This document shows positions 1-64,000 of a stretch of DNA of 64,000 nt, piece by piece; within the stretch, counting starts at the first letter, position 1; the number at the start of each line of letters is the position of its first letter. The notes beneath the pieces are model-generated. The model was not told the DNA's origin. It saw only the letters and a list, made by a program, of their open reading frames with translations, and did not search any database. Source of the stretch: Cyanidioschyzon merolae (Eukaryota); the NCBI GenBank assembly GCA_000091205.1, contig AP006492.2; one strand, given 5' to 3'. A program made the translations under genes and the position numbers.

Positions 1-302
1 TGCTCTGACAGCAGGTTGGCTCGGCGAGTGTCGCGGTGCAGAGGGGGAGACGTCGGGCACCAGCGTCTAGTGCAAGTTCACTGGTACAGAACGCAAAGGT
101 AACGGTGCTTGCTGGAAGCGGTTTGTGCAAACCTCTGTTTGAAATAGGTAGAGCGGTACTCTGATCTGTGCGCTGATCTTGCGGTGCACTGACGAGAGAA
201 AGCTGTGCAAGCGACTCGAGCGTCAACGATTGAGTTTGTGCAGTGCCTGCTGTGTACCGCAGTGAGCTGTGATAAGCCAAGCGGACTGCAGACTCGGAAG
301 TT

Positions 303-809
303 ATGCAGCCGGATAAAGAAGTTCGGGGCACCGAGGCCGTCGATGCGGCCAGCTCCTCGCCATCGCGTGATAATCGCTCCAAGGAGCAGATGATCGAAGA
401 CGCCTTGAACTGCCCGTGTGTAGAGTCACTGAAGGAGGGATCGTGTGGTGGGGCTTTTATCGCTGCGTATCGGTGTTTTTTGGAAAGCGAAGCCGAGCCA
501 CGAGGTTCCGATTGTTATGAGGTGTTCCAGCGGATGCAGGACTGCATGCTCGCACACCCGGACGAGTATCACTTTGACGATCGCGAAGAGGAGGAGGCCG
601 AGTTGGAGCGACGTTCGTCGTCCGTCGAAAACGGCAGGTCGGTTGTGGTGAATCCAGAGCCGCTGCCGGCACCAGCTAGTGCCCCACCTTCAACTGGACG
701 AGATCCCAGTGAATCATTGGAGGGTGCGCGCACTCGAGCTGTTGTTGCGGCAGCGAGCTCCACCGAGGACGGGCAAAGCAAACCCGAGCAGGGCGCTCGT
801 TCGAGATGA
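303..809 (+). CDS. Mia40/CHCHD4-like mitochondrial IMS oxidoreductase
   Basis: ATG at 303. Protein carries the CPC redox motif followed by twin Cx9C ('NCPCVESLKEGSCGGAFIAAYRCFLESEAEPRGSDCYEVFQRMQDCMLAHPDEY'), colinear with Mia40 core 'CPC...GPCG..F..AF.CF....KG.DC...F..MQ.C....P..Y'. Acidic low-complexity C-terminus. Confidence 0.7.
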   Translation: MQPDKEVRGTEAVDAASSSPSRDNRSKEQMIEDALNCPCVESLKEGSCGGAFIAAYRCFLESEAEPRGSDCYEVFQRMQDCMLAHPDEYHFDDREEEEAELERRSSSVENGRSVVVNPEPLPAPASAPPSTGRDPSESLEGARTRAVVAAASSTEDGQSKPEQGARSR

Positions 810-1908
810 GCTTTCTTGAGTGCTTGCTGGCAAGCGCATCGAGTGCGTCGACAGCGGCGGTGCTCTGGTTCCAGAATCCACGTGCCGGTGCCTGGACGAG
901 TGCAGGTCTGAACGGCACTTCTGCGCATCGAGCGCTTCGTTTGCGGGTCTGGAATGCGTCGAAGAGGAAGTTTTTATGATAACGGAGCGTTTACTGGGGA
1001 CAGCGCTCCGCTGCATAGAGTTTTTTGAGGACGCATTCGAGACGATCTTGTTGCTCGAATGGTGCTCCTGCGCGGAACTGCATGTGCGTTTCCTTGCGTG
1101 TCGTCGGGGTCGAATCTCGGGTGAGCACTATGGTGCCCCCTCCCGAGTCGTCGTCTGGAAGCTACGGCTGCCAAGCGCTCGGTTCTTTGAATCTTTGTCT
1201 GCTGTATTCGCGTGCTGCAACGAACGAGCAGCGAGAAGCTTGATTTTTCGTTCGAAGAGCGGTCTGCACTCGCCATGGTGCCCATGTATGCAATCTCGCG
1301 CGAGGCTGCTGCACATGGCGCGCAGAGCGCTTCGTTGGCGTGGATACCGACTTGAGTTGTTGCACGCGACGAATGAGTCCGGCGCATGGGGGCACCCAGC
1401 ATGCAACTGGCGTCAGGCGGGCATCCCGCTGTGCCCCGATGTTCGTGCTAGGTACCAGAGCATTGGAGCGAAGGCTTTTCTCTGGTCAGCATGGTCTATG
1501 CGACGGAACGTCGACGGCTGTGTTCTGTACCTCATACGGTGGCGGAAGGTGTGCGCCCATACTCGGGGTTTTCTACATACGGGAGTATCGTTGGCTTCAA
1601 CGGCACGATGACATATGCTTCGGGATATGGTCCTGGAAGAAGCTGGAAACGGGACTATATGCCCACAACAACTGCTATGAGTGCAAGTCAAGATCTCAGG
1701 GCGTGCCCCCATTGGAGCAGCATCACTTGCCAGCTACGATTTGATCACGCCTGCGGGATGCAGCGAATGGCTGAAGCGCAGTTTCTCATGCTAGAGCATT
1801 CGCTTGTAAACAGATGTGTCGAATGCCTGCTTTTACGGGCTTCTGTCATGGAGAAAAGGTTCTCAAATCGTCATTCGGACGATGACGCAGCGTCAAGAAG
1901 CCCGCCCG

Positions 1909-3182
1909 TTAGCAGTTGCGCGCAGAGCCGAAGCGCATCCTAGACTCTTTAGCATCAAATTCTGGAAGACCAGCATTGTTCACCAGCACGCTCGGAAAGT
2001 TGTTCCCGATGTATAGATACGGTGCTCCATTCTTGATGGATTGCTGAACCGACCCAAACCAATGCCTTGCTCCGGACGGAAATCCGCTGGTCTCTCTCCT
2101 CGCCACTGAAATCTTTTTTTCAAGGAAAGTCTTCAGCGTTTCTGCACAATGCGCTGACCAGGGACGAAACGATCGCCTCGAGCATTCTCACAATACAAAG
2201 CCGCTGGACGCTCAGGAAGCATGAAACATTTCGGGATGTTGTTCGAGGCGGTCAAGTCTCTGTGCAGTACGTGCTTGTACGCATAATCGAGGATGCAATC
2301 ACAGCATAGCGAGCCACTCGATTTCAATTGCCCTCGCCGGCTGACGTTTGTTCCGCTTACCGCACACCATCTCGTGTATTCGTCAAGGTTTTACGCTCCT
2401 GTTCTCGGCCAGTGTCAGCGTGCACCCCTGCTCTTTACCCGTGCATGTCAACATGAACGCATCAATAGGAAGCATCGGGATTGAATCGTGCTTTCGTTGG
2501 ATACTCTCGTCAATGGAGCGGGAATGCAATTATTTGGAAGCTGCAGCACGACCAGCGCCGCAGAATACCGCCAAGGGTGCCAAGCATTGGTCATTTTCAT
2601 CTCATAGCGATTGAACAAGTACGCGAAAGCACGCTTCTTTCATCCGCACAACCGAATGCGCTTTTATGCACTCGCACCAAAGATGTTCCGCATGAGCCAT
2701 TCGGACATGCGTGGCCTCTCTTAAGCTTACGTTCAAGACATTCGCGTGTTTCAGACACGTTGCTCAAAGCGTCGACATTTGGCCATAAATCCGCCATTCC
2801 ACGTGCTCGTATGCGTGCTGGCATCCATCGTGCCTGACTCTCGATGGTGCCGTACCCTGGAAAGTCATGTCTTATTGCATCTTCTGTCCAGATCATCAGT
2901 TTTCGCACGTAGGTTTCTGTCGATAAATCCCCGAGGAATGTGAGAAGCTGGCATCCCTGCGTCCAGAACACCTATAAATCGTTGCCTGGTTAGCTCTGCC
3001 CAGGCGAGCGAAGCTTGGCGTGCCTTTCTCGTGGAAGACGCTGCGTCAACTTTCATGATGTCCTGCACGCTGCTTTTTGGTAGATTTTGCCCGTCGCTTT
3101 GTCTAGGTAGCGATGCCCTGAAACCCGATGCAGACTGGTCATAGCGCTCTGGCAGGTTGTCATTCCTGGCCTTACACTTCAT
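1909..3182 (-). pseudogene. Decayed protein-kinase-like fragment (several frames)
   Basis: Minus-strand ORF pieces contain 'LDYAYKHVLHRDLTASNNI' (kinase catalytic-loop HRDLxxxN-like) and a downstream 'ARHWFGSV' (subdomain IX-like), split across frames in a lower-GC, otherwise ORF-poor stretch. Confidence 0.2.
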
Positions 3183-4424
3183 TGTTCAGCTGCATCTTCT
3201 TCTGTTTGGATTGCTTGCTTTTACTCCTTCTCCTCTACTTGATGTGCTTCCATAGTTGTGATTGTTATACTTCGCACCCGTTTCCTCTCGGAACTTAGAC
3301 GTACAGGGTAGACGGTTGCACTGGAACCCGTCTTTTTCATCTATGAGCGGATCTAGCGTTCCTCAGGTTCCATGTCGTTAACTCCGCCATGGCGAGCACG
3401 CCCACGGACTCTCGCGCACCTGTACGCTCGCTCTGGTGCACGAGCACACAACCAATGGTTCAGCCCAGAGCGGACAACGGTAGATAACGACGTGTCGAAG
3501 CGCCTATTTGGCCCAGATGCGAACGGCCCGTGTACTGATCCGCCCGCGTAAAACTGGCGTTTGAGAACAGAGAAGACGTCTTTGACTCCACCGAACCAGG
3601 ACAGCTGGACTGGAACAAAGAGCAGTTCGACGTACCGATAAGCTGCAAAGTCCCGGGCTGCTTTTGAGCAGCGCAAGGCGGCGGCGTCGAAGAGCAGGGC
3701 ACAAGTACATGGTAAGGAGAATTCATGGGATGCCTCGACGAAGAATGAAGTGATGAATGATGACGTCCGTTTTGCGATTCGTAGGCGGTCACACAATCGC
3801 ATTCCCTCCAGGGATGATGTTGTTATCAAGAGGCTCGCTTGTGTCTTTTCTACGAACGGCGGTCTGCCGCTCTCTGAGTACTAACGTACGAATCTGCCAT
3901 TCCTCCCGAATGCCGTTTCATCGAGTGAGACGAATGCCCGTGCTTCCTTTCATTTGCATTCGCGTTTCACGACAAAGTCAATGGTGCGTTGTTCAGCGCG
4001 CGATGCTATTCGATAGAATCGCGCATTTTTCTTTATCCATCCGTTTCTCTTGATTGCCGATTATATATGAAAGTCACAGAAGCTTCGTCCCCAATAGGTT
4101 CTTCAGTATGGTTTCTTATAAACCGCATTTAGTGGAATGGATGAACCTTTAGACAGAGTTTGACAAGTTCTTTCTAAGGCGGACGATGTTCAGGATAAGA
4201 ACTACGCACAGAGTGGTGTATCCACTTGCCCACAGTGGCATAACGAACTTGCAAAAGTAAATCCGTTTCCTCCAAGCCAGCGCCGACTGCGCAGTATCCT
4301 TCCGCATCATTTCCGCGTCTACTAGATACATGCTATCTTTGGAACCGTTCAATGAAAACAAACAAACAAACAAAGCGAAGAAGGATGCACAGATACAGAC
4401 GTCCCAGAATGCACTGACCTGGGT

Positions 4425-5381
4425 TTGATCTCCTTGCGCGCACCCTGGTCACGACGCCTGGCGGTATGCCGCTGGTGCTTCAGCTGCTTTCTGGTGTCGC
4501 AGCGGACCGACGGATGCGTCGGTGACACCACCCGAACGATGAACGTATGGTTGCTTGGCAGAGGAGAGCTTCGACGCCGTCACGATGACGTGCTCCAGCT
4601 GGAAAGAGCTTTCCTGACGGACCGCACTGGCCTGCACTTTGTGAACGCGCGAAGCTCCGAGGACCTTCTTGCTCTTGCGGAATCCAGACGTGCGGAACAG
4701 CAGTGGCCAGTGCTTGACGCTGAATGGATATCACCGGTGGGCACCGATACCTGTGACGACCTGGTCTGGCAGAACCTTGAAAGCACGCTGGATGGCCGAC
4801 CGGATACGTTCTATTCGACGGCAGGCTTTGAGGCCGGCAACACGCTCAGTGGCACTGGTGAGCTTGCCCCAGGCGAGGCGTTCCTAGCGTATCGCTTTTG
4901 GCGCCCAGTTCGAGTGTACGCGGTTCAGCTGCGTGCATTCCAAGCGGACTTTCACCCTGGTCGGCCGGTCTATCCGTTTCAGGTGGCACGAGTGGGTGTA
5001 GGCTGTAGTCTACAGGCCGGTATGTCGCTGAGCTACGGTGCAGACGCGTCGGCGCCGGGCACCTCTTGCAACTATCGGTGTTTCTGCACCACTGAACAAC
5101 AGACCTTGGTTTTCGACGACCCGATGGTGGGTGTCTACCTTGTCATTTGCCTGAAAGGTTTTCCACAACAACAGCTAACTGATCGTCTGCACTACGCTGC
5201 TGTGTCGGGGATTCGAGTTTTCGGAGAACCTATCTCATCTCCAGCGCTGGAGAACGAGCTTTCGTGCCTTATATCCAGAGGATTCATACTAGATGGTCGA
5301 GATGCAGCTAGGTGGCTGGATCTACGCAGCGCGCAAGAGCACGCGGCACCGATGCATATTCCAGAAGACGAAGTCATTTGA
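4425..5381 (+). CDS. Hypothetical protein with galactose-binding/DOC (APC10)-like C-terminal region
   Basis: 318-aa ORF. Its C-terminal part ('...VYLVICLKGFPQQQLTDRLHYAAVSGIRVFGEP') resembles the end of DOC/APC10 discoidin-like domains ('...THIRQIKIYGP'). The true start is uncertain. Confidence 0.35.
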   Translation: MISLRAPWSRRLAVCRWCFSCFLVSQRTDGCVGDTTRTMNVWLLGRGELRRRHDDVLQLERAFLTDRTGLHFVNARSSEDLLALAESRRAEQQWPVLDAEWISPVGTDTCDDLVWQNLESTLDGRPDTFYSTAGFEAGNTLSGTGELAPGEAFLAYRFWRPVRVYAVQLRAFQADFHPGRPVYPFQVARVGVGCSLQAGMSLSYGADASAPGTSCNYRCFCTTEQQTLVFDDPMVGVYLVICLKGFPQQQLTDRLHYAAVSGIRVFGEPISSPALENELSCLISRGFILDGRDAARWLDLRSAQEHAAPMHIPEDEVI

Positions 5382-6277
5382 GCGAGATGCCGCTCACGTG
5401 CAGTACATTATTGTTCTGGGTGGCTGGCTCTGAGCATCTGTACGGTAGGCTTGCGGGATATTGTCGAAAGAAAGAGGGCGATCACTGTTTCGATGCGTAC
5501 GGTTTCGGCGCTGCGGCTTCGTTTGGGATCCACGCCAACGCACCCGCAGCCGATGCCCAGGTGACTCTTGCGAATGAGCGACCCGCGAGTTTCCGCAGAG
5601 TGATGATGCGTTCTGCGAACTGCGAACGATGTTGTGCAAGCGAGCCACTCTGGAGGTTTTATCTTGTATTGGTTGTTGTCGCGGTCTGGAGCATGTGGCC
5701 AGTACCAGATCGTCACGCCTTGTCTGCATCGAGATGCGCATTCCAGGCATACGACGCGGTATGAAACCGCGCGGAGCCGTTGCAATGCATCGCAGATGGG
5801 ATGTTTTGTATATTCTGGTAACGACGCTGAGGGATGCTGCTGTTGCTGCTGCGTTTGCATGTGAGGGCTACTAACGCCGTCGCCTCCGTGCCCTGGCAGG
5901 AGTCCCGGCAGCGCACCTTCATGTATTTGTGCCCAGATACTTAGGCAAGATGACCAGAGCAGATTGGATCAAAAGCTCACTCGGATAAAATGCCAAGTGC
6001 ATTGCTCATGGGACAGCCCGCACTTGGCGTATGCCGGCGCATACGCTTCGCGCTCGTGCAGCACCGAGGTTGGCACATGCTCTCTTTCGAATAATCCTTG
6101 CGATCGGTCGCGCTGTTGACGTTGCGAAGTTCTCTATGAACAGCATCCTTGGGGTTCACTCGAGCGTTCAAACAGCTTCCTTGGCCCGAAATGCTCGCCA
6201 TCTGGACTCAAGCACCAGGATAAAGATGAAAGTTCCATTGCTCCGAAGTGCTCAGCGGCTCGAAACCAGAATCTGTA

Positions 6278-6907
6278 TCATCTAGCGGTTCCTCGGTACC
6301 GTTCCCGAAACATGCTTTTTACGCGCCATACACGCCAACCAAGGGTGCTGAACAGCACCATCATTTCGACCAAGGTCATGACTCGGAGCCGACGCATGCT
6401 CTGTCGCAGTTTGCCCTTCGTTCGTAGGTCTTCGTGTAACGCGTGTTGCGCACGATACTTCAGGTCCTCCAGGGTTTGCGCCAGCGTTAAAACAGAGCGC
6501 TCAAACCGTTTCAGCTGACCTTTTTTCAACAACGCCTCTAGCTCTGGGAAGTGCGGGGCGCTGATTCCGAACCGTACGCTCGCTGCGGGTGGCTCCGCAA
6601 CCCAGCAGAAACAGTAGTCCCCATCGTCAGGCGCCTGGAAAACAAGCTCTGCAGCAGGCCCTTTGGCAGTTTCTAACCGTTTCCGTCCGTCAAGGGTACT
6701 GACCCATGCACGTACTCGCGTTCGTTCCCACTGAAGCGGATAGAACGCCGCCCTTACCCTTTGACCAGTATAGAGACTCTCAAGGACACACGTCTCGGTT
6801 GTGGAGCTGGAGCTCTTCGGATCGAATATAAGCGCGAGCCCCTCGAAAGCCAATAGAAATAGGATAAACAAACAACTTGATGCAATCTTCTTCGACCTCG
6901 CCGTCAT
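6278..6907 (-). CDS. p24/TMED (emp24/GOLD domain) cargo receptor
   Basis: Probable ATG at 6907 ('MTARSKKIASSCLFILFLLAFEGLA' signal peptide). GOLD-like beta region, coiled coil, then a C-terminal TM plus short tail ('MTLVEMMVLFSTLGWRVWRVKSMF'), the typical TMED architecture. The ORF-track extension up to 7015 is upstream sequence, not coding. Confidence 0.7.
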   Translation of the reverse strand: MTARSKKIASSCLFILFLLAFEGLALIFDPKSSSSTTETCVLESLYTGQRVRAAFYPLQWERTRVRAWVSTLDGRKRLETAKGPAAELVFQAPDDGDYCFCWVAEPPAASVRFGISAPHFPELEALLKKGQLKRFERSVLTLAQTLEDLKYRAQHALHEDLRTKGKLRQSMRRLRVMTLVEMMVLFSTLGWRVWRVKSMFRERYRGTAR

Positions 6908-6979
6908 ATTGTAGCTGCGGAGGCGCGCTTTTCTGTTTCGATCCGTGTTGGTAACGCGTGTGCGTATGCGTGTGTGTTT

Positions 6980-9490
6980 GCACGTGCACGCCCGACACCG
7001 CCAAACGTCTTTCAAAAGAAAAACGGTGTCACCGGCGGTGTAGAGGCGGCGAAACCCGCCTTAGACTAGACGTCATTAACTAACTTGCAGACGCCTCCCC
7101 GTCTTTTTCGACCGGCCACCCACTACTGCTTCCCATTTCTTCTCATATAGTTCCACTTTCAGTGACTGTCCAACAAAGAGCTCTCTTGTCTGCTCTGGAG
7201 GTCTTGTCTCCAGCACCGCTCATTTCCTTATATTGATGGCAGCATTAAAGTCGCGGTTCACAAACTCCATACGTTTCTTGCCATCACTGGTTGCACTTAC
7301 TAATGCAAAGAGTCCACGAACTTTCGCCCTCCTTTCCATTAGCTCCTCCGTCAGCGGTCCGTACTTTGCTATGTCCTTAGGGCTCCGCTGGCACATTTTC
7401 ATCTCGACCCTCTGAAGTTTACAACCCAGCTCATGGTGTGTATAAGATGTTCGGAACTCGTCTGCAGGTATTGTAACAAAACGCCGTGCACACTCCTTGT
7501 ACGTTCTCGTCGTTGGAGCTGGCGGAGTCCCTTTTTGGGTCATCCAGTGCACCGCTCTGTGCGCTACGACGAGCCTTTGAGTCTTGTCCTCTTTCGAGGC
7601 GCTCAACTCATGGAAAAAGTTCGCGAATGCACGCTGCTTTCCACAATACAGATTCATACACAGACGAGCTCACATGGGCTTTGTATACTCCTCCCACAGC
7701 GCCTCCCAATGAGCAACACGAACTTCCATGAATTTCCGAAAAGCTGTAAAGTCCGCTCCTCGGCTCGTCACCTCGCTCATAGCTTCCAGGTGCTCTTTCA
7801 TTCCTGAATTCCACGTCTCAGTTTTCTTCCTCGCATTCATGGTTCCCGATTCCCGGTAATATCTCGCATTCGAGAGCTTGAACACACGCATGTCTTTCTG
7901 ACGTAATTTGCCGTCAGTACCGTCTTCCGCACGCTTGGGTGCAGCAAGGGCTAGGATGTTCGTGCTCCCAGGGTCAAGGCCAACGACCAAGTCGTTCTCC
8001 TGCACCTCCTGCGTCGCAGGAACTGTCTCCTTGTTTTCTCCATGCTTCGTCACGGGCGAAGCCGAAGGCATGATAGGATGATCCGCATTCAAGCGCCGAC
8101 ACTGTAAGCATATGGATACCCCATCGATATGGATGATCCCTGTGAATGCTTTTTTCGTGCTCGTATTGAGACGTTTGAAATAGAAGATAGTCTTCCAATG
8201 AGTCTCCCGGTTATCGCCGGTGAACTCTATCTGCCTTACATCGAATTCCAGACTGATCTCCATCATGATGCCGTAAAGGACTCTGGAGTCGATCGTCACG
8301 AAGCATGACTTGACGTTGCACAACTGAAAGACGTTGAAGCACTTGCCCTGAAGCGCAGTCTTCCGTTTCACCGACTCTTCACGTTTTCCCCGCTCAGCTC
8401 CATCTACGCCTTGCGTTCGAATTCTCGGTTCAGGAGCACGATATAGCGCAGGATGAGGGGATAACATCTTTTTTCATATCTGATACCCTCTCTGCTCGAT
8501 CGACCTGCCCCAAGACTGCACGATGCTCTTTAATAGCCGGACGGATTACAGAAGCTTCGTTTCTGCTTCGGCGTGACGTCTTCTCGTCGAAAAATTCGAT
8601 CTGCTGTTCGTGCTGGCGATAAGTCCTGATTTCATTGATGCTAGCCCACATCCCCTGGCGAGAGAGGTCGGGGTTCAGCGCAAACATAGTGCGTATCATG
8701 AAACGTTCGAAGTTCACGATCATATGGTTCTTCAGGTCCGTGAGGTACTTAATTGCCCCGCAGGTGTATATATTCGAGTCACGCTCGTGTCGAGTGCCGT
8801 CGAAGCGGAATTTGGAGCGATTTGCATGGAGGGCATGCGGTCGCTCAGTTTCCGTCGACGTTTCCTCTGTGCCAAGCCTCAGGTGACGAATAAAGGCCTG
8901 GTCGAAAAATTCTTCCGGAACCTGGACTGTTTTCATGTGCGTCACGTCCCGAAACATCTCCTTCACCAAATGCACTAGCCATGACGAAGCCTTTATAAAA
9001 CTCATAGAGTACGACTCGACGCAGTTTCTAATGGCGTCTCGTAACTTTTCCTCGTACGGATCCTTGATATGTCGACGAAGACAGGCTTTCGCCACCATCT
9101 CGTCGTACTGTCATCTTGCTCGCAGCCTTTGTCGTAGGGCCCCCTGCCTCAGCTTTTTCGTCTTTTCCAGTTCCTTTTTGCTCTGGCTGCCGGCGACTAC
9201 AGCCCTCAAAGATCCTCCACTTTCATTTCCATAACTCTTCTTTTTTTATGTTTTTGAGCAAAAACACACTTTGAACGCTTCTGCTATAAACCGCGAATAG
9301 TCACTTGAATCCACTCCCATGAGGGTCAAAGCACAATTGAACTGAAAAACTCTACCTTGCTACGACTTGAAAGCAAATACAACTTGCACGTTAGAACTAC
9401 AGATCAACGAATAGTCAGGATTGCGTTCCCTTTCAACGGCGATACGCGCGTCGTGTCTCATGGATGCCAGAGCTCTCGGGTGCGCGTATC
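6980..9490 (-). mobile_element. Fanzor/TnpB-like element, copy A (~2.5 kb)
   Basis: Alignable with copies B, C and D from the right end (~85 nt past the protein stop; homology with B ends about 6980) to the left end (about 9485). Carries the TnpB/Fanzor-like ORF listed below. Confidence 0.6.
7063..9098 (-). pseudogene. Fanzor1/TnpB-like RuvC nuclease ORF, copy A (~630 aa, interrupted)
   Basis: ATG at 9098, with an in-frame TGA four codons upstream. RuvC-I 'NDLVVGLDPGSTNILALA'. Cys/His cluster 'KECARRF...HHELGCKLQRVEMKMC'. RuvC-III 'KKRMEFVNRDFNAAINIRK'. Defects: one frameshift near 8430-8467; in-frame TGA at 7670-7672 aligned to Trp (TGG) in copy B; TGA at 7220-7222 directly after 'NIRK'; TAATGA near the conserved C-terminal extension. 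The shared stop TAA at 7063-7065 matches copy B. Confidence 0.6.
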
Positions 9491-10203
9491 GGCCACGCTA
9501 TGTAGAACAAAGAACAGAGACTCACTACTAACTCGCAACGAGATAACAATTTCTTTTCCCCACTATGATAAATGTTAAAAGTGGGCAACGGTTTCCGCAC
9601 TGTCGAACGTTTACCTTCTCGGCGGAAGGTCCCACGAGCCAGACGAGTCTGCCGGGCTAGTGCTTCGTGCACAAGCGAGCGACGAGTTCAGTGGCGAGAC
9701 CTGAGCAGCTCGTCCGCAACGTAGTTTATTCTGGGACTAGGATCGGGTAGCCTGCGTCTGGGCGTCACTCTTGTTGCAGTGGCCTCCTAGTATATCAATT
9801 CGGATTGCCGCCTGTACTAGGTCCGTCTGCGCTGCTTGCAGGCTCCCAGAATGATTATGAATCCCAGATCCCCATCAGGTGAAGCTTTCCTCGATCCGAC
9901 GCCCTCTGTGGTTTGGCAACGCCGTTCTGCCTCCCTGCAGCATCTGCCCAGAGGTTTAGGCGCCATCGCCGATGCTCAAAGCAGGCAATCGGCACACGAT
10001 AGAACATACGAAACGACCAGTACATCCGAGAGAAAGTATAAGTAATGGAACTAGAAGACAGGGCACAGCATAATAAGTGTCTTCCCGTTTGCCTGTGACG
10101 ATCCCGCAATCTGGGATCCATGGACCATAGAGACAATGTACAACCATGAAAAATACGGCCCAAGAGGCAGCCAGCGCATCCTTTTTGACCGTTATGTACA
10201 TAA

Positions 10204-11427
10204 ATGTGTATTAACGACCAACTGCCCGTCACGACACCGCCGTCACGAATTTTTCAAACGCCCACACCGGGTGCCAGCCCAACGTGCGCGCGCCGGCATA
10301 CGTGTGCCGCGGCACTTTGCGGCTTTCGCGTGAATGTCAACAGCGTGAGCGTGCAGAGCCTCCGCATGCGGCCAACGGAGAAAACCTTCCACTTTCGGCG
10401 CAGATCAGAGTCTCCCGCTGGGGGTGCTGCGAAGCTGCCCGCACGCTCGGACTCTGAGCAACGATCTTGCGGTGTCCAGAACGAAAACAGAGCCGTTGTA
10501 GTGGCGGGCGAGGCAGCGGCGACAAGCGTTTGCGCGGAGCCCTGCGCTGGTGACAAATCGTCTGTCGGTATCCAAAAGCGGCACGGTGAACAACAGTCAA
10601 CGGGTGTGGTGCGTGGACTCGAGGCAGTAGTCTCTGCGAACGGGTTGCTCTGTGAGCGTATTCCGCGCGACATAGCCCAGGAGGTGCGGCTGCTCCGTCT
10701 GTGCGAGTGGTTCGCGCTTGCCTCTCTTGACGGTTTCCGCCAGCGCCTCGTCGCCTCCCAGGACCTTTACCAGAAAACTGCAGGTCTTGAATGCGTATCT
10801 GAGAACGAGCTGTGCTGTTGTATTGCGCTCTTTGAGGGTGCGGTATCCACGTTCTTGAAAGACATAGAGGAGCGTTTTGTCACACCAAATCGCTTACTCA
10901 CCAGCGCGCCTCCAGATACTCCAGAATCTGAGGAGCGTCCACGTTTAGAGGAGCTGACCTTCGCCGATGTGAACAGGTTGTTGCAAAGACCAATGCGACC
11001 GAACAAACACAACCAGCGAATGCGCAAATCCCTCAGCGCCCTTACTGCACTTGAAGCTCTGTATGACCGTGAAATTGCTGGCTGGGAGGACGTTCAGAAT
11101 TTCCTGCACGATGAGAATCAAGAGGCTATGGAGTCGGATGAAGCATGCGCCCTTTCGCCCGTTGACTCGACGCAAACCGACCAGGCGCTGCATGATATAC
11201 GCGACCACCAAAAGCGTTTAGAGGAAAATATTCTACTCCATCTAGACCAGCTGGAGCGACATCTGCAGCGCCTGTTCCTCAGGTACCAAGCAGCTGATGA
11301 GTTCTGTCTCAGCACCGCGCGTCGTATTAACTCAGATGCATTCGCCGGCCTCGTCGACATCGGAGAGACCCGAAAACTGCTCGCGAATGCGCCATCAGCC
11401 GTCTGGCTAGAGCAAGCGGAAGCCTGA
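10204..11427 (+). CDS. Hypothetical protein (no recognisable domain)
   Basis: 407-aa ORF; acidic, coiled-coil-like C-terminal half. The probable real start is an internal Met; no family assigned. Confidence 0.3.
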   Translation: MCINDQLPVTTPPSRIFQTPTPGASPTCARRHTCAAALCGFRVNVNSVSVQSLRMRPTEKTFHFRRRSESPAGGAAKLPARSDSEQRSCGVQNENRAVVVAGEAAATSVCAEPCAGDKSSVGIQKRHGEQQSTGVVRGLEAVVSANGLLCERIPRDIAQEVRLLRLCEWFALASLDGFRQRLVASQDLYQKTAGLECVSENELCCCIALFEGAVSTFLKDIEERFVTPNRLLTSAPPDTPESEERPRLEELTFADVNRLLQRPMRPNKHNQRMRKSLSALTALEALYDREIAGWEDVQNFLHDENQEAMESDEACALSPVDSTQTDQALHDIRDHQKRLEENILLHLDQLERHLQRLFLRYQAADEFCLSTARRINSDAFAGLVDIGETRKLLANAPSAVWLEQAEA

Positions 11428-12628
11428 GCAAGGCATTTTACACGCGCCACATGATCAACACCAGTGTCGACATACGCTCCCGGTTTCACGCTCACGGTCT
11501 GTGGTGTGTTACCCACAAAAGTGGGCGGTGTTTCACGGGAACGATGAGCAAGCTACCGCCACTGATGAGCCTCAATCTCCACGTGCGTGTCACCAGGTTT
11601 AGTCGATGCCACTGCGCCGCGTCTACTGATATCACTGGCATTGCCCGCCGAGCGCCAAATGCTTGAAAGTAAAATGAGCTCAAGTGAGAATACGATGCCC
11701 TGGACCAATGAATGAGCGGGATTCGAATTGTTTTTCGTTGCGTCATAGACGGAATGGCAGAATTTAGCGAGTCGTCGAACCCGCGGCTCGCCAGCAGCGT
11801 CCGTGTTCATCATGAATGTACGCAGTCACGAGCTCGTTGCTCGCAAGCGATGTTCGCGCCACATTGGAACTGGAGACTCACGGACAATATGCTTCGGTTC
11901 GAGCCCACACTTCTATGCACGGAGCATGCCGGCAGTGTTTGTAGCTTCGATCCTACCTCTGTAAAAGGCTATCACTATGGTTTCCACCACGTTCCCGCTT
12001 TCACCTGCCAGGGAACGGAAACGACGACGACGCACCGGGGAACGCTGTCGCCTCCGAGCGTTGCCGCCACGCTCCAGACAGCATTGCAGAGAGTGCTTAC
12101 CCATCTCTCTCCTAGACAACGGTGTTGACTGATGAACCAGCCCCGAAACTCGTTTTTGTCCTGGATCCTGTGGACTCGGCTGCCGAATTGTGCTCGGATA
12201 GGTTAAACATCAAGTATCAGTGACGTCTGAAGCTCGACCTTGGCTCGAGCGTTTACCTTCTTTTGCACGGTACGTGCGGCACGTTGCTTCTCCCAAAGTG
12301 CATTCGTGCACGTGTCCTGCACAGCGTACTGGAGTCCGTTATTAGAAGAACGCTCTCAGGGAAACTCCTGCTCCATAGTCGCTTACAACCACCGGCTTAC
12401 GCGAAGAAGACGCCATGAAGGCAACGTATTTCTGACAGCTATAGTCGTTCACGTACGTGGTACAGTCCAATATAGTCAAATAAAGTTCAATACAGTATCG
12501 TACAGCCAAATTTAGTACAATAAAGAAAAAACATTCTAAACCCGTCTAATGCAGTACAGTCCAATGCCCTTTGGCGACGCGCGACTACAATCCATGCAAC
12601 CGCCATCGTATCGTATCGTATCTCAGTC

Positions 12629-13990
12629 ATGGAGCCGCAGACGGTTCAGGAGCTCGAGCTCTCCTACGGTGCTCGGGAGTTAATCCACAAGACAGCGGAA
12701 TTTGTCCGTAAGCACGCGGGTACGGATGTGGAGCAGCGGCTGCTGGCCCGCGAACCGAGCAAGTTTGCGTTTTTACAAGAGCAGCACCCCTGGCACAACG
12801 AATACCTCCGCGCCCTACTGGGCGAGGCTGCTGACGTTGTGACACCGCCCCAAGCAGACGCTTGTGCTGCGAAAGCGACTGGAAATGGCGATGTCATCAC
12901 TACAGTCACATCGGACGCAATCTCGTTTGAGCAATACCTTCCGTACAAAGATTTTTTCCCGGCGTTGCGATCAGCAAACCTGGTGCTCGCTCTGGGCGGT
13001 ACTCTTGAGGAGTGGCGAACGCGTCGACGCGAGCTGCTGTGTGCCCCTACAGCGTCAGAGCTGCAAGTGATGCGGCTGGTTGCGTCACACATGGCCCTGC
13101 GAGTGTTTTGCTCGGCCTTGCCGCCGCAACAGCGCGAGACCGAGGCTCCGGCGTCTGCGAGCCCTATCGCTGACGACTTGCGATGCTGCAGCGATATCTG
13201 TTCGGGGGAGAAGCGTGGACTCAGCTCGGAACTACAGCGGGAGCTTCTCAGTTTGCTGGAGAAACAACCACGTTTGCTCGCGTTCCTACTGCCCCAACAT
13301 GTTTATCATCCAATATTCCACCGGTTCCTCGAAGCGAGCGCAGATCTGCTGCACACGGCAGTCAATGGCGCTGCATTTGAATCGATGCTTGGAAAGCTTG
13401 AATCTTTCAAGGACGACGAATGGGCTGTGTTCGCTGCGGCACGACAATGGGTACCACGTGACCGGTATGCAGCGCCAGATTCTGGTGAGCAACTCACGTT
13501 TCATGAGCGTGTATCACGGGCTTTCGCACTTGGAGCAGTGAGGCGGCCTAGAAAGCTAGGAACCCTAGCGATAAGTGAGCGTATTCCCGAGCTTCAGCGC
13601 TTGTCGCAAGGCGTACCGCCGGTTGCAGCCAGGACGTCATACCCGAAATCGATACCAGCGCCAGGGAAGCGAAAGCCCAATATGGCCTCTGGACCTGCTG
13701 CTACTGGACAGCCGCCGTTCAAACGGAGCATGGTGACGCCACGAACATCGACAACGAGCCGCGTGGATGCTCGCGCATCCGCTACGTCGGTTCCCCAGCG
13801 ACCACACCATAGAGCGGAGACACAGGCCATTTCTGATCCCCGTGCCGCACCGTTGAGGCCGGAGCACCCGCGGACTCAGCAAACTCGTGGGTGGCAAAAC
13901 CAGTCGCCACGCGAAATGCAACGAGGTGGTAGTGCACAGCGGCGCCCGATGAACCCGTCGCCACCGTTTAACGGTCATCACACACGATAG
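12629..13990 (+). CDS. SURP-module splicing factor (SF3a120/Prp21- or SWAP-like)
   Basis: ATG at 12629. Two SURP-like motifs: 'ARELIHKTAEFVRKHAGTDVEQRLLAREPSKFAFLQEQHPWHNEYL' and 'LLAFLLPQHVYHPIFHRFL'. Pro/Arg/Ser-rich low-complexity tail. Confidence 0.55.
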   Translation: MEPQTVQELELSYGARELIHKTAEFVRKHAGTDVEQRLLAREPSKFAFLQEQHPWHNEYLRALLGEAADVVTPPQADACAAKATGNGDVITTVTSDAISFEQYLPYKDFFPALRSANLVLALGGTLEEWRTRRRELLCAPTASELQVMRLVASHMALRVFCSALPPQQRETEAPASASPIADDLRCCSDICSGEKRGLSSELQRELLSLLEKQPRLLAFLLPQHVYHPIFHRFLEASADLLHTAVNGAAFESMLGKLESFKDDEWAVFAAARQWVPRDRYAAPDSGEQLTFHERVSRAFALGAVRRPRKLGTLAISERIPELQRLSQGVPPVAARTSYPKSIPAPGKRKPNMASGPAATGQPPFKRSMVTPRTSTTSRVDARASATSVPQRPHHRAETQAISDPRAAPLRPEHPRTQQTRGWQNQSPREMQRGGSAQRRPMNPSPPFNGHHTR

Positions 13991-14971
13991 CTCGTGAAAA
14001 GCATAAGACAGTCAATCCGAATGGTATGCTTGTATCTGCAGTCATGAAGATAGGCCGCACGTTGTGTGGCCGCTCAAGGCGGGTACCCGCGCACTTGGTA
14101 TTTCGATGATTTTTCGGCATTGCTGGCTCGCCAAGATCACGAAATCCATACAAGCGAAAGGTTTCGCGGGTATCGCATCAACGCAAAGGCATCCAAGCTT
14201 TCGGCACAATCGGTTTACGGTGCTTTACGCTCCAAATGCGTTGCACTGCGGGTCGCATGCAAACACGACCAACGATGCACGATCGCAGACGTCTCAAATC
14301 CTTGCACAGGACGCTGTCGACAACCTGGGGCAGTGCTCCTAATTAGGCTTTCGAATTTCAGCTAGAAAAAGCTTCAGTCAACAAGTTTGGCATCGTATGC
14401 CTTTGCCAGTCAGGCCAAAGATACGGGTCCATTGAACGGGCTCGGGTTCAGCATTTTACCCGATATATAGGGTGCATCTGCGCGTTTCCTCGGATCCCAG
14501 CGCGACGACGAACCACAGCTGCTGATCCTCGTACGTGATGAGACGCAGACGCTGTCAATCGTTCCACAAAAAGCTCGCCACAACAACGCGCGCCTCCGCT
14601 GCATTTCAATGAGGTCCATGGTATACGCTGGGAAGAGCCTGTCCGCGAATGGACCCCGGCATCGTCGAGCAACGCTAGTCGATACCCGTCGACGCGTCAC
14701 CAGGTGCTTGTGTCATAGTGCGAGGTCCGTGGCGATGGCACATTCAGCGTCGCACGAGGCATTCTAGATAGAGTCGGCATGTAAGATCTTTGCTAAAGGG
14801 TACCAATCATCATTGCAGCTTGGAGGTAGTCTGGCCTGAAGCTAGTGTAGCATCGTCATCCATGGAGAGGCACGGCAGTCGCTCACCTGGTTGCTGACCG
14901 CCCTCGCGCTTCCAGGGGATGCTGTTTCAGTACATCCACCTGACTGCACGAAGAAATCGTCGCGTTGGGTG

Positions 14972-15664
14972 TTAGATCGGCGAGCCTGTGTCCGTCTCAC
15001 ATACGAACTTCATGGAGACGAGTTCCTCGATCCCGGCTTCGACGATGTCGCCGTGCAAGAGGGGCCCCACACCAGCTGGCGTGCCGGTTAGGATGATGTC
15101 GCCCTCCTCGAGGGTCATCCACCGCGAGGCGTAGTGCACGAGACTAGCGATATCGTGGACCATGTCGACAGTGCAACCACGCTGGCGAAGCTGCCCGTTA
15201 ACTTTCAGCCACAGCCACAGCCGTTGTGGATCATGCACCTCCTCACGTCGAATAAAGCGAGACATGGGCAGGAACGAGTCAGCGCTTTTCGCTAGTGTCC
15301 AGGGTAGTCCTTTGGCTTTCGCCTCGCGTTGCCAGCGTCGCGCTGTCACGTCTATGCAAACGAGGTACCCCGCAATGAACGAAAACGCTGCATCTCTAGG
15401 CACACGTTTGCACCTACGCGCTATGACAAGTCCTAGCTCAACCTCGTGCTCTGGCTCAGAGCCAATTGGCAGGAGGATCGGTCTCCCTTCGCGCAAATAG
15501 CACGTCGTAGGTTTCATGAAGAAAAACGGTTCCTGGGAAACACTAGGCACTTCATGACCCATTTCTTTAGCGTGCTCCACATAGTTTCGACCCACAGCAA
15601 GACATTTCTTGGAGATTTTCGATACCAGTGCGTCACCGAGTGCTCTCCTCGCTCGGGAGGCCAT
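14972..15664 (-). CDS. FAHD1-like fumarylacetoacetate-hydrolase-family protein (acylpyruvase/oxaloacetate decarboxylase type)
   Basis: ATG at 15664 ('MASRARRALGDALVSKISKKCLAVGRNYVEHAKEMG...'). Conserved FAH-fold blocks 'VGRNY..HAKEMG', 'EPFFFMKPTT', 'HEVELGLVI', 'GLPWTLAKSADSF', 'MTLEEGDIILTGTPAGVGPL'. The track ORF extends upstream to 15955 through a non-ATG start. Confidence 0.75.
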   Translation of the reverse strand: MASRARRALGDALVSKISKKCLAVGRNYVEHAKEMGHEVPSVSQEPFFFMKPTTCYLREGRPILLPIGSEPEHEVELGLVIARRCKRVPRDAAFSFIAGYLVCIDVTARRWQREAKAKGLPWTLAKSADSFLPMSRFIRREEVHDPQRLWLWLKVNGQLRQRGCTVDMVHDIASLVHYASRWMTLEEGDIILTGTPAGVGPLLHGDIVEAGIEELVSMKFVCETDTGSPI

Positions 15665-15995
15665 GAGCACCTGCCAAGCCTGGGCACTGTTCTCGCAGCG
15701 CTCAAGTGCGGCAGCGGCAACGGTATTGGCGCCAATGCAATGCAGCGCGCCTTGGCGGATATGCATTGAGTCATGAGCAGTCTCTTGTGGTAGAGGCACG
15801 TTGGTTGGGTATACACTGAAGTCTATACCGTCAGTCAGAAGGACAGCTGGTACGCGGTGCTGGCAAGCGAGTTGTGTGACGAGCATCGAGCACAAAAGCA
15901 CGCTGTCGGGGGGCTTGTTGGGAGTAGCGTGTCTTGACGTTCTGGACGCTTTCATCGACCTACGCTGACGGGCTGGTGACCCTCGGGTCTGGAAA

Positions 15996-17387
15996 ATGAC
16001 CCGCCGTTTGCGGACAAGTCGTAATTCCAGGGAGCAAAAGCCTCAGGCGAGCAGATCGCAGGCCGCACGGCACGGCGAGTCGACGACAAGTGACGCGTTG
16101 GCGTGCCTAGGTCCAGACGCGGACGATGCGTTCTTCGCTGCGCGCTCGCGGGGCGCTGGAACCCCAGCGAGTGCGCTGAACCCACCGAGCGACTGCGGCG
16201 AGCCCGAGCACCACGCCGAGGACCTGGATGCTGAGAATAGAGCACCAAGCGGGGACAGATTGCCTCCGGAAGGAGGACCAGGAGCCATGCAGAGCACCGG
16301 CGAACATGGGGTTTGTGCTGCACATTCACCAGAAACGCCTGCGGTGACCGCACCGACGTCTGCTGGCTCTTGGGATGCACTGGACGAGGACCAGCAACGG
16401 CACCTTGTATCAACAGTAACGCGCTTCCTACTTGTCCGTGAACAATCGCGCATACCCGTGTTGAAGCGGGACATAACAAGCCTCGTGGCTGAAACCCTTG
16501 GGGTGCCGGCTGGTCCTCGAGGTCGATTTCCAACCTGGCTCACGACACTGCGGAACGCTGCTCTGGAACGCGCCGCACAAATGCTTCTTTTTGATTTGGG
16601 CTTTCGGGTTCTTCAGGTGGGTCGTCTTCCGCTTGGCGAGCATGCGAGGGGTCGCACGCGACAGGCTGCTCGTGGTTTAACGCTGACCGTAGCCCCCTAT
16701 CACTTCTATCAGGAGAGATGTCTGGTCGAGGGAGCACCACCGTCGCTCGACGAAGCGCCGCCTGGAAACGATGGAATGCCCAGTGATCTACTCCTGCTCG
16801 TTTCGGACTTGCCCCCAAAGCTGCGCCCACAGCCGAGGAGCATTGCTTTTTCGGGATTGCTCATGGTGCTTGCATGTCTCTTTGGTCTTTCCGACACCGG
16901 AATGATACAAGAGAAAGAGCTTTTCAATAGTTTTGCGCGAATCGGCTTAATGACCGTCCACAACAATTCCCAAGCTACCCGTGAGGCAGCGCTTCCAGCG
17001 CATACGCACAACGGAGACTATGTGCCTGAAACGAACCCATTGCGAGGTGTGCCGGCGAATGACGCCGACCCCGATGCCACTGGAGCTGTCTCCGGCGACA
17101 ACGTCTGGTTCCATGGGTACCAGCGAAAAGCTGACATCCACAAACTCTTAACGCTCTATCTCCCAAAAATGCTCTATTTGCAACGCTTTCGATTGAATAT
17201 CGCGGATTCGGAATGGACATACGCTGCAGGTCCTCGCCTCAGAGCCGAGCTTCCACCGGAAAGTTTGTTCGAGCTCCTGTGCGAGTTCTTTGGCGAGGAT
17301 GCGGACGAAGGCGCTGCAACGAATCTACGGCGCCGTCTCCTACCAGATCAGCCCGTGATGCTGAATGCATCACGTGCCGAATCGTAG
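15996..17387 (+). CDS. MAGE-homology-domain protein (Nse3-like, SMC5/6 complex)
   Basis: ATG at 15996. Central segment 'QQRHLVSTVTRFLLVREQSRIPVLKRDITSLVAETLG...LLFDLGFRVLQV' matches the MAGE homology domain pattern ('V..LV.FLL.K.....PI.R.DI....'). Low-complexity N-terminus. Confidence 0.5.
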   Translation: MTRRLRTSRNSREQKPQASRSQAARHGESTTSDALACLGPDADDAFFAARSRGAGTPASALNPPSDCGEPEHHAEDLDAENRAPSGDRLPPEGGPGAMQSTGEHGVCAAHSPETPAVTAPTSAGSWDALDEDQQRHLVSTVTRFLLVREQSRIPVLKRDITSLVAETLGVPAGPRGRFPTWLTTLRNAALERAAQMLLFDLGFRVLQVGRLPLGEHARGRTRQAARGLTLTVAPYHFYQERCLVEGAPPSLDEAPPGNDGMPSDLLLLVSDLPPKLRPQPRSIAFSGLLMVLACLFGLSDTGMIQEKELFNSFARIGLMTVHNNSQATREAALPAHTHNGDYVPETNPLRGVPANDADPDATGAVSGDNVWFHGYQRKADIHKLLTLYLPKMLYLQRFRLNIADSEWTYAAGPRLRAELPPESLFELLCEFFGEDADEGAATNLRRRLLPDQPVMLNASRAES

Positions 17388-17488
17388 AAGGTGAATGGAT
17401 TCGGCAGCAGGTGCGCATCTGTGCCGAGTCTGCTTCGACGAATCGCTGCTTTTCTAGAGCTGTCAGTGCCCAGATGATCTGTTCGAGT

Positions 17489-18697
17489 CTAGGTCGCGTA
17501 GAGTACTTCAGCAGGCGAGTAATCGTCAAAAGCTCGCGGTGAGCGCCGATGCTCCAGTCGCAAGTGCTGGTGCACGTCCGGCCATACCTGCACACAATTT
17601 GGTCCATACGCTTCAGCAACAGCATGAACAGCTGTGTAGTACACCTGGTCAGTACGTACGAAGCACTTTTCACGGTTCAGGTGCGGTTTGCAAACGCGAT
17701 CAACGGGAGCGGCAGCACCTAGCCATGGCCTCCGGAGCGACGTCTGAGAGGCTTCGCTCCAGTTCAGAGCCGGTTCAATAACGTCGTAACGCCACCAGCA
17801 AGGCACTCGAACACTGCACAGGTTAATCGGTAGTTGTCTTTCAATGTCATCCAGCACATGCAGTACCGGGCTTTCCGGATTAGAGCGCAGCGCATTTTCG
17901 CTCGGAACGATGTACTCGTCCACATCTGCGAAAAGAATCCATTTGAATATGCCGCGATTCCGCCACAAACAATCGTTCATGGCTGCAATCTGAACATGAT
18001 TCCAGTGCACGCCCTTTGGTGGACGAAATGGCCACGCTATGATCGATACATTCGCAGGCACATCGGCGAGTCGCTCCGTCAATTCATCCCTAAGCTCCAT
18101 TATTCTGGAACCACAGGCATCCGGCTCATTGAGATAGATGAAAAAATTCCGAATGCCGACCCTTGTATGGTGTATGATCCACGACAGGAGGAGGCTCTGC
18201 GAAACGGAGCGTTCTACGTTGTTCGGCCGACGGTTCTCCTGAGACTCAGGGCGCAACCGCAGCATCGTCCAGGCAGCGAGATGTAACTGCTCGTTTGGAG
18301 CAGTTCCTTCGAAAGCATCGGCGTCTGGTTTGCACTGCAGAATGAGCACTTCGTTTTGCGGGTCTAGGCGTGGCGGGAGAACGCCACCGGGCGCACACCA
18401 CGTCGCTGCTGCTTGCTCTACAGTGCGCCGGTCCAGGGGCCCGCGAGCGCTCAAGACCAGCGTTTCAAGACCGTCACGTGACCGGAACCTGTCAAGGACG
18501 CGTAGCTTCGCGTAGGAGGTGATTCCTGTAGTCTCCTGGGTAAAACGGCATGCTTCTAGTATGGAAAGCGTGCGCTCGAGAGCATCGCCCGACCTGGAGT
18601 GAAGTAATACCAGGAGCGTCAGCAGCAGGACGCAACCGGACAGCAGTCTTCTCGGGAAACCTGTTCCAGACGCACCTCCGACACCAACAACAAACAT
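17489..18697 (-). CDS. Type II membrane glycosyltransferase, GT92 (DUF23)-like
   Basis: ATG at 18697 ('MFVVGVGGASGTGFPRRLLSGCVLLLTLLVLLHS' signal anchor). Luminal domain with a DxD-type motif in 'WILFADVDEYIVP', GT92-like. Its start codon lies inside sequence homologous to the Fanzor right end of copies A and C. Confidence 0.45.
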   Translation of the reverse strand: MFVVGVGGASGTGFPRRLLSGCVLLLTLLVLLHSRSGDALERTLSILEACRFTQETTGITSYAKLRVLDRFRSRDGLETLVLSARGPLDRRTVEQAAATWCAPGGVLPPRLDPQNEVLILQCKPDADAFEGTAPNEQLHLAAWTMLRLRPESQENRRPNNVERSVSQSLLLSWIIHHTRVGIRNFFIYLNEPDACGSRIMELRDELTERLADVPANVSIIAWPFRPPKGVHWNHVQIAAMNDCLWRNRGIFKWILFADVDEYIVPSENALRSNPESPVLHVLDDIERQLPINLCSVRVPCWWRYDVIEPALNWSEASQTSLRRPWLGAAAPVDRVCKPHLNREKCFVRTDQVYYTAVHAVAEAYGPNCVQVWPDVHQHLRLEHRRSPRAFDDYSPAEVLYAT

Positions 18698-21286
18698 CTC
18701 CCAAAAGAAAAACGTTGTGACCGCCAGTGGTGTACAGTAGTGGCGAGTGCTCCGCCTTAGACTAGACGTCGCCAACTGACGAGCTGATGCCTTCCAGTCT
18801 TTTTCGACCGGCCACCTACAACGGCTTCCAATTTTTTCTCATATAATCCCACTTTGAGTGGTTGTCCCTTAAAATTCTCTCTTGACAGCTGTGGAGGTTT
18901 TTTCTCCATCACCGCGCATCTCCTGATATTGATGGCGGTGTTAAAATCTCGGTTCACAAACTCCATACGTTTCTCGCCATTGTTGGTACTCACCAATGCA
19001 AGCAATCCTCGAACTTTCGCCATCCTTTCCATCTGCTCCTCCGTCAGCGGTCCGTATTTTCTTATCCTCAGGGCTCCTCATGCACATTCCTACCTCCACT
19101 CTCTGAAGTAGACACCCCAGCTCATGGTGTGTATACGACGTTCGAAACTCACCTACAGGTATTGTTACAAAGCGCCTTGCGCACTCCTTATACGCACTCG
19201 TCGTTGGAGCTGGCGTAGTTCCTTTTTGGGTCTTCCAGCGCCCTGCTCCGTATGCTACTACGAGCCTCTGACTTTTTTTATCCTCCTTCAAGGCGCTCAT
19301 CTGATTGAAAACGTTCGCAAATGCCCGCTGCCTCTCTCCGTATAGACTCATACGCAGACGAGCCCACCGGGGCATGGTATACTCCTTCCACAGTGCGTCC
19401 CAATGGGCAACGCGAACTTCCATGAATTTCCGAAAAGCAGTAAAGTCCGCTCCTCAGCTCGTGATCTCCCTCATAGCTTCGAGGTGATCCTTCATTCCTG
19501 CATTCCACCTCTCATTTGTCTTCCTTGCATTCATTATATCCGATTCTAGACAGTATCTCGCTCTCGAGAACCTCAAAAGACGCATGTCTTTCTGAGGTAA
19601 GTTGCCGTCAGTACCATCATCCGCACGCTTGGGAGCAGCGATGGTTATGATATTCGTATTCCCAGGGTCCGCGCCGACGACAAAGTCGTTATCTTGCACC
19701 TCCTGCGTCGCAAGATCCGCCTCCTTCTTTTCTGCATTCTTCGCCGCGCCAACGAAAGTCGTTATCCTGCACCTCCTGTGCCGCAGGATCCGCCTCCTTC
19801 TCACATTCATGGTTCGTCACGGGCGCAGCCGAGGGCGGGACTGGACGATCTCTCTTCAACCGCCGATAGTGTATACACAAGGCTACTCCATCGGTATCGA
19901 TCATCCCAGTGAGTACCTTTTGTTTGCTCACCCTCAGACGTTTGAAATCGAAGATATTCTTCCAGAACGTCTCCCGGTTTTCACCGTAGAATTCCTCCCT
20001 GCTAACATCGAACTCCGGACTGATCTCCTTCATGATGCCATGAAGGACTGCGGAGTCGATACTCACAAAATGTGACTTGATGGTGCACATCGGAACGATG
20101 TAGAAGCGCTTACCCATCAGGAAAGCCTTCCGTCTGTCCCAGTCTTCAGTTTTCCCCACTCAGCTTCATTTCTGCCTTGCGTTCGAGTTCTCGGTCCAGA
20201 AACACGAAATAACATAGGATGAGGCGATAGTATCTTCCCTTATCTTTTTCAACGCTGATATCTTGTCTGTTGGATTCGGCAGCCCCATGACTGCACGGTG
20301 CTCTTGTATATCCGCACGGATGACGGAGACCTTATTCGTGCTCTGGTTTGACGCCTTCTTGTCGACAAATTCGACGTCATCTTCACGCTTGCGATCGTTC
20401 GTGATGCCATTGATAATCGCTGATATTCCTTTGGGACAGATGCCCGGGTAGAGTGCAAACAAGGCGCGTATCATGTAACGTTCGAGGTTCACTGTCAAAT
20501 TGTTCTTCAGGTTCGCGGTATACTTTATCGCCCCGTATATGTAAATACCCCGGTCACCGCTTTATCGATTACTCTCGAGGCGGAATTCCGCCAAGTTTTC
20601 GTGGAGGGCATGCACTGGCTCATTTTCCCCCGCGCTTACTCTGTACCAAGCATCAGCTGACGAATAAACGTCGCATCGAAAACGCCGTCCGGGAACCTCG
20701 ACCGTTTCCATGTGCGTCACTTCGCGATACATCTCCCTCGCCAAATGCATCAGTCCTGACGAGGCCTTGACAATACTCTTGGAGTACGAGTCGATACGTT
20801 TTTCGATAGCGTTTCGCTAGTGTTCCCTGTAAGGATCCTTGATATGTTTAAGAAGAAAGGTTTTCACCAGCATCTCGTTGTACGGTTGTAGTTCTTGCGG
20901 CCATCGACTTGGGATATCCCCTTTTTGCGTTTTCTTCTTATGCTGTTCTTCTGAACTCGGTACTGTTTTTTTCTTTTCTGGCAGCCAGCGACACTGGGGC
21001 GTCAGGATCGCCGACTTGCTTTTTCATAACATCCTTTTTTTGTTTTTTTTTGAAAAGAACGCTCCATCAACGCCTCTGATATAGACCGCTAAATATCACT
21101 TGGATAAACTAAATTGAGCGTTGAAACATAATTGACCTGAAAAGTGTACTCTGTTATGACTTTAACGAATATACAACTTGTAATTGAGAGCAACACGCTC
21201 AAGATCGCGATCGCGTTTCCCTTCACCAACGACATGCGCGTGGTGTCTCATACCTGCCAGATATGGAGGTGCGCGTATCGACCGCT
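18672..21286 (-). mobile_element. Fanzor/TnpB-like element, copy B
   Basis: Right end about 18672, left end at 21286, where LINE sequence starts. Over roughly 18890-21040 it is about 98-99% identical to copy C (offset +10177). Its left end differs from the left ends of A, C and D. Confidence 0.6.
18757..20871 (-). pseudogene. Fanzor1/TnpB-like nuclease ORF, copy B (multiple frame breaks)
   Basis: Fragments align colinearly to copy A: N-terminus 'MLVKTFLLKHIKDPYREH*' (in-frame TAG), RuvC-I '[18 protein letters not shown]', Cys/His cluster, RuvC-III 'MEFVNRDFNTAINIRR', then a 60-aa extension ending '...VVGGRSKKTGRHQLVSWRRLV*'. Contains an internal ~57-bp tandem duplication ('QEVQDNDF' twice) and several in-frame stops. 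Confidence 0.6.
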
Positions 21287-22570
21287 ATAATCCCTTGGCA
21301 CACGGACTCGAACTCCAAATACCCTCGACAGAAGGTATAGCAGCAGGCTGCCGGGTACGTATATGGGCCAAAGGGCCCGCCATGCGCACCTCTTTGAGTC
21401 GGATTTTCATGCAGACCCCTACGCACCTCAAGAACACTTGGACGAAATTGACGCAGATTGGGCTGAAGCGCCTATTAGACGAACATACGCTCCCCAATCG
21501 TTCCCCAGGAATGTACAAGGCTCCCGCCGCCTCAAGCGAACGGTCCAAACAACAATATGGGAACGTAGACACGGAACCAGTCGCGCCAGTAACGCCGGCT
21601 TGATCCTATACCGGAGCTACAACCTAGCATACACATGCAAGTACTGGTGGGAGGCGCTGGAATTCCCGGGACTTGCTCGAGGTACCCAGTGGCTCGCCAA
21701 AATCCGCGTTGGTGGCTTCTGGCTAGCGGCACCGGCTCTAAGCCGTATAGGGACACTGGAATCGCACTGGGAGTCACACTGTCCCTGCTATCGAGACGAT
21801 AACCCCGAGACGCTGACATATTTAGGCTTACAGTGCCCGCGCTGGAAGCAGGAGCGCAGCGAGCTCCTTGAAGGACAGCAGCAGCTGGGCATCACCATGA
21901 TATCCGAGGGCCGGACACTCACTTTGAGAGCAGCACTGGCAACTGATGGTCCGCTAACAGATCCTCAGCGCTCATTAGTGGCGAACAAACTCACATGCTA
22001 CCTTCCAAGCGGAAGGTCCAGCGGATCGGATGCGCACACGGGCCCAGTGCTCTCTGCGCCTACCTTCTGTATGGGTGTCAAACACAAACCCGCATTGCCA
22101 ACCGACGACAACGCATTCCATGCATGATCACGAAAGAGAGAGGCGGCTCCCACGATATATCCTAACAGTCAAGTTTCTCCAGCGTGTCGAGCAGCGAAGA
22201 CAAGCCTGCATCCGCAGACTGTCCGAGCACACACTGACGACGAGACCCGATTCTACGTCGGGTGAAGCGCACCTTGAGCCGACGCCCTCTGGGGTATAGA
22301 AAAGCCGTTCTGTCTCCATGATGCATCTGTACCAAAGGTAAAGACGCTATTGCGGACAATTAGGACAGGTTCTGGGCACACGATAGGACGTATGAGATGA
22401 CCAGAATATCCGAGATGAAGGATAGGTAATTTGACGTGGAGGTACGGGGGTTGATGGATACCCCACCGCGCACTGTAAAAAAATAACGCAAAAAGTAAGA
22501 AAAGAAAAATGCGCACAATCGGAGAACGCTGGCCCAAGTAAACGCGTTGTCCGTGAAAAAGGACTCATCG
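21287..22570 (+). mobile_element. Non-LTR retrotransposon (LINE) 3' fragment: C-terminal RT/zf-RVT region plus 3' UTR
   Basis: About 93% aa identity to the 3' part of the longer minus-strand LINE at 31400-35100 (ORF 21363..22127 versus 31844..32614). Starts abruptly at the copy-B left end. Its 3' UTR extends further than in the inverted copy; the exact 3' end (before 22700) was not resolved. Confidence 0.6.
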
Positions 22571-22755
22571 ATGCCGGCAGGCGTGCAGGCAATCAGGCAG
22601 GCGGCAATCTCAGCCACAGAATGCGACGGCGCGAGCGCACGTCCTTCCCGGGGCAATAAGCGGCGCCTTTCGTCCTATACGAGCGTGCTGCTGTAATTTC
22701 TGCTTTGAACCATTTTACAAGCGAGCAAGTACGAGGACACTGTTTCACGGAAACA

Positions 22756-24189
22756 ATGATAGCGTTCGTTATTAATTCTGCAACGAAGGCCGCAGTTAGC
22801 CCATTAAAAGGACAAATTTGCCGTGGTCTTCCGAAAAACCCGAGCTTTGCGGCGTCTACCTGGCTAGGGCAGGCTGCGCTCTCGACGCGGCCGCGAAGTT
22901 CGCAAGGGCGTGGGCGCTCCGGTGTTCGCGAAAGCGCAGCTACGCGCGCACGCGCTCCTGTTTGTGTTCAAACAAGTGACGTTGCTATGCGGGTCCGTTC
23001 TATTCGTGATTTGCAGGACGCTGAAATCCGCGGAAAAAGAGTGTTTGTTCGTTCTGATTTGAACGTGCCCCTTGATGGAAAGCGAATCACAGACGACACG
23101 CGGATTCGGGCGTCCGTCCCGACGATCAAGTACCTCGCAGACAAAGGAGCAAAGGTGATCGTCGTTTCGCACCTCGGGCGACCCAAGGGCGGCTTTGAGG
23201 ACAAATATTCCTTGGCGCCAGTGGCGGAACGTCTCTCGGAACTCTTGGGAAAGAAGGTTCGCATGGCAAAGGATTGTATCGGGGACGCAGTGGCGACCGA
23301 AGTAGCGGCTATGTCCCCTGGAGATGTTGTTCTTCTGGAGAACGTCCGTTTTTACCCTGAGGAAGAAAAGAACGACCCCGATTTTGCGCGCAAGCTAGCG
23401 GCGAATGCGGACCTCTACGTGAATGATGCGTTCGGAACGGCGCACCGGGCGCACGCGTCCACAGAGGGCGTTACCGCTTTTCTCAAACCCGCAGTGGCGG
23501 GATTCCTCCTCGAAAAAGAGCTGGATTATTTGTCGAACGCAATTGAGAGCCCGAAGCGTCCATTTGCCGCTATCGTTGGAGGCTCCAAGGTCAGCACGAA
23601 AATCGCTGTTTTGGAGAAACTTCTTCAAAAATGCGATACAATCATCATCGGAGGAGGCATGGTATTTACGTTTCTCCGCGCGCGCGGTCTGAAGACTGGT
23701 AGCTCGCTTGTTGAGGAAGACAAAATTGAGTTGGCACGAGTCATCGAGGAAGAAGCGCGCAAGCGGGGAATCGAGCTCCTCCTACCCCTCGATGTTGTCG
23801 TCGCCGATAAGTTCGCCAATGATGCGAATACAAAGGTCGTACCAGTGGAGGAGATTCCGGACGGATGGATGGGTCTTGATAACGGGCCAGAGACGACAAG
23901 AATGATCCAGGAGAAGCTTCGCACGATGAAGACTGTTCTTTGGAACGGGCCCCTGGGCGTTTTCGAGATGCCGAACTTTGCCAAGGGCACCTTTGCCATT
24001 GCGGAGACTCTCGCGGAGATCACTCAGAACGGCTGCATCACGATTGTGGGAGGTGGCGATTCTGTTGCCGCTATGGAGCAATCAGGTAAGGCGGACAAGG
24101 TATCGCATATCTCAACCGGTGGTGGCGCTGCGTTGGAGTTAATCGAGGGGCGGGTATTGCCAGGTGTAGCGGCGCTCCAGAGGGCGTGA
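22756..24189 (+). CDS. PGK: Phosphoglycerate kinase, plastid/cyanobacterial type, with N-terminal targeting-like presequence
   Basis: Full-length PGK. '[35 protein letters not shown]' and '[39 protein letters not shown]' follow the short-loop chloroplast/cyanobacterial form ('[37 protein letters not shown]'), not the longer cytosolic insert. About 78 aa Ser/Ala/Arg-rich presequence from the ATG at 22756. TGA stop at 24187. Confidence 0.9.
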
Positions 24190-27100
24190 TTGGTCTTTGT
24201 TTGGGACGATCTCGCTCGATGCGGGGAATCATGTCGAGTCACGAGAGTTTCCAGCAGAGCACGTCTGGTTGCACCGGAATCTCAGGATTGTCTCGAGCAC
24301 AGCGACAGGATTTTCTGCATCATTTGGATGTTGGTTCGTTTGGCGCATAAACGACTTGATGAGCAAATGCACCGTCACACCAGTATCCAAGTTAGTGTCT
24401 GACCAATCAGCAGGGACAGGAGCAAACGGGCGCGTCGTTCGTCAACCGCGTGCATCACCGGCTCTCCTCAACCGAAAACATGCATAAGCCGCAAATGCAC
24501 TATAGAATGTCTTACTGCACATTGGAATACCGTGGTTGTTCCCAAATTGCCCAGCGGAATCGTACACTTTGTCCATAAACGGTGCTCTGGCCTCGCTGGA
24601 TTGCTGAAACGTACCATATCAGTGTCTTGCGCTTGGTTGTAATCCCGTACCCTCCTTCATAATCGCTGATTTCTTTCATCGAAAGTCTTCAGAATTTGCC
24701 CACAATGCCCTCATGGAATACGAAACGATTTTCCCGAAACATCGCTCAATAGAAAGTTCTTGGACGCTCCACGAGCACAAAACGCTTCCGCATGTTAATC
24801 GCGGCGTTGAACTCAAGGAACACGAAGTGCTCGTGCGCACCGTTGCGGGTGGAATCTCATCATGGTACACTCTACGTTTTCGATTGTCTCACCATTTGAC
24901 GATAGCTCAGCATACTGCACACCATCCGATACATCCGGTTCTGTGCCACGCTGTTTTCATCGAACACTTTCAGCGCACAAGTGTGCTATTGATGTGTTTT
25001 TGCCATCCTGACATATCGATGGGATTCGTATCGAATCGATTCCAGCACTTTTTCTCGTTAGCGTCGAGGAGGCAGGGTTGCTGCATTTGGGCACCGCAGC
25101 TCGTTCGGCGTCCTAGACTAGCACGAAACGACGCTACTTTCCAACCCAATGAACAAGTAAGAAAGTGCGCGTTACATTCTGCCACATAACCTGGTTCATC
25201 TCCGACTCCAGCGCTCACTCATTTCCTCCCGCAAAAAGCCTTCGCTTGAACCATTTGGATGCTCGTGTTCTTTCTGATTGAGGCGTACAAAGCACAACGT
25301 CCTGCTCGATGTGGTACTCATTGCATCGAGCTGGGTCCCGAAGCTGCCACCTCACGTGTTCGTATGGCGCCTGGTATCCATCATATTCGACTGTCGAAGA
25401 CGTCGAGCCGTGGGAAAGTAAGGATGTATTGAAAGCCTGTCTCGAGCATCATTTCCGTTGTCTCAAGAAAAACTGGATCGGAACTGTTCCGGAGAATTGT
25501 GGACAGCTGGCAGCCGTGTGTCCGAAACGCCTACGAGCATTTGCTTGTTGAGGGACGTTACAGCGAAATATGCTTGGGGGGCATCCCTCGAGTAAGAGGG
25601 AACGCGATCCCTGCCAGTGCCCCGCTTCTCATGTTTGAGAGGATTCCCGCGATTGATACGTTTTCAGACGGAGACCTTGCCAAGGATTTCAGACCGATTT
25701 TTCCATTCCAACTCTTTGCGCTCTTTGTGTGTCCTCGCCTCTTTTTGAAACAATTATCCCCATCTTAGGCTGGTGGGTTCTTCCGCTCCTCCGTTACTTG
25801 GTGGAGTATCATGTATGTAGTCGCGATGCTCCATATTCGTTTTCGCGTGATTTAGAGGTACAGGCTCTACGATGCCATTAAAGCTGACGTTTTCTGCCTA
25901 CGTTGCTATTAGTTCTTCGATAAAGTTTGGCTATCTGTTGCGCTGCGAGCTCGCTGATGGACAGAGAGGTGCCCTTCGGTTCGCTCCCGCGCAACAGAAG
26001 AGGAGCAACGCAGCAGTTCACTACTTGTGACATCACAGAACGACTAGTCGAAGGACGAATGTGCGCGCTTCAGCGTCGCAGATGCGAACGATTCTTTTAT
26101 GTATCTGTGTGCGTAAGCATTGCATCGGACAACAAGGAGGACGCCTCTGACTGGAATCAGCCCGGGGCAAATGGATGGCATGATGCGCAGCTCAACACAC
26201 GTTTCAGCTGCATTCTTGTTGAAGGCTTTTGAGCAACAAAGTGCGAATTCGTCTGACAGCAGGACAGAAAATTTTGTGGAAAAGAAGCCGCGAAGACTGC
26301 TTCATTGAAGAATGAGATAACGAATGATTACGATCGGTCAGCGTTTTGCAGACGAACGCACTATAGGATTGCCGCTAGAGCTGGTGTTGTCTGAATGCTC
26401 GCCCACGTTTTCTTTACGAACAGCGGTCTGCTTATCTTTTTGGCATCAATGTACATTTCTACCATTTTTCTTGAATACAAACGTATCCTTTGCGATGCAC
26501 ACATGGCCCTGATGTGATGAAGATTCGCGTTTTGTTAAAAACGCGATAGTATGTTGTCCAACGCGCGACGGTCCCGCATAGAGGCTTTGGTTTTCCTTAG
26601 TTCTTCCGCGTCGCTTTACTGCCGGTCCCATCATCGATACGGAAACATCAAATTCCGGAGATTTTTGGTATATTTTTCATTGAATTCGCATGGAGCGGAA
26701 CATATTGACGAAGAGGAAGTGGTGCAGATAGTGTTTTATGAATTATGTTTTGGTTGAATGCGGTTCGGGATATTGACCACGAGAAGGCCTGTCCATCCAG
26801 ATGCTGACTACATAGTAACTGACTCGCTCTTGTAAGGTCGTTTGTTGGCGGGCTAGTTGTGACTACATTGGGTCTTTCTGCATCCTCTATCGCGTTTATG
26901 ATACACATTCCTTCTGTTCAATTTCTGCGACAGAAACAAACGAAAACAAAAAAGCCTCACAGACTTGGATATTCCAGAAATCAGTGCTCCGAGCATCGGG
27001 CATCGACGAACAGAGGCATTGCGGCGTGCATCAGTCGTGGTTACTGCACACAAGCCCTCAGGTTCCAGTTGGATTATTTTGTCTGATGCGCAGAAGCAGC

Positions 27101-27371
27101 TGGTTTCAGCTGTATCCTGGAAACAAGTACTTCTGTCGTAGAAGACTTCCACAGAAAGAAGGAGCGAGAAGTGCTAGCCGCCTGGATCCGTCAGTGCTCC
27201 AAACAGTGTCGCCCATCACGTCGTGCGTTGTCCACAAAAACTCCGCCCATTCCTCGTTTACGAAGCCATTGGGCGCTTCCCGCAAAACGAAGGGATTTTT
27301 CTCAATGCCGCGACCAATGAAAAAGCGTTTTTCAATTGGGTAGCTTTTTACAAGAGTTACGGAGATCTCGT

Positions 27372-28820
27372 TCAACAATCCGACCTCGGATTCTGCGCTT
27401 CTCTGACAGGCAGTTGTAAACGAGCGCTACTCCACTCGTACCGCAAAACCTGGTCGTATGTTTGGTGAAGAGCGGCCTCGCGTATCCATCGGTAGGTTTC
27501 AGCACAACCTGTGCCGCAGGCCAGATCCAAAAGCTGTTTAACCTGCTCCACACTGTACGCCCGACAATCAAGCCCCTTAGTGCTGCCGTCATCCAGAGCC
27601 ATATTTCGATAATCCACCCAAAGTAGCTGCACACCGTGCTCCAAACTGGAGCCAGCGTGCGGATCTCGAAAATCAACGATCCGCTGTGGAACGGGTTGGA
27701 ATGACTCGCCAGCAAGCACTGCGACTGTGACCTCCGGTACGACAGCTCCAAAGGCTGCCTGCCAAATGCGGGCCTGCTGCAGCTCCCAGTTGGAGGGATC
27801 CGCCGCCGCGACAAAGCGTCGGGCTCCGGAGCCTAGCTCCTCGGTCGGGAGTGCAACTGCGCTGCACGCGACAATAAGATCACGAAGCGGTACAGCGGCA
27901 TGTAGCAGCGCTAGGCTCACAGCGTTCACGGCAACGGCAAATTCGCTGCCATCGCTCTGGAGTACTTGGACGAATATGTCGACCTGAGCATGCGATGGCA
28001 TGTACCGAGAGGACCCTGCGCTATTGGCATCGCTTCCTACCAGTATAGCGGGTTCGAACACCTCGCGAATATGCTCTGCTGCTTCGCGGGACTTTTGGCG
28101 GAATTTGCTGCTCGCGACAATGCCTGGCAACCGGAAAGACCGCTCCGTCTGCGCTTCGTGTGGAGCCGCCTCTGTGCGACCTATTCGGAGAGCTCCATTC
28201 TTTTCATCGTGACTATCCATTGTACTGGTTCGCATGATGGCTGTGCCCGCATACCTGTTCTGTTGTCGACGCCTGTAGGCACGCAGGGTTCGCACCGAGC
28301 TCGCTGCCCCAGCGAAGGACGCTGTGCTGTACTCGCAGTGCACCCGGCCGTGTGCTGTTGCTGGTGGTAGCAGCTTGAGAGCAGTTGCGGGCGATTCGTT
28401 GCCTGGAGCGTTACTGATAGCTGAATCAGAGTGATCCGACTCCACCGTGTCAATGTTGAGAGCCGTCTCCATATCGGAGTCGATGCTGGAGTCGTCCGAT
28501 TCGGCGAAAACTGCACCTGCAACCGCTTGGGCTGGCCTAGCGGCGTGTGTCTCCGGGACGACTGGCGCTTGATACTCGGAAACCGCAGTGCGAAGTGCGT
28601 CATTGATCAGTGCTCGGGTGCTTGGTATACTCAAAGCTCCTTTTTTTGTTTCATAGGGGCCGTAGACAGCTACAAGCACCCGGGTTTGTCCTTGTTCTAC
28701 GAGAACACTCCCGTCGGCGCCCGGAACCACCCCAAGCTGTGCAGAAATGCTCCTTACTTCATCTGGTTTCCGTCCGTCAACACGCAGTCCATCAAGACTC
28801 AGTAGATCTTGGGGTTTCAT
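27372..28820 (-). CDS. Exosome RNase PH-like subunit (Rrp41/Rrp46 family) with a large low-complexity insertion
   Basis: ATG at 28820. N-terminal 'LRVDGRKPDEVRSISAQLGVVPGADGSVLVEQGQTRVLVAVYGPYE' and later 'HAQVDIFVQVLQSDGSEFAVAVNAVSLALLHAAVPLRDLIVACSAV' are the two RNase PH domain halves, separated by a ~190-aa Ser/Ala-rich insert. Confidence 0.6.
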   Translation of the reverse strand: MKPQDLLSLDGLRVDGRKPDEVRSISAQLGVVPGADGSVLVEQGQTRVLVAVYGPYETKKGALSIPSTRALINDALRTAVSEYQAPVVPETHAARPAQAVAGAVFAESDDSSIDSDMETALNIDTVESDHSDSAISNAPGNESPATALKLLPPATAHGRVHCEYSTASFAGAASSVRTLRAYRRRQQNRYAGTAIMRTSTMDSHDEKNGALRIGRTEAAPHEAQTERSFRLPGIVASSKFRQKSREAAEHIREVFEPAILVGSDANSAGSSRYMPSHAQVDIFVQVLQSDGSEFAVAVNAVSLALLHAAVPLRDLIVACSAVALPTEELGSGARRFVAAADPSNWELQQARIWQAAFGAVVPEVTVAVLAGESFQPVPQRIVDFRDPHAGSSLEHGVQLLWVDYRNMALDDGSTKGLDCRAYSVEQVKQLLDLACGTGCAETYRWIREAALHQTYDQVLRYEWSSARLQLPVREAQNPRSDC

Positions 28821-28849
28821 AGCGTCTTACGCAGAGCTCGAAACGCTCC

Positions 28850-31400
28850 TCCGCGGCACCCCACGCAACGCGCCAACAACGCCGTTCTGAACTCGAACGA
28901 CGTCGAACGTGTACTGTATTGGCGACCAGTGCTCTAGACAAGAAGTCTCCAACTGATGTGCAGAGACCTCTCAGTTTTCTTGGACCGGCCACCTACTACG
29001 GCTTCCAACCTTTTCTCATATAATTCCACTTTGAGCGGTTGTCCCTTAAAATTCTCTCTTGTCAGCTGTGGAGGTTTTTTCTCCATCACCGCGCATCTCC
29101 TGATATTGATGGCGGTGTTAAAATCTCGGTTCACAAACTCCATACGTTTCTCGCCATTGTTGGTACTCACCAATGCAAGCAATCCTCGAACTTTCGCCAT
29201 CCTTTCCATCTGCTCCTCCGTCAGCGGTCCGTATTTTTTTATCCTCAGGGCTCCTCATGCACATTCCTACCTCCACTCTCTGAAGTAGACACCCCAGCTC
29301 ATGGTGTGTATACGACGTTCGAAACTCACCTACAGGTATTGTTACAAAGCGCCTTGCGCACTCCTTATACGCACTCGTCGTTGGAGCTGGCGTAGTTCCT
29401 TTTTGGGTCTTCCAGCGCCCTGCTCCGTATGCTACTACGAGCCTCTGACTTTTTTTATCCTCCTTCAAGGCGCTCATCTGATTGAAAACGTTCGCAAATG
29501 CCCGCTGCCTCTCTCCGTATAGACTCATACGCAGACGAGCCCACCGGGGCATGGTATACTCCTTCCACAGTGCGTCCCAATGGGCAACGCGAACTTCCAT
29601 GAATTTCCGAAAAGCAGTAAAGTCCGCTCCTCAGCTCGTGATCTCCCTCATAGCTTCGAGGTGATCCTTCATTCCTGCATTCCACCTCTCATTTGTCTTC
29701 CTTGCATTCATTATATCCGATTCTAGACAGTATCTCGCTCTCGAGAACCTCAAAAGACGCATGTCTTTCTGAGGTAAGTTGCCGTCAGTACCATCATCCG
29801 CACGCTTGGGAGCAGCGATGGTTATGATATTCGTATTCCCAGGGACCGCGCCGACGACAAAGTCGTTATCTTGCACTTTCGGGGTCACAGGACCCGCCTC
29901 CTTCTTTTCTGCATTCTTCGCCGCGCCAACGAAAGTCGTTATCCTGCACCTCCTGTGCCGCAGGATCCGCCTCCTTCTCACATTCATGGTTCGTCACGGG
30001 CGCAGCCGAGGGCGGGACTGGACGATCTCTCTTCAACCGCCGATAGTGTATACACAAGGCTACTCCATCGGTATCGATCATCCCAGTGAGTACCTTTTGT
30101 TTGCTCACCCTCAGACGTTTGAAATCGAAGATATTCTTCCAGAACGTCTCCCGGTTTTCACCGTAGAATTCCTCCCTGCTAACATCGAACTCCGGACTGA
30201 TCTCCTTCATGATGCCATGAAGGACTGCGGAGTCGATACTCACAAAATGTGACTTGATGGTGCACATCGGAACGATGTAGAAGCGCTTACCCATCAGGAA
30301 AGCCTTCCGTCTGTCCCAGTCTTCAGTTTTCCCCACTCAGCTTCATTTCTGCCTTGCGTTCGAGTTCTCGGTCCAGAAACACGAAATAACATAGGATGAG
30401 GCGATAGTATCTTCCCTTATCTTTTTCAACGCTGATATCTTGTCTGTTGGATTCGGCAGCCCCATGACTGCACGGTGCTCTTGTATATCCGCACGGATGA
30501 CGGAGACCTTATTCGTGCTCTGGTTTGACGCCTTCTTGTCGACAAATTCGACGTCATCTTCACGCTTGCGATCGTTCGTGATGCCATTGATAATCGCTGA
30601 TATTCCTTTGGGACAGATGCCCGGGTAGAGTGCAAACAAGGCGCGTATCATGTAACGTTCGAGGTTCACTGTCAAATTGTTCTTCAGGTTCGCGGTATAC
30701 TTTATCGCCCCGTATATGTAAATACCCCGGTCACCGCTTTATCGATTACTCTCGAGGCGGAATTCCGCCAAGTTTTCGTGGAGGGCATGCACTGGCTCAT
30801 TTTCCCCCGCGCTTACTCTGTACCAAGCATCAGCTGACGAATAAACGTCGCATCGAAAACGCCGTCCGGGAACCTCGACCGTTTCCATGTGCGTCACTTC
30901 GCGATACATCTCCCTCGCCAAATGCATCAGTCCTGACGAGGCCTTGACAATACTCTTGGAGTACGAGTCGATACGTTTTTCGATAGCGTTTCGCTAGTGT
31001 TCCCTGTAAGGATCCTTGATATGTTTAAGAAGAAAGGTTTTCACCAGCATCTCGTTGTACGGTTGTAGTTCTTGCGGCCATCGACTTGGAATATCCCCTT
31101 TTTGCGTTTTCTTCTTATGCTGTTCTTCTGAACTCGGTACTGTTTTTTTTCTTTTCTGGCAGCCAGCGACACTGGGGCGTCAGGATCGCCGACTTGCTTT
31201 TTCATAACTTCCTTTTTAAGTTTTTATAAATCAGCCCTCCGTGAACGCTTCTGTTATATACTGAGAAAAACAATCGAATATTTTCACTTGAGGGTTGAAA
31301 CACAATCGAACTGAAAACTATACATGCCTATGAAGTTAACAAAAATACAACTTTGACATTAGAGCTACATGCTAGATATCAAGATCACGTTTCCCTTTAA
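28850..31400 (-). mobile_element. Fanzor/TnpB-like element, copy C
   Basis: Near-identical to copy B over about 29067-31217. Its left end is about 55 nt shorter than in A and B and abuts the 3' UTR of the minus-strand LINE at about 31400. The right end lies about 30 bp upstream of the exosome-subunit ATG. Confidence 0.6.
28934..31048 (-). pseudogene. Fanzor1/TnpB-like nuclease ORF, copy C (frame breaks; RuvC-I Asp replaced)
   Basis: Same fragment set as copy B. RuvC-I reads '[15 protein letters not shown]' (Asp to Val). RuvC-III 'NRDFNTAINI' is retained. C-terminal extension '...RSKKTERSLHISWRLLV*'. Confidence 0.6.
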
Positions 31401-34400
31401 CGGCGGCATGTTTTTCATTAACAACGCGTTTACTTGGGCCAGCGTTCTCCGATTGTGCGCATTTTTCTTTTCTTACTTTTTGCGTTATTTTTTTACAGTG
31501 CGCGGTGGGGTATCCATCAACCCCCGTACCTCCACGTCACATTACCTATACTTCATCTCGGATATTCTGGTCATCTCATACGTCCTATCGTGTGCCCAGA
31601 ACCTGTCCTAATTGTCCGCAATAGCGTCTTTACCTTTGGTACAGATGCATCATGGAGACAGAACGGCTTTTCTATACCACAAAGGGCGTCGGCTCAAGGT
31701 GCGCTTCACCCGACGTAGAATCGGGTCTCGTTGTCAGTGTGTGCTCGGACAGTCTGCGGATGCAGGCTTGTCTTCGCTGCTCGACACGCTGGAGAAACTT
31801 GACTGTTAGGATATATCGTGGGAGCCGCCTCTCTCTTTCGAGATCATGCATGGAATGCGTTGTCGTCGGTTGGCAATGCGGGTTTGTGTTTGACACCCAT
31901 ACAGAAGGTAGGCGCAGAGAGCACTGGGCCCGTGTGCGCATCCGATCCGCTGGACCTTCCGCCTAGAAGGTAGCACGTGAGTTTGTTCGCCACTAATGAG
32001 CGCTGAGGCTCCGTTAGCGGACCATCAGTTGCCAGTGCTGCTCTCAAAGTGAGTGTCCGGCCCTCGGCTATCACGGTGATGCTCAGCTGCTGCTGTCCTG
32101 CAAGGAGCTCGCTGCGCTCCTGCTTCGAGCGCGGGCACTGTAAGCCTAAATATGTCAGCGTCTCCGGGTTATCGTTTCCGCAGCAGGAACAGTGTGACTC
32201 CCAGTGCGATTCCAGTGTCCCTATACGGCTTAGAGCCCGTGCTGGTAGCCAGAAGCCACCAACGCGGATTTTCGCGAGCCACTGGGTACCTCGAGCAAGC
32301 CCCGGAAATTCCAGCACCTCCCACCAGTACTTGCATGTGTATGCTAGGTTGTAGTTCCGGTATAGAGTCAAGCCGGCGTTACTGGCGCGACTGGTTCCGT
32401 GTCTACGTTCCCATATTGTTGTTTGGACCGTTCGCTTGAGGCGGCGGGAGCCTTGTACATTCCTGGGGATCGATTGGGGAGCGTGTTGTCTCCTAAGAGG
32501 CGCTTCAGCCCAATCTGCGTCGATTTCATCCAAGTGTTCTTGCGGTGCGTTCGGGTCTGCATGAAAATCCGACTCAAAGAGGTGCGCGTGGCGGGCCCTT
32601 TGGCCCGTATACATGCCCGGCAGCCTGCTGCTATCGCTTCTATTGAGAGTATTTGGAGTTCAAGTCCGAGTGCCAGCGCGGTGGTTGCCCTGCTCTGCAT
32701 TGAGCATCCAACAACAACGAGTCTCATTGCCCCGTTGGCGGCTGTCTGCGGACGCGAGGCATTTGTGTGCTTCATGCCGCACCACTCAGCACCCCAGGTC
32801 GCAGGCTGGGTGATACACATCCTTAGTGCCCTCGTACGAATTGCTATGCGGATAGAGGGGTCGGATGGGAATGAGCGTGCGATCGCTGTACCTCTATGCA
32901 TCTTGGCGATCATCTCGTCGACGTGTGCCTTTTCGTCGAGCGTCGGCGTGAGACCGACCCCCAGGTAGCGATATTTTTCCACGATCGGGATTTCCGGATT
33001 CTGCAACCGCCACGAGCGATTGCGAATGCTCTGCGAGTCTCCATGGATGACCATGACGCCGCACTTCGATGCTCCTATGCTCATCTCCCAGCGATCGGCC
33101 CAGTCGCTGACTTGTTGCATGCTAGCCGCAAGCGTTTCAGGGGCGGGTGCCAACAGCACGACATCGTCCGCAACTAGACGGCCTGCGAGGCGGTTCCTAT
33201 GTGAGGGCTCCTCATCGGGCATCTCCACAGTCTATCCACGGCACCTCAAGCCCGTATTGTCTGCAGTTGTTCAGCAGATCGTTGATGAAGATGTTGAAAA
33301 GGAGCGGGGATGCGCGCTCGCCCTGCCGCAGTCCACGGCGGATTCTTCTGGAAGGGGTTCTTGAGCTGTCGCCCAGTCGGATGCGCATCCATGAGTCTGC
33401 ATAGAGCGCACGGAAGAACGCTAAGCACTTTCCGGAGACTCCGGCGCGTTCCATCTTCAGAAATGGAGCCTCGTGCGGGACCGTGTCAAAGGCCTTTTGA
33501 AAGTCAATGAAGCATACGTAAGTTGGTTGTTGGCCGCTAATGGAGCGACGTTGCACCACTTCAGTTAGGGTCAGGACATGGCTCATGCACTCCTCGTGGC
33601 TCCGGAATCCAGCCTGTTCTGGGGCGAAGAACTTGCGTTCCTGGAGGCCTCTCTGGATCCGGTTCGTGGGAATGGCGCAAAGTAGCTTCATGATTGACGG
33701 GATGAGGCGCATAGAGCGGTAGTTGTTCATGTCTGTGTGGGAGTCCTTTTTGAGGATCGGTACGACCTCAGCAGTCCTCCATACATCCGGGATGTACGCC
33801 TCTTCGAACATGCGTTGGATGAGCTCCACAAGGCGTTTGCCTAAGCTTGTGTCAGATTCATCTGGTATTGATGGTGTCCCTGTTGTCCCGTCTTTTGGGG
33901 TCACCAGTTTCATCCACTCCGCAGGGATACCGTCGATGCCAGGTGTTTTGCGGTTGCATGACCTTAAGAGGGTCCGGACAGATTCAGGCCAGAAGATTGG
34001 GTCGTTCCATTCCGGTACCGATTCGAGGCGCGGTAGTTCTGCGGCATACTGGTGCCAATAGATTGGGTCTTGGCAGTGCCCAGTTGCTTCTTCATGCAGC
34101 TCTGTGCCGTGGTCCGTCCAGGCCTCATTCACTGAGGCACGCTCCGTCCTCAGCGCTTCCTCATAAACGATTGGTGTGAGCCCCAGGCACTTTTTTGGTG
34201 GGTCCAGTCTCGGTCGAATGTAGCGCCAGGTCTCATCTTCGTTGGTGCTCTCTAGCATAGATTTCGCCAGGGAGGCGATTTCGCGGTTTCGATCCTCTCG
34301 TTTGTCTTCTCTGGAAAGTTTCTTCTTTCTTTTGATAGCTTCTTCATGTTGCGCCTGTAGCGCCGTTAGGACTGCCTTCGCTTCCTTGTCTCCGGCGTTG

Positions 34401-35100
34401 ACGCGTATGGCGGTGTGGTTGACGATCTGATAGAGTCGGTGGCGCTCGTCAATCCGGGTATTGGTACGTCGTTTCAGGCACTGAGGTTTGCAACTGTTGC
34501 GTTCTGGTGCAAGCAGTCCCAGCTCTCCGGCAATCTTCTGATTCCCATCTACAAACTCGCGTGCCAATTGGTCTAAAGATTTGTATGCACGGCTTTTCGG
34601 ATCTTCAGCGCTGTGAGTAGGTGACTTGGTTTGGCGACGGCTTTCTTGAGTTCCTGCTGGGGTGCTCTTTCGGGGACGACTTGTGATGGGCTCGCTGGAG
34701 CCCCCGCCTGTGGGCTCGTTCGGGAGTTCTTCTTTCTATTCTTCTGTTTTTCTCTTGCTGGTTTGCTTCTTCATCGGGCTCTTTCCTGAGCTACATTCTC
34801 TGGTTACTTTGCATCTAGGTGGATCATGAGGTTTCTGTGTCTCCTTCTCCGTGTCTGGTTGGGTCTCTTTTCCTTTTGTACAGTCCTCGACTTGTATCAG
34901 TTCTTCATTACTGTACTGGTAATTCGATATCTCGTAGTTCAATACCGAGGCGATCCCACAAATATTCCATGATGCGAAACCTATCGAGTCGTAGCGCATA
35001 AGGGAATAGGAGTAACGCTGCGGTACTCGAGAGATACGTTGTCGATTGAGATGCACCCTCCACGGAGTGTGTGAGAGCACATGCCACCAGCGCCTCCTAC
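31400..35100 (-). mobile_element. Non-LTR retrotransposon (LINE), longer copy, lacking most of the endonuclease domain
   Basis: Minus-strand ORFs 33212..34567 and 32368..33228 carry reverse-transcriptase motifs. ORF 31844..32614 carries a zf-RVT-like 'HWESHCSCCGNDNPETLTYLGLQCP'. Near 34970 there is an APE-like remnant ('FASWNICGIAS') with no following endonuclease domain. Its 3' UTR (about 31400-31843) is the inverted repeat of 22128-22570. Confidence 0.6.
31844..34567 (-). pseudogene. LINE ORF2-like reverse transcriptase (frameshifted into three pieces)
   Basis: RT blocks: 'YRSMRLIPSIMKLL', 'PEQAGFRSHEECMSHVL', 'CFIDFQKAFDTVPHE', 'GLRQGERASPLLFNIFINDL' and a YxDD-like region; C-terminal zf-RVT. 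Reading-frame breaks at 33212-33228 and 32368-32614. Confidence 0.55.
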
Positions 35101-36379
35101 ATTCCAGTCGTTCACTGAGTGTCTGCCGCAGCGCTAGCGTAGAATCAGATGTACGCTAGTCAAGGTCGATTCAAATGCGACCTTTATATTGCCCGACGCT
35201 TTAACCTCCCCTCAACAATTGGGAACAGTCTGCAAACCACCCTTTCAGCGGCTACGTATCCGCTCCCCAAACACATAGGCGGGCAAGCCGCTTATTCCAG
35301 CTTCGACCGCAAACATACTGCCAGCCGTCTTCCAAAGTATCCGCCGAAATTGTTCCCAAAGTTGAGGTAGGTACCCAAGGTAGGAGATAAAACTGAGCCC
35401 GAGTCCGAGGATCGATCCAAGATTTGCGCCCGAACCTGCAGCGTTGATTCGGGAGGGGCGGATGACTAATCAGGATTTTCGTCAACATTTTCTGGTGCTA
35501 CTGCCGCCGCCCCTCCGTTCGTTGCGCGGTCAAGGTCCCTGGCGTGGGCTTCCTTCGCCGTCGCCCAAGCACCCCGCGTTAACCCACTTTCAGAGCTTCT
35601 CCGGAAAAACTAGACCTTTAAGGCGGGCGTGGTGTGTGGGTCTTTAAGATAGTTGTTCTTTAATAAATAGTTTGCGACTAGTTTGTTTTGTTGTTTTTTT
35701 TTTGTTTTTTTCCGCACGACGATTTCTCTTTTTTGGTTACGAAGAACGTTCCATACACCACCGCCGTGCGATCATGGCGGCGTTTCATTGGTTGCGGATT
35801 GAACCGCCTCCGCGTCGTTGCACCATTCGATTCGAAACGTAGGGCATACGCGACGCCTGTTCCCGTCGGATGGGGACGTGTCGCCGGGCCGGTGCGGGTA
35901 CCGCCCCGGGGATGTCGGCACCCAGACCCCGCGAACGGGGACGCAGGAGCAGTTCCCTCGAGCGGCCCCGCGAAATCAACAGACGACCATCGATGCGTAA
36001 TACGTGGCGTAAATCAGGTATGCAACCGATCGAAAGGATACCAAGTTACGACGGCGACGGTTTATTCACTGACGCCTTCTCCAGACCTTGGCGTTTTCCT
36101 GCTTCAATCCAGTTTAGACAGGGCGTTAGAGTTTTCACGGAGGGAACCTCGTCTATTCGGACCAGTCTGCTCTCTTTTTGGAGGGACAGGTCAAGATCCA
36201 GCGTTTTCCTGGCGTGTTGTGTTTGGGAGTGCGGAGCGCTTTCTGCTTGTGCAGTGGACGAAAGCGGCTTTTGGTTGTCTCGTCACTTTGGACGCTACTG
36301 GAGAATAGAAGTCACTCGCTGTCTTCTACAGCTAGGAAACGCACTTATGTGATTTTATATTTCACTTAATAGGCAAATA

Positions 36380-39300
36380 ATGCGACCGAATATGCAACGA
36401 TTATGGAATATTTTTGCTCTCGGGCTTGTGCTGTTCCTTCTTGCGAGACTTTCGCAGACGCTTTTAATAACAACCGTGAGGGACGGTGAAGCTGAGGCTA
36501 TAAAACGTTCCGCTGCTCGCCATGAGCTATGGGATGATTGTTCTCCGTTCAGGCGCATAGAGGGTTCTTGGGCGCGGAGATGGCGAAGTGTCGTTTTCCA
36601 TAGGGAAACTTGCGCTCGCTTCCGTGTGACGGACAGAGAACTGGTGAGCGTCGACGGGGAATCTGACAGCTGCGGCATTTCAGGAGTATGCGTTAGCCCA
36701 TCCACCGAACTCGAACGATGGTCTCAACTACCGGGGAAGAGAGTAGCGGGACACGGGGAAGTGTTGCGTTTCTCGAACGTTCCAACGCACTGGAAAAGAA
36801 TGGACTGTGTCCACGGCTCGCTGAAAGGCAACAGCATTCCCGTTAACGTAGAAAACGGGAAATATTGTATTTTACCCGATGGACAGGGGTTCAACGTGTT
36901 ATCGCCTGCCGCGGAAATCGAGCGGAGTGAAAGTCCTGCGGAAACAGCCGCGGACGAACTGGGATCTCATGAAGGTACTTATTCATGCCAGCCTGCCAGG
37001 CAGGTTGTGGAACCATGCTCTCCCGAAAGAAGGAGACTGGTAAAGGAAGCTTCGGGAGTAAGCAAGACTCTAGGCAGCTGCTTTTCGACCTGGCGGTCCT
37101 GGCGGTCCTGGTGGTCCTGGCAGTTCAGGTACCCCTGGTAGTTCGGATGGTGCCGGGGGTCCCGGAGGCGGTGGCCCCGGAGGCGGTGGCCCCGGAGGCG
37201 GTGGCCCTGGTGGCGGTGGCCCTGGTGGCGGTGGCCCTGGTGGCGGTGGCCCTGGTGGCGGTGGCCCTGGTGGCGGAGGTCCCGCTTCAGCTTCCGCTTC
37301 AGCTTCCGCTTCAGCTTCCGCTTCAGCAAGTGCATCGTACTCGCTGAGCTACTACGACTCGAGGAGCGCCTCAGCCTCAGCCTCAGCCTCAGCCTCAGCC
37401 TCAGCCTCCGCGTCGGCGTCGGCTAGCGCATCGTACTCGCTGAGCTACTATGACTCGAAGAGCGCTTCAGCCTCGGCGTCAGAGTCAGCCTCAGGCTCAG
37501 CCTCGGCAAGTGCCTCTTACTCGCTGAGCTACTATGACTCGAAGAGCGCATCAGTGTCGGCATCAGCCTCGGCGTCAGCCTCTGCGTCATCTTCGGCAAG
37601 TGCGTCGTACTCGCTGAGCTTTTATGATTCAAAGAGTGCTTCAGCCTCAGCATCATCTTCGGCAAGTGCGTCGTACTCGCTGAGCTACTATGACTCGAAG
37701 AGCGCTTCAGCCTCGGCGTCAGCCTCAGCATCATCTTCAGCGAGTGCGTCGTACTCGCTGAGCTACTATGACTCAAAGAGCGCTTCGGCCTCAGCATCAT
37801 ATTCGGCAAGTGCCTCGTATTCGCTGAGCTACTATGACTCGAAGAGCGCTTCGGCCTCAGCATCATCTTCGGCGTCGTCATCAGCCTCGGCGTCCGCAAG
37901 TGCATCCTACTCGCTGAGCTACTATGACTCGAAGAGCGCATCAGTGTCGGCATCAGCCTCCGCGTCTGCTTCAGCATCATATTCGGCAAGTGCCTTGTAC
38001 TCGCTGAGCTTTTATGATTCGAAGAGCGCTTCGGCGTCTGCGTCAGCTTCGGCGTCGTCATCAGCCTCGGCGTCCGCAAGTGCATCGTACTCGCTGAGCT
38101 ACTATGACTCGAAGAGCGCATCAGTGTCGGCGTCAGCCTCCGCGTCTGCTTCAGCATCATATTCGGCAAGTGCCTCGTACTCGCTGAGCTTTTATGATTC
38201 GAAGAGCGCTTCGGCGTCTGCGTCAGCTTCGGCAAGTGCGTCGTACTCGCTGAGCTACTATGACTCGAAGAGCGCTTCGGCCTCAGCATCATCTTCGGCA
38301 AGTGCGTCGTACTCGCTGAGCTACTATGACTCGAAGAGCGCTTCAGCCTCGGCGTCAGCCTCAGCATCATCTTCAGCGAGTGCGTCATACTCGCTGAGCT
38401 ACTATGACTCAAAGAGCGCTTCAGCCTCGGCGTCAGCCTCAGCATCATCTTCGGCAAGTGCGTCGTACTCGCTGAGCTACTATGACTCGAAGAGCGCTTC
38501 AGTGTCGGCGTCTGCTTCGGCGTCGTCATCAGCCTCGGCGTCCGCAAGTGCATCCTACTCGCTGAGCTACTATGACTCGAAGAGCGCATCAGTGTCGGCG
38601 TCAGCCTCCGCGTCTGCTTCAGCATCATCTTCGGCAAGTGCCTCGTACTCGCTGAGCTTTTATGATTCGAAGAGCGCTTCAGTGTCGGCGTCTGCTTCGG
38701 CGTCGTCGTCAGCCTCGGCGTCAGCAAGTGCATCGTATTCGCTGAGCTACTATGACTCTAAGAGTGCTTCAGCCTCGGCGTCAGCCTCAGCATCGTCTTC
38801 AGCAAGTGCGTCGTACTCGCTGAGCTACTATGACTCGAAGAGCGCTTCAGCCTCGGCGTCAGCCTCTGCATCATATTCGGCAAGTGCCTCTTACTCGCTG
38901 AGCTACTATGACTCGAAGAGCGCTTCAGGCTCGGCGTCAGCCTCAGCATCATCTTCGGCGAGTGCGTCGTACTCGCTGAGCTACTATGACTCGAAGAGCG
39001 CTTCAGGCTCGGCGTCAGCCTCAGCATCATCTTCAGCGAGTGCGTCGTACTCGCTGAGCTACTATGACTCAAAGAGCGCTTCGGCGTCAGCATCATCTTC
39101 GGCAAGTGCGTCGTATTCGCTGAGCTACTATGACTCGAAGAGCGCTTCGGCGTCTGCGTCAGCTTCGGCGTCGTCATCAGCCTCGGCGTCCGCAAGTGCA
39201 TCGTACTCGCTGAGCTACTATGACTCAAAGAGCGCATCAGTGTCGGCGTCAGCCTCCGCGTCTGCTTCAGCATCATATTCGGCAAGTGCCTCGTACTCGC

Positions 39301-42300
39301 TGAGCTTTTATGATTCGAAGAGCGCTTCGGCGTCTGCGTCAGCTTCGGCGAGTGCGTCGTACTCGCTGAGCTACTATGACTCGAAGAGCTCTTCAGCCTC
39401 GGCGTCATCTTCGGCGAGTGCGTCGTACTCGCTGAGCTACTATGACTCGAAGAGCGCTTCAGCCTCGGCGTCAGCCTCAGCATCATCTTCAGCGAGTGCG
39501 TCATACTCGCTGAGCTACTATGACTCAAAGAGCGCTTCGGCCTCAGCATCATATTCGGCAAGTGCCTCGTATTCGCTGAGCTACTATGACTCGAAGAGCG
39601 CTTCGGCCTCGGCGTCAGCCTCTGCATCATCTTCAGCGAGTGCGTCGTACTCGCTGAGCTACTATGACTCAAAGAGCGCTTCGGCCTCAGCATCATATTC
39701 GGCAAGTGCCTCGTATTCGCTGAGCTACTATGACTCGAAGAGCGCTTCAGTGTCGGCGTCTGCTTCGGCGTCGTCGTCAGCCTCGGCGTCAGCAAGTGCA
39801 TCGTACTCGCTGAGCTACTATGACTCGAAGAGCGCATCAGTGTCGGCGTCAGCCTCCGCGTCTGCTTCAGCATCATCTTCGGCAAGTGCCTCGTACTCGC
39901 TGAGCTTTTATGATTCGAAGAGCGCTTCAGTGTCGGCGTCCGCTTCGGCGTCGTCGTCAGCCTCGGCGTCAGCTAGTGCATCGTATTCGCTGAGCTACTA
40001 TGACTCGAAGAGCGCTTCAGCCTCGGCGTCAGCCTCCGCGTCTGTTTCAGCATCATCTTCAGCAAGTGCCTCTTACTCGCTGAGCTTTTATGATTCGAAG
40101 AGCGCTTCAGTGTCGGCGTCATCTTCAGCAAGTGCCTCGTACTCGCTGAGCTACTATGACTCGAAGAGCGCTTCGGCGTCAGCATCATCTTCGGCAAGTG
40201 CGTCGTATTCGCTGAGCTACTATGACTCGGTGAGCGCTTCGGCCTCTGCATCATATTCGGCAAGTGCCTCTTACTCGCTGAGCTACTATGACTCGAAGAG
40301 CGCGTCAGCCTCGGCGTCAGCATCATCTTCAGCCTCAGCAAGTGCATCGTACTCGCTAAGCTACTATGATTCGAAGAGTGCTTCAGCCTCAGCATCATCT
40401 TCGGCAAGTGCATCGTACTCGCTGAGCTACTATGTCTCGAAGAGCGCATCAGTGTCGGCGTCAGCCTCCGCGTCTGCTTCAGCCTCGGCGTCAGCAAGTG
40501 CGTCGTACTCGCTGAGCTTTTATGATTCGAAGAGCGCTTCAGTGTCGGCGTCAGCTTCGGCAAGTGCGTCGTATTCGCTGAGCTACTATGACTCGAAGAG
40601 CGCTTCGGCCTCAGCATCATCTTCGGCGTCGTCATCAGCCTCGGCGTCCGCAAGTGCATCGTACTCGCTGAGCTACTATGACTCGAAGAGCGCATCAGTG
40701 TCGGCGTCAGCCTCCGCGTCTGCTTCAGCATCATATTCGGCAAGTGCCTTGTACTCGCTGAGCTTTTATGATTCGAAGAGCGCTTCGGCGTCTGCGTCAG
40801 CTTCGGCGTCGTCATCAGCCTCGGCGTCCGCAAGTGCATCGTACTCGCTGAGCTACTATGACTCGAAGAGCGCATCAGTGTCGGCGTCAGCCTCCGCGTC
40901 TGCTTCAGCATCATCTTCAGCAAGTGCCTCGTACTCGCTGAGCTTTTATGATTCGAAGAGCGCTTCGGCGTCTGCGTCAGCTTCGGCGTCGTCATCATCC
41001 TCGGCGTCCGCAAGTGCATCGTACTCGCTGAGCTACTATGACTCGAAGAGCGCATCAGTGTCGGCATCAGCCTCCGCGTCTGCTTCAGCCTCGGCGTCAG
41101 CAAGTGCCTCTTACTCGCTGAGCTTTTATGATTCGAAGAGCGCTTCAGTGTCGGCGTCATCTTCAGCAAGTGCGTCGTACTCGCTGAGCTACTATGACTC
41201 GAAGAGCGCTTCGGCTTCAGCATCATCTTCGGCAAGTGCGTCGTACTCGCTGAGCTACTATGACTCGAAGAGCGCGTCAGCCTCTGCGTCTGCCTCGGTG
41301 GCAGCATCATCTTCAGCCTCAGCAAGTGCCTCGTATTCGCTGAGCTACTATGACTCGAAGAGCGCTTCGGCCTCTGCGTCTGCCTCGGTGACAGCGTCTG
41401 CCTCAGGCTCAGCGTCGGCAAGTGCGTCGTATTCGCTGAGCTACTATGACTCGAAGAGCGCATCGGCGTCAGCATCATCTTCGGCAAGTGCGTCGTACTC
41501 GCTGAGCTACTATGACTCGCAGAGCGCGTCAGCCTCTGCGTCTGCCTCGGTGGCAGCATCATCTTCAGCCTCAGCAAGTGCCTCGTATTCGCTGAGCTAC
41601 TATGACTCGAAGAGCGCTTCGGCCTCTGCGTCTGCCTCGGTGTCAGCGTCTGCCTCAGGCTCAGCGTCGGCAAGTGCGTCGTATTCGCTGAGCTACTATG
41701 ACTCGAAGAGCGCATCGGCGTCAGCATCATCTTCGGCAAGTGCGTCGTACTCGCTGAGCTACTATGACTCGAAGAGCGCTTCGGCCTCAGCATCATCTTC
41801 AGCAAGTGCGTCGTACTCGCTGAGCTACTATGACTCGAAGAGCGCTTCGGCTTCAGCTTCATCTTCAGCAAGTGCGTCGTACTCGCTGAGCTACTATGAC
41901 TCGAAGAGCGCGTCAGCCTCTGCGTCTGCCTCGGTGGCAGCATCATCTTCAGCCTCAGCAAGTGCCTCGTATTCGCTGAGCTACTATGACTCGAAGAGCG
42001 CTTCGGCCTCTGCGTCTGCCTCGGTGTCAGCGTCTGCCTCAGGCTCAGCGTCGGCAAGTGCGTCGTATTCGCTGAGCTACTATGACTCGAAGAGCGCATC
42101 GGCGTCAGCATCATCTTCGGCAAGTGCGTCGTATTCGCTGAGCTACTATGACTCGCAGAGCGCGTCAGCCTCTGCGTCTGCCTCGGTGGCAGCATCATCT
42201 TCAGCCTCAGCAAGTGCCTCGTATTCGCTGAGCTACTATGACTCGAAGAGCGCTTCGGCCTCTGCGTCTGCCTCGGTGTCAGCGTCTGCCTCAGGCTCAG

Positions 42301-43082
42301 CGTCGGCAAGTGCGTCGTACTCGCTGAGCTACTATGACTCGAAGAGCGCTTCGGCCTCTTCGTCTGCCTCGGTCACATCTAGCCAATATGCAAGTGCGTC
42401 TGTGAGCGCGTCTGTTTCTTTCTCCAGTTCTTTGAGTGCATCTGCTTCTTCTAGTGTGTCTGTTTCGAGTACTACAACTGGCAATCCTGTACGTTTGATA
42501 CTGAAAGAGGATTTTTTTACGGGTGTTGCCTCTGAGTCTGCGTTGGCTGACGCGCTTCGCCATGCCCTGGAGGTACTCTTCGGTATTACTCCACTGAGTT
42601 TTATTGTGAATAGTATGCGTGAGATCACTAAGTCAAGTATTCTTGAGTCGAACTTCAGGTTGGACGCAGACGAGTTTGTGAGTTGCATTAGCAGTGCGCA
42701 ATCTCTGATACTTTATAATACGACGAGCGTCTGGGATGCCGATGGTTCAACGGCTTCGCAGATCGCATCGGGACTTCGCGAAGCGTTGAAAAATGGCACA
42801 CTCAGCGCCGAACTATCCAAGTTTTACGGCTCTCCAGTCTGTGTAGCGCCGAATGGAACAGTAACTATAGCCGGATTGGTCACTTCGAGCTCGAGTCCGC
42901 TCCCTGTCTGGGTGATCGTTATCATAGTGGTGCTTGGAACTCTATTACTGTCTAGTTGCTGTGCGCTTCTTGTATTCGCGGTGCGTCGTCGGAAACGACG
43001 ACATGCCGCGGAGAGCGAAGCGCAAGAGGATCAGACAGACGCTGAAACGGCCGACACCGGAATAGATGACTTCGGTTTGTAG
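36380..43082 (+). CDS. Giant secreted/transmembrane Ser/Ala-rich mucin-like protein (~2200 aa; one frame change at ~37040-37075, possibly a 34-nt intron)
   Basis: ATG at 36380 with a signal peptide ('[27 protein letters not shown]') and a ~220-aa N-terminal domain. The frame changes at about 37040; a candidate GT...AG intron at 37040-37073 would join the frames. Then follow (GGGGP)n, about 65 tandem repeats of roughly '[24 protein letters not shown]', a ~170-aa non-repetitive juxtamembrane domain, a TM ('[29 protein letters not shown]') and a basic/acidic cytoplasmic tail ending at 43082. Confidence 0.7.
37083..37290 (+). repeat. (GGC GGT GGC CCY GGW)n, encoding a Gly-Gly-Gly-Gly-Pro repeat
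   Basis: Direct 15-nt repeats read from the sequence ('ggaggcggtggcccc' / 'ggtggcggtggccct'), inside the mucin-like gene. Confidence 0.8.
37316..42370 (+). repeat. About 5 kb coding minisatellite: ~65 tandem units of 66-96 nt encoding SA-rich / '[10 protein letters not shown]' repeats
   Basis: The unit 'tactcgctgagctactatgactcgaagagcgcttc(a/g)gc...' recurs throughout. Unit length varies by the number of GCN/TCN (Ala/Ser) codons. Sub-variants ('SASVSASA', '[11 protein letters not shown]', 'SGSASAS') occur in blocks, suggesting higher-order repeat structure. Confidence 0.9.
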
Positions 43083-44853
43083 TATTTATTTACCTATTCG
43101 TAAATTGTACATTGACTGACGTAATCTCAACGTACTCTGCCTGCGAGCCAGAGCTCAATATAACATAAGAATTATCTCCAGTTGAGAGCATTCCCTTCAG
43201 AATCCAAGATTCTTTGTGCGCGCGGGTTTGGACGACGTCGATTGCCACGGTCACAGAGTACTTGACCCGTGTCCGACAACAATGAGACTTTGAATTGCTC
43301 GTTCTGTTGTCGCTTTTCGATCCGTTTTCCAATTTCTACCTATACGGTTTACGCAACGCATGCACCACCATATTTGATTCCAGATTCGTTGGTAGAAAGA
43401 GGTTCCTCCGGGGTCGGTTTGGTGCGTCACTTTCGAATCTTTCCCACCGAAATCCGTTGAGTCTGCAGAATCAAGATTATCGCGGATCTTCGGACGTCGG
43501 TCTATAAAGCTAACCTCACAATTATCCAATTCCTCAACACAAGGGTACATAATTCTGGTCTCCTTACATGTTGTCTGCAAATCAGACGCATTCTTCAAGT
43601 TTTTGATTTTTATGCAGAAAGAACTCCTTATTGCAAAAATCCGTGCAGGTTGGTTGACAAAGAATAGGACTTCCATGTCGTATATTAGCGCAATATTCAC
43701 CAGCTCATTCCGAAAGCTTGTTTAACCTTTTATGATACAAAACAGATCTCGTTCGAAGAACGATACCTTTTCGCCGAGGGGCAACATGCGAAACGGCATT
43801 CCACAGAAGCATCATTATTCTCGCGGGATTGGCTTCCAGAGGCTCTCGTCTTTTCATTCTGCTCGGCGAAGAATACTGGAATCGGACTCGAGTACTCACA
43901 GCGACGGCCACGTGTGGGGCGTTTATTGCCGATTTGCACGAAAGGAATATGGGCAGATTGAAATTCCTGTACATTTTCTCAAACTTGAATTGCCTTCCGG
44001 TACTTGTTTGATCACAGAAAAGACCCCGATCGAAGGCTTCTATCCGAAGAAAATAAAAAAACAGAGGAAAGTCCTGCTAGATAACCAAAGCTCTTCTTCG
44101 TGTGTCAACCGCGATTGAGCACGTCATGCGGGGCCTTGAAGAACAGATTCATGGAAGTGAATGCACGTTTCTATCCCTGAAGTCGTCCTCGTTACGAGCT
44201 AGTGCTCGATGGTGATAGCGCTGTCGCTGAAATTGCCGTGCGGGTTGGTGCTCGTTTCGTAGGCTTCGTATATTTGTGGATCGCCGAGTTCCGGCGAAAC
44301 GTGAAGAATAAAGATGACCGAAGCATAAATCGTAAATATTATATATACTTCTTGTTCATCAAACAAGCCACAGCACGCTCATGTGCACCAGCTACGCCTT
44401 GGGATGTATCCCGTCGGAGTACCAAAGATACTCTGCAGCATCTCGGAAAAAGGTGCACTCCGCTCCCACCAAGGGGCGCCATTCCCTGACAGAACGCCTT
44501 CAAGCACAGTTTCATTGGGTGGGCGCCCTAGCTTGCGATACGTTGCGCTCAGCGCTACTCTGGGACAGAGATAACGGACAGGTACCCTGGATTTTACTTG
44601 CTCCGACTCCATATGCAGGAGCCTATGGAAATCGAAAGACTCGCGTACTCAAAAACGACAATGAAGGGGAAGAAAGCGAAGCGGTTGCAGAACGAGCCTC
44701 AAAGCGTGGTATTGATAGAGGTGAAAAGCGGATCGAAGTTTAGCATGCTCGCTAGAACCAGATGAACTTGTTTTCTAGCATAGATGGGGCCATGCTAGAA
44801 TGATTAGAATTCGGACGTCAAGTCACCGTCCGTTTGAGTGAGCCGCTCGGCAG

Positions 44854-45987
44854 ATGTATGATACCCCCCGGGATCAACACATGCGAGCCACGGGCGCTCT
44901 GCACGTGACGCTGCGACGCTTGGGTTGCATGGCCCTCGGGCGTTCTCCTCTCGGCCTCCTGGGCTGGTGCGATGTGTGCGCGCTGGACGAGCCTGTCCAT
45001 TCGAAACGCGCCTCGAGCTCACGAGTGTCGACCCAATGCCCAGCCTATCGCCACGCTCACCGCTTGAAGCGCGTTCTGACGCTTCCGGGCGCGTTCGTGC
45101 ACCAGCTGCTGGAGACAGCGGCAGCCGCGGTGACGACACAAAACCCGGCTGCGGAGCCTGCGCTAACGCAGACACGCAGCACCCTCGAGCCGTTCTGGCA
45201 CCTGCTGAAACGCAACCTGCGCGCCGCAGCATGGAATGACGAGCAGCTCCTGGCGTTTATCGACGACGTGCTGGTGATCTACACATGCCAAGCAGCGATG
45301 GCACGTCATTGGCGCACGCAGCTGGCAGAGGTCATCGGCATCGCAGCGGATCGCGTGTCCACTGATGCGGCGATTGCGTGCTGGTGCCGATGCGTGCGCG
45401 ACGACGTGCCGCGTTGCCGGCTCTGTGGGCACGATCACTTGACACGATGCTGGCTGCCGGCGCTCGTTGCCTTGATTTGGGTGATTCCACCACGAGGGCG
45501 CTCGCGTTGGCTTCAAAAGTGTCTATGTGCGCGTCTCCTGGAGAGCTGGGTATCGCGTCGTACTGAATTGCAGGTTGAGGCACAGGAGTCTGCAGTTGCC
45601 CGCATCGATGATGGTGCGTCCGAGGCGGATGCAGGGCACGCGTCGGTTATGCTGCTTGCACGCGTCGCTGGCGCGCTGTGCCTGCCACGCTATGAGGCCG
45701 GCCGCACGTCGGGACGCGCTTCCGATGCGAGTGATCTAGAGTGGATGGTGGATGCGATGCACTTGCTCCTGCTGGATTGGAATGTCGTTCCCGACATTGC
45801 CGCGGCGATACATTCGATGCGTCGGCATGTCTTGCAACAGCTTCGCACGGTGCTTGCTGCTTGGACGCAGGTTGCGCGTACGGTGCCGGAGCCGCGGGGT
45901 TACCGGCTGCGTACGCAGCTGCACCTGCTTCGTCGGCAGCTCTGCGATGAGCCCGTGGATGTGTTTGGGAGCGGTACGGTTCCGTGA
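44854..45987 (+). CDS. Hypothetical protein
   Basis: 377-aa ORF with reasonable composition and no recognisable motif; start uncertain. Confidence 0.3.
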   Translation: MYDTPRDQHMRATGALHVTLRRLGCMALGRSPLGLLGWCDVCALDEPVHSKRASSSRVSTQCPAYRHAHRLKRVLTLPGAFVHQLLETAAAAVTTQNPAAEPALTQTRSTLEPFWHLLKRNLRAAAWNDEQLLAFIDDVLVIYTCQAAMARHWRTQLAEVIGIAADRVSTDAAIACWCRCVRDDVPRCRLCGHDHLTRCWLPALVALIWVIPPRGRSRWLQKCLCARLLESWVSRRTELQVEAQESAVARIDDGASEADAGHASVMLLARVAGALCLPRYEAGRTSGRASDASDLEWMVDAMHLLLLDWNVVPDIAAAIHSMRRHVLQQLRTVLAAWTQVARTVPEPRGYRLRTQLHLLRRQLCDEPVDVFGSGTVP

Positions 45988-46001
45988 TAGTTCCCGATTC
46001 T

Positions 46002-46646
46002 CTAGCCGAGTACTGTGAACGCCACGAAAACGAACACGGTGACGACGGCGATGACGATGAGACTCAGCGAAATTCCCAGGATAGCACTGATAAAGAGCCA
46101 AAGGACGCGCAGGACGGCGAGAGCGACGAGCACCACGCCTGCCCAGAGGATCAGTTGCTCCCAGAACGTCCGCGACGGGTCGCTTGTGTAAACGCCCTTG
46201 GCAGGCTGCGCAGGCGCGTCGCGCAGGACGCGTCGGAGTGCCGGCGATATAAAGGGCCGCTCATCTGACTCTGGGAGCAGCACACTGTCGAGGTAGTCAT
46301 CGTCCAAGGGCGGTGGGTCCGCGGGGGCACCACGCGCCCGCGCGACGGCGCTCCTAAGCAGGTTGGGCACGTTGCCGGGGGAGAGACGCTCGAGGCTTCG
46401 CCTCAGTCGGCCGAGCAACCAGCGCTGTAGCGCATTCAGCCGCAGCGGCCGCTCATCAGGTCGTACACGCACTGTCTGGGTCGGCTGGTCGCCACTGGAC
46501 GGTGACGCTGGCGACGGCTCTGATACAGCACAGCGTGCCGGTGTGCGGCTAGTTCTTGACGCCGAATGCTTCACCCGCCGCACCCGTAACAACGCGCTTC
46601 CAGACGCAAACTCGACGAAAGCATACCTCTGCAAACCGCGTGGCAT
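46002..46646 (-). CDS. Hypothetical tail-anchored membrane protein
   Basis: 214-aa ORF ending in a long hydrophobic segment ('LILWAGVVLVALAVLRVLWLFISAILGISLSLIVIAVVTVFVFVAFTVLG'). No family assigned. Confidence 0.3.
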   Translation of the reverse strand: MPRGLQRYAFVEFASGSALLRVRRVKHSASRTSRTPARCAVSEPSPASPSSGDQPTQTVRVRPDERPLRLNALQRWLLGRLRRSLERLSPGNVPNLLRSAVARARGAPADPPPLDDDYLDSVLLPESDERPFISPALRRVLRDAPAQPAKGVYTSDPSRTFWEQLILWAGVVLVALAVLRVLWLFISAILGISLSLIVIAVVTVFVFVAFTVLG

Positions 46647-47143
46647 GGGACATAGGCGTCTTGCAGGTTATTGGAGCACAGCCTCAGTACACGTTTATGC
46701 AACAGAAGCGCGTCGAGCGCAGAGCGTATCGGTGCAACCGACGCCGCCCAGAGCTCGCTGTACCTGCCGCGCGCGAACCTGTGCTGCGTCAACTGCCCTG
46801 CTGCTGTCGTGTGTTGTAACATACGCTCTGCAACCGGCACAAGATCATGAGGTCGCAAGCCCACGACCCTCGGTCGATAGAGTTCACGCGCTTTCGTCGG
46901 TGCGCATCGCTTCAGATGCGTCCTGTGTTGCAGGCGACACGAAAGCGCCTCGTATTACAGACTTGTCGAGAAAGGCGCACCTGAGACACGCTTGTAACCG
47001 TCATACATGTACAAAAGGCGCATCCGCTGGCGATCCTACGCCACGCTGCTCTGCGGATCGCCGTCTGCGATGCATAGACCAGCGGCAGTGTCGCTCGAAA
47101 TCTCGCCTGCCGCATGCTCAATGCGTACGCGATGAATCCCGTC

Positions 47144-48274
47144 CTAGTGCTTCTCCTCGGTAAGACTCGGATGCGGTACGAGGCCACTGAGATAATTCGG
47201 CCAGCGCTTCAGGTTATTCGGATCGCAGTACCAGGTCTTGGTTCGGCGCAGGCCCTCTTCCCAGGACACCTGCGGCCTCCAGCCCAGCGCATGCAGCTTC
47301 GACGAGTCGATCCTGTAGCGCATATCGTTGAGGGTGCGATCTTTGACAAACTCGATGTGGCGGTTCGCCTCGGCAGACAGGCCGAAGAGATCGATAATGT
47401 CGTGCACAACGTCAATGTTGCGTTTCTCGATCTCAGAGCCTACATTGTAGACCTCATCGGTCTCGCCACAATGCAGGATGGTGTCAAAGGCGCTCGCCGC
47501 GTCCTCGACGTACAAAAAGTTGCGTGCATGCTCACCAGAGCCGTGTACAAAGCAGGGCCGGCGTTGCGCCAGCAGACAGATACTCTTGGGAATGAGCTTG
47601 TCGGGGAACTGGTGCGGCCCGTACACGTTGTTGCCGCGTGTGATGATCACCGGCAATCCGAACGACTTGACGTAGCCGCGGCAAATGAATTCGGCGGCGG
47701 CCTTGCTACATGCGTACGGGTTCGTGGGTGCCAGGATCGATGACTCTGTCTCCATGTTGCTCTCGCCGCCGTACACTTCATCGGTGCTGACGTGAATGAA
47801 GCGCCGCACTTTGCCGTACTGGCGTGCGCACTCCAGGAGGACGTGCGTTCCCAGCACGTTGTTCTCCGTAAACAGGATCGAGGACGTGAACGAGTTGTCG
47901 ACGTGCGTGCACGCCGCAAAGTGGAGCACTGTATCGATGCACTCCTCCTGGAGCACGTAGAGCACCAGGTCATGCGAGCGGATATCGCCGCGAATAAACT
48001 TGAAGTTTGGTCGGTTTGCCACCTGCGCGAGGTTGCTCAGCGACGAGCAGTAGTCGAGCTTGTCCAGTACCGTCACGCGGTAATGGGGATATCGACTCAC
48101 GAGCCGTTCGACAACGTGCGAGGCAATAAAGCCGGCACCGCCAGTCACAAGGATATTCCGCGGCACGAAGCGCAGACGGTCGCCGTAGACGACCCGCGCG
48201 TCCGAGTTCCCGTCGGGCTGTCCACCGGTTACCGACTTGGCACCGTTCGAAAGCGCCGTGCTCTGCGAGGACAT
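47144..48274 (-). CDS. UDP-glucose 4,6-dehydratase (RHM N-domain type; first step of UDP-L-rhamnose synthesis)
   Basis: ATG at 48274. NAD-binding 'ILVTGGAGFIASHV', 'VLDKLDYCSSLSNL', 'HFAACTHVDNSF', 'FIHVSTDEVYG', 'YACSKAAAEF', 'ITRGNNVYGPHQFPDKLIPK'. These are colinear with the plant RHM dehydratase domain and the bacterial RmlB fold. Confidence 0.85.
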   Translation of the reverse strand: MSSQSTALSNGAKSVTGGQPDGNSDARVVYGDRLRFVPRNILVTGGAGFIASHVVERLVSRYPHYRVTVLDKLDYCSSLSNLAQVANRPNFKFIRGDIRSHDLVLYVLQEECIDTVLHFAACTHVDNSFTSSILFTENNVLGTHVLLECARQYGKVRRFIHVSTDEVYGGESNMETESSILAPTNPYACSKAAAEFICRGYVKSFGLPVIITRGNNVYGPHQFPDKLIPKSICLLAQRRPCFVHGSGEHARNFLYVEDAASAFDTILHCGETDEVYNVGSEIEKRNIDVVHDIIDLFGLSAEANRHIEFVKDRTLNDMRYRIDSSKLHALGWRPQVSWEEGLRRTKTWYCDPNNLKRWPNYLSGLVPHPSLTEEKH

Positions 48275-49485
48275 TTATCTTGCCAACGTGCGCCTTTCGA
48301 CTCGGACGCACACAACCACACGCACCGGCTACTTCCGAGCTCTGCCTGCACAGACGGTAAACGCCACGATCGTAGCGCGCGTTTCTGTTTCAACAGGATC
48401 CATCTCTAGCGAGACACGTGTCCCAGGTATGCGACCGATGATGGCGGCAGCAGCGTCGCCACCGCGCACGCATCGCTGATGCGACGGGCGGCGATTGCGC
48501 GCGCACTCTGTGGATCGCGCGCTTCCATCATGGTGTAGGGCAGAAGGATCAACACAGAGGCTGGCGGCATGAATCCAAGGAGATATGTGTGCATCATTCG
48601 CGCTGTGGGCAGCAGCGCGATAGCGACCGACAGTGATGTTGCTGGCAGGTACGGAGTGTGGGCGCTTTCGGGGATCTGTTGAAACTCGCCTTGCCACTAG
48701 GACTTGTTTGTGTGTTCGTTCCTGTGTTCGCGCACGTGAATCCGCTCCACTATGCAATTCATGAGCGCTGTCTCGAGCGTGTCGGCCTTGACGGACTCTG
48801 CTTATGTGGCAGCATCGACAGCACGTTCCCGTCGCTCAGACATCCCAGCCAGAGCGTGGCGAGAACGCTGTGTTCCCATGCTGCAGCGTGCGCGCGTGCA
48901 CATATTCGCGCAGTGCTCACCAGCATTCACACGTTTTTACGTATGGAAGCATGCACGAATGCAGTAATGCACGTATGCACGTATCGAGTCCCTAGGATCC
49001 CTGTAATCCTGACCGCTGCTAGCAGGCAGTCGTCCAGCCAATGCCTGCAGGCCCCTGGATGCTGCATTCGAAGGCACACATGAACGCCAGGAACAAATGC
49101 CTGCGCCACTTTGATGTACTCTCTTCAGAAGCTTGCGTCATTTACACGGATCACTATTAGAAGGGCGCTGCAGTTGGATCATCCCGGTATCCGATTTCGC
49201 CTGTAGCGGATGCCACAGCGGAGCTAGCCTATCGGAGCAAGTCTTTCCAGAACGCCTCGCAGTCAGCCTTGAGGTCCGCGTCGAAAGGTGCCTTACACGG
49301 CAGTAAGTGCCCTGGTGCCAATGACGCTTCCGTTCCTTTCGCCCAGTACAGGATCGTGCTAGCGCGCCTGCAGTCGCAGTCGCTTCCCTGCACGCAAAGC
49401 GAGTCGTCCCTGGGAGCGCACGCCATCGACCCGTCACTCGGTGCGTAACCGTTTTGCCGCAAAGTACGCCACCTGCGGTGCTATA

Positions 49486-50400
49486 TTAGGGCGCCACCAG
49501 CGGCTTGACACCCTTCGCCTGCATGCGCCGAAAGACCTCCTCCATGGCGGCGTGGACCTCGCGGATCTGGGCACCGGGATTGTCCCGCAGCAGTTTGCGG
49601 ACGTCGAGCTCGCAGTTGGAGCGGCCGGCCTTGAGGATTTTTGCCTGCTCCTCGAGCGTAAAGTTCTTCCATTGGAACTTTGGATCGATGTATTTTCTGT
49701 AAAGCTCCAGGACCTCGTTATGCGAGATGCTACCCGGATTGGTAAAGTTGTACACGCCCGTAAGGCCGCGCTCGCTCATATCCAGTGCCACTGGCAGCAG
49801 CTCCGTCAAAACCGTCATGCTGTTGGGGATATTCACAACCTTTTCGTAGCGTGCGATTTTCGTGACAAAGCTGCGCGGCGACAGGTCGTCGCTCACGGGC
49901 ATGCGCAGTCGCAGGATGAGCACATTGTCAAAAGCGCTGCGCAGCAGCTCCTCCACCATGGCCTTGGTGCGACTGTAGTAGCTACCGAAAAAGTTCGGCG
50001 GATCGTCCTCCGTGAAGGGCCTGCCGCCCTCAGCCGTAGGCCGGTGCTCGCCGTCGTCGTAGTGGTATAGACAGCCGGTAGCAAAGTTGGTGAGGTGGAT
50101 CCCGCGCGACGCGCAGCAGTCCGCCAGGTTCAGCACGCCCAGTACGTTACTGCGGACGGTCTCGCGCCGGTGGTCCTCGCACCAGTCGACGTTCGGACGC
50201 CCAGTGACCCCAGCACAGTTCAGGACCCGCTGTGGGCGCAGCGCGTCCAGTTCGCGCTCACAGGCCTCGCGCTGCTCGAGACGGAAGCTCGCAAACGCGT
50301 ACCGCTCACCGCGCTGCTCAAGTAGCTCTGCAACCATGTTGGCGATCCAACCGGTGCGTCCGACTATCAGAAAACGAACTTGAGCGATCTCGTCTGGCAT
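49486..50400 (-). CDS. UDP-4-keto-6-deoxy-glucose 3,5-epimerase/4-reductase (NRS/ER, UER1-like)
   Basis: ATG at 50400 ('MPDEIAQVRFLIVGRTGW'). 'NCAGVTGRPNVDWCEDHRRETVRSNV', 'NFATGCLYHYD', 'YSRTKAMVEELL', 'VVNIPNSMTVLTELLP', 'GVYNFTNPGSISHNEVLELYRKYIDPKFQWKNFTLEEQAKIL' match plant NRS/ER nearly block for block. The track ORF is extended upstream from a TTG. Confidence 0.85.
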   Translation of the reverse strand: MPDEIAQVRFLIVGRTGWIANMVAELLEQRGERYAFASFRLEQREACERELDALRPQRVLNCAGVTGRPNVDWCEDHRRETVRSNVLGVLNLADCCASRGIHLTNFATGCLYHYDDGEHRPTAEGGRPFTEDDPPNFFGSYYSRTKAMVEELLRSAFDNVLILRLRMPVSDDLSPRSFVTKIARYEKVVNIPNSMTVLTELLPVALDMSERGLTGVYNFTNPGSISHNEVLELYRKYIDPKFQWKNFTLEEQAKILKAGRSNCELDVRKLLRDNPGAQIREVHAAMEEVFRRMQAKGVKPLVAP

Positions 50401-51065
50401 ACTTGAAGCGACCTGTTGGCACTCGTGTCCACGCTGCGGGAAGTTCTGGATATCACTTGAGTGCACCCTCCTACTTGCAGGCGAAACAGTACTGCCCCAG
50501 GTTTCCCGCGCATGGCGTGTCTCGGGTATTTGATCGGGGCGCGCCCCAGGCGTTTCGTCGGGCAATCGTGCGGGGCGCTGGAGCCGCTACGCTGCTTGAT
50601 GAGAGCGTCTCGACTCCTGCATGCTGAGATATTGTGTGCTCGAGGAGCCGTTGTCTTTCAGGATAGCGAGAAACGGGATACGCATTGCACGAGCGTTCTT
50701 TACTGTACGGTAGCAGTGCATGCTAGACGAGTCATCGGTATGCGGTACAGCGGTTCGCAAAGTATTCGACGTGAACTTGTCTATGATCGCACCAGAGCAG
50801 CGCTCGACGCATGATCCATTCGCTGGTACGCAACGCTGTGGCAACCAGGGGCGCGTTCTTGGCAAAGCACCATAGCGCCACGGAGTGGGTGTCAGGTGAT
50901 GCCGACGCTATCACCATGCGAACGGCTCCGCGACGGGTAACCACAGGCGCTGTCATTCTCTTTGAATCGGCAAGTGCGATACGTCGCGTTGCACATGGAT
51001 TGCGCTCGCTGTTATGAGTACCGCCTAGGCGTCGGCGGTGACCTGGTGCCGCGCTGCGCCCTGAT

Positions 51066-52646
51066 TCAATCCGCCAGCATCCGTCTCGCCGAGATCTCGA
51101 TCTGCGACGCGTGCTGCGGAGGCTGCGTCGAATCGAGCGCTTCCCAGGTAAGCTCATCGATCGAGGAGTCATCGAGCGGCGTGGATTTCCCGCCTTCCAG
51201 ATCCGACGATGTATTCGCCTGTTTGGCGAATGCCGCTGGCGCTTGTCCAGCACGCTGCATCGCCAGCGCCGAACGCTTCCACTCGTAGAAGCCGACCAGG
51301 CCCTGTCCGAGGCAGAACAGCATCGTGAAGCATATCGACACGGTAAGCACCGCGAGCGCGTGGAAGCTGTTATCGTCCCGTGTCTTTGCGATCCAGTCCG
51401 GGGAGAAGATGACGAACCAATAGTAGAAATCGGGGATAGAGCAGTACTGCGACGCGCCAATCTGCGGCGAGCAGATCGCCTGTGCAACCTGCAGCGCCAG
51501 CGCCAGGCACGCTACCAGCACGAGGCCTATCCAGCAGGAGCCCTGGAGGGCGAAACGCGCACGCGGCGGTAGCGCTGCATGGGATGCGCTGGCGGCACCT
51601 ACACCGATGATCGCCAGCACCAGAGTCAGGCACGTCACCAGGATGCCGTTCCATGTCGGGCTGCGAGCGGCGACGACGAGCCCCACCACGGCAGCTACCG
51701 CCAGGAACGCAGTCGATACGAGGTACCCGGTGTGCATTTGGCAGAGTTTGCGCTCCAGGGTGCGTCGCTCAACGATGATCCAGAGCACGCCAGCCAAGGT
51801 CCAGTAACCGAAGTAGACGACAGTGGAGACGAAGGTCGGCGCATCCACGTATCCGAAGAGCTCGTGCAGCAGGTTGAAGAACTCGTTCCCGTCGTCCGCG
51901 CAGCAGGCCTCGGTGGACCAGAGCGCGGCATTCCACCACGGCCGCTGCGTGGATGGAATCGACTCGTCCTCGTTGCCGTTGCGCGTGAATGACCCGAACA
52001 GGTTCGCTTTCTGGAGGTCCAGGAAGGCCGTCGACAGGAAGCCCGCAGCGAATGCGATCAGCAGCAGCGACGAGAGCGCGAAGAAGAGGCGCAGATCGAA
52101 GGCGAGCGCCCCGCGGTAGATTGCCCAGGCAACGACCAGCGCAACGGCCACGCCGACGGCTGCGGCGATGGGAATCGAGCTCCACGAGACACCGCCCGTG
52201 ATTCCGAACAGGAATACGATGAGCTCGACGCCCTCACGCAGCACGGACGTGAAGACGAGCAGCGCAACGCCCCATCGGCCGCGCCTCGACAGAGCCCGCG
52301 CTATCCCGCCCTCGAGGTCGCGGCGCATGTGCGCGGCCGTGCTGAGCATCCAGAAGATCATCCACGTGATGAGCACTACCGCCACCAGTCGGACAATGGC
52401 CTCGAAGAGCAGCTCAGTGAGACCCGTATACAGCTTCTGGCCGCGCGTCCAGAAAACGATGCCGAATGCGATTCCAATGACGATGAGCACACCGACGCCG
52501 GCTGCAACGCCCAGCCAGACGTCTCTGAGGTAGCGCTCATTCTTGGTACGCCGCAGGTATGCCAGACAGATCGAGACCACGATGCAGGCCTCGAGGATCT
52601 CGCGAAACGTAATGATAAAGCCTGCCAGTGAGAAGAGCTGTACCAT
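51066..52646 (-). CDS. FTR1: FTR1-family high-affinity iron permease
   Basis: ATG at 52646. Polytopic membrane protein with two RExxE motifs in TM helices ('TFREILEACIVVS', 'LREGVELIVFLFG') and a hydrophilic C-terminal tail. Confidence 0.7.
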   Translation of the reverse strand: MVQLFSLAGFIITFREILEACIVVSICLAYLRRTKNERYLRDVWLGVAAGVGVLIVIGIAFGIVFWTRGQKLYTGLTELLFEAIVRLVAVVLITWMIFWMLSTAAHMRRDLEGGIARALSRRGRWGVALLVFTSVLREGVELIVFLFGITGGVSWSSIPIAAAVGVAVALVVAWAIYRGALAFDLRLFFALSSLLLIAFAAGFLSTAFLDLQKANLFGSFTRNGNEDESIPSTQRPWWNAALWSTEACCADDGNEFFNLLHELFGYVDAPTFVSTVVYFGYWTLAGVLWIIVERRTLERKLCQMHTGYLVSTAFLAVAAVVGLVVAARSPTWNGILVTCLTLVLAIIGVGAASASHAALPPRARFALQGSCWIGLVLVACLALALQVAQAICSPQIGASQYCSIPDFYYWFVIFSPDWIAKTRDDNSFHALAVLTVSICFTMLFCLGQGLVGFYEWKRSALAMQRAGQAPAAFAKQANTSSDLEGGKSTPLDDSSIDELTWEALDSTQPPQHASQIEISARRMLAD

Positions 52647-52907
52647 GATAAAGCAAGGACTAGCGCGGTCGGGGATGGTATGCAAAAGCCCGTGAGAGTA
52701 CTTTAAGAACACCGAGTGCGTTCTTTTGCAGAAAACGACCTAAACGTGAGTCTCTACGCCTACGTGCCTCTGCAACGGGGCAAGAATGAGCGGGAGAACA
52801 AGTTGGCGGATTCCCACGACGCTACGACTACCGCTACTGCTGCTGCTGCTCGTGCTGCTTCCTCCGATATTGATGGCGCACGCGCATGCTGCACGCCAGC
52901 CGCCAAT

Positions 52908-52956
52908 CGGCACGGGATCGGCACGGGATCGGCACGGGATCGGCACGGGATCGGTA
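52908..52956 (+). repeat. 11-nt tandem repeat (CGGCACGGGAT)x4
   Basis: Read directly from the sequence: 'cggcacgggatcggcacgggatcggcacgggatcggcacgggatcggtacg'. Confidence 0.9.
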
Positions 52957-54059
52957 CGCGGCGTGAATGCCGGCCTGCTGGCAGCGAGTTTCAGATGAAT
53001 AGCTGCGCACTCATTGATGGATGCGCTGCTTGATACGACAGAGACATGCCAGGCAGGTGGTTTCGTAGTACACCAGGTGCGTTCGATGGCGACGGAACGC
53101 CAGCGTCATGCACGGTGCGATTCCTGTGGTGGACGATCCTGCCAAGCCGTGCAGGGCAATATTCCGACAAAGCGATTCCACAGGGGTCAATGTGCTCGCT
53201 GATGCTTTTATGCGACATCGCTGGTAACAGCACATTGATTTCGTGGTTGTTGGCTGTACTGCTCATACAATAGCGTATCGAACAGAGCGTAACGGTGAAC
53301 GAGACCGGTTCACGTGGTGCAATTGGATTTCCTTTCGGGGTGCTTTCGGGATGCGTGCATACGGAAGCAACGCACCGGACACGTGTACTATGTGCGTGCG
53401 CTGGCAATCACTCGCGCTTCTCTGTGATGCGCATGGATGCGAGAGGCACCGGACACGCACACGCTACGTCTACGAGAGCCTCGGGGGCAGCATGTCGCTG
53501 TGATACACACCAGGGACTTGGACGGAGCGCTCTGGTATCGGGAATCTGCAGTCGCTTGACCGCTGCGCTATGCTCGCCGTCAGGTGTCATGCACGGCTCG
53601 TCATACATCTTCGCCAAGTCATGCGCTGCAACGTGCGGGCATCAGTGCAACGGCACACAGGGGGCCCGAGACGCGCCCCATGAGTGACCTGCGCCCTTCG
53701 TGGGTTGCAGTCACCAGAGGCGGCGCCGCGCCGGCGCCTCCCAGCTCGATGCCCGGAGCGGCATTCAGAGCGCCTGACCTCGTTCGTGCGCGGCGTGTGT
53801 CGCCTCTCGTAGTACTTCTGAACGTTTCGTATCGGTGCAAGCTGCTGCACCGTCTAGCGTGTACTGCATTGTCGGTGGAGTAGCTTTTATTATCAGTTTC
53901 GGTCTTGGTGCCACTGCCGCCGTTTTAGTGCGGCGTCCATGACCGGACAACCCGTGAGCAATACACTGGCTTTCGCGTTGCTGACTGTCGAGCCTTGCTG
54001 CTCGGAGCGAGTGTGACTTTGGTGTGCGGGACGGCCGTGTTTCGAGCTTGGAACACCAG

Positions 54060-55064
54060 ATGGACGAACTTCCAGAGCAGGTACTCGTGGAGTTCCGCGC
54101 AGGTCGCGCGTACCTGGACAGTGGTTTGGTGCACTCGGACGGCCGCAAGGGCTGCGTCCGTGTCGTGCGAGCCGCGGACGGCCTCGTGCACTTCCAGTGG
54201 CTCGACCGCGCAACCCGTGCAATCGAGGAGGACCTGATCGTGTTACCCCGGCGACGCGACAGGGGTATTCCTTCTAGAAGTCGACCCTGCAGGCCATGCA
54301 AGACTATGCACTGGCGGCGCGTGCACGCCTGCCGGACTGGTAGAATGTTCGTCTTGGGCTTTGCGTCGTCGGATCTACAGCTGTTCTTTTGGCTGCAAGA
54401 GCCTCGCTGCGACGCGGACGTGCGGCTGGCACAGCGGCTGCGCAACGCGCTCGAGTGCCGTCCCCTGGACGACCCCGCTGGCTTGGATCACGCAGATGAG
54501 GTGCGGCTCAGCGACGCAGAGTCCCGACCTGGGCCAGGCCTCAGCTCGCAGGTACCTGACGGCGCGACGCGTCCGTCGTCCGCCGCGCTTGGGCAGTCGC
54601 TCGTAGACGCGCTGCAGCGTCTGGGGGCCAGCGCTGCTTCCGATGCTGTGCATGCTGCGGATGACGCAAGTCGTCAGCCGCAGGCGCGCGCCGATGATAC
54701 GCCTGACCTCGGGGCGCTTCTGCGCTGGGGCCCCGCGCTGGAGCGGCTTCTCCGCGAGCCGGGCCTCGGACCTGCATCCGCTGCCCTGTGCCGCGAGTAC
54801 CTGCCATCCAGCATCGACCTGGAGAGCGTGCTGCAATCTGCCGCGTTTCGGCAGCAGCTGGAGGCGCTTTCGACTGCGCTGAGACGCAGCCGCGGCGATG
54901 CTGGTCCCCTGTTCGCAGCGTTTGGCATCGAGCCACCACCAGCGGGCGACTGGCGGCACGATCTGGAGGCGCTGCTAGAGGCGCTGCGCCTTCGCGCTGA
55001 GGAGTCTGCGCGCAGTCGTTCTGAGGGCCCAGCGCCAGAATCACGGCATGGTTGTGGTAGATAA
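54060..55064 (+). CDS. Proteasomal ubiquitin receptor Rpn13/ADRM1 (Pru domain + DEUBAD)
   Basis: ATG at 54060 ('MDELPEQVLVEFRAGRAYLDSGLVHSDGRKGCVRVVRAADGLVHFQWLDRATRAIEEDLIVLP...GRMFVLGFASSDLQLFFWLQEP'), matching the Pru domain ('YLVEFRAGKM...D.RKGLVY...DDGL.HFCW.DR.TG..EDDLI.FP...TGRVYVLKF.....LFFWMQEP'). C-terminal helical 'LCREYLPSSIDLESVLQSAAFRQQLEALSTAL' resembles the DEUBAD. Confidence 0.65.
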   Translation: MDELPEQVLVEFRAGRAYLDSGLVHSDGRKGCVRVVRAADGLVHFQWLDRATRAIEEDLIVLPRRRDRGIPSRSRPCRPCKTMHWRRVHACRTGRMFVLGFASSDLQLFFWLQEPRCDADVRLAQRLRNALECRPLDDPAGLDHADEVRLSDAESRPGPGLSSQVPDGATRPSSAALGQSLVDALQRLGASAASDAVHAADDASRQPQARADDTPDLGALLRWGPALERLLREPGLGPASAALCREYLPSSIDLESVLQSAAFRQQLEALSTALRRSRGDAGPLFAAFGIEPPPAGDWRHDLEALLEALRLRAEESARSRSEGPAPESRHGCGR

Positions 55065-56220
55065 ACTCGAGTGGGCGAGCTCGGGTTACCTGGAATAGAA
55101 ACTCAAGTTTTATGCAGAGTAAACTGTATAGATACAAGCAGTTGCCTATAATAATGCGGATATCCCATAGACTCGCATCTGGAGCATCGTGCTATCCTCT
55201 ATAAAACTGCTGAAAGAGGATAGACTCTTCTGCGCTGACTCGTGGAGGCACGCATCAATCGACTGATCGTTGCGAGACTGTACAGCCTGCACTTGTGTGA
55301 GTGCTCACAGATCAGTATCGGCGAGCGTGCGGTTTGCGACTGTCCTTGTCGGGACAGGCGGCCGCTACGGGTTGTGTGCCTTGCGCGGACGCCCTCGGAT
55401 GCGACGCTCTGTGCTGGCGGTGAGCGCAACAGTGTGCAGCACTTGCACTTGCGCAGGCGGGCTGCACAACGAGCAGCTGCCACTGAACAGCACGAGTCGC
55501 GTATCGGCTAGCGAATGCGTCACGCTGGACCTGGCAGACTTGGGTGGCGCTGCAGCCTCGGATTCGTGATCAGGGTGTGGGCGCTTTATTCACATAGAAT
55601 ATGCTCCGTTTGGGCGGTGAATGCCGACGCTGCTCGTATCCGCTGGTAGAAGTGCATGCACGATGCGTGTGCAGTGTGCAGGGTATCTACCGCTGCATCT
55701 ATGTGCGCAGCAGGATTCAGAAGGCAGAACGTTCCGCAGATTCTATGAGGCACCTTGTTGCTGGAATGACAGAATGGTGTACGCGACATTGCCCAATGAT
55801 GCAGCATTCCATTGGATTTGGCGGCAGTTGGCTAGGCAGCCTCTAGCAGCGCCACACGTCACTGTATCCACACACACGCGCGATGCGTGCTCCCATGACG
55901 CTACTGCGGCATGTGAATTGCGTTTCGCGGAGATGCAAGGCAGCCCTTATAAAGGCTCGCTGCGATCGACGCACCTGTAACCGAAGCATCCACGGCGACG
56001 GCGTTGATGTTGACTGCGGCAGCAACGATTGCGTTCCGCACATGCGAACAGATGCGAATCAGCGCTAGACACTGATCTGTGCTTTACACAGCCGTTGCCC
56101 ATCCGCATACGAACACGCACGCGCCTATGCCTGCGCATGCATCTATCTATGGATACACCCCGTAGACTACGGGTACGGGCGCTGAACTTGGAAACATCAC
56201 CCAAGTGCATGGATCGCTGT

Positions 56221-56262
56221 ATGCATGCATGCATGCGTGCGTGCGTGCGTGCATGCATGCGC
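56221..56262 (+). repeat. (GCATGC/GCGTGC)n hexamer repeat
   Basis: Sequence 'atgcatgcatgcatgcgtgcgtgcgtgcgtgcatgcatgcgc'. Confidence 0.9.
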
Positions 56263-56352
56263 TGCGTGCAGCGCGTCGCCAACGCGTGCTGCGCTACGCC
56301 CGCAGATCGACAACAGGCACAGAATAGGACACTGCCGTGAAGCGTGTGCAGC

Positions 56353-56412
56353 GGTGCCGGTGCCGGTGCCGGTGCCGGTGCCGGTGCCAGTGCCAGTGCC
56401 GATACCGATACC
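56353..56412 (+). repeat. (GGTGCC)n hexanucleotide microsatellite (~10 units, decaying to GTGCCA/GATACC)
   Basis: Sequence 'ggtgccggtgccggtgccggtgccggtgccggtgccagtgccagtgccgataccgataccg'. Confidence 0.9.
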
Positions 56413-58441
56413 GTGCTGAGGCCTCTGGTATGGCAGCGCCAACGAGCTGCTCGGCCGGCAAGGGTTGGGAAACGAGTGCGTCCTGTTGCCTCGGGGTACT
56501 GCCCGTGGACGTGGCCTTTGTGCAACTGCATGCTTTCTCTGTAGTTGGCGAGAGGCTCGCTTCGGGTGCCGAACGAACGCCGCTGTCGCAGGTGCTGCCT
56601 CGGCGCTGGACACCGCTGCACCCGGCGAGCCTGCAAGATCGCAAACGAGCGTGGGTGCTCGGGCAAGTCCTGCAGAGACACCGGAGCTCGAGTGCTCTGC
56701 AAGGGTCCCGTGTTGGGCGCCCGCAGGCTGCGATTGTGCAGCTGCGAGCGTCGCTTGACCGCAGCGCACTGGCAGGTATGTCCTTGGCTCAAGCGGGCTT
56801 CCTCGTGATAGGCGCACGTGAGCCGGTCCTCCTGGACGTGGGCCCACTGCACCAGGTTGACGTCACTATGTTGCTGACGGGTGTAGCGACGGTTGGCGGT
56901 GTTCTCGTAGGACTCTTGATCGCGTTCATTATCTCTCGGCAGTGATGTCGCTGCACTGCGGCTGCACTGCTGGCGCTGCCCGCTGCGGTCTGTGCGATCC
57001 GCGCAGCATACGTTTGAACGGCAGAGGGCTTAGAACATTCGTTTGGCGTCTATTGCCGTGCATCACGCTTTGTATGCGTTTGCGTATGGATTCTGGGCGC
57101 ACTCGGCGCCTGCGCATCTCTGGAATTGATAGGATTTAGAATGCTTTCCACTAGACGGGAAATGCCGACTGCGGGATTGTTGCATCATTCGAATACGTAT
57201 GCCGCACGGCCGCACGCATTGCAGGTGACGCTCAACGGGGAACACGGCTGCCGCCTCCAGGTGCCGGCACCCATGGCGTGTCGGCCCTGGCCGCAGACGC
57301 CATCCAGCTCCGGAGTGAGGGCATCGTCGATGTCAATGCCGGGTCCGGGCGGAGTCTATGTGCGTTACCCTTGAGCGCACGGCGCTGTAACGGAATCAGA
57401 TTGCGCGTACTGGACAGCATAGCCGGAGGTGGCGCGGTCATATCGAATCAGCCAAGAACGTGGGTGCACGAGCAGGTGGCGGTGTGCTAGAAGCGGAGCG
57501 ATGCCGAGTCGTCTATAGGTGCAGTGGTTTGGATGGCGGGCCGATGGACGCGAAGCCACGGAGCCACCTGGTATCGCAGTGCGAATCGGCCCCGACGTGC
57601 GCGGACACCTAGATGGCGCTGGCATGGACGGCACTCCCGTGCATTCTCCGAGCGCATCAGCTGCTACAGCATGGCTAGAAGCGATTGCTCATCCGAATGC
57701 GGAGGAGCGCGCGCGATGCATCTTGCGGATGGTGCTGTATCCGAGACACCAATGCACGGACACCGCCCCTTTATGACGAAAAACGCGTTCGGTGGCGTTG
57801 CACACCAGTCGTGGCGCACTGAGCCCTGCTGATGAGCATACAGTAGCGTCCATTCTCAGCGAGCGACTGTAGCGTCACGCTTGCACCCTGCTGTGGCCCC
57901 CCATACGGGCGACAGCTGCCAGTCAGTAAAGTCCACGCATCCAGTCGCCGAGAGATTCGAGTTCACAAACTAATCTATGACGCAAGCCTCTTCACCTCAG
58001 TCGAGACTGTGCGCTCTATTGCATGCGCTGAGCACGCTCCCAGTGCCGACGTGCTCGACAGTGCGCCACTTTGCTGCCTACAAGTCCTAGGGGATGCGTT
58101 TTCCAGGCCTGCATCTAGTGCATGTCTTTGGAAGAACAACACGTATGCGTTCCCAGCGGTTACACGCACAACCAGGCGTCACAAACAAGGATCGTTCAAG
58201 GCACGCATGTCACAAATACACTTGGAGCATGCACACATGCGCATCCCCAGCGGATTCGATCACATGGAGGCGTCAAGGGTATCGATGCACGCATCGGGGT
58301 GCGTGCCCGTGACACACATGGGCGCGCACGATGCGTGCGCCACGGTTAATTTCCCGCTGGCAACGCCGCTGCGCACTCGAGGCGCTCCTTCGAGGGCACG
58401 CTGCTGAGCTGTGTCGCCTGCATATTCCCATAACGTCGTTT

Positions 58442-60139
58442 TCAGTGCCATCCCTTGTTGTCGCCTACGCTGGACGTGTACTTGATCCAGCGCATGGCCT
58501 CATGGTCGTCGGCGGTGAGCGCGATGTGTCCATAGACCCAGGCGCGGAAGTACCAGAAGCACCAGAAGACAACGATCCAGACGATACCGGCGAGCGGCAG
58601 CTGCAGCACCGACGGTAGCGCCGGCAGATCGAGTACCGCGTGCGCAAAAAGCAGCTCCGCGAACAACAGCGACGGCAGGTAGTGGTAGATAAACGTACTT
58701 CGCTGGATCGGCATGTACGGGAGAATGCCGAGCGCATAGCCAAGCAGAAGGAATGTTGCCAGCCGCAGGTAGCGCTCCCATGCGTCCGTGCTCGTTCCAC
58801 GCTTTTTCCGCTGGCGAATCAGGCGCAGCAAGAACGGCATCGCCGCCACTGTACCAAGCACCGCTGCCAAGCACATCCAGAACAGCAGCGGATTCCCGAT
58901 CAGATAGATCTGCATGGCGTGATGCGGGCGCAGCGGTCGCCCGTCAGCATCCAACGTACCCTCCTGCCAGCGATTCCAGTAGAGGAGGCCACGGCCTACG
59001 TAGGGCCATGTGTGCCAGCGCGCTTGCCACTGGTGCTCATCGAGGATTCGCGCGTTCGCCAGCAGCATCTCCTTGTTGAGCTGCCAGACGAGCTTGAGGA
59101 AAGGCGGCTTTCGGGCCTGCGGGTCGTAGCCGTCGCGACCAATGAGGGTCCGCTGGAACTCGGCGCTCATAAAGTCACCGCCTGGTCCATTATAGATCAG
59201 AATCCGAAAGTGCGGGTACCAGAGCGCCACGTACAAGAGCAGGGCTGTTGCGGCGACGATCGCGCAGGTGCTCCACTCGAGCGGCTCGGCGGCGAGCGCA
59301 GCGCCGGCAACCGACTCGAGGCCGAAGAGGCCGGGCACCACGAGCGTGGTCCACTTCACTGAGAGCGCTGCACCGCTCGCGAGGCCGGCGCGCACAGCAG
59401 CCCAGCGTCGAGCGCGGCTCGCTGGAGGCGTGCGCCACAGCCGCACGAACGCATCGATGCATAGCGCAGCGTAGAAGATGAGCTGCGAGTCCGTGAGGAT
59501 ATGGCGCGCCTCGATCAGGTTCAGCATGTCGAAGAGCAGAAACACGCCCACACTAGTGGCTGCGATCCGCGACATACCCATCCCGCGGGCGATGCGGAAG
59601 CCTAGCGGAGGCAGGAGCGCCCCGAAGACGCCAGCGCACGCGCGCATCGCATAGTACCGGCTGTCTGGTGGGTAGACCTTGTCGACGTACCAGTCGCGAT
59701 TCGGGACGTCACCAGCGAGTTTCGCGACTGCGGCCAGCGTGAGCTTCGCCAGAGGCGGGTGGATATCAAAGAAGTAGGTGCGGTTGAGGTAGTGGTGTGC
59801 GAACGACGCAAAGTGAACCTCATCGAAGACGCATTCGGGTGGCCAGCGGATCCGGTAGAGGCGCGTCCACAGTCCAAGCAGCACGAGCGCACCCGTGAGC
59901 CAGGCGTCCGGGTTCGCGCGTACGTGCGCAGTCGAGCGCAGCACTAGTCGTTCGAGTGGTGATGCCTGTTGTTTCTGCGGGTCAGCGCCCGGGTGCTCAT
60001 GCTGTGGTGTGTCCTCTTTGGTGCGGCCCTGATGCATGACGTCCAAGTCTGCCGCCTGCACACGCTCAGTTGACGGCGACGAGGCGGGTAGCGAAGCGGC
60101 GGTGGCGTCCGCGGCTCTTCGCTTGACAGCAGGCGCCAT
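58442..60139 (-). CDS. Protein O-mannosyltransferase-like (GT39 / PMT family) without MIR domains
   Basis: ATG at 60139. N-terminal loop motif 'VFDEVHFASFAHHYLNRTYFFDIHPPLAKL' is the PMT hallmark ('VFDEVHFG.F...Y....YFFDVHPPLGKL'). Multi-TM body of ~565 aa, shorter than fungal/animal PMTs because no MIR repeat region is present. Confidence 0.6.
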   Translation of the reverse strand: MAPAVKRRAADATAASLPASSPSTERVQAADLDVMHQGRTKEDTPQHEHPGADPQKQQASPLERLVLRSTAHVRANPDAWLTGALVLLGLWTRLYRIRWPPECVFDEVHFASFAHHYLNRTYFFDIHPPLAKLTLAAVAKLAGDVPNRDWYVDKVYPPDSRYYAMRACAGVFGALLPPLGFRIARGMGMSRIAATSVGVFLLFDMLNLIEARHILTDSQLIFYAALCIDAFVRLWRTPPASRARRWAAVRAGLASGAALSVKWTTLVVPGLFGLESVAGAALAAEPLEWSTCAIVAATALLLYVALWYPHFRILIYNGPGGDFMSAEFQRTLIGRDGYDPQARKPPFLKLVWQLNKEMLLANARILDEHQWQARWHTWPYVGRGLLYWNRWQEGTLDADGRPLRPHHAMQIYLIGNPLLFWMCLAAVLGTVAAMPFLLRLIRQRKKRGTSTDAWERYLRLATFLLLGYALGILPYMPIQRSTFIYHYLPSLLFAELLFAHAVLDLPALPSVLQLPLAGIVWIVVFWCFWYFRAWVYGHIALTADDHEAMRWIKYTSSVGDNKGWH

Positions 60140-60576
60140 TTTAGGTCCGTGGGAGTACGGCCGGCGCAGGAATCACCAAAGTGTCCCGCCTCGGGGGTCA
60201 CCAGGGGCAGCGGTTAGGCGTGTACAGTCGTCTGCGGACAGGCCGCTGTCAAAGGCAGGCGCTCGACGCTGCTGCTGCTGCTGCTCCGCGCTTGACTGAA
60301 GAACGTAAACTACTTGCCGAGTAGCTAGCTCTTTGAACGTTTGACGTGCTTTACAGTGCGTACGCTCCGACGGCGATCCCGCGCGTCCAGGGACAGGAGG
60401 TAATAGCTGTCTGGACCTGAATGCACTTCGAGTGCCGGGATCACGGACGAAGATGACCAGCTCGTTCTCGGCGGGTACGCACCGGCTCGTACACCAGCAA
60501 CTGCAGCGTTTCCCAAAATCCGGTCGTGTGCCTGGGCGTCGCTCCTGTTGCAACTGGTGCAGTGCTTTGGAACCGC

Positions 60577-60612
60577 TCGGCTACTGTTCGGCTACTGTTC
60601 GGCTACTGTTCG
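60577..60612 (+). repeat. 11-nt tandem repeat (CGGCTACTGTT)x3
   Basis: Sequence 'cggctactgttcggctactgttcggctactgttcgg', about 40 nt beyond the copy-D right end. Confidence 0.85.
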
Positions 60613-60649
60613 GAAACGTCTGGTGCTCACCGACGACGAGTCCGAGCTT

Positions 60650-63185
60650 CCAGGCCACCACCGCCTTTTACACTCGAACGACGCCGGCAGTGTACAGTAC
60701 TGGCGAGAAGCCCGCCCTAGCGAGAAGTCTCCCATTGCTATGCCGACGCCCCCCGTCTTTTTGGACCGGCCACCTACTCCTGCGTCCAATCTTGTCTCAT
60801 ATACTTCGACTTTGAGAGGTTGTCAAACAAAGTTCTCTCATGTCGACTCTGGAGGTACTTTCTCCAGCACCGCACTTCTTCTGAAATAGATGGCGGCATC
60901 AAAGGCACGATTTACATACCCCATCCGTTTCTTGCCCTCATTCGTTGTACTTGCCAATGCAAGTAGTTCAGGAACTCTCGCCCTTCTTTCCATTTGCAGT
61001 TCCGTCAGCGGTCCGTACTTTGCTAATTCCCCAGGGCTGCGCTGACACTTTTCCATCTCCACCCTCTGAAGTATACAGCCCAGCGCATGGTGTGTACACG
61101 ATGTTCGGAACTCTTCTACAGGGATTGTAAGAAAACGCCGTGCACACAAATTGTATGTCCTCGTCGACGAAGCTGGCGTAGTCCGCTTTTTTTGGAGCCC
61201 AGCTCCATGCCCCATAGGCTACCATGAGCCACTGACTCTCATTCTCCTGGAGGCGTTCAACGCATTGAAAAAGTTCGCGAATGAACGCTGCCTACCACAG
61301 TAAGGACTCATAGGTAGACTAGCCCACCGGGGCTTTTTTACTTCTTCTACAGTGAGTCGCAGTGGACAAAACGAACCTCCATGAATTCTCGAAAAGCCTG
61401 AGAGTCCGCTCGTCGGCTCGTCACCTCGCTAATTACTTTCAGATGCTCTTTCACTCCTGCATTTAAAGTATCAATTTTCTCCCTCGGATTCATGATTCCC
61501 GCTTCTCGGTAGTACCTCGATCTCGAGAACCTGAAAAAGACGCATGTCTTTCTGACGTAAGCTACATTCAGTAAAATCTTCCGAACGCTTGGGTACAGCG
61601 ATGGTAATGACGTCAGTATTCCAGGAGTAAAGGCCGACGACGAAGTCGTTCTCGTGTAGATGATACGTCCCGTGGCCTTTCGTCTTGTTTTCGTGCTTCG
61701 GCAAGGGCGGTAACGGAGACGGGATCGGACGAAGTGCCTGCAACCGCTGAAAGTGAACCAATATGTATACCCCATCGTCATCGATGGCCCCCGTGAATAC
61801 CTTCTTTTGGCCGGTATCGGACGCTTGCAATCGAAGTTATACTTCCAGTAGGTGTCCCGGTCTTCGCCAGTGACCTCTTTGTTGCTTCTATCGGGCACTG
61901 GATAAATCTCTTTCTTGAAGGCGTAAAGAAATCTAGAGTCGATATTCACAAAATGTGACTTGAACTCGCATAACCGGACGAAAAATAAACCGCAACAGGA
62001 AAAGGTCTTCAGTGTCATTTCTCCAGAAATTCATTATATCCATACTCAGCTCCATTTCGGCATTGCGTTCGAGTTCTAGGTTCCAAAGCATGTAGTAGGA
62101 CATAAAGAGGGGGTAACAAATCTCTTCGTCATTACTCATATCTGAAAATATTTCTCATGGGTTGACAAGCCCCAAGACCGAACGATGCGTTGAACTAGTG
62201 GCGCGGATAACAGAAGCGTCATTCGTTAACCAGCATGATGTGACCTTGTCGACGGATATGGTCTCCTGTTCATGCTGGCGATCGTTCCTGATAACATCGA
62301 TGATTGCCCGCATCCCTTCGCGAAGAAGGCCCGCGTAGAGCGCAAAGGGGGCGCCATTCATGGAAAAGACGACGGTTAAGATTTTTTGGTTCCTCGCGTT
62401 CGTGAGGAAACCAATTGCCCTGTATTCGTACATATCTGCGTCACCCCTGTGTCCAGCACCGTTGTCGCGGAATTTCTCGTAAATTTTGAGGTAGGCATCC
62501 GCCCGCTCTCTTCTCATTGATGCTTCCCTTTTCGGAGAAATCATGTGGTTGATAGAATTCTCTTTGAAAAACTATTCCGGAAATACCACTTTTGCGATGT
62601 GCGTTACGTCGCGATGCTGCTCGATCTGCAAATGCGTCACTCCTAAACAAGAGCTACAAACATTCCTGGAGTGCGAATCCACGCGGTTCCTGAAACCATC
62701 TCGGAACATTCAGTTGTACGGATCATTGATAAGTTGGAGACGACAGGATCACAAAACCATATAGTCGTACAGATGTCACTATTGCAGCCTTCGTCGTAGC
62801 GCCTCCCCATTTTGCTTCCTCTTCTTTTCCTAGTCCTCAGCAATAGCTACTATGTCTCGTTTGTTCCAAAACTAGGCAACCCAGGACATCCACAACCCAC
62901 AACCTCAAATTACAAAACTCTGACATTTTTTAAGTGAACAACATATCGGACGCTTCTGCCTTGAACGCGAACATCAGTACAATACACATACAGGAAGTTA
63001 GAAACGCCATTGAATCCAAAGCAATACTTTGATACAATTCGATCGCAAATGCAGGCGGCCCCGAAAGAGCAGTCGCTCCAGAACAGGTCAATACCGCGTT
63101 TCTCATGATCGGCAACACGAACGTAGAGTGAAGTAGCGGAGAGAGTTCGCAATGCGTTAGTAGGGCGCACGATATAGAAAGTACA
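60650..63185 (-). mobile_element. Fanzor/TnpB-like element, copy D (most degenerate)
   Basis: Right end carries the same post-stop hairpin block ('ggcgggcttctcgccagtactgtacac...'). Left end homology with A ('gaacgcttctgc', '...tctcatg.at') stops about 63185. Confidence 0.5.
60745..62760 (-). pseudogene. Fanzor1/TnpB-like nuclease ORF, copy D (catalytic motifs lost)
   Basis: Colinear with copy A from 'MVL*..LINDPYN*' (ATG at 62758-62760) to the C-terminal extension 'LKVEVYETRLDAGVGGRSKKTGG'. RuvC-I reads 'FVVGLYSWNTDVITIA' (Asp lost). RuvC-III reads 'NRAFDAAIYFRR' (Asp lost). Multiple stops and frame breaks. Confidence 0.5.
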
Positions 63186-63973
63186 AAAAAATAATATACA
63201 CAAACGGGATAGCAAGTACTAATGCCACCTACTGTAGACAGTAAAAGGAAGAAGTCCTTGCGTATAATCAAGCAGTGACATTTAGGCGGAGGGTCGGCAA
63301 GCAGCGAGACTGTACCAACCTCTGATAAGAGAGACAATACAGTAGCGAGTGATAAGACGCACCTTAGCATCTCCTCGGCAAAAGAAGAGATCCTGAACCA
63401 GGAGCGGGTATATTACGCTAAAGAGTCACCTAGATTGCGGTAGAGGAATGGTATAGCGCTTTACGCTATCGCAGGCAAAAGGTCTGCAAGAACAGCTTGA
63501 AGGCTCCCGAGAAAAAAATTGTCCTTGAACCTATGTTGCATGAAGCAAACCATTTCCAACGCGATCCGTGGTACGCCAGAGCTGCTCTCTTTCCAAAATG
63601 CATCCGCAGCAGCGACGGATACGCCACTGCGAATGCACATGGCAGGAACGCGACGCAGGATAGAAAATCTGAACCGATCAGCACAGCCGAGATAAAGTAA
63701 AAGCGAGGAAGGGAGAGAGACTGGTCAGCGGGATGGACGATTTCCCGAAAACAGTATCGATCCAGCAATTTCGCCGGTCTTACTAACGGGCAAGTCCGCC
63801 AGACCTAAAAAAGCATAGCGCCGGAGGTAATTCCCTAATGGCTCTGGTATGCTAGATGAAAAACATGACATATGCATAGGAGCTCATACAGTAACGCCGA
63901 AGGAAAATCCCTAATGAGTCTGGATTGATAGACGTCAAAAACAGAGACGCTTTCGCGATGGGATCATCGCTGT

Positions 63974-64000
63974 AATGGGGGGAATGGGGGGAATGGGGGG
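63974..64000 (+). repeat. (AATGGGGGG)n array running off the window end
   Basis: Sequence 'aatggggggaatggggggaatgggggg', three units visible before the window ends. Confidence 0.7.

Follow-up and report, generated by a model that had tools for sequence, protein, structure and literature searches.

A Cyanidioschyzon merolae locus that probably encodes a giant Ser-rich surface protein when intact and is split by an 80-nt deletion in the 10D reference

The window (the whole stretch of 64,000 nt analysed; all positions below refer to it) was assigned to chromosome 10 of Cyanidioschyzon merolae 10D, and exact protein matches to this strain were found in it for PGK, CMJ300C, CMJ302C, CMJ309C and CMJ311C. 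Scans for tRNAs and Rfam families detected no RNA genes there; a bacterial promoter/terminator scan was set aside as irrelevant for a eukaryote. Two plus-strand frames make up positions 36380-43082: an ORF of 253 aa at 36380-37141 (frame 2) and, at 37074-43082 (frame 0), a second frame that is open for 2,002 codons up to its stop and has no ATG before its C-terminal domain. In the reference annotation only the first has a protein model, the 253-aa CMJ309C (BAM80399) with its stop at 37141. The next protein accession (BAM80400) is that of CMJ311C at 44854-45987, and the published gene table runs CMJ308C, CMJ309C, CMJ311C (PMC13353863).

A first-pass annotation had read 36380-43082 as a single gene, with head and repeats in different frames and a domain order running from signal peptide to charged tail. 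The frames do differ (frame 2 versus frame 0), and the same order was obtained by ORF, repeat and hydropathy analysis, with all features on the plus strand. Start codon and signal peptide occupy 36380-36457 (the end is approximate); the peptide is hydrophobic at residues 8-33, was called 'SP(Sec/SPI)' by SignalP-5 (Data Set S8, PMC13353863) and is invariant in all homologues. It is followed in frame 2 by an N-terminal 'head' domain of ~195 aa (36458-37039), of no known family and with an even number of Cys (8). Both frames are open from 37074 to 37141, where the annotated C-terminus of CMJ309C, which contains SCFSTWRSW and stops at TAG 37139-37141, is an out-of-frame reading. Three copies of the 9-nt repeat CCTGGCGGT (Gly-Gly-Pro) lie at 37089-37121, and a 15-nt repeat encoding GGGGP eight times, which is probably a flexible hinge, lies at 37148-37276. 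Beyond the main repeat array (37284-42347) are a degenerate Ser/Val/Thr-rich spacer of 45 aa (42348-42482) and a non-repetitive juxtamembrane C-domain of 139 aa (42483-42899), which has two Cys and three N-X-T sequons and belongs to no known family. The transmembrane segment (42900-42983, 28 aa, hydropathy maximum 2.81) is followed by RRRKRRH, as expected for a positive-inside orientation. The 32-aa cytoplasmic tail (42984-43082) is basic, then acidic, and ends in IDDFGL before the stop TAG at 43080-43082. Taken together from sequence, hydropathy and the published SignalP call, the N-terminal signal peptide, single C-terminal TM helix and basic cytoplasmic side are those of a type I single-pass protein. 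TAAA at 43101-43104, 19 nt past the stop, is a candidate poly(A) signal; the motif used in C. merolae is UAAA (PMC8831791).

The main array consists of 63 head-to-tail units of 66, 78, 84, 90 or 96 nt (22, 26, 28, 30 or 32 aa), all multiples of three, in which (AS)n is combined with YSLS[Y/F]YDSKS, the ending of every unit. Its 1,696 aa comprise 48.6% Ser, 26.4% Ala, 11% Tyr and 0.1% Thr, with no Pro; each unit has three to four Tyr, one Lys and one Asp, and the small residues alternate strictly. In frame 0 the minor-allele fraction among units was 0.12 at third codon positions, compared with 0.003 at first and 0.018 at second positions. Because unit-to-unit variation sits at the third codon positions of plus-strand frame 0, the array is coding, and the long minus-strand ORFs in it are by-products of the repeats. 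The minisatellite originally described is therefore upheld as coding, with its count corrected from ~65 to 63 units in the reference sequence. A unit-by-unit listing confirmed that variants (ASVS..., ...VAASSS..., ASGS..., YDSQS and YYVSKS) occur in ordered blocks along the array. Self-comparison and tandem-repeat analysis also bore out the higher-order periodicity that had been noticed. A 252-nt unit (30+32+22 aa) recurs at 97-98% identity at the 3' end of the array, and a direct offset scan found multi-unit duplications of 555 nt (41157-41711 and 41793-42347, 99.1%) and 432 nt (37802-38233 and 40556-40987, 98.8%). Duplicated blocks span 404-555 nt at 98-99% identity and are more alike than neighbouring units; the youngest (41157-42347) combines the 252-nt unit with the 555-nt duplication. 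Such structure is of the type made by unequal exchange, which had been thought probable here, and both the length and the composition of the array would shift by exchange between multi-unit blocks.

In Pfam, NCBIfam and PDB, sequence queries with the head, with the C-domain and with a hinge/repeat piece of 309 aa gave nothing above noise. For the C-domain this was sub-threshold TM-type noise alone, with no SEA or other juxtamembrane domain, and Pfam gave no match to SEA, VWD or any other known domain. In an indexed search the head matched CMJ309C and CMN009C only, and its other relatives are all metagenome contigs; the C-domain gave one metagenome fragment and no NCBI protein match. Look-ups by exact protein retrieved no contigs for CMN009C, for CMJ309C or for the C-terminal ORF that starts at an ATG. 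Short matches of head residues 92-119 to bacterial FG-GAP/tectonin blades (exhaustive HMMER) were rejected as homology because repeats in the target inflate E-values. AlphaFold models of head and C-domain were unusable (pLDDT 38 and 40), and literature searches turned up the gene identifiers in no main text. Estimates of dN/dS were ~0.4-1.7 for the head, on few substitutions, and 0.45 for the C-domain against metagenome contig L007. By these searches the domains have no detectable homologues beyond C. merolae-like sequences. Two copies are annotated in 10D, CMJ309C and CMN009C (chromosome 14; its low gene number suggests a position near a chromosome end), and 36380-43082 is rather likely to be one gene of a small family confined to C. 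merolae-like algae.

The junction between the two frames was compared with three metagenome contigs (L005, L006 and L007) and with the 10D paralogue CMN009C. L007 has the same architecture in one uninterrupted 1,115-aa ORF, with 10 copies of the 15-nt repeat, although ~2.4 kb of it is a short-read assembly through repeats and the contig could be a chimera. Its downstream 3.7 kb matches window positions 42282-45969 at 97.6%. L005, from a separate metagenome, has an identical linker; L006, of the paralogue type, is also one continuous ORF, and the protein CMN009C likewise has head and linker in one frame. L008 and L009, the contigs that carry a window-type head, stop at ~36940, short of the junction. 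With the ORF uninterrupted in L007, a contig that extends into the downstream flank of the window, 36380-43082 is, now or ancestrally, the single gene first proposed.

At 37073-37074 the reference reads CTCTAG followed directly by GCAGCTGC. Missing at this point, with a 2-nt microhomology (GC), are 80 nt (GCGTGAAAC...GGACTGACA) that are present in L005 and L007 and ~85% similar in L006. The net length change relative to these sequences is -71 nt because the window has one extra 9-nt Gly-Gly-Pro unit (three copies versus two in L005 and L007). Judged from this comparison, 80 nt are deleted in the 10D reference, whether by a real mutation or by an artefact of cloning or assembly, and the frame difference between the head and the rest arises from it.

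The first-pass annotation had proposed a possible 34-nt GT...AG intron at 37040-37073 (plus strand) that would join the two frames. The arithmetic is correct: the length is 3n+1, and removal of the segment fuses head to repeats exactly, in a 2,222-aa protein. GTAAAG is also the most donor-like start among ten short candidates, and splicing in C. merolae, for which 39 introns are reported (bioRxiv 10.64898/2026.05.17.725761), is described as inefficient, with a few non-canonical cases including one GA donor. However, the homologous 34 nt belong to the reading frame in L005, L006, L007 and CMN009C (VMKASGATKTLG... in the last), within continuous ORFs in the three contigs, and are followed by the 80 nt absent from the window. 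The supposed intron is all that remains of a linker of 114 nt (38 aa), namely its 5' third; intact homologues translate the whole linker, and the deletion fully accounts for the frame difference. The 39 introns were reported from RNA-seq screens with a minimum intron length of 20 nt, and GUAAGU and ACUAACC are described in the literature as near-invariant signals in all of them. The segment starts with GUAAAG, and neither GTAAGT nor ACTAAC or CTAAC was found in 36380-37400. Its 3' AG (...CTCTAG, 37068-37073) is trivial, since ten frame-restoring GT..AG pairs of ≤150 nt exist without a stop (467 over the whole range scanned). Nine others thus arise by chance, so that frame restoration by the 34 nt is no better than chance, and GT...AG termini are all that the segment has in common with Cyanidiales spliceosomal introns. 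CMJ309C is not named in the main text of the screen. A junction query for spliced or unspliced fragments gave zero matches and, as it missed CMJ309C itself as well, says nothing about splicing. An intron at this position is considered very improbable. In an intron-poor genome a frame-restoring GT..AG segment is weak evidence of splicing, and here the point was decided by comparison with a paralogue.

Recoding was given even less weight. A programmed +1 ribosomal frameshift or transcriptional slippage in 37074-37138 would yield the full-length protein from the sequence as written, and the 65-nt overlap there has both frames open and is built of short CCTGG(C/T)GGT repeats. But no known +1 shift motif was recognised, RNA folding of the overlap was no better than in shuffled controls (z = -0.29) and the homologues have no need of such a step; it is scarcely credible.

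Downstream of the break, the 2,002 codons of frame 0 contain no stop, although ~6.5% of single-base changes would make one (estimated from codon counts). Such an open frame points to a break of very recent date, to an artefact or to translation that continues in some way. Two observations give context for a real deletion of recent date: the haploid clone 10D has been cultured since the 1990s, and residues 41-81 of the window-type head show nine nonsynonymous changes and one synonymous, two of the former being Cys-to-Phe. A real deletion in this long-cultured clone was judged the somewhat likelier origin, with an artefact of the Sanger reference (from cloning, PCR or assembly) a serious contender. 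Were the 80 nt present in the true 10D genome and lost from the Sanger/BAC/PCR-based reference, by clone deletion or by a mis-join beside the GC-rich Gly/Pro repeats, the full-length protein would be made in haploid 10D. The perfectly intact 6-kb frame and its transcription at ~80-135 TPM in 10D are consistent with this. So are a 129-nt GC-rich array of 15-mers 75 nt downstream of the junction and the history of the reference: difficult regions were finished by PCR and subcloning, more than 20 kb of earlier versions was wrong or misassembled and one gap in chromosome 10 required special sequencing chemistry. However, loss of 80 nt of unique sequence with a 2-nt microhomology is atypical of base-calling or repeat-collapse errors, CMN009C is likewise truncated in the 10D annotation relative to L006 and the window-type head carries extra radical substitutions. 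Full-length production from an unbroken 10D gene is thus possible, and on the doubtful side.

Transcription of CMJ309C is limited to the haploid phase, in which the cells have no wall. Published RNA-seq gave TPM of 0/0/0 for MS1 diploids, 13/12/5 for the MS1 haploid Ha3 and 80/77/136 for 10D, also haploid (FDR 2e-24 and 6e-96). The intact product would be a giant type I membrane protein of ~2,260 aa with the array of the window. A cleavable signal peptide, Cys-containing head, 38-aa linker, Gly/Pro hinge and ~1,700-aa stalk of 63 Ser/Ala/Tyr units would be followed by a small juxtamembrane domain open to N-glycosylation, a single TM helix and a short tail of charged residues. From the locus as written only the 253-aa secreted head (CMJ309C) would be encodable, and the other 6 kb, which are unannotated, would be untranslatable unless the reference is wrong at the junction. 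In the intact form the Ser-rich stalk is predicted to be O-glycosylated in the secretory pathway and could act as an extended brush that places the head far from the plasma membrane. It might serve as an outer glycocalyx for naked haploids at pH ~1, as a surface for cell-cell contact, or both. As a whole, a single gene of this small family that has lost 80 nt of its linker and encodes a giant surface protein when intact is the explanation that we consider fairly probable. Elsewhere in the window, a gene for a PMT-family O-mannosyltransferase lies at 58442-60139, which, like the secretory topology of the product, is a circumstantial observation with respect to the predicted O-glycosylation.

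The composition of the array allows another view of the intact protein, in which the (Ala-Ser)n/Tyr/Lys repeats form a fibrous, beta-sheet-prone or covalently cross-linked (Tyr-Tyr or Lys-derived) matrix closer to silk fibroins, sericin and extensins than to mucins. It would draw on the absence of Pro and near-absence of Thr, the alternating small residues and the Tyr, Lys and Asp of each unit; Cyanidiophyceae also secrete lysyl oxidase and make the ROS-generating RBOH. Against it, lysyl oxidase and RBOH (one of two C. merolae genes) are mainly diploid-phase whereas CMJ309C is at 0 TPM in diploids, haploids are wall-less and the product is membrane-anchored, and such a matrix is regarded as unlikely.

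C. merolae 10D is a model prized for its '100% complete' and simply annotated genome, and an open frame of ~6 kb, among the longest in that genome, stands there without a protein model. The annotation makes the first 253 codons of the gene a hypothetical protein of their own, with an out-of-frame C-terminus. The sexual cycle of the species was described only in 2026. Among surface proteins of the wall-less phase the encoded product is probably the largest. This and its strict haploid specificity make it a concrete candidate for a part in the tolerance of pH 1 by naked cells or in recognition between haploids.

The favoured surface protein was compared with known systems. MUC1-type transmembrane mucins and the fungal signalling mucins Msb2 and Hkr1 share with it a signal peptide, a very long Ser-rich repeat ectodomain from a variable coding minisatellite, a small domain next to the membrane, one TM segment and a short tail in the cytoplasm. 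The product differs from them in having no sequence or domain homology (no SEA, VWD or HMH by Pfam), no Pro, 0.1% Thr and 11% Tyr in its repeats, and O-glycosylation that is only predicted. Long tandem repeats with very high Ser plus Thr, as in mucins, are thus present (48.6% Ser over 63 units), but the Pro-rich (PTS) character is not, Pro being confined to the upstream GGGGP hinge. Since the repeats are without Pro and almost without Thr, the earlier term 'mucin-like' applies only loosely. Neither is the array of the extensin or hydroxyproline-rich type with Ser-(Pro/Hyp)n, as it contains no SPP(P).

The fungal cell-surface adhesins and flocculins FLO1, FLO11 and ALS likewise have a head on a Ser-rich repeat stalk, repeat numbers altered by recombination between units, small paralogous families and frameshift-inactivated copies in laboratory strains. 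In contrast to these, the product has a TM helix as its anchor in place of GPI or wall attachment, Pfam showed no head of the PA14, Flo11 or Ig-like kind in it and its adhesive role is putative. Chlamydomonas SAG1/SAD1 are also giant fibrous surface glycoproteins with a globular head, confined to the haploid, mating-competent phase; the product is known from sequence and transcripts, and the agglutinins differ in being hydroxyproline-rich (Ser-Pro repeats) and specific to one mating type. The intact protein could be a red-algal counterpart of such a sexual agglutinin or a gamete-surface recognition molecule, with a haploid-only, fast-evolving head on a length-variable stalk. Head variants (allelic or paralogous) and frame-breaking on/off indels would then influence which haploids contact and fuse; this reading is thought quite improbable. 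Leishmania proteophosphoglycans differ in motif, show no homology and owe their phosphoglycosylation to a trypanosomatid-specific process, but they resemble the product in their very long Ser/Ala-rich arrays, as surface proteins, secreted or membrane-bound, of a wall-less unicell in an acidic, hostile habitat.

The gene at 36380-43082 (+) was read in two frames. Frame 2 is open from an ATG at 36380 to a TAG at 37139-37141, and frame 0 is open from 37074, right behind a TAG at 37071-37073, to a TAG at 43080-43082; from 37074 onwards, frame 0 contains no ATG before the juxtamembrane domain (C-domain, 42483-42899). The frame-0 product starts with AAAFRP, (GGP)3, 15 further residues, (GGGGP)8, 63 repeat units and a Ser/Val-rich spacer, and ends with a 139-aa non-repetitive domain (the C-domain, with three N-X-T sequons and two Cys), a 28-residue hydrophobic segment, RRRKRRH and an acidic tail. 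A TAAA at 43101, beyond the stop codon, is a candidate poly(A) signal. ORF translation gave the same succession of parts as the first-pass annotation, whose description of the sequence was accurate in all but the number of units.

Long intron-free ORFs on both strands of the window encode proteins of eukaryotic kind: PGK, FTR1, PMT, an RNase PH domain, SURP, a MAGE domain, GT92 and a reverse transcriptase. Exact protein matches to C. merolae 10D, chromosome 10, were obtained for PGK (BAM80396), CMJ300C (12629-13990), CMJ302C (15996-17387) and CMJ311C (BAM80400, 44854-45987), and ORF 36380-37141 was an exact match to CMJ309C (BAM80399, 'hypothetical protein', 253 aa). CMJ311C directly follows CMJ309C in accession order, the gene table of 2026 lists CMJ308C ('retroelement, alive'), CMJ309C and CMJ311C one after another (PMC13353863), and the C-domain had no match among NCBI proteins; the 6-kb frame is therefore unannotated. 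Comparison with homologues identified the final 21 residues of annotated CMJ309C, which include SCFSTWRSW, as the Gly/Pro segment read out of frame.

A 34-nt GT...AG intron at 37040-37073 had been proposed to connect the two frames. Its excision does join them, but ten GT..AG pairs of ≤150 nt join the frames, and the fit therefore does not exceed chance. Homologues were then compared. CMN009C (chromosome 14; 268 aa, 90% identical), the sole 10D paralogue of the head domain, has an annotated protein that runs straight across the stretch corresponding to the 34 nt (VMKASGATKTLG), followed by LKRLKKGDPHITAGLVSNNRRV and Ser/Ala repeats. A scan of metagenome contigs for the head domain yielded five loci. 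Two of these, L005 and L007, come from different projects and continue from the head, in frame, through 12 residues, VKRLKLGDLHITGGLVSNNRRVYGLT and 13 residues; L006 is of the CMN009C type, and its ORF is likewise continuous. DNA comparison showed that the window is without exactly 80 nt (GCGTGAAAC...GGACTGACA) between CTCTAG and GCAGCTGC, and has one more 9-nt GGP unit. The frames differ because 80 = 3n+2. The single gene of the first-pass annotation is supported by L007, which holds the same domain order as one complete 1,115-aa ORF and matches window 42282-45969 at 97.6% in its 3' flank, although this contig passes through repeats assembled from short reads and may be chimeric. Given the continuous homologues, the 80-nt gap and the complete ORF of L007, one uninterrupted ORF is the ancestral state. 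The supposed intron is not supported: it is what remains of a 38-codon linker, and an 80-nt deletion takes its place as the explanation of the frame break. Published work agrees. The introns known in C. merolae number 39 and were detected in RNA-seq data with 20 nt as the shortest length allowed; their GUAAGU donor is strongly conserved and their ACUAACC branch site virtually invariant, and the acceptor is AG (bioRxiv 10.64898/2026.05.17.725761). Both GTAAGT and ACTAAC are absent throughout 36380-37400.

The 80 nt may have been truly and recently deleted in 10D, or their absence may be an artefact of the reference. In favour of a real deletion, sequencing errors do not typically remove 80 nt of unique sequence at a 2-nt microhomology, the CMN009C paralogue is likewise truncated in 10D relative to L006, and the window-type head, common to L008 and L009, carries nine nonsynonymous changes and one synonymous change against all other copies. 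10D is moreover a haploid clone kept asexually for decades (PMC13353863). An artefact is favoured by the post-break frame of 2,002 codons without a stop, in which ~6.5% of point mutations would make one (estimated from codon counts), by transcription of the locus, and by the history of the reference, which was finished by PCR and subcloning and had a problematic chromosome-10 gap. Within the head CDS a single base separates L008 and L009 from the window, but both contigs stop at ~36940, upstream of the junction at 37073/37074. On balance a real deletion is considered somewhat the more probable, with a reference artefact a substantial if lesser probability. Should the deletion be real, growth in culture does not depend on the full-length protein; nor is this protein absolutely required for mating, given that 10D can mate with MS1 Ha3 (PMC13353863).

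The array (37284-42347) consists of units of 22 aa (21 units), 26 aa (10), 28 aa (2), 30 aa (25) and 32 aa (5), every one terminating in YSLS[Y/F]YDSKS or a one-residue variant. Across the conserved 14 codons in 63 copies, the minor-allele fraction was 0.003 at the first codon position, 0.018 at the second and 0.12 at the third; this concentration at the third shows that the array evolved as coding DNA read in + frame 0. Minus-strand ORFs of 375-778 aa over the array were rejected as composition artefacts. Duplications within the array measured 555 nt (99.1%), 432 nt (98.8%, offset 2,754 nt) and 404 nt (98.3%, offset 1,116 nt), and a 252-nt higher-order unit (30+32+22 aa) lies at the 3' end. 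The coding units and multi-unit duplications bear out the earlier repeat interpretation; higher-order structure was clear by repeat analysis and self-comparison, and the count of ~65 units is corrected to 63. The L007 copy (10001-13348) has ~27 repeat units and 10 GGGGP, versus 63 and 8 in the window gene, which reflects either true copy-number polymorphism or array collapse in short-read assembly.

Head changes shared by the window, L008 and L009 are clustered in 41 codons (residues 41-81, window 36500-36622) and include C73F and C81F; they could reflect relaxed constraint, diversifying selection or a conversion tract. The head gave a dN/dS of ~0.4-1.7, from few changes only, and the C-domain 0.45, suggesting weak and moderate constraint, respectively. 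Head residues 92-119 (36653-36736) resemble the repeated ~40-aa blade of bacterial FG-GAP/tectonin-domain proteins (P0034 and others), in matches of only ~28 aa each with E-values inflated by the target's repeats.

Directly 5' of the start codon, a 581-bp segment (35678-36258) is present in L006 and L008 and missing from L005 and L007, a promoter-region indel polymorphism among gene copies or strains. A reverse-transcriptase ORF at 32368-34567 (-), broken into two frames (33212-34567 and 32368-33228), adjoins CMJ309C in the gene order as published, which labels CMJ308C 'retroelement, alive' (PMC13353863). Non-LTR elements in C. merolae number just 26 in total. A 2.47-kb direct duplication (18758-21223 and 28935-31397, 96.6%) and a 1.27-kb inverted duplication (21296-22560 and 31411-32675, 95.4%) flank PGK on both sides and adjoin the retroelement; L006 and L007, too, have related sequence (83%) upstream of their gene copies. 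PGK (22756-24189) has an N-terminal extension of ~85 aa resembling the plastid transit peptides of red algae, and at least 13 contigs from metagenomes and run assemblies encode the identical protein. A GT92 glycosyltransferase is encoded at 17489-18775 (-). CMJ311C falls in a 51-member cluster at 90% identity with the 998-aa CMQ009C (other chromosome) and many metagenome variants, and so belongs to another multi-copy family, possibly one with chromosome-end association.

CMJ309C TPM values in three replicates were 0, 0 and 0 in diploid MS1, 13.0, 12.5 and 4.6 in haploid MS1 Ha3, and 79.9, 77.3 and 135.6 in haploid 10D, with log fold changes (2n/n) of -8.2 (FDR 2e-24) and -11.5 (FDR 6e-96); a signal peptide was predicted by SignalP (PMC13353863, Data Set S8). 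Expression is thus haploid-phase-specific and on in both mating types. 10D is a haploid without a wall, and the diploid wall is largely proteinaceous (PMC13353863).

The gene, restricted to C. merolae-like sequences, combines features of secretory type I topology with a coding repeat array and haploid-only transcription. Its Ser-rich stalk would be O-glycosylated, forming an extended brush that bears the Cys-containing head and may serve as an outer coat or contact surface for wall-less haploids. A PMT-family O-mannosyltransferase is encoded in the genome, by chance inside the window (58442-60139, -), and its presence indicates that the machinery for O-mannosylation is there; the GT92 gene has no bearing here. 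Alternatively, the intact protein could be fibrous and cross-linked, which would suit the Pro-free (Ala-Ser)n/Tyr/Lys composition but fits poorly with lysyl oxidase and RBOH being expressed predominantly in the diploid phase (PMC13353863).

By analogy, we class the product of this gene as a repeat-stalk surface glycoprotein encoded by a coding minisatellite. The result corrects an annotation in a model genome and provides a concrete candidate for haploid cell-surface biology. Sequence gave no membership in the transmembrane mucin, fungal signalling mucin, adhesin or algal agglutinin families; the array is not Pro-rich, as a mucin domain would be, and SEA or other known domains are absent. The likeness is one of architecture to transmembrane mucins, fungal signalling mucins and adhesins, and one of expression to algal sexual agglutinins.
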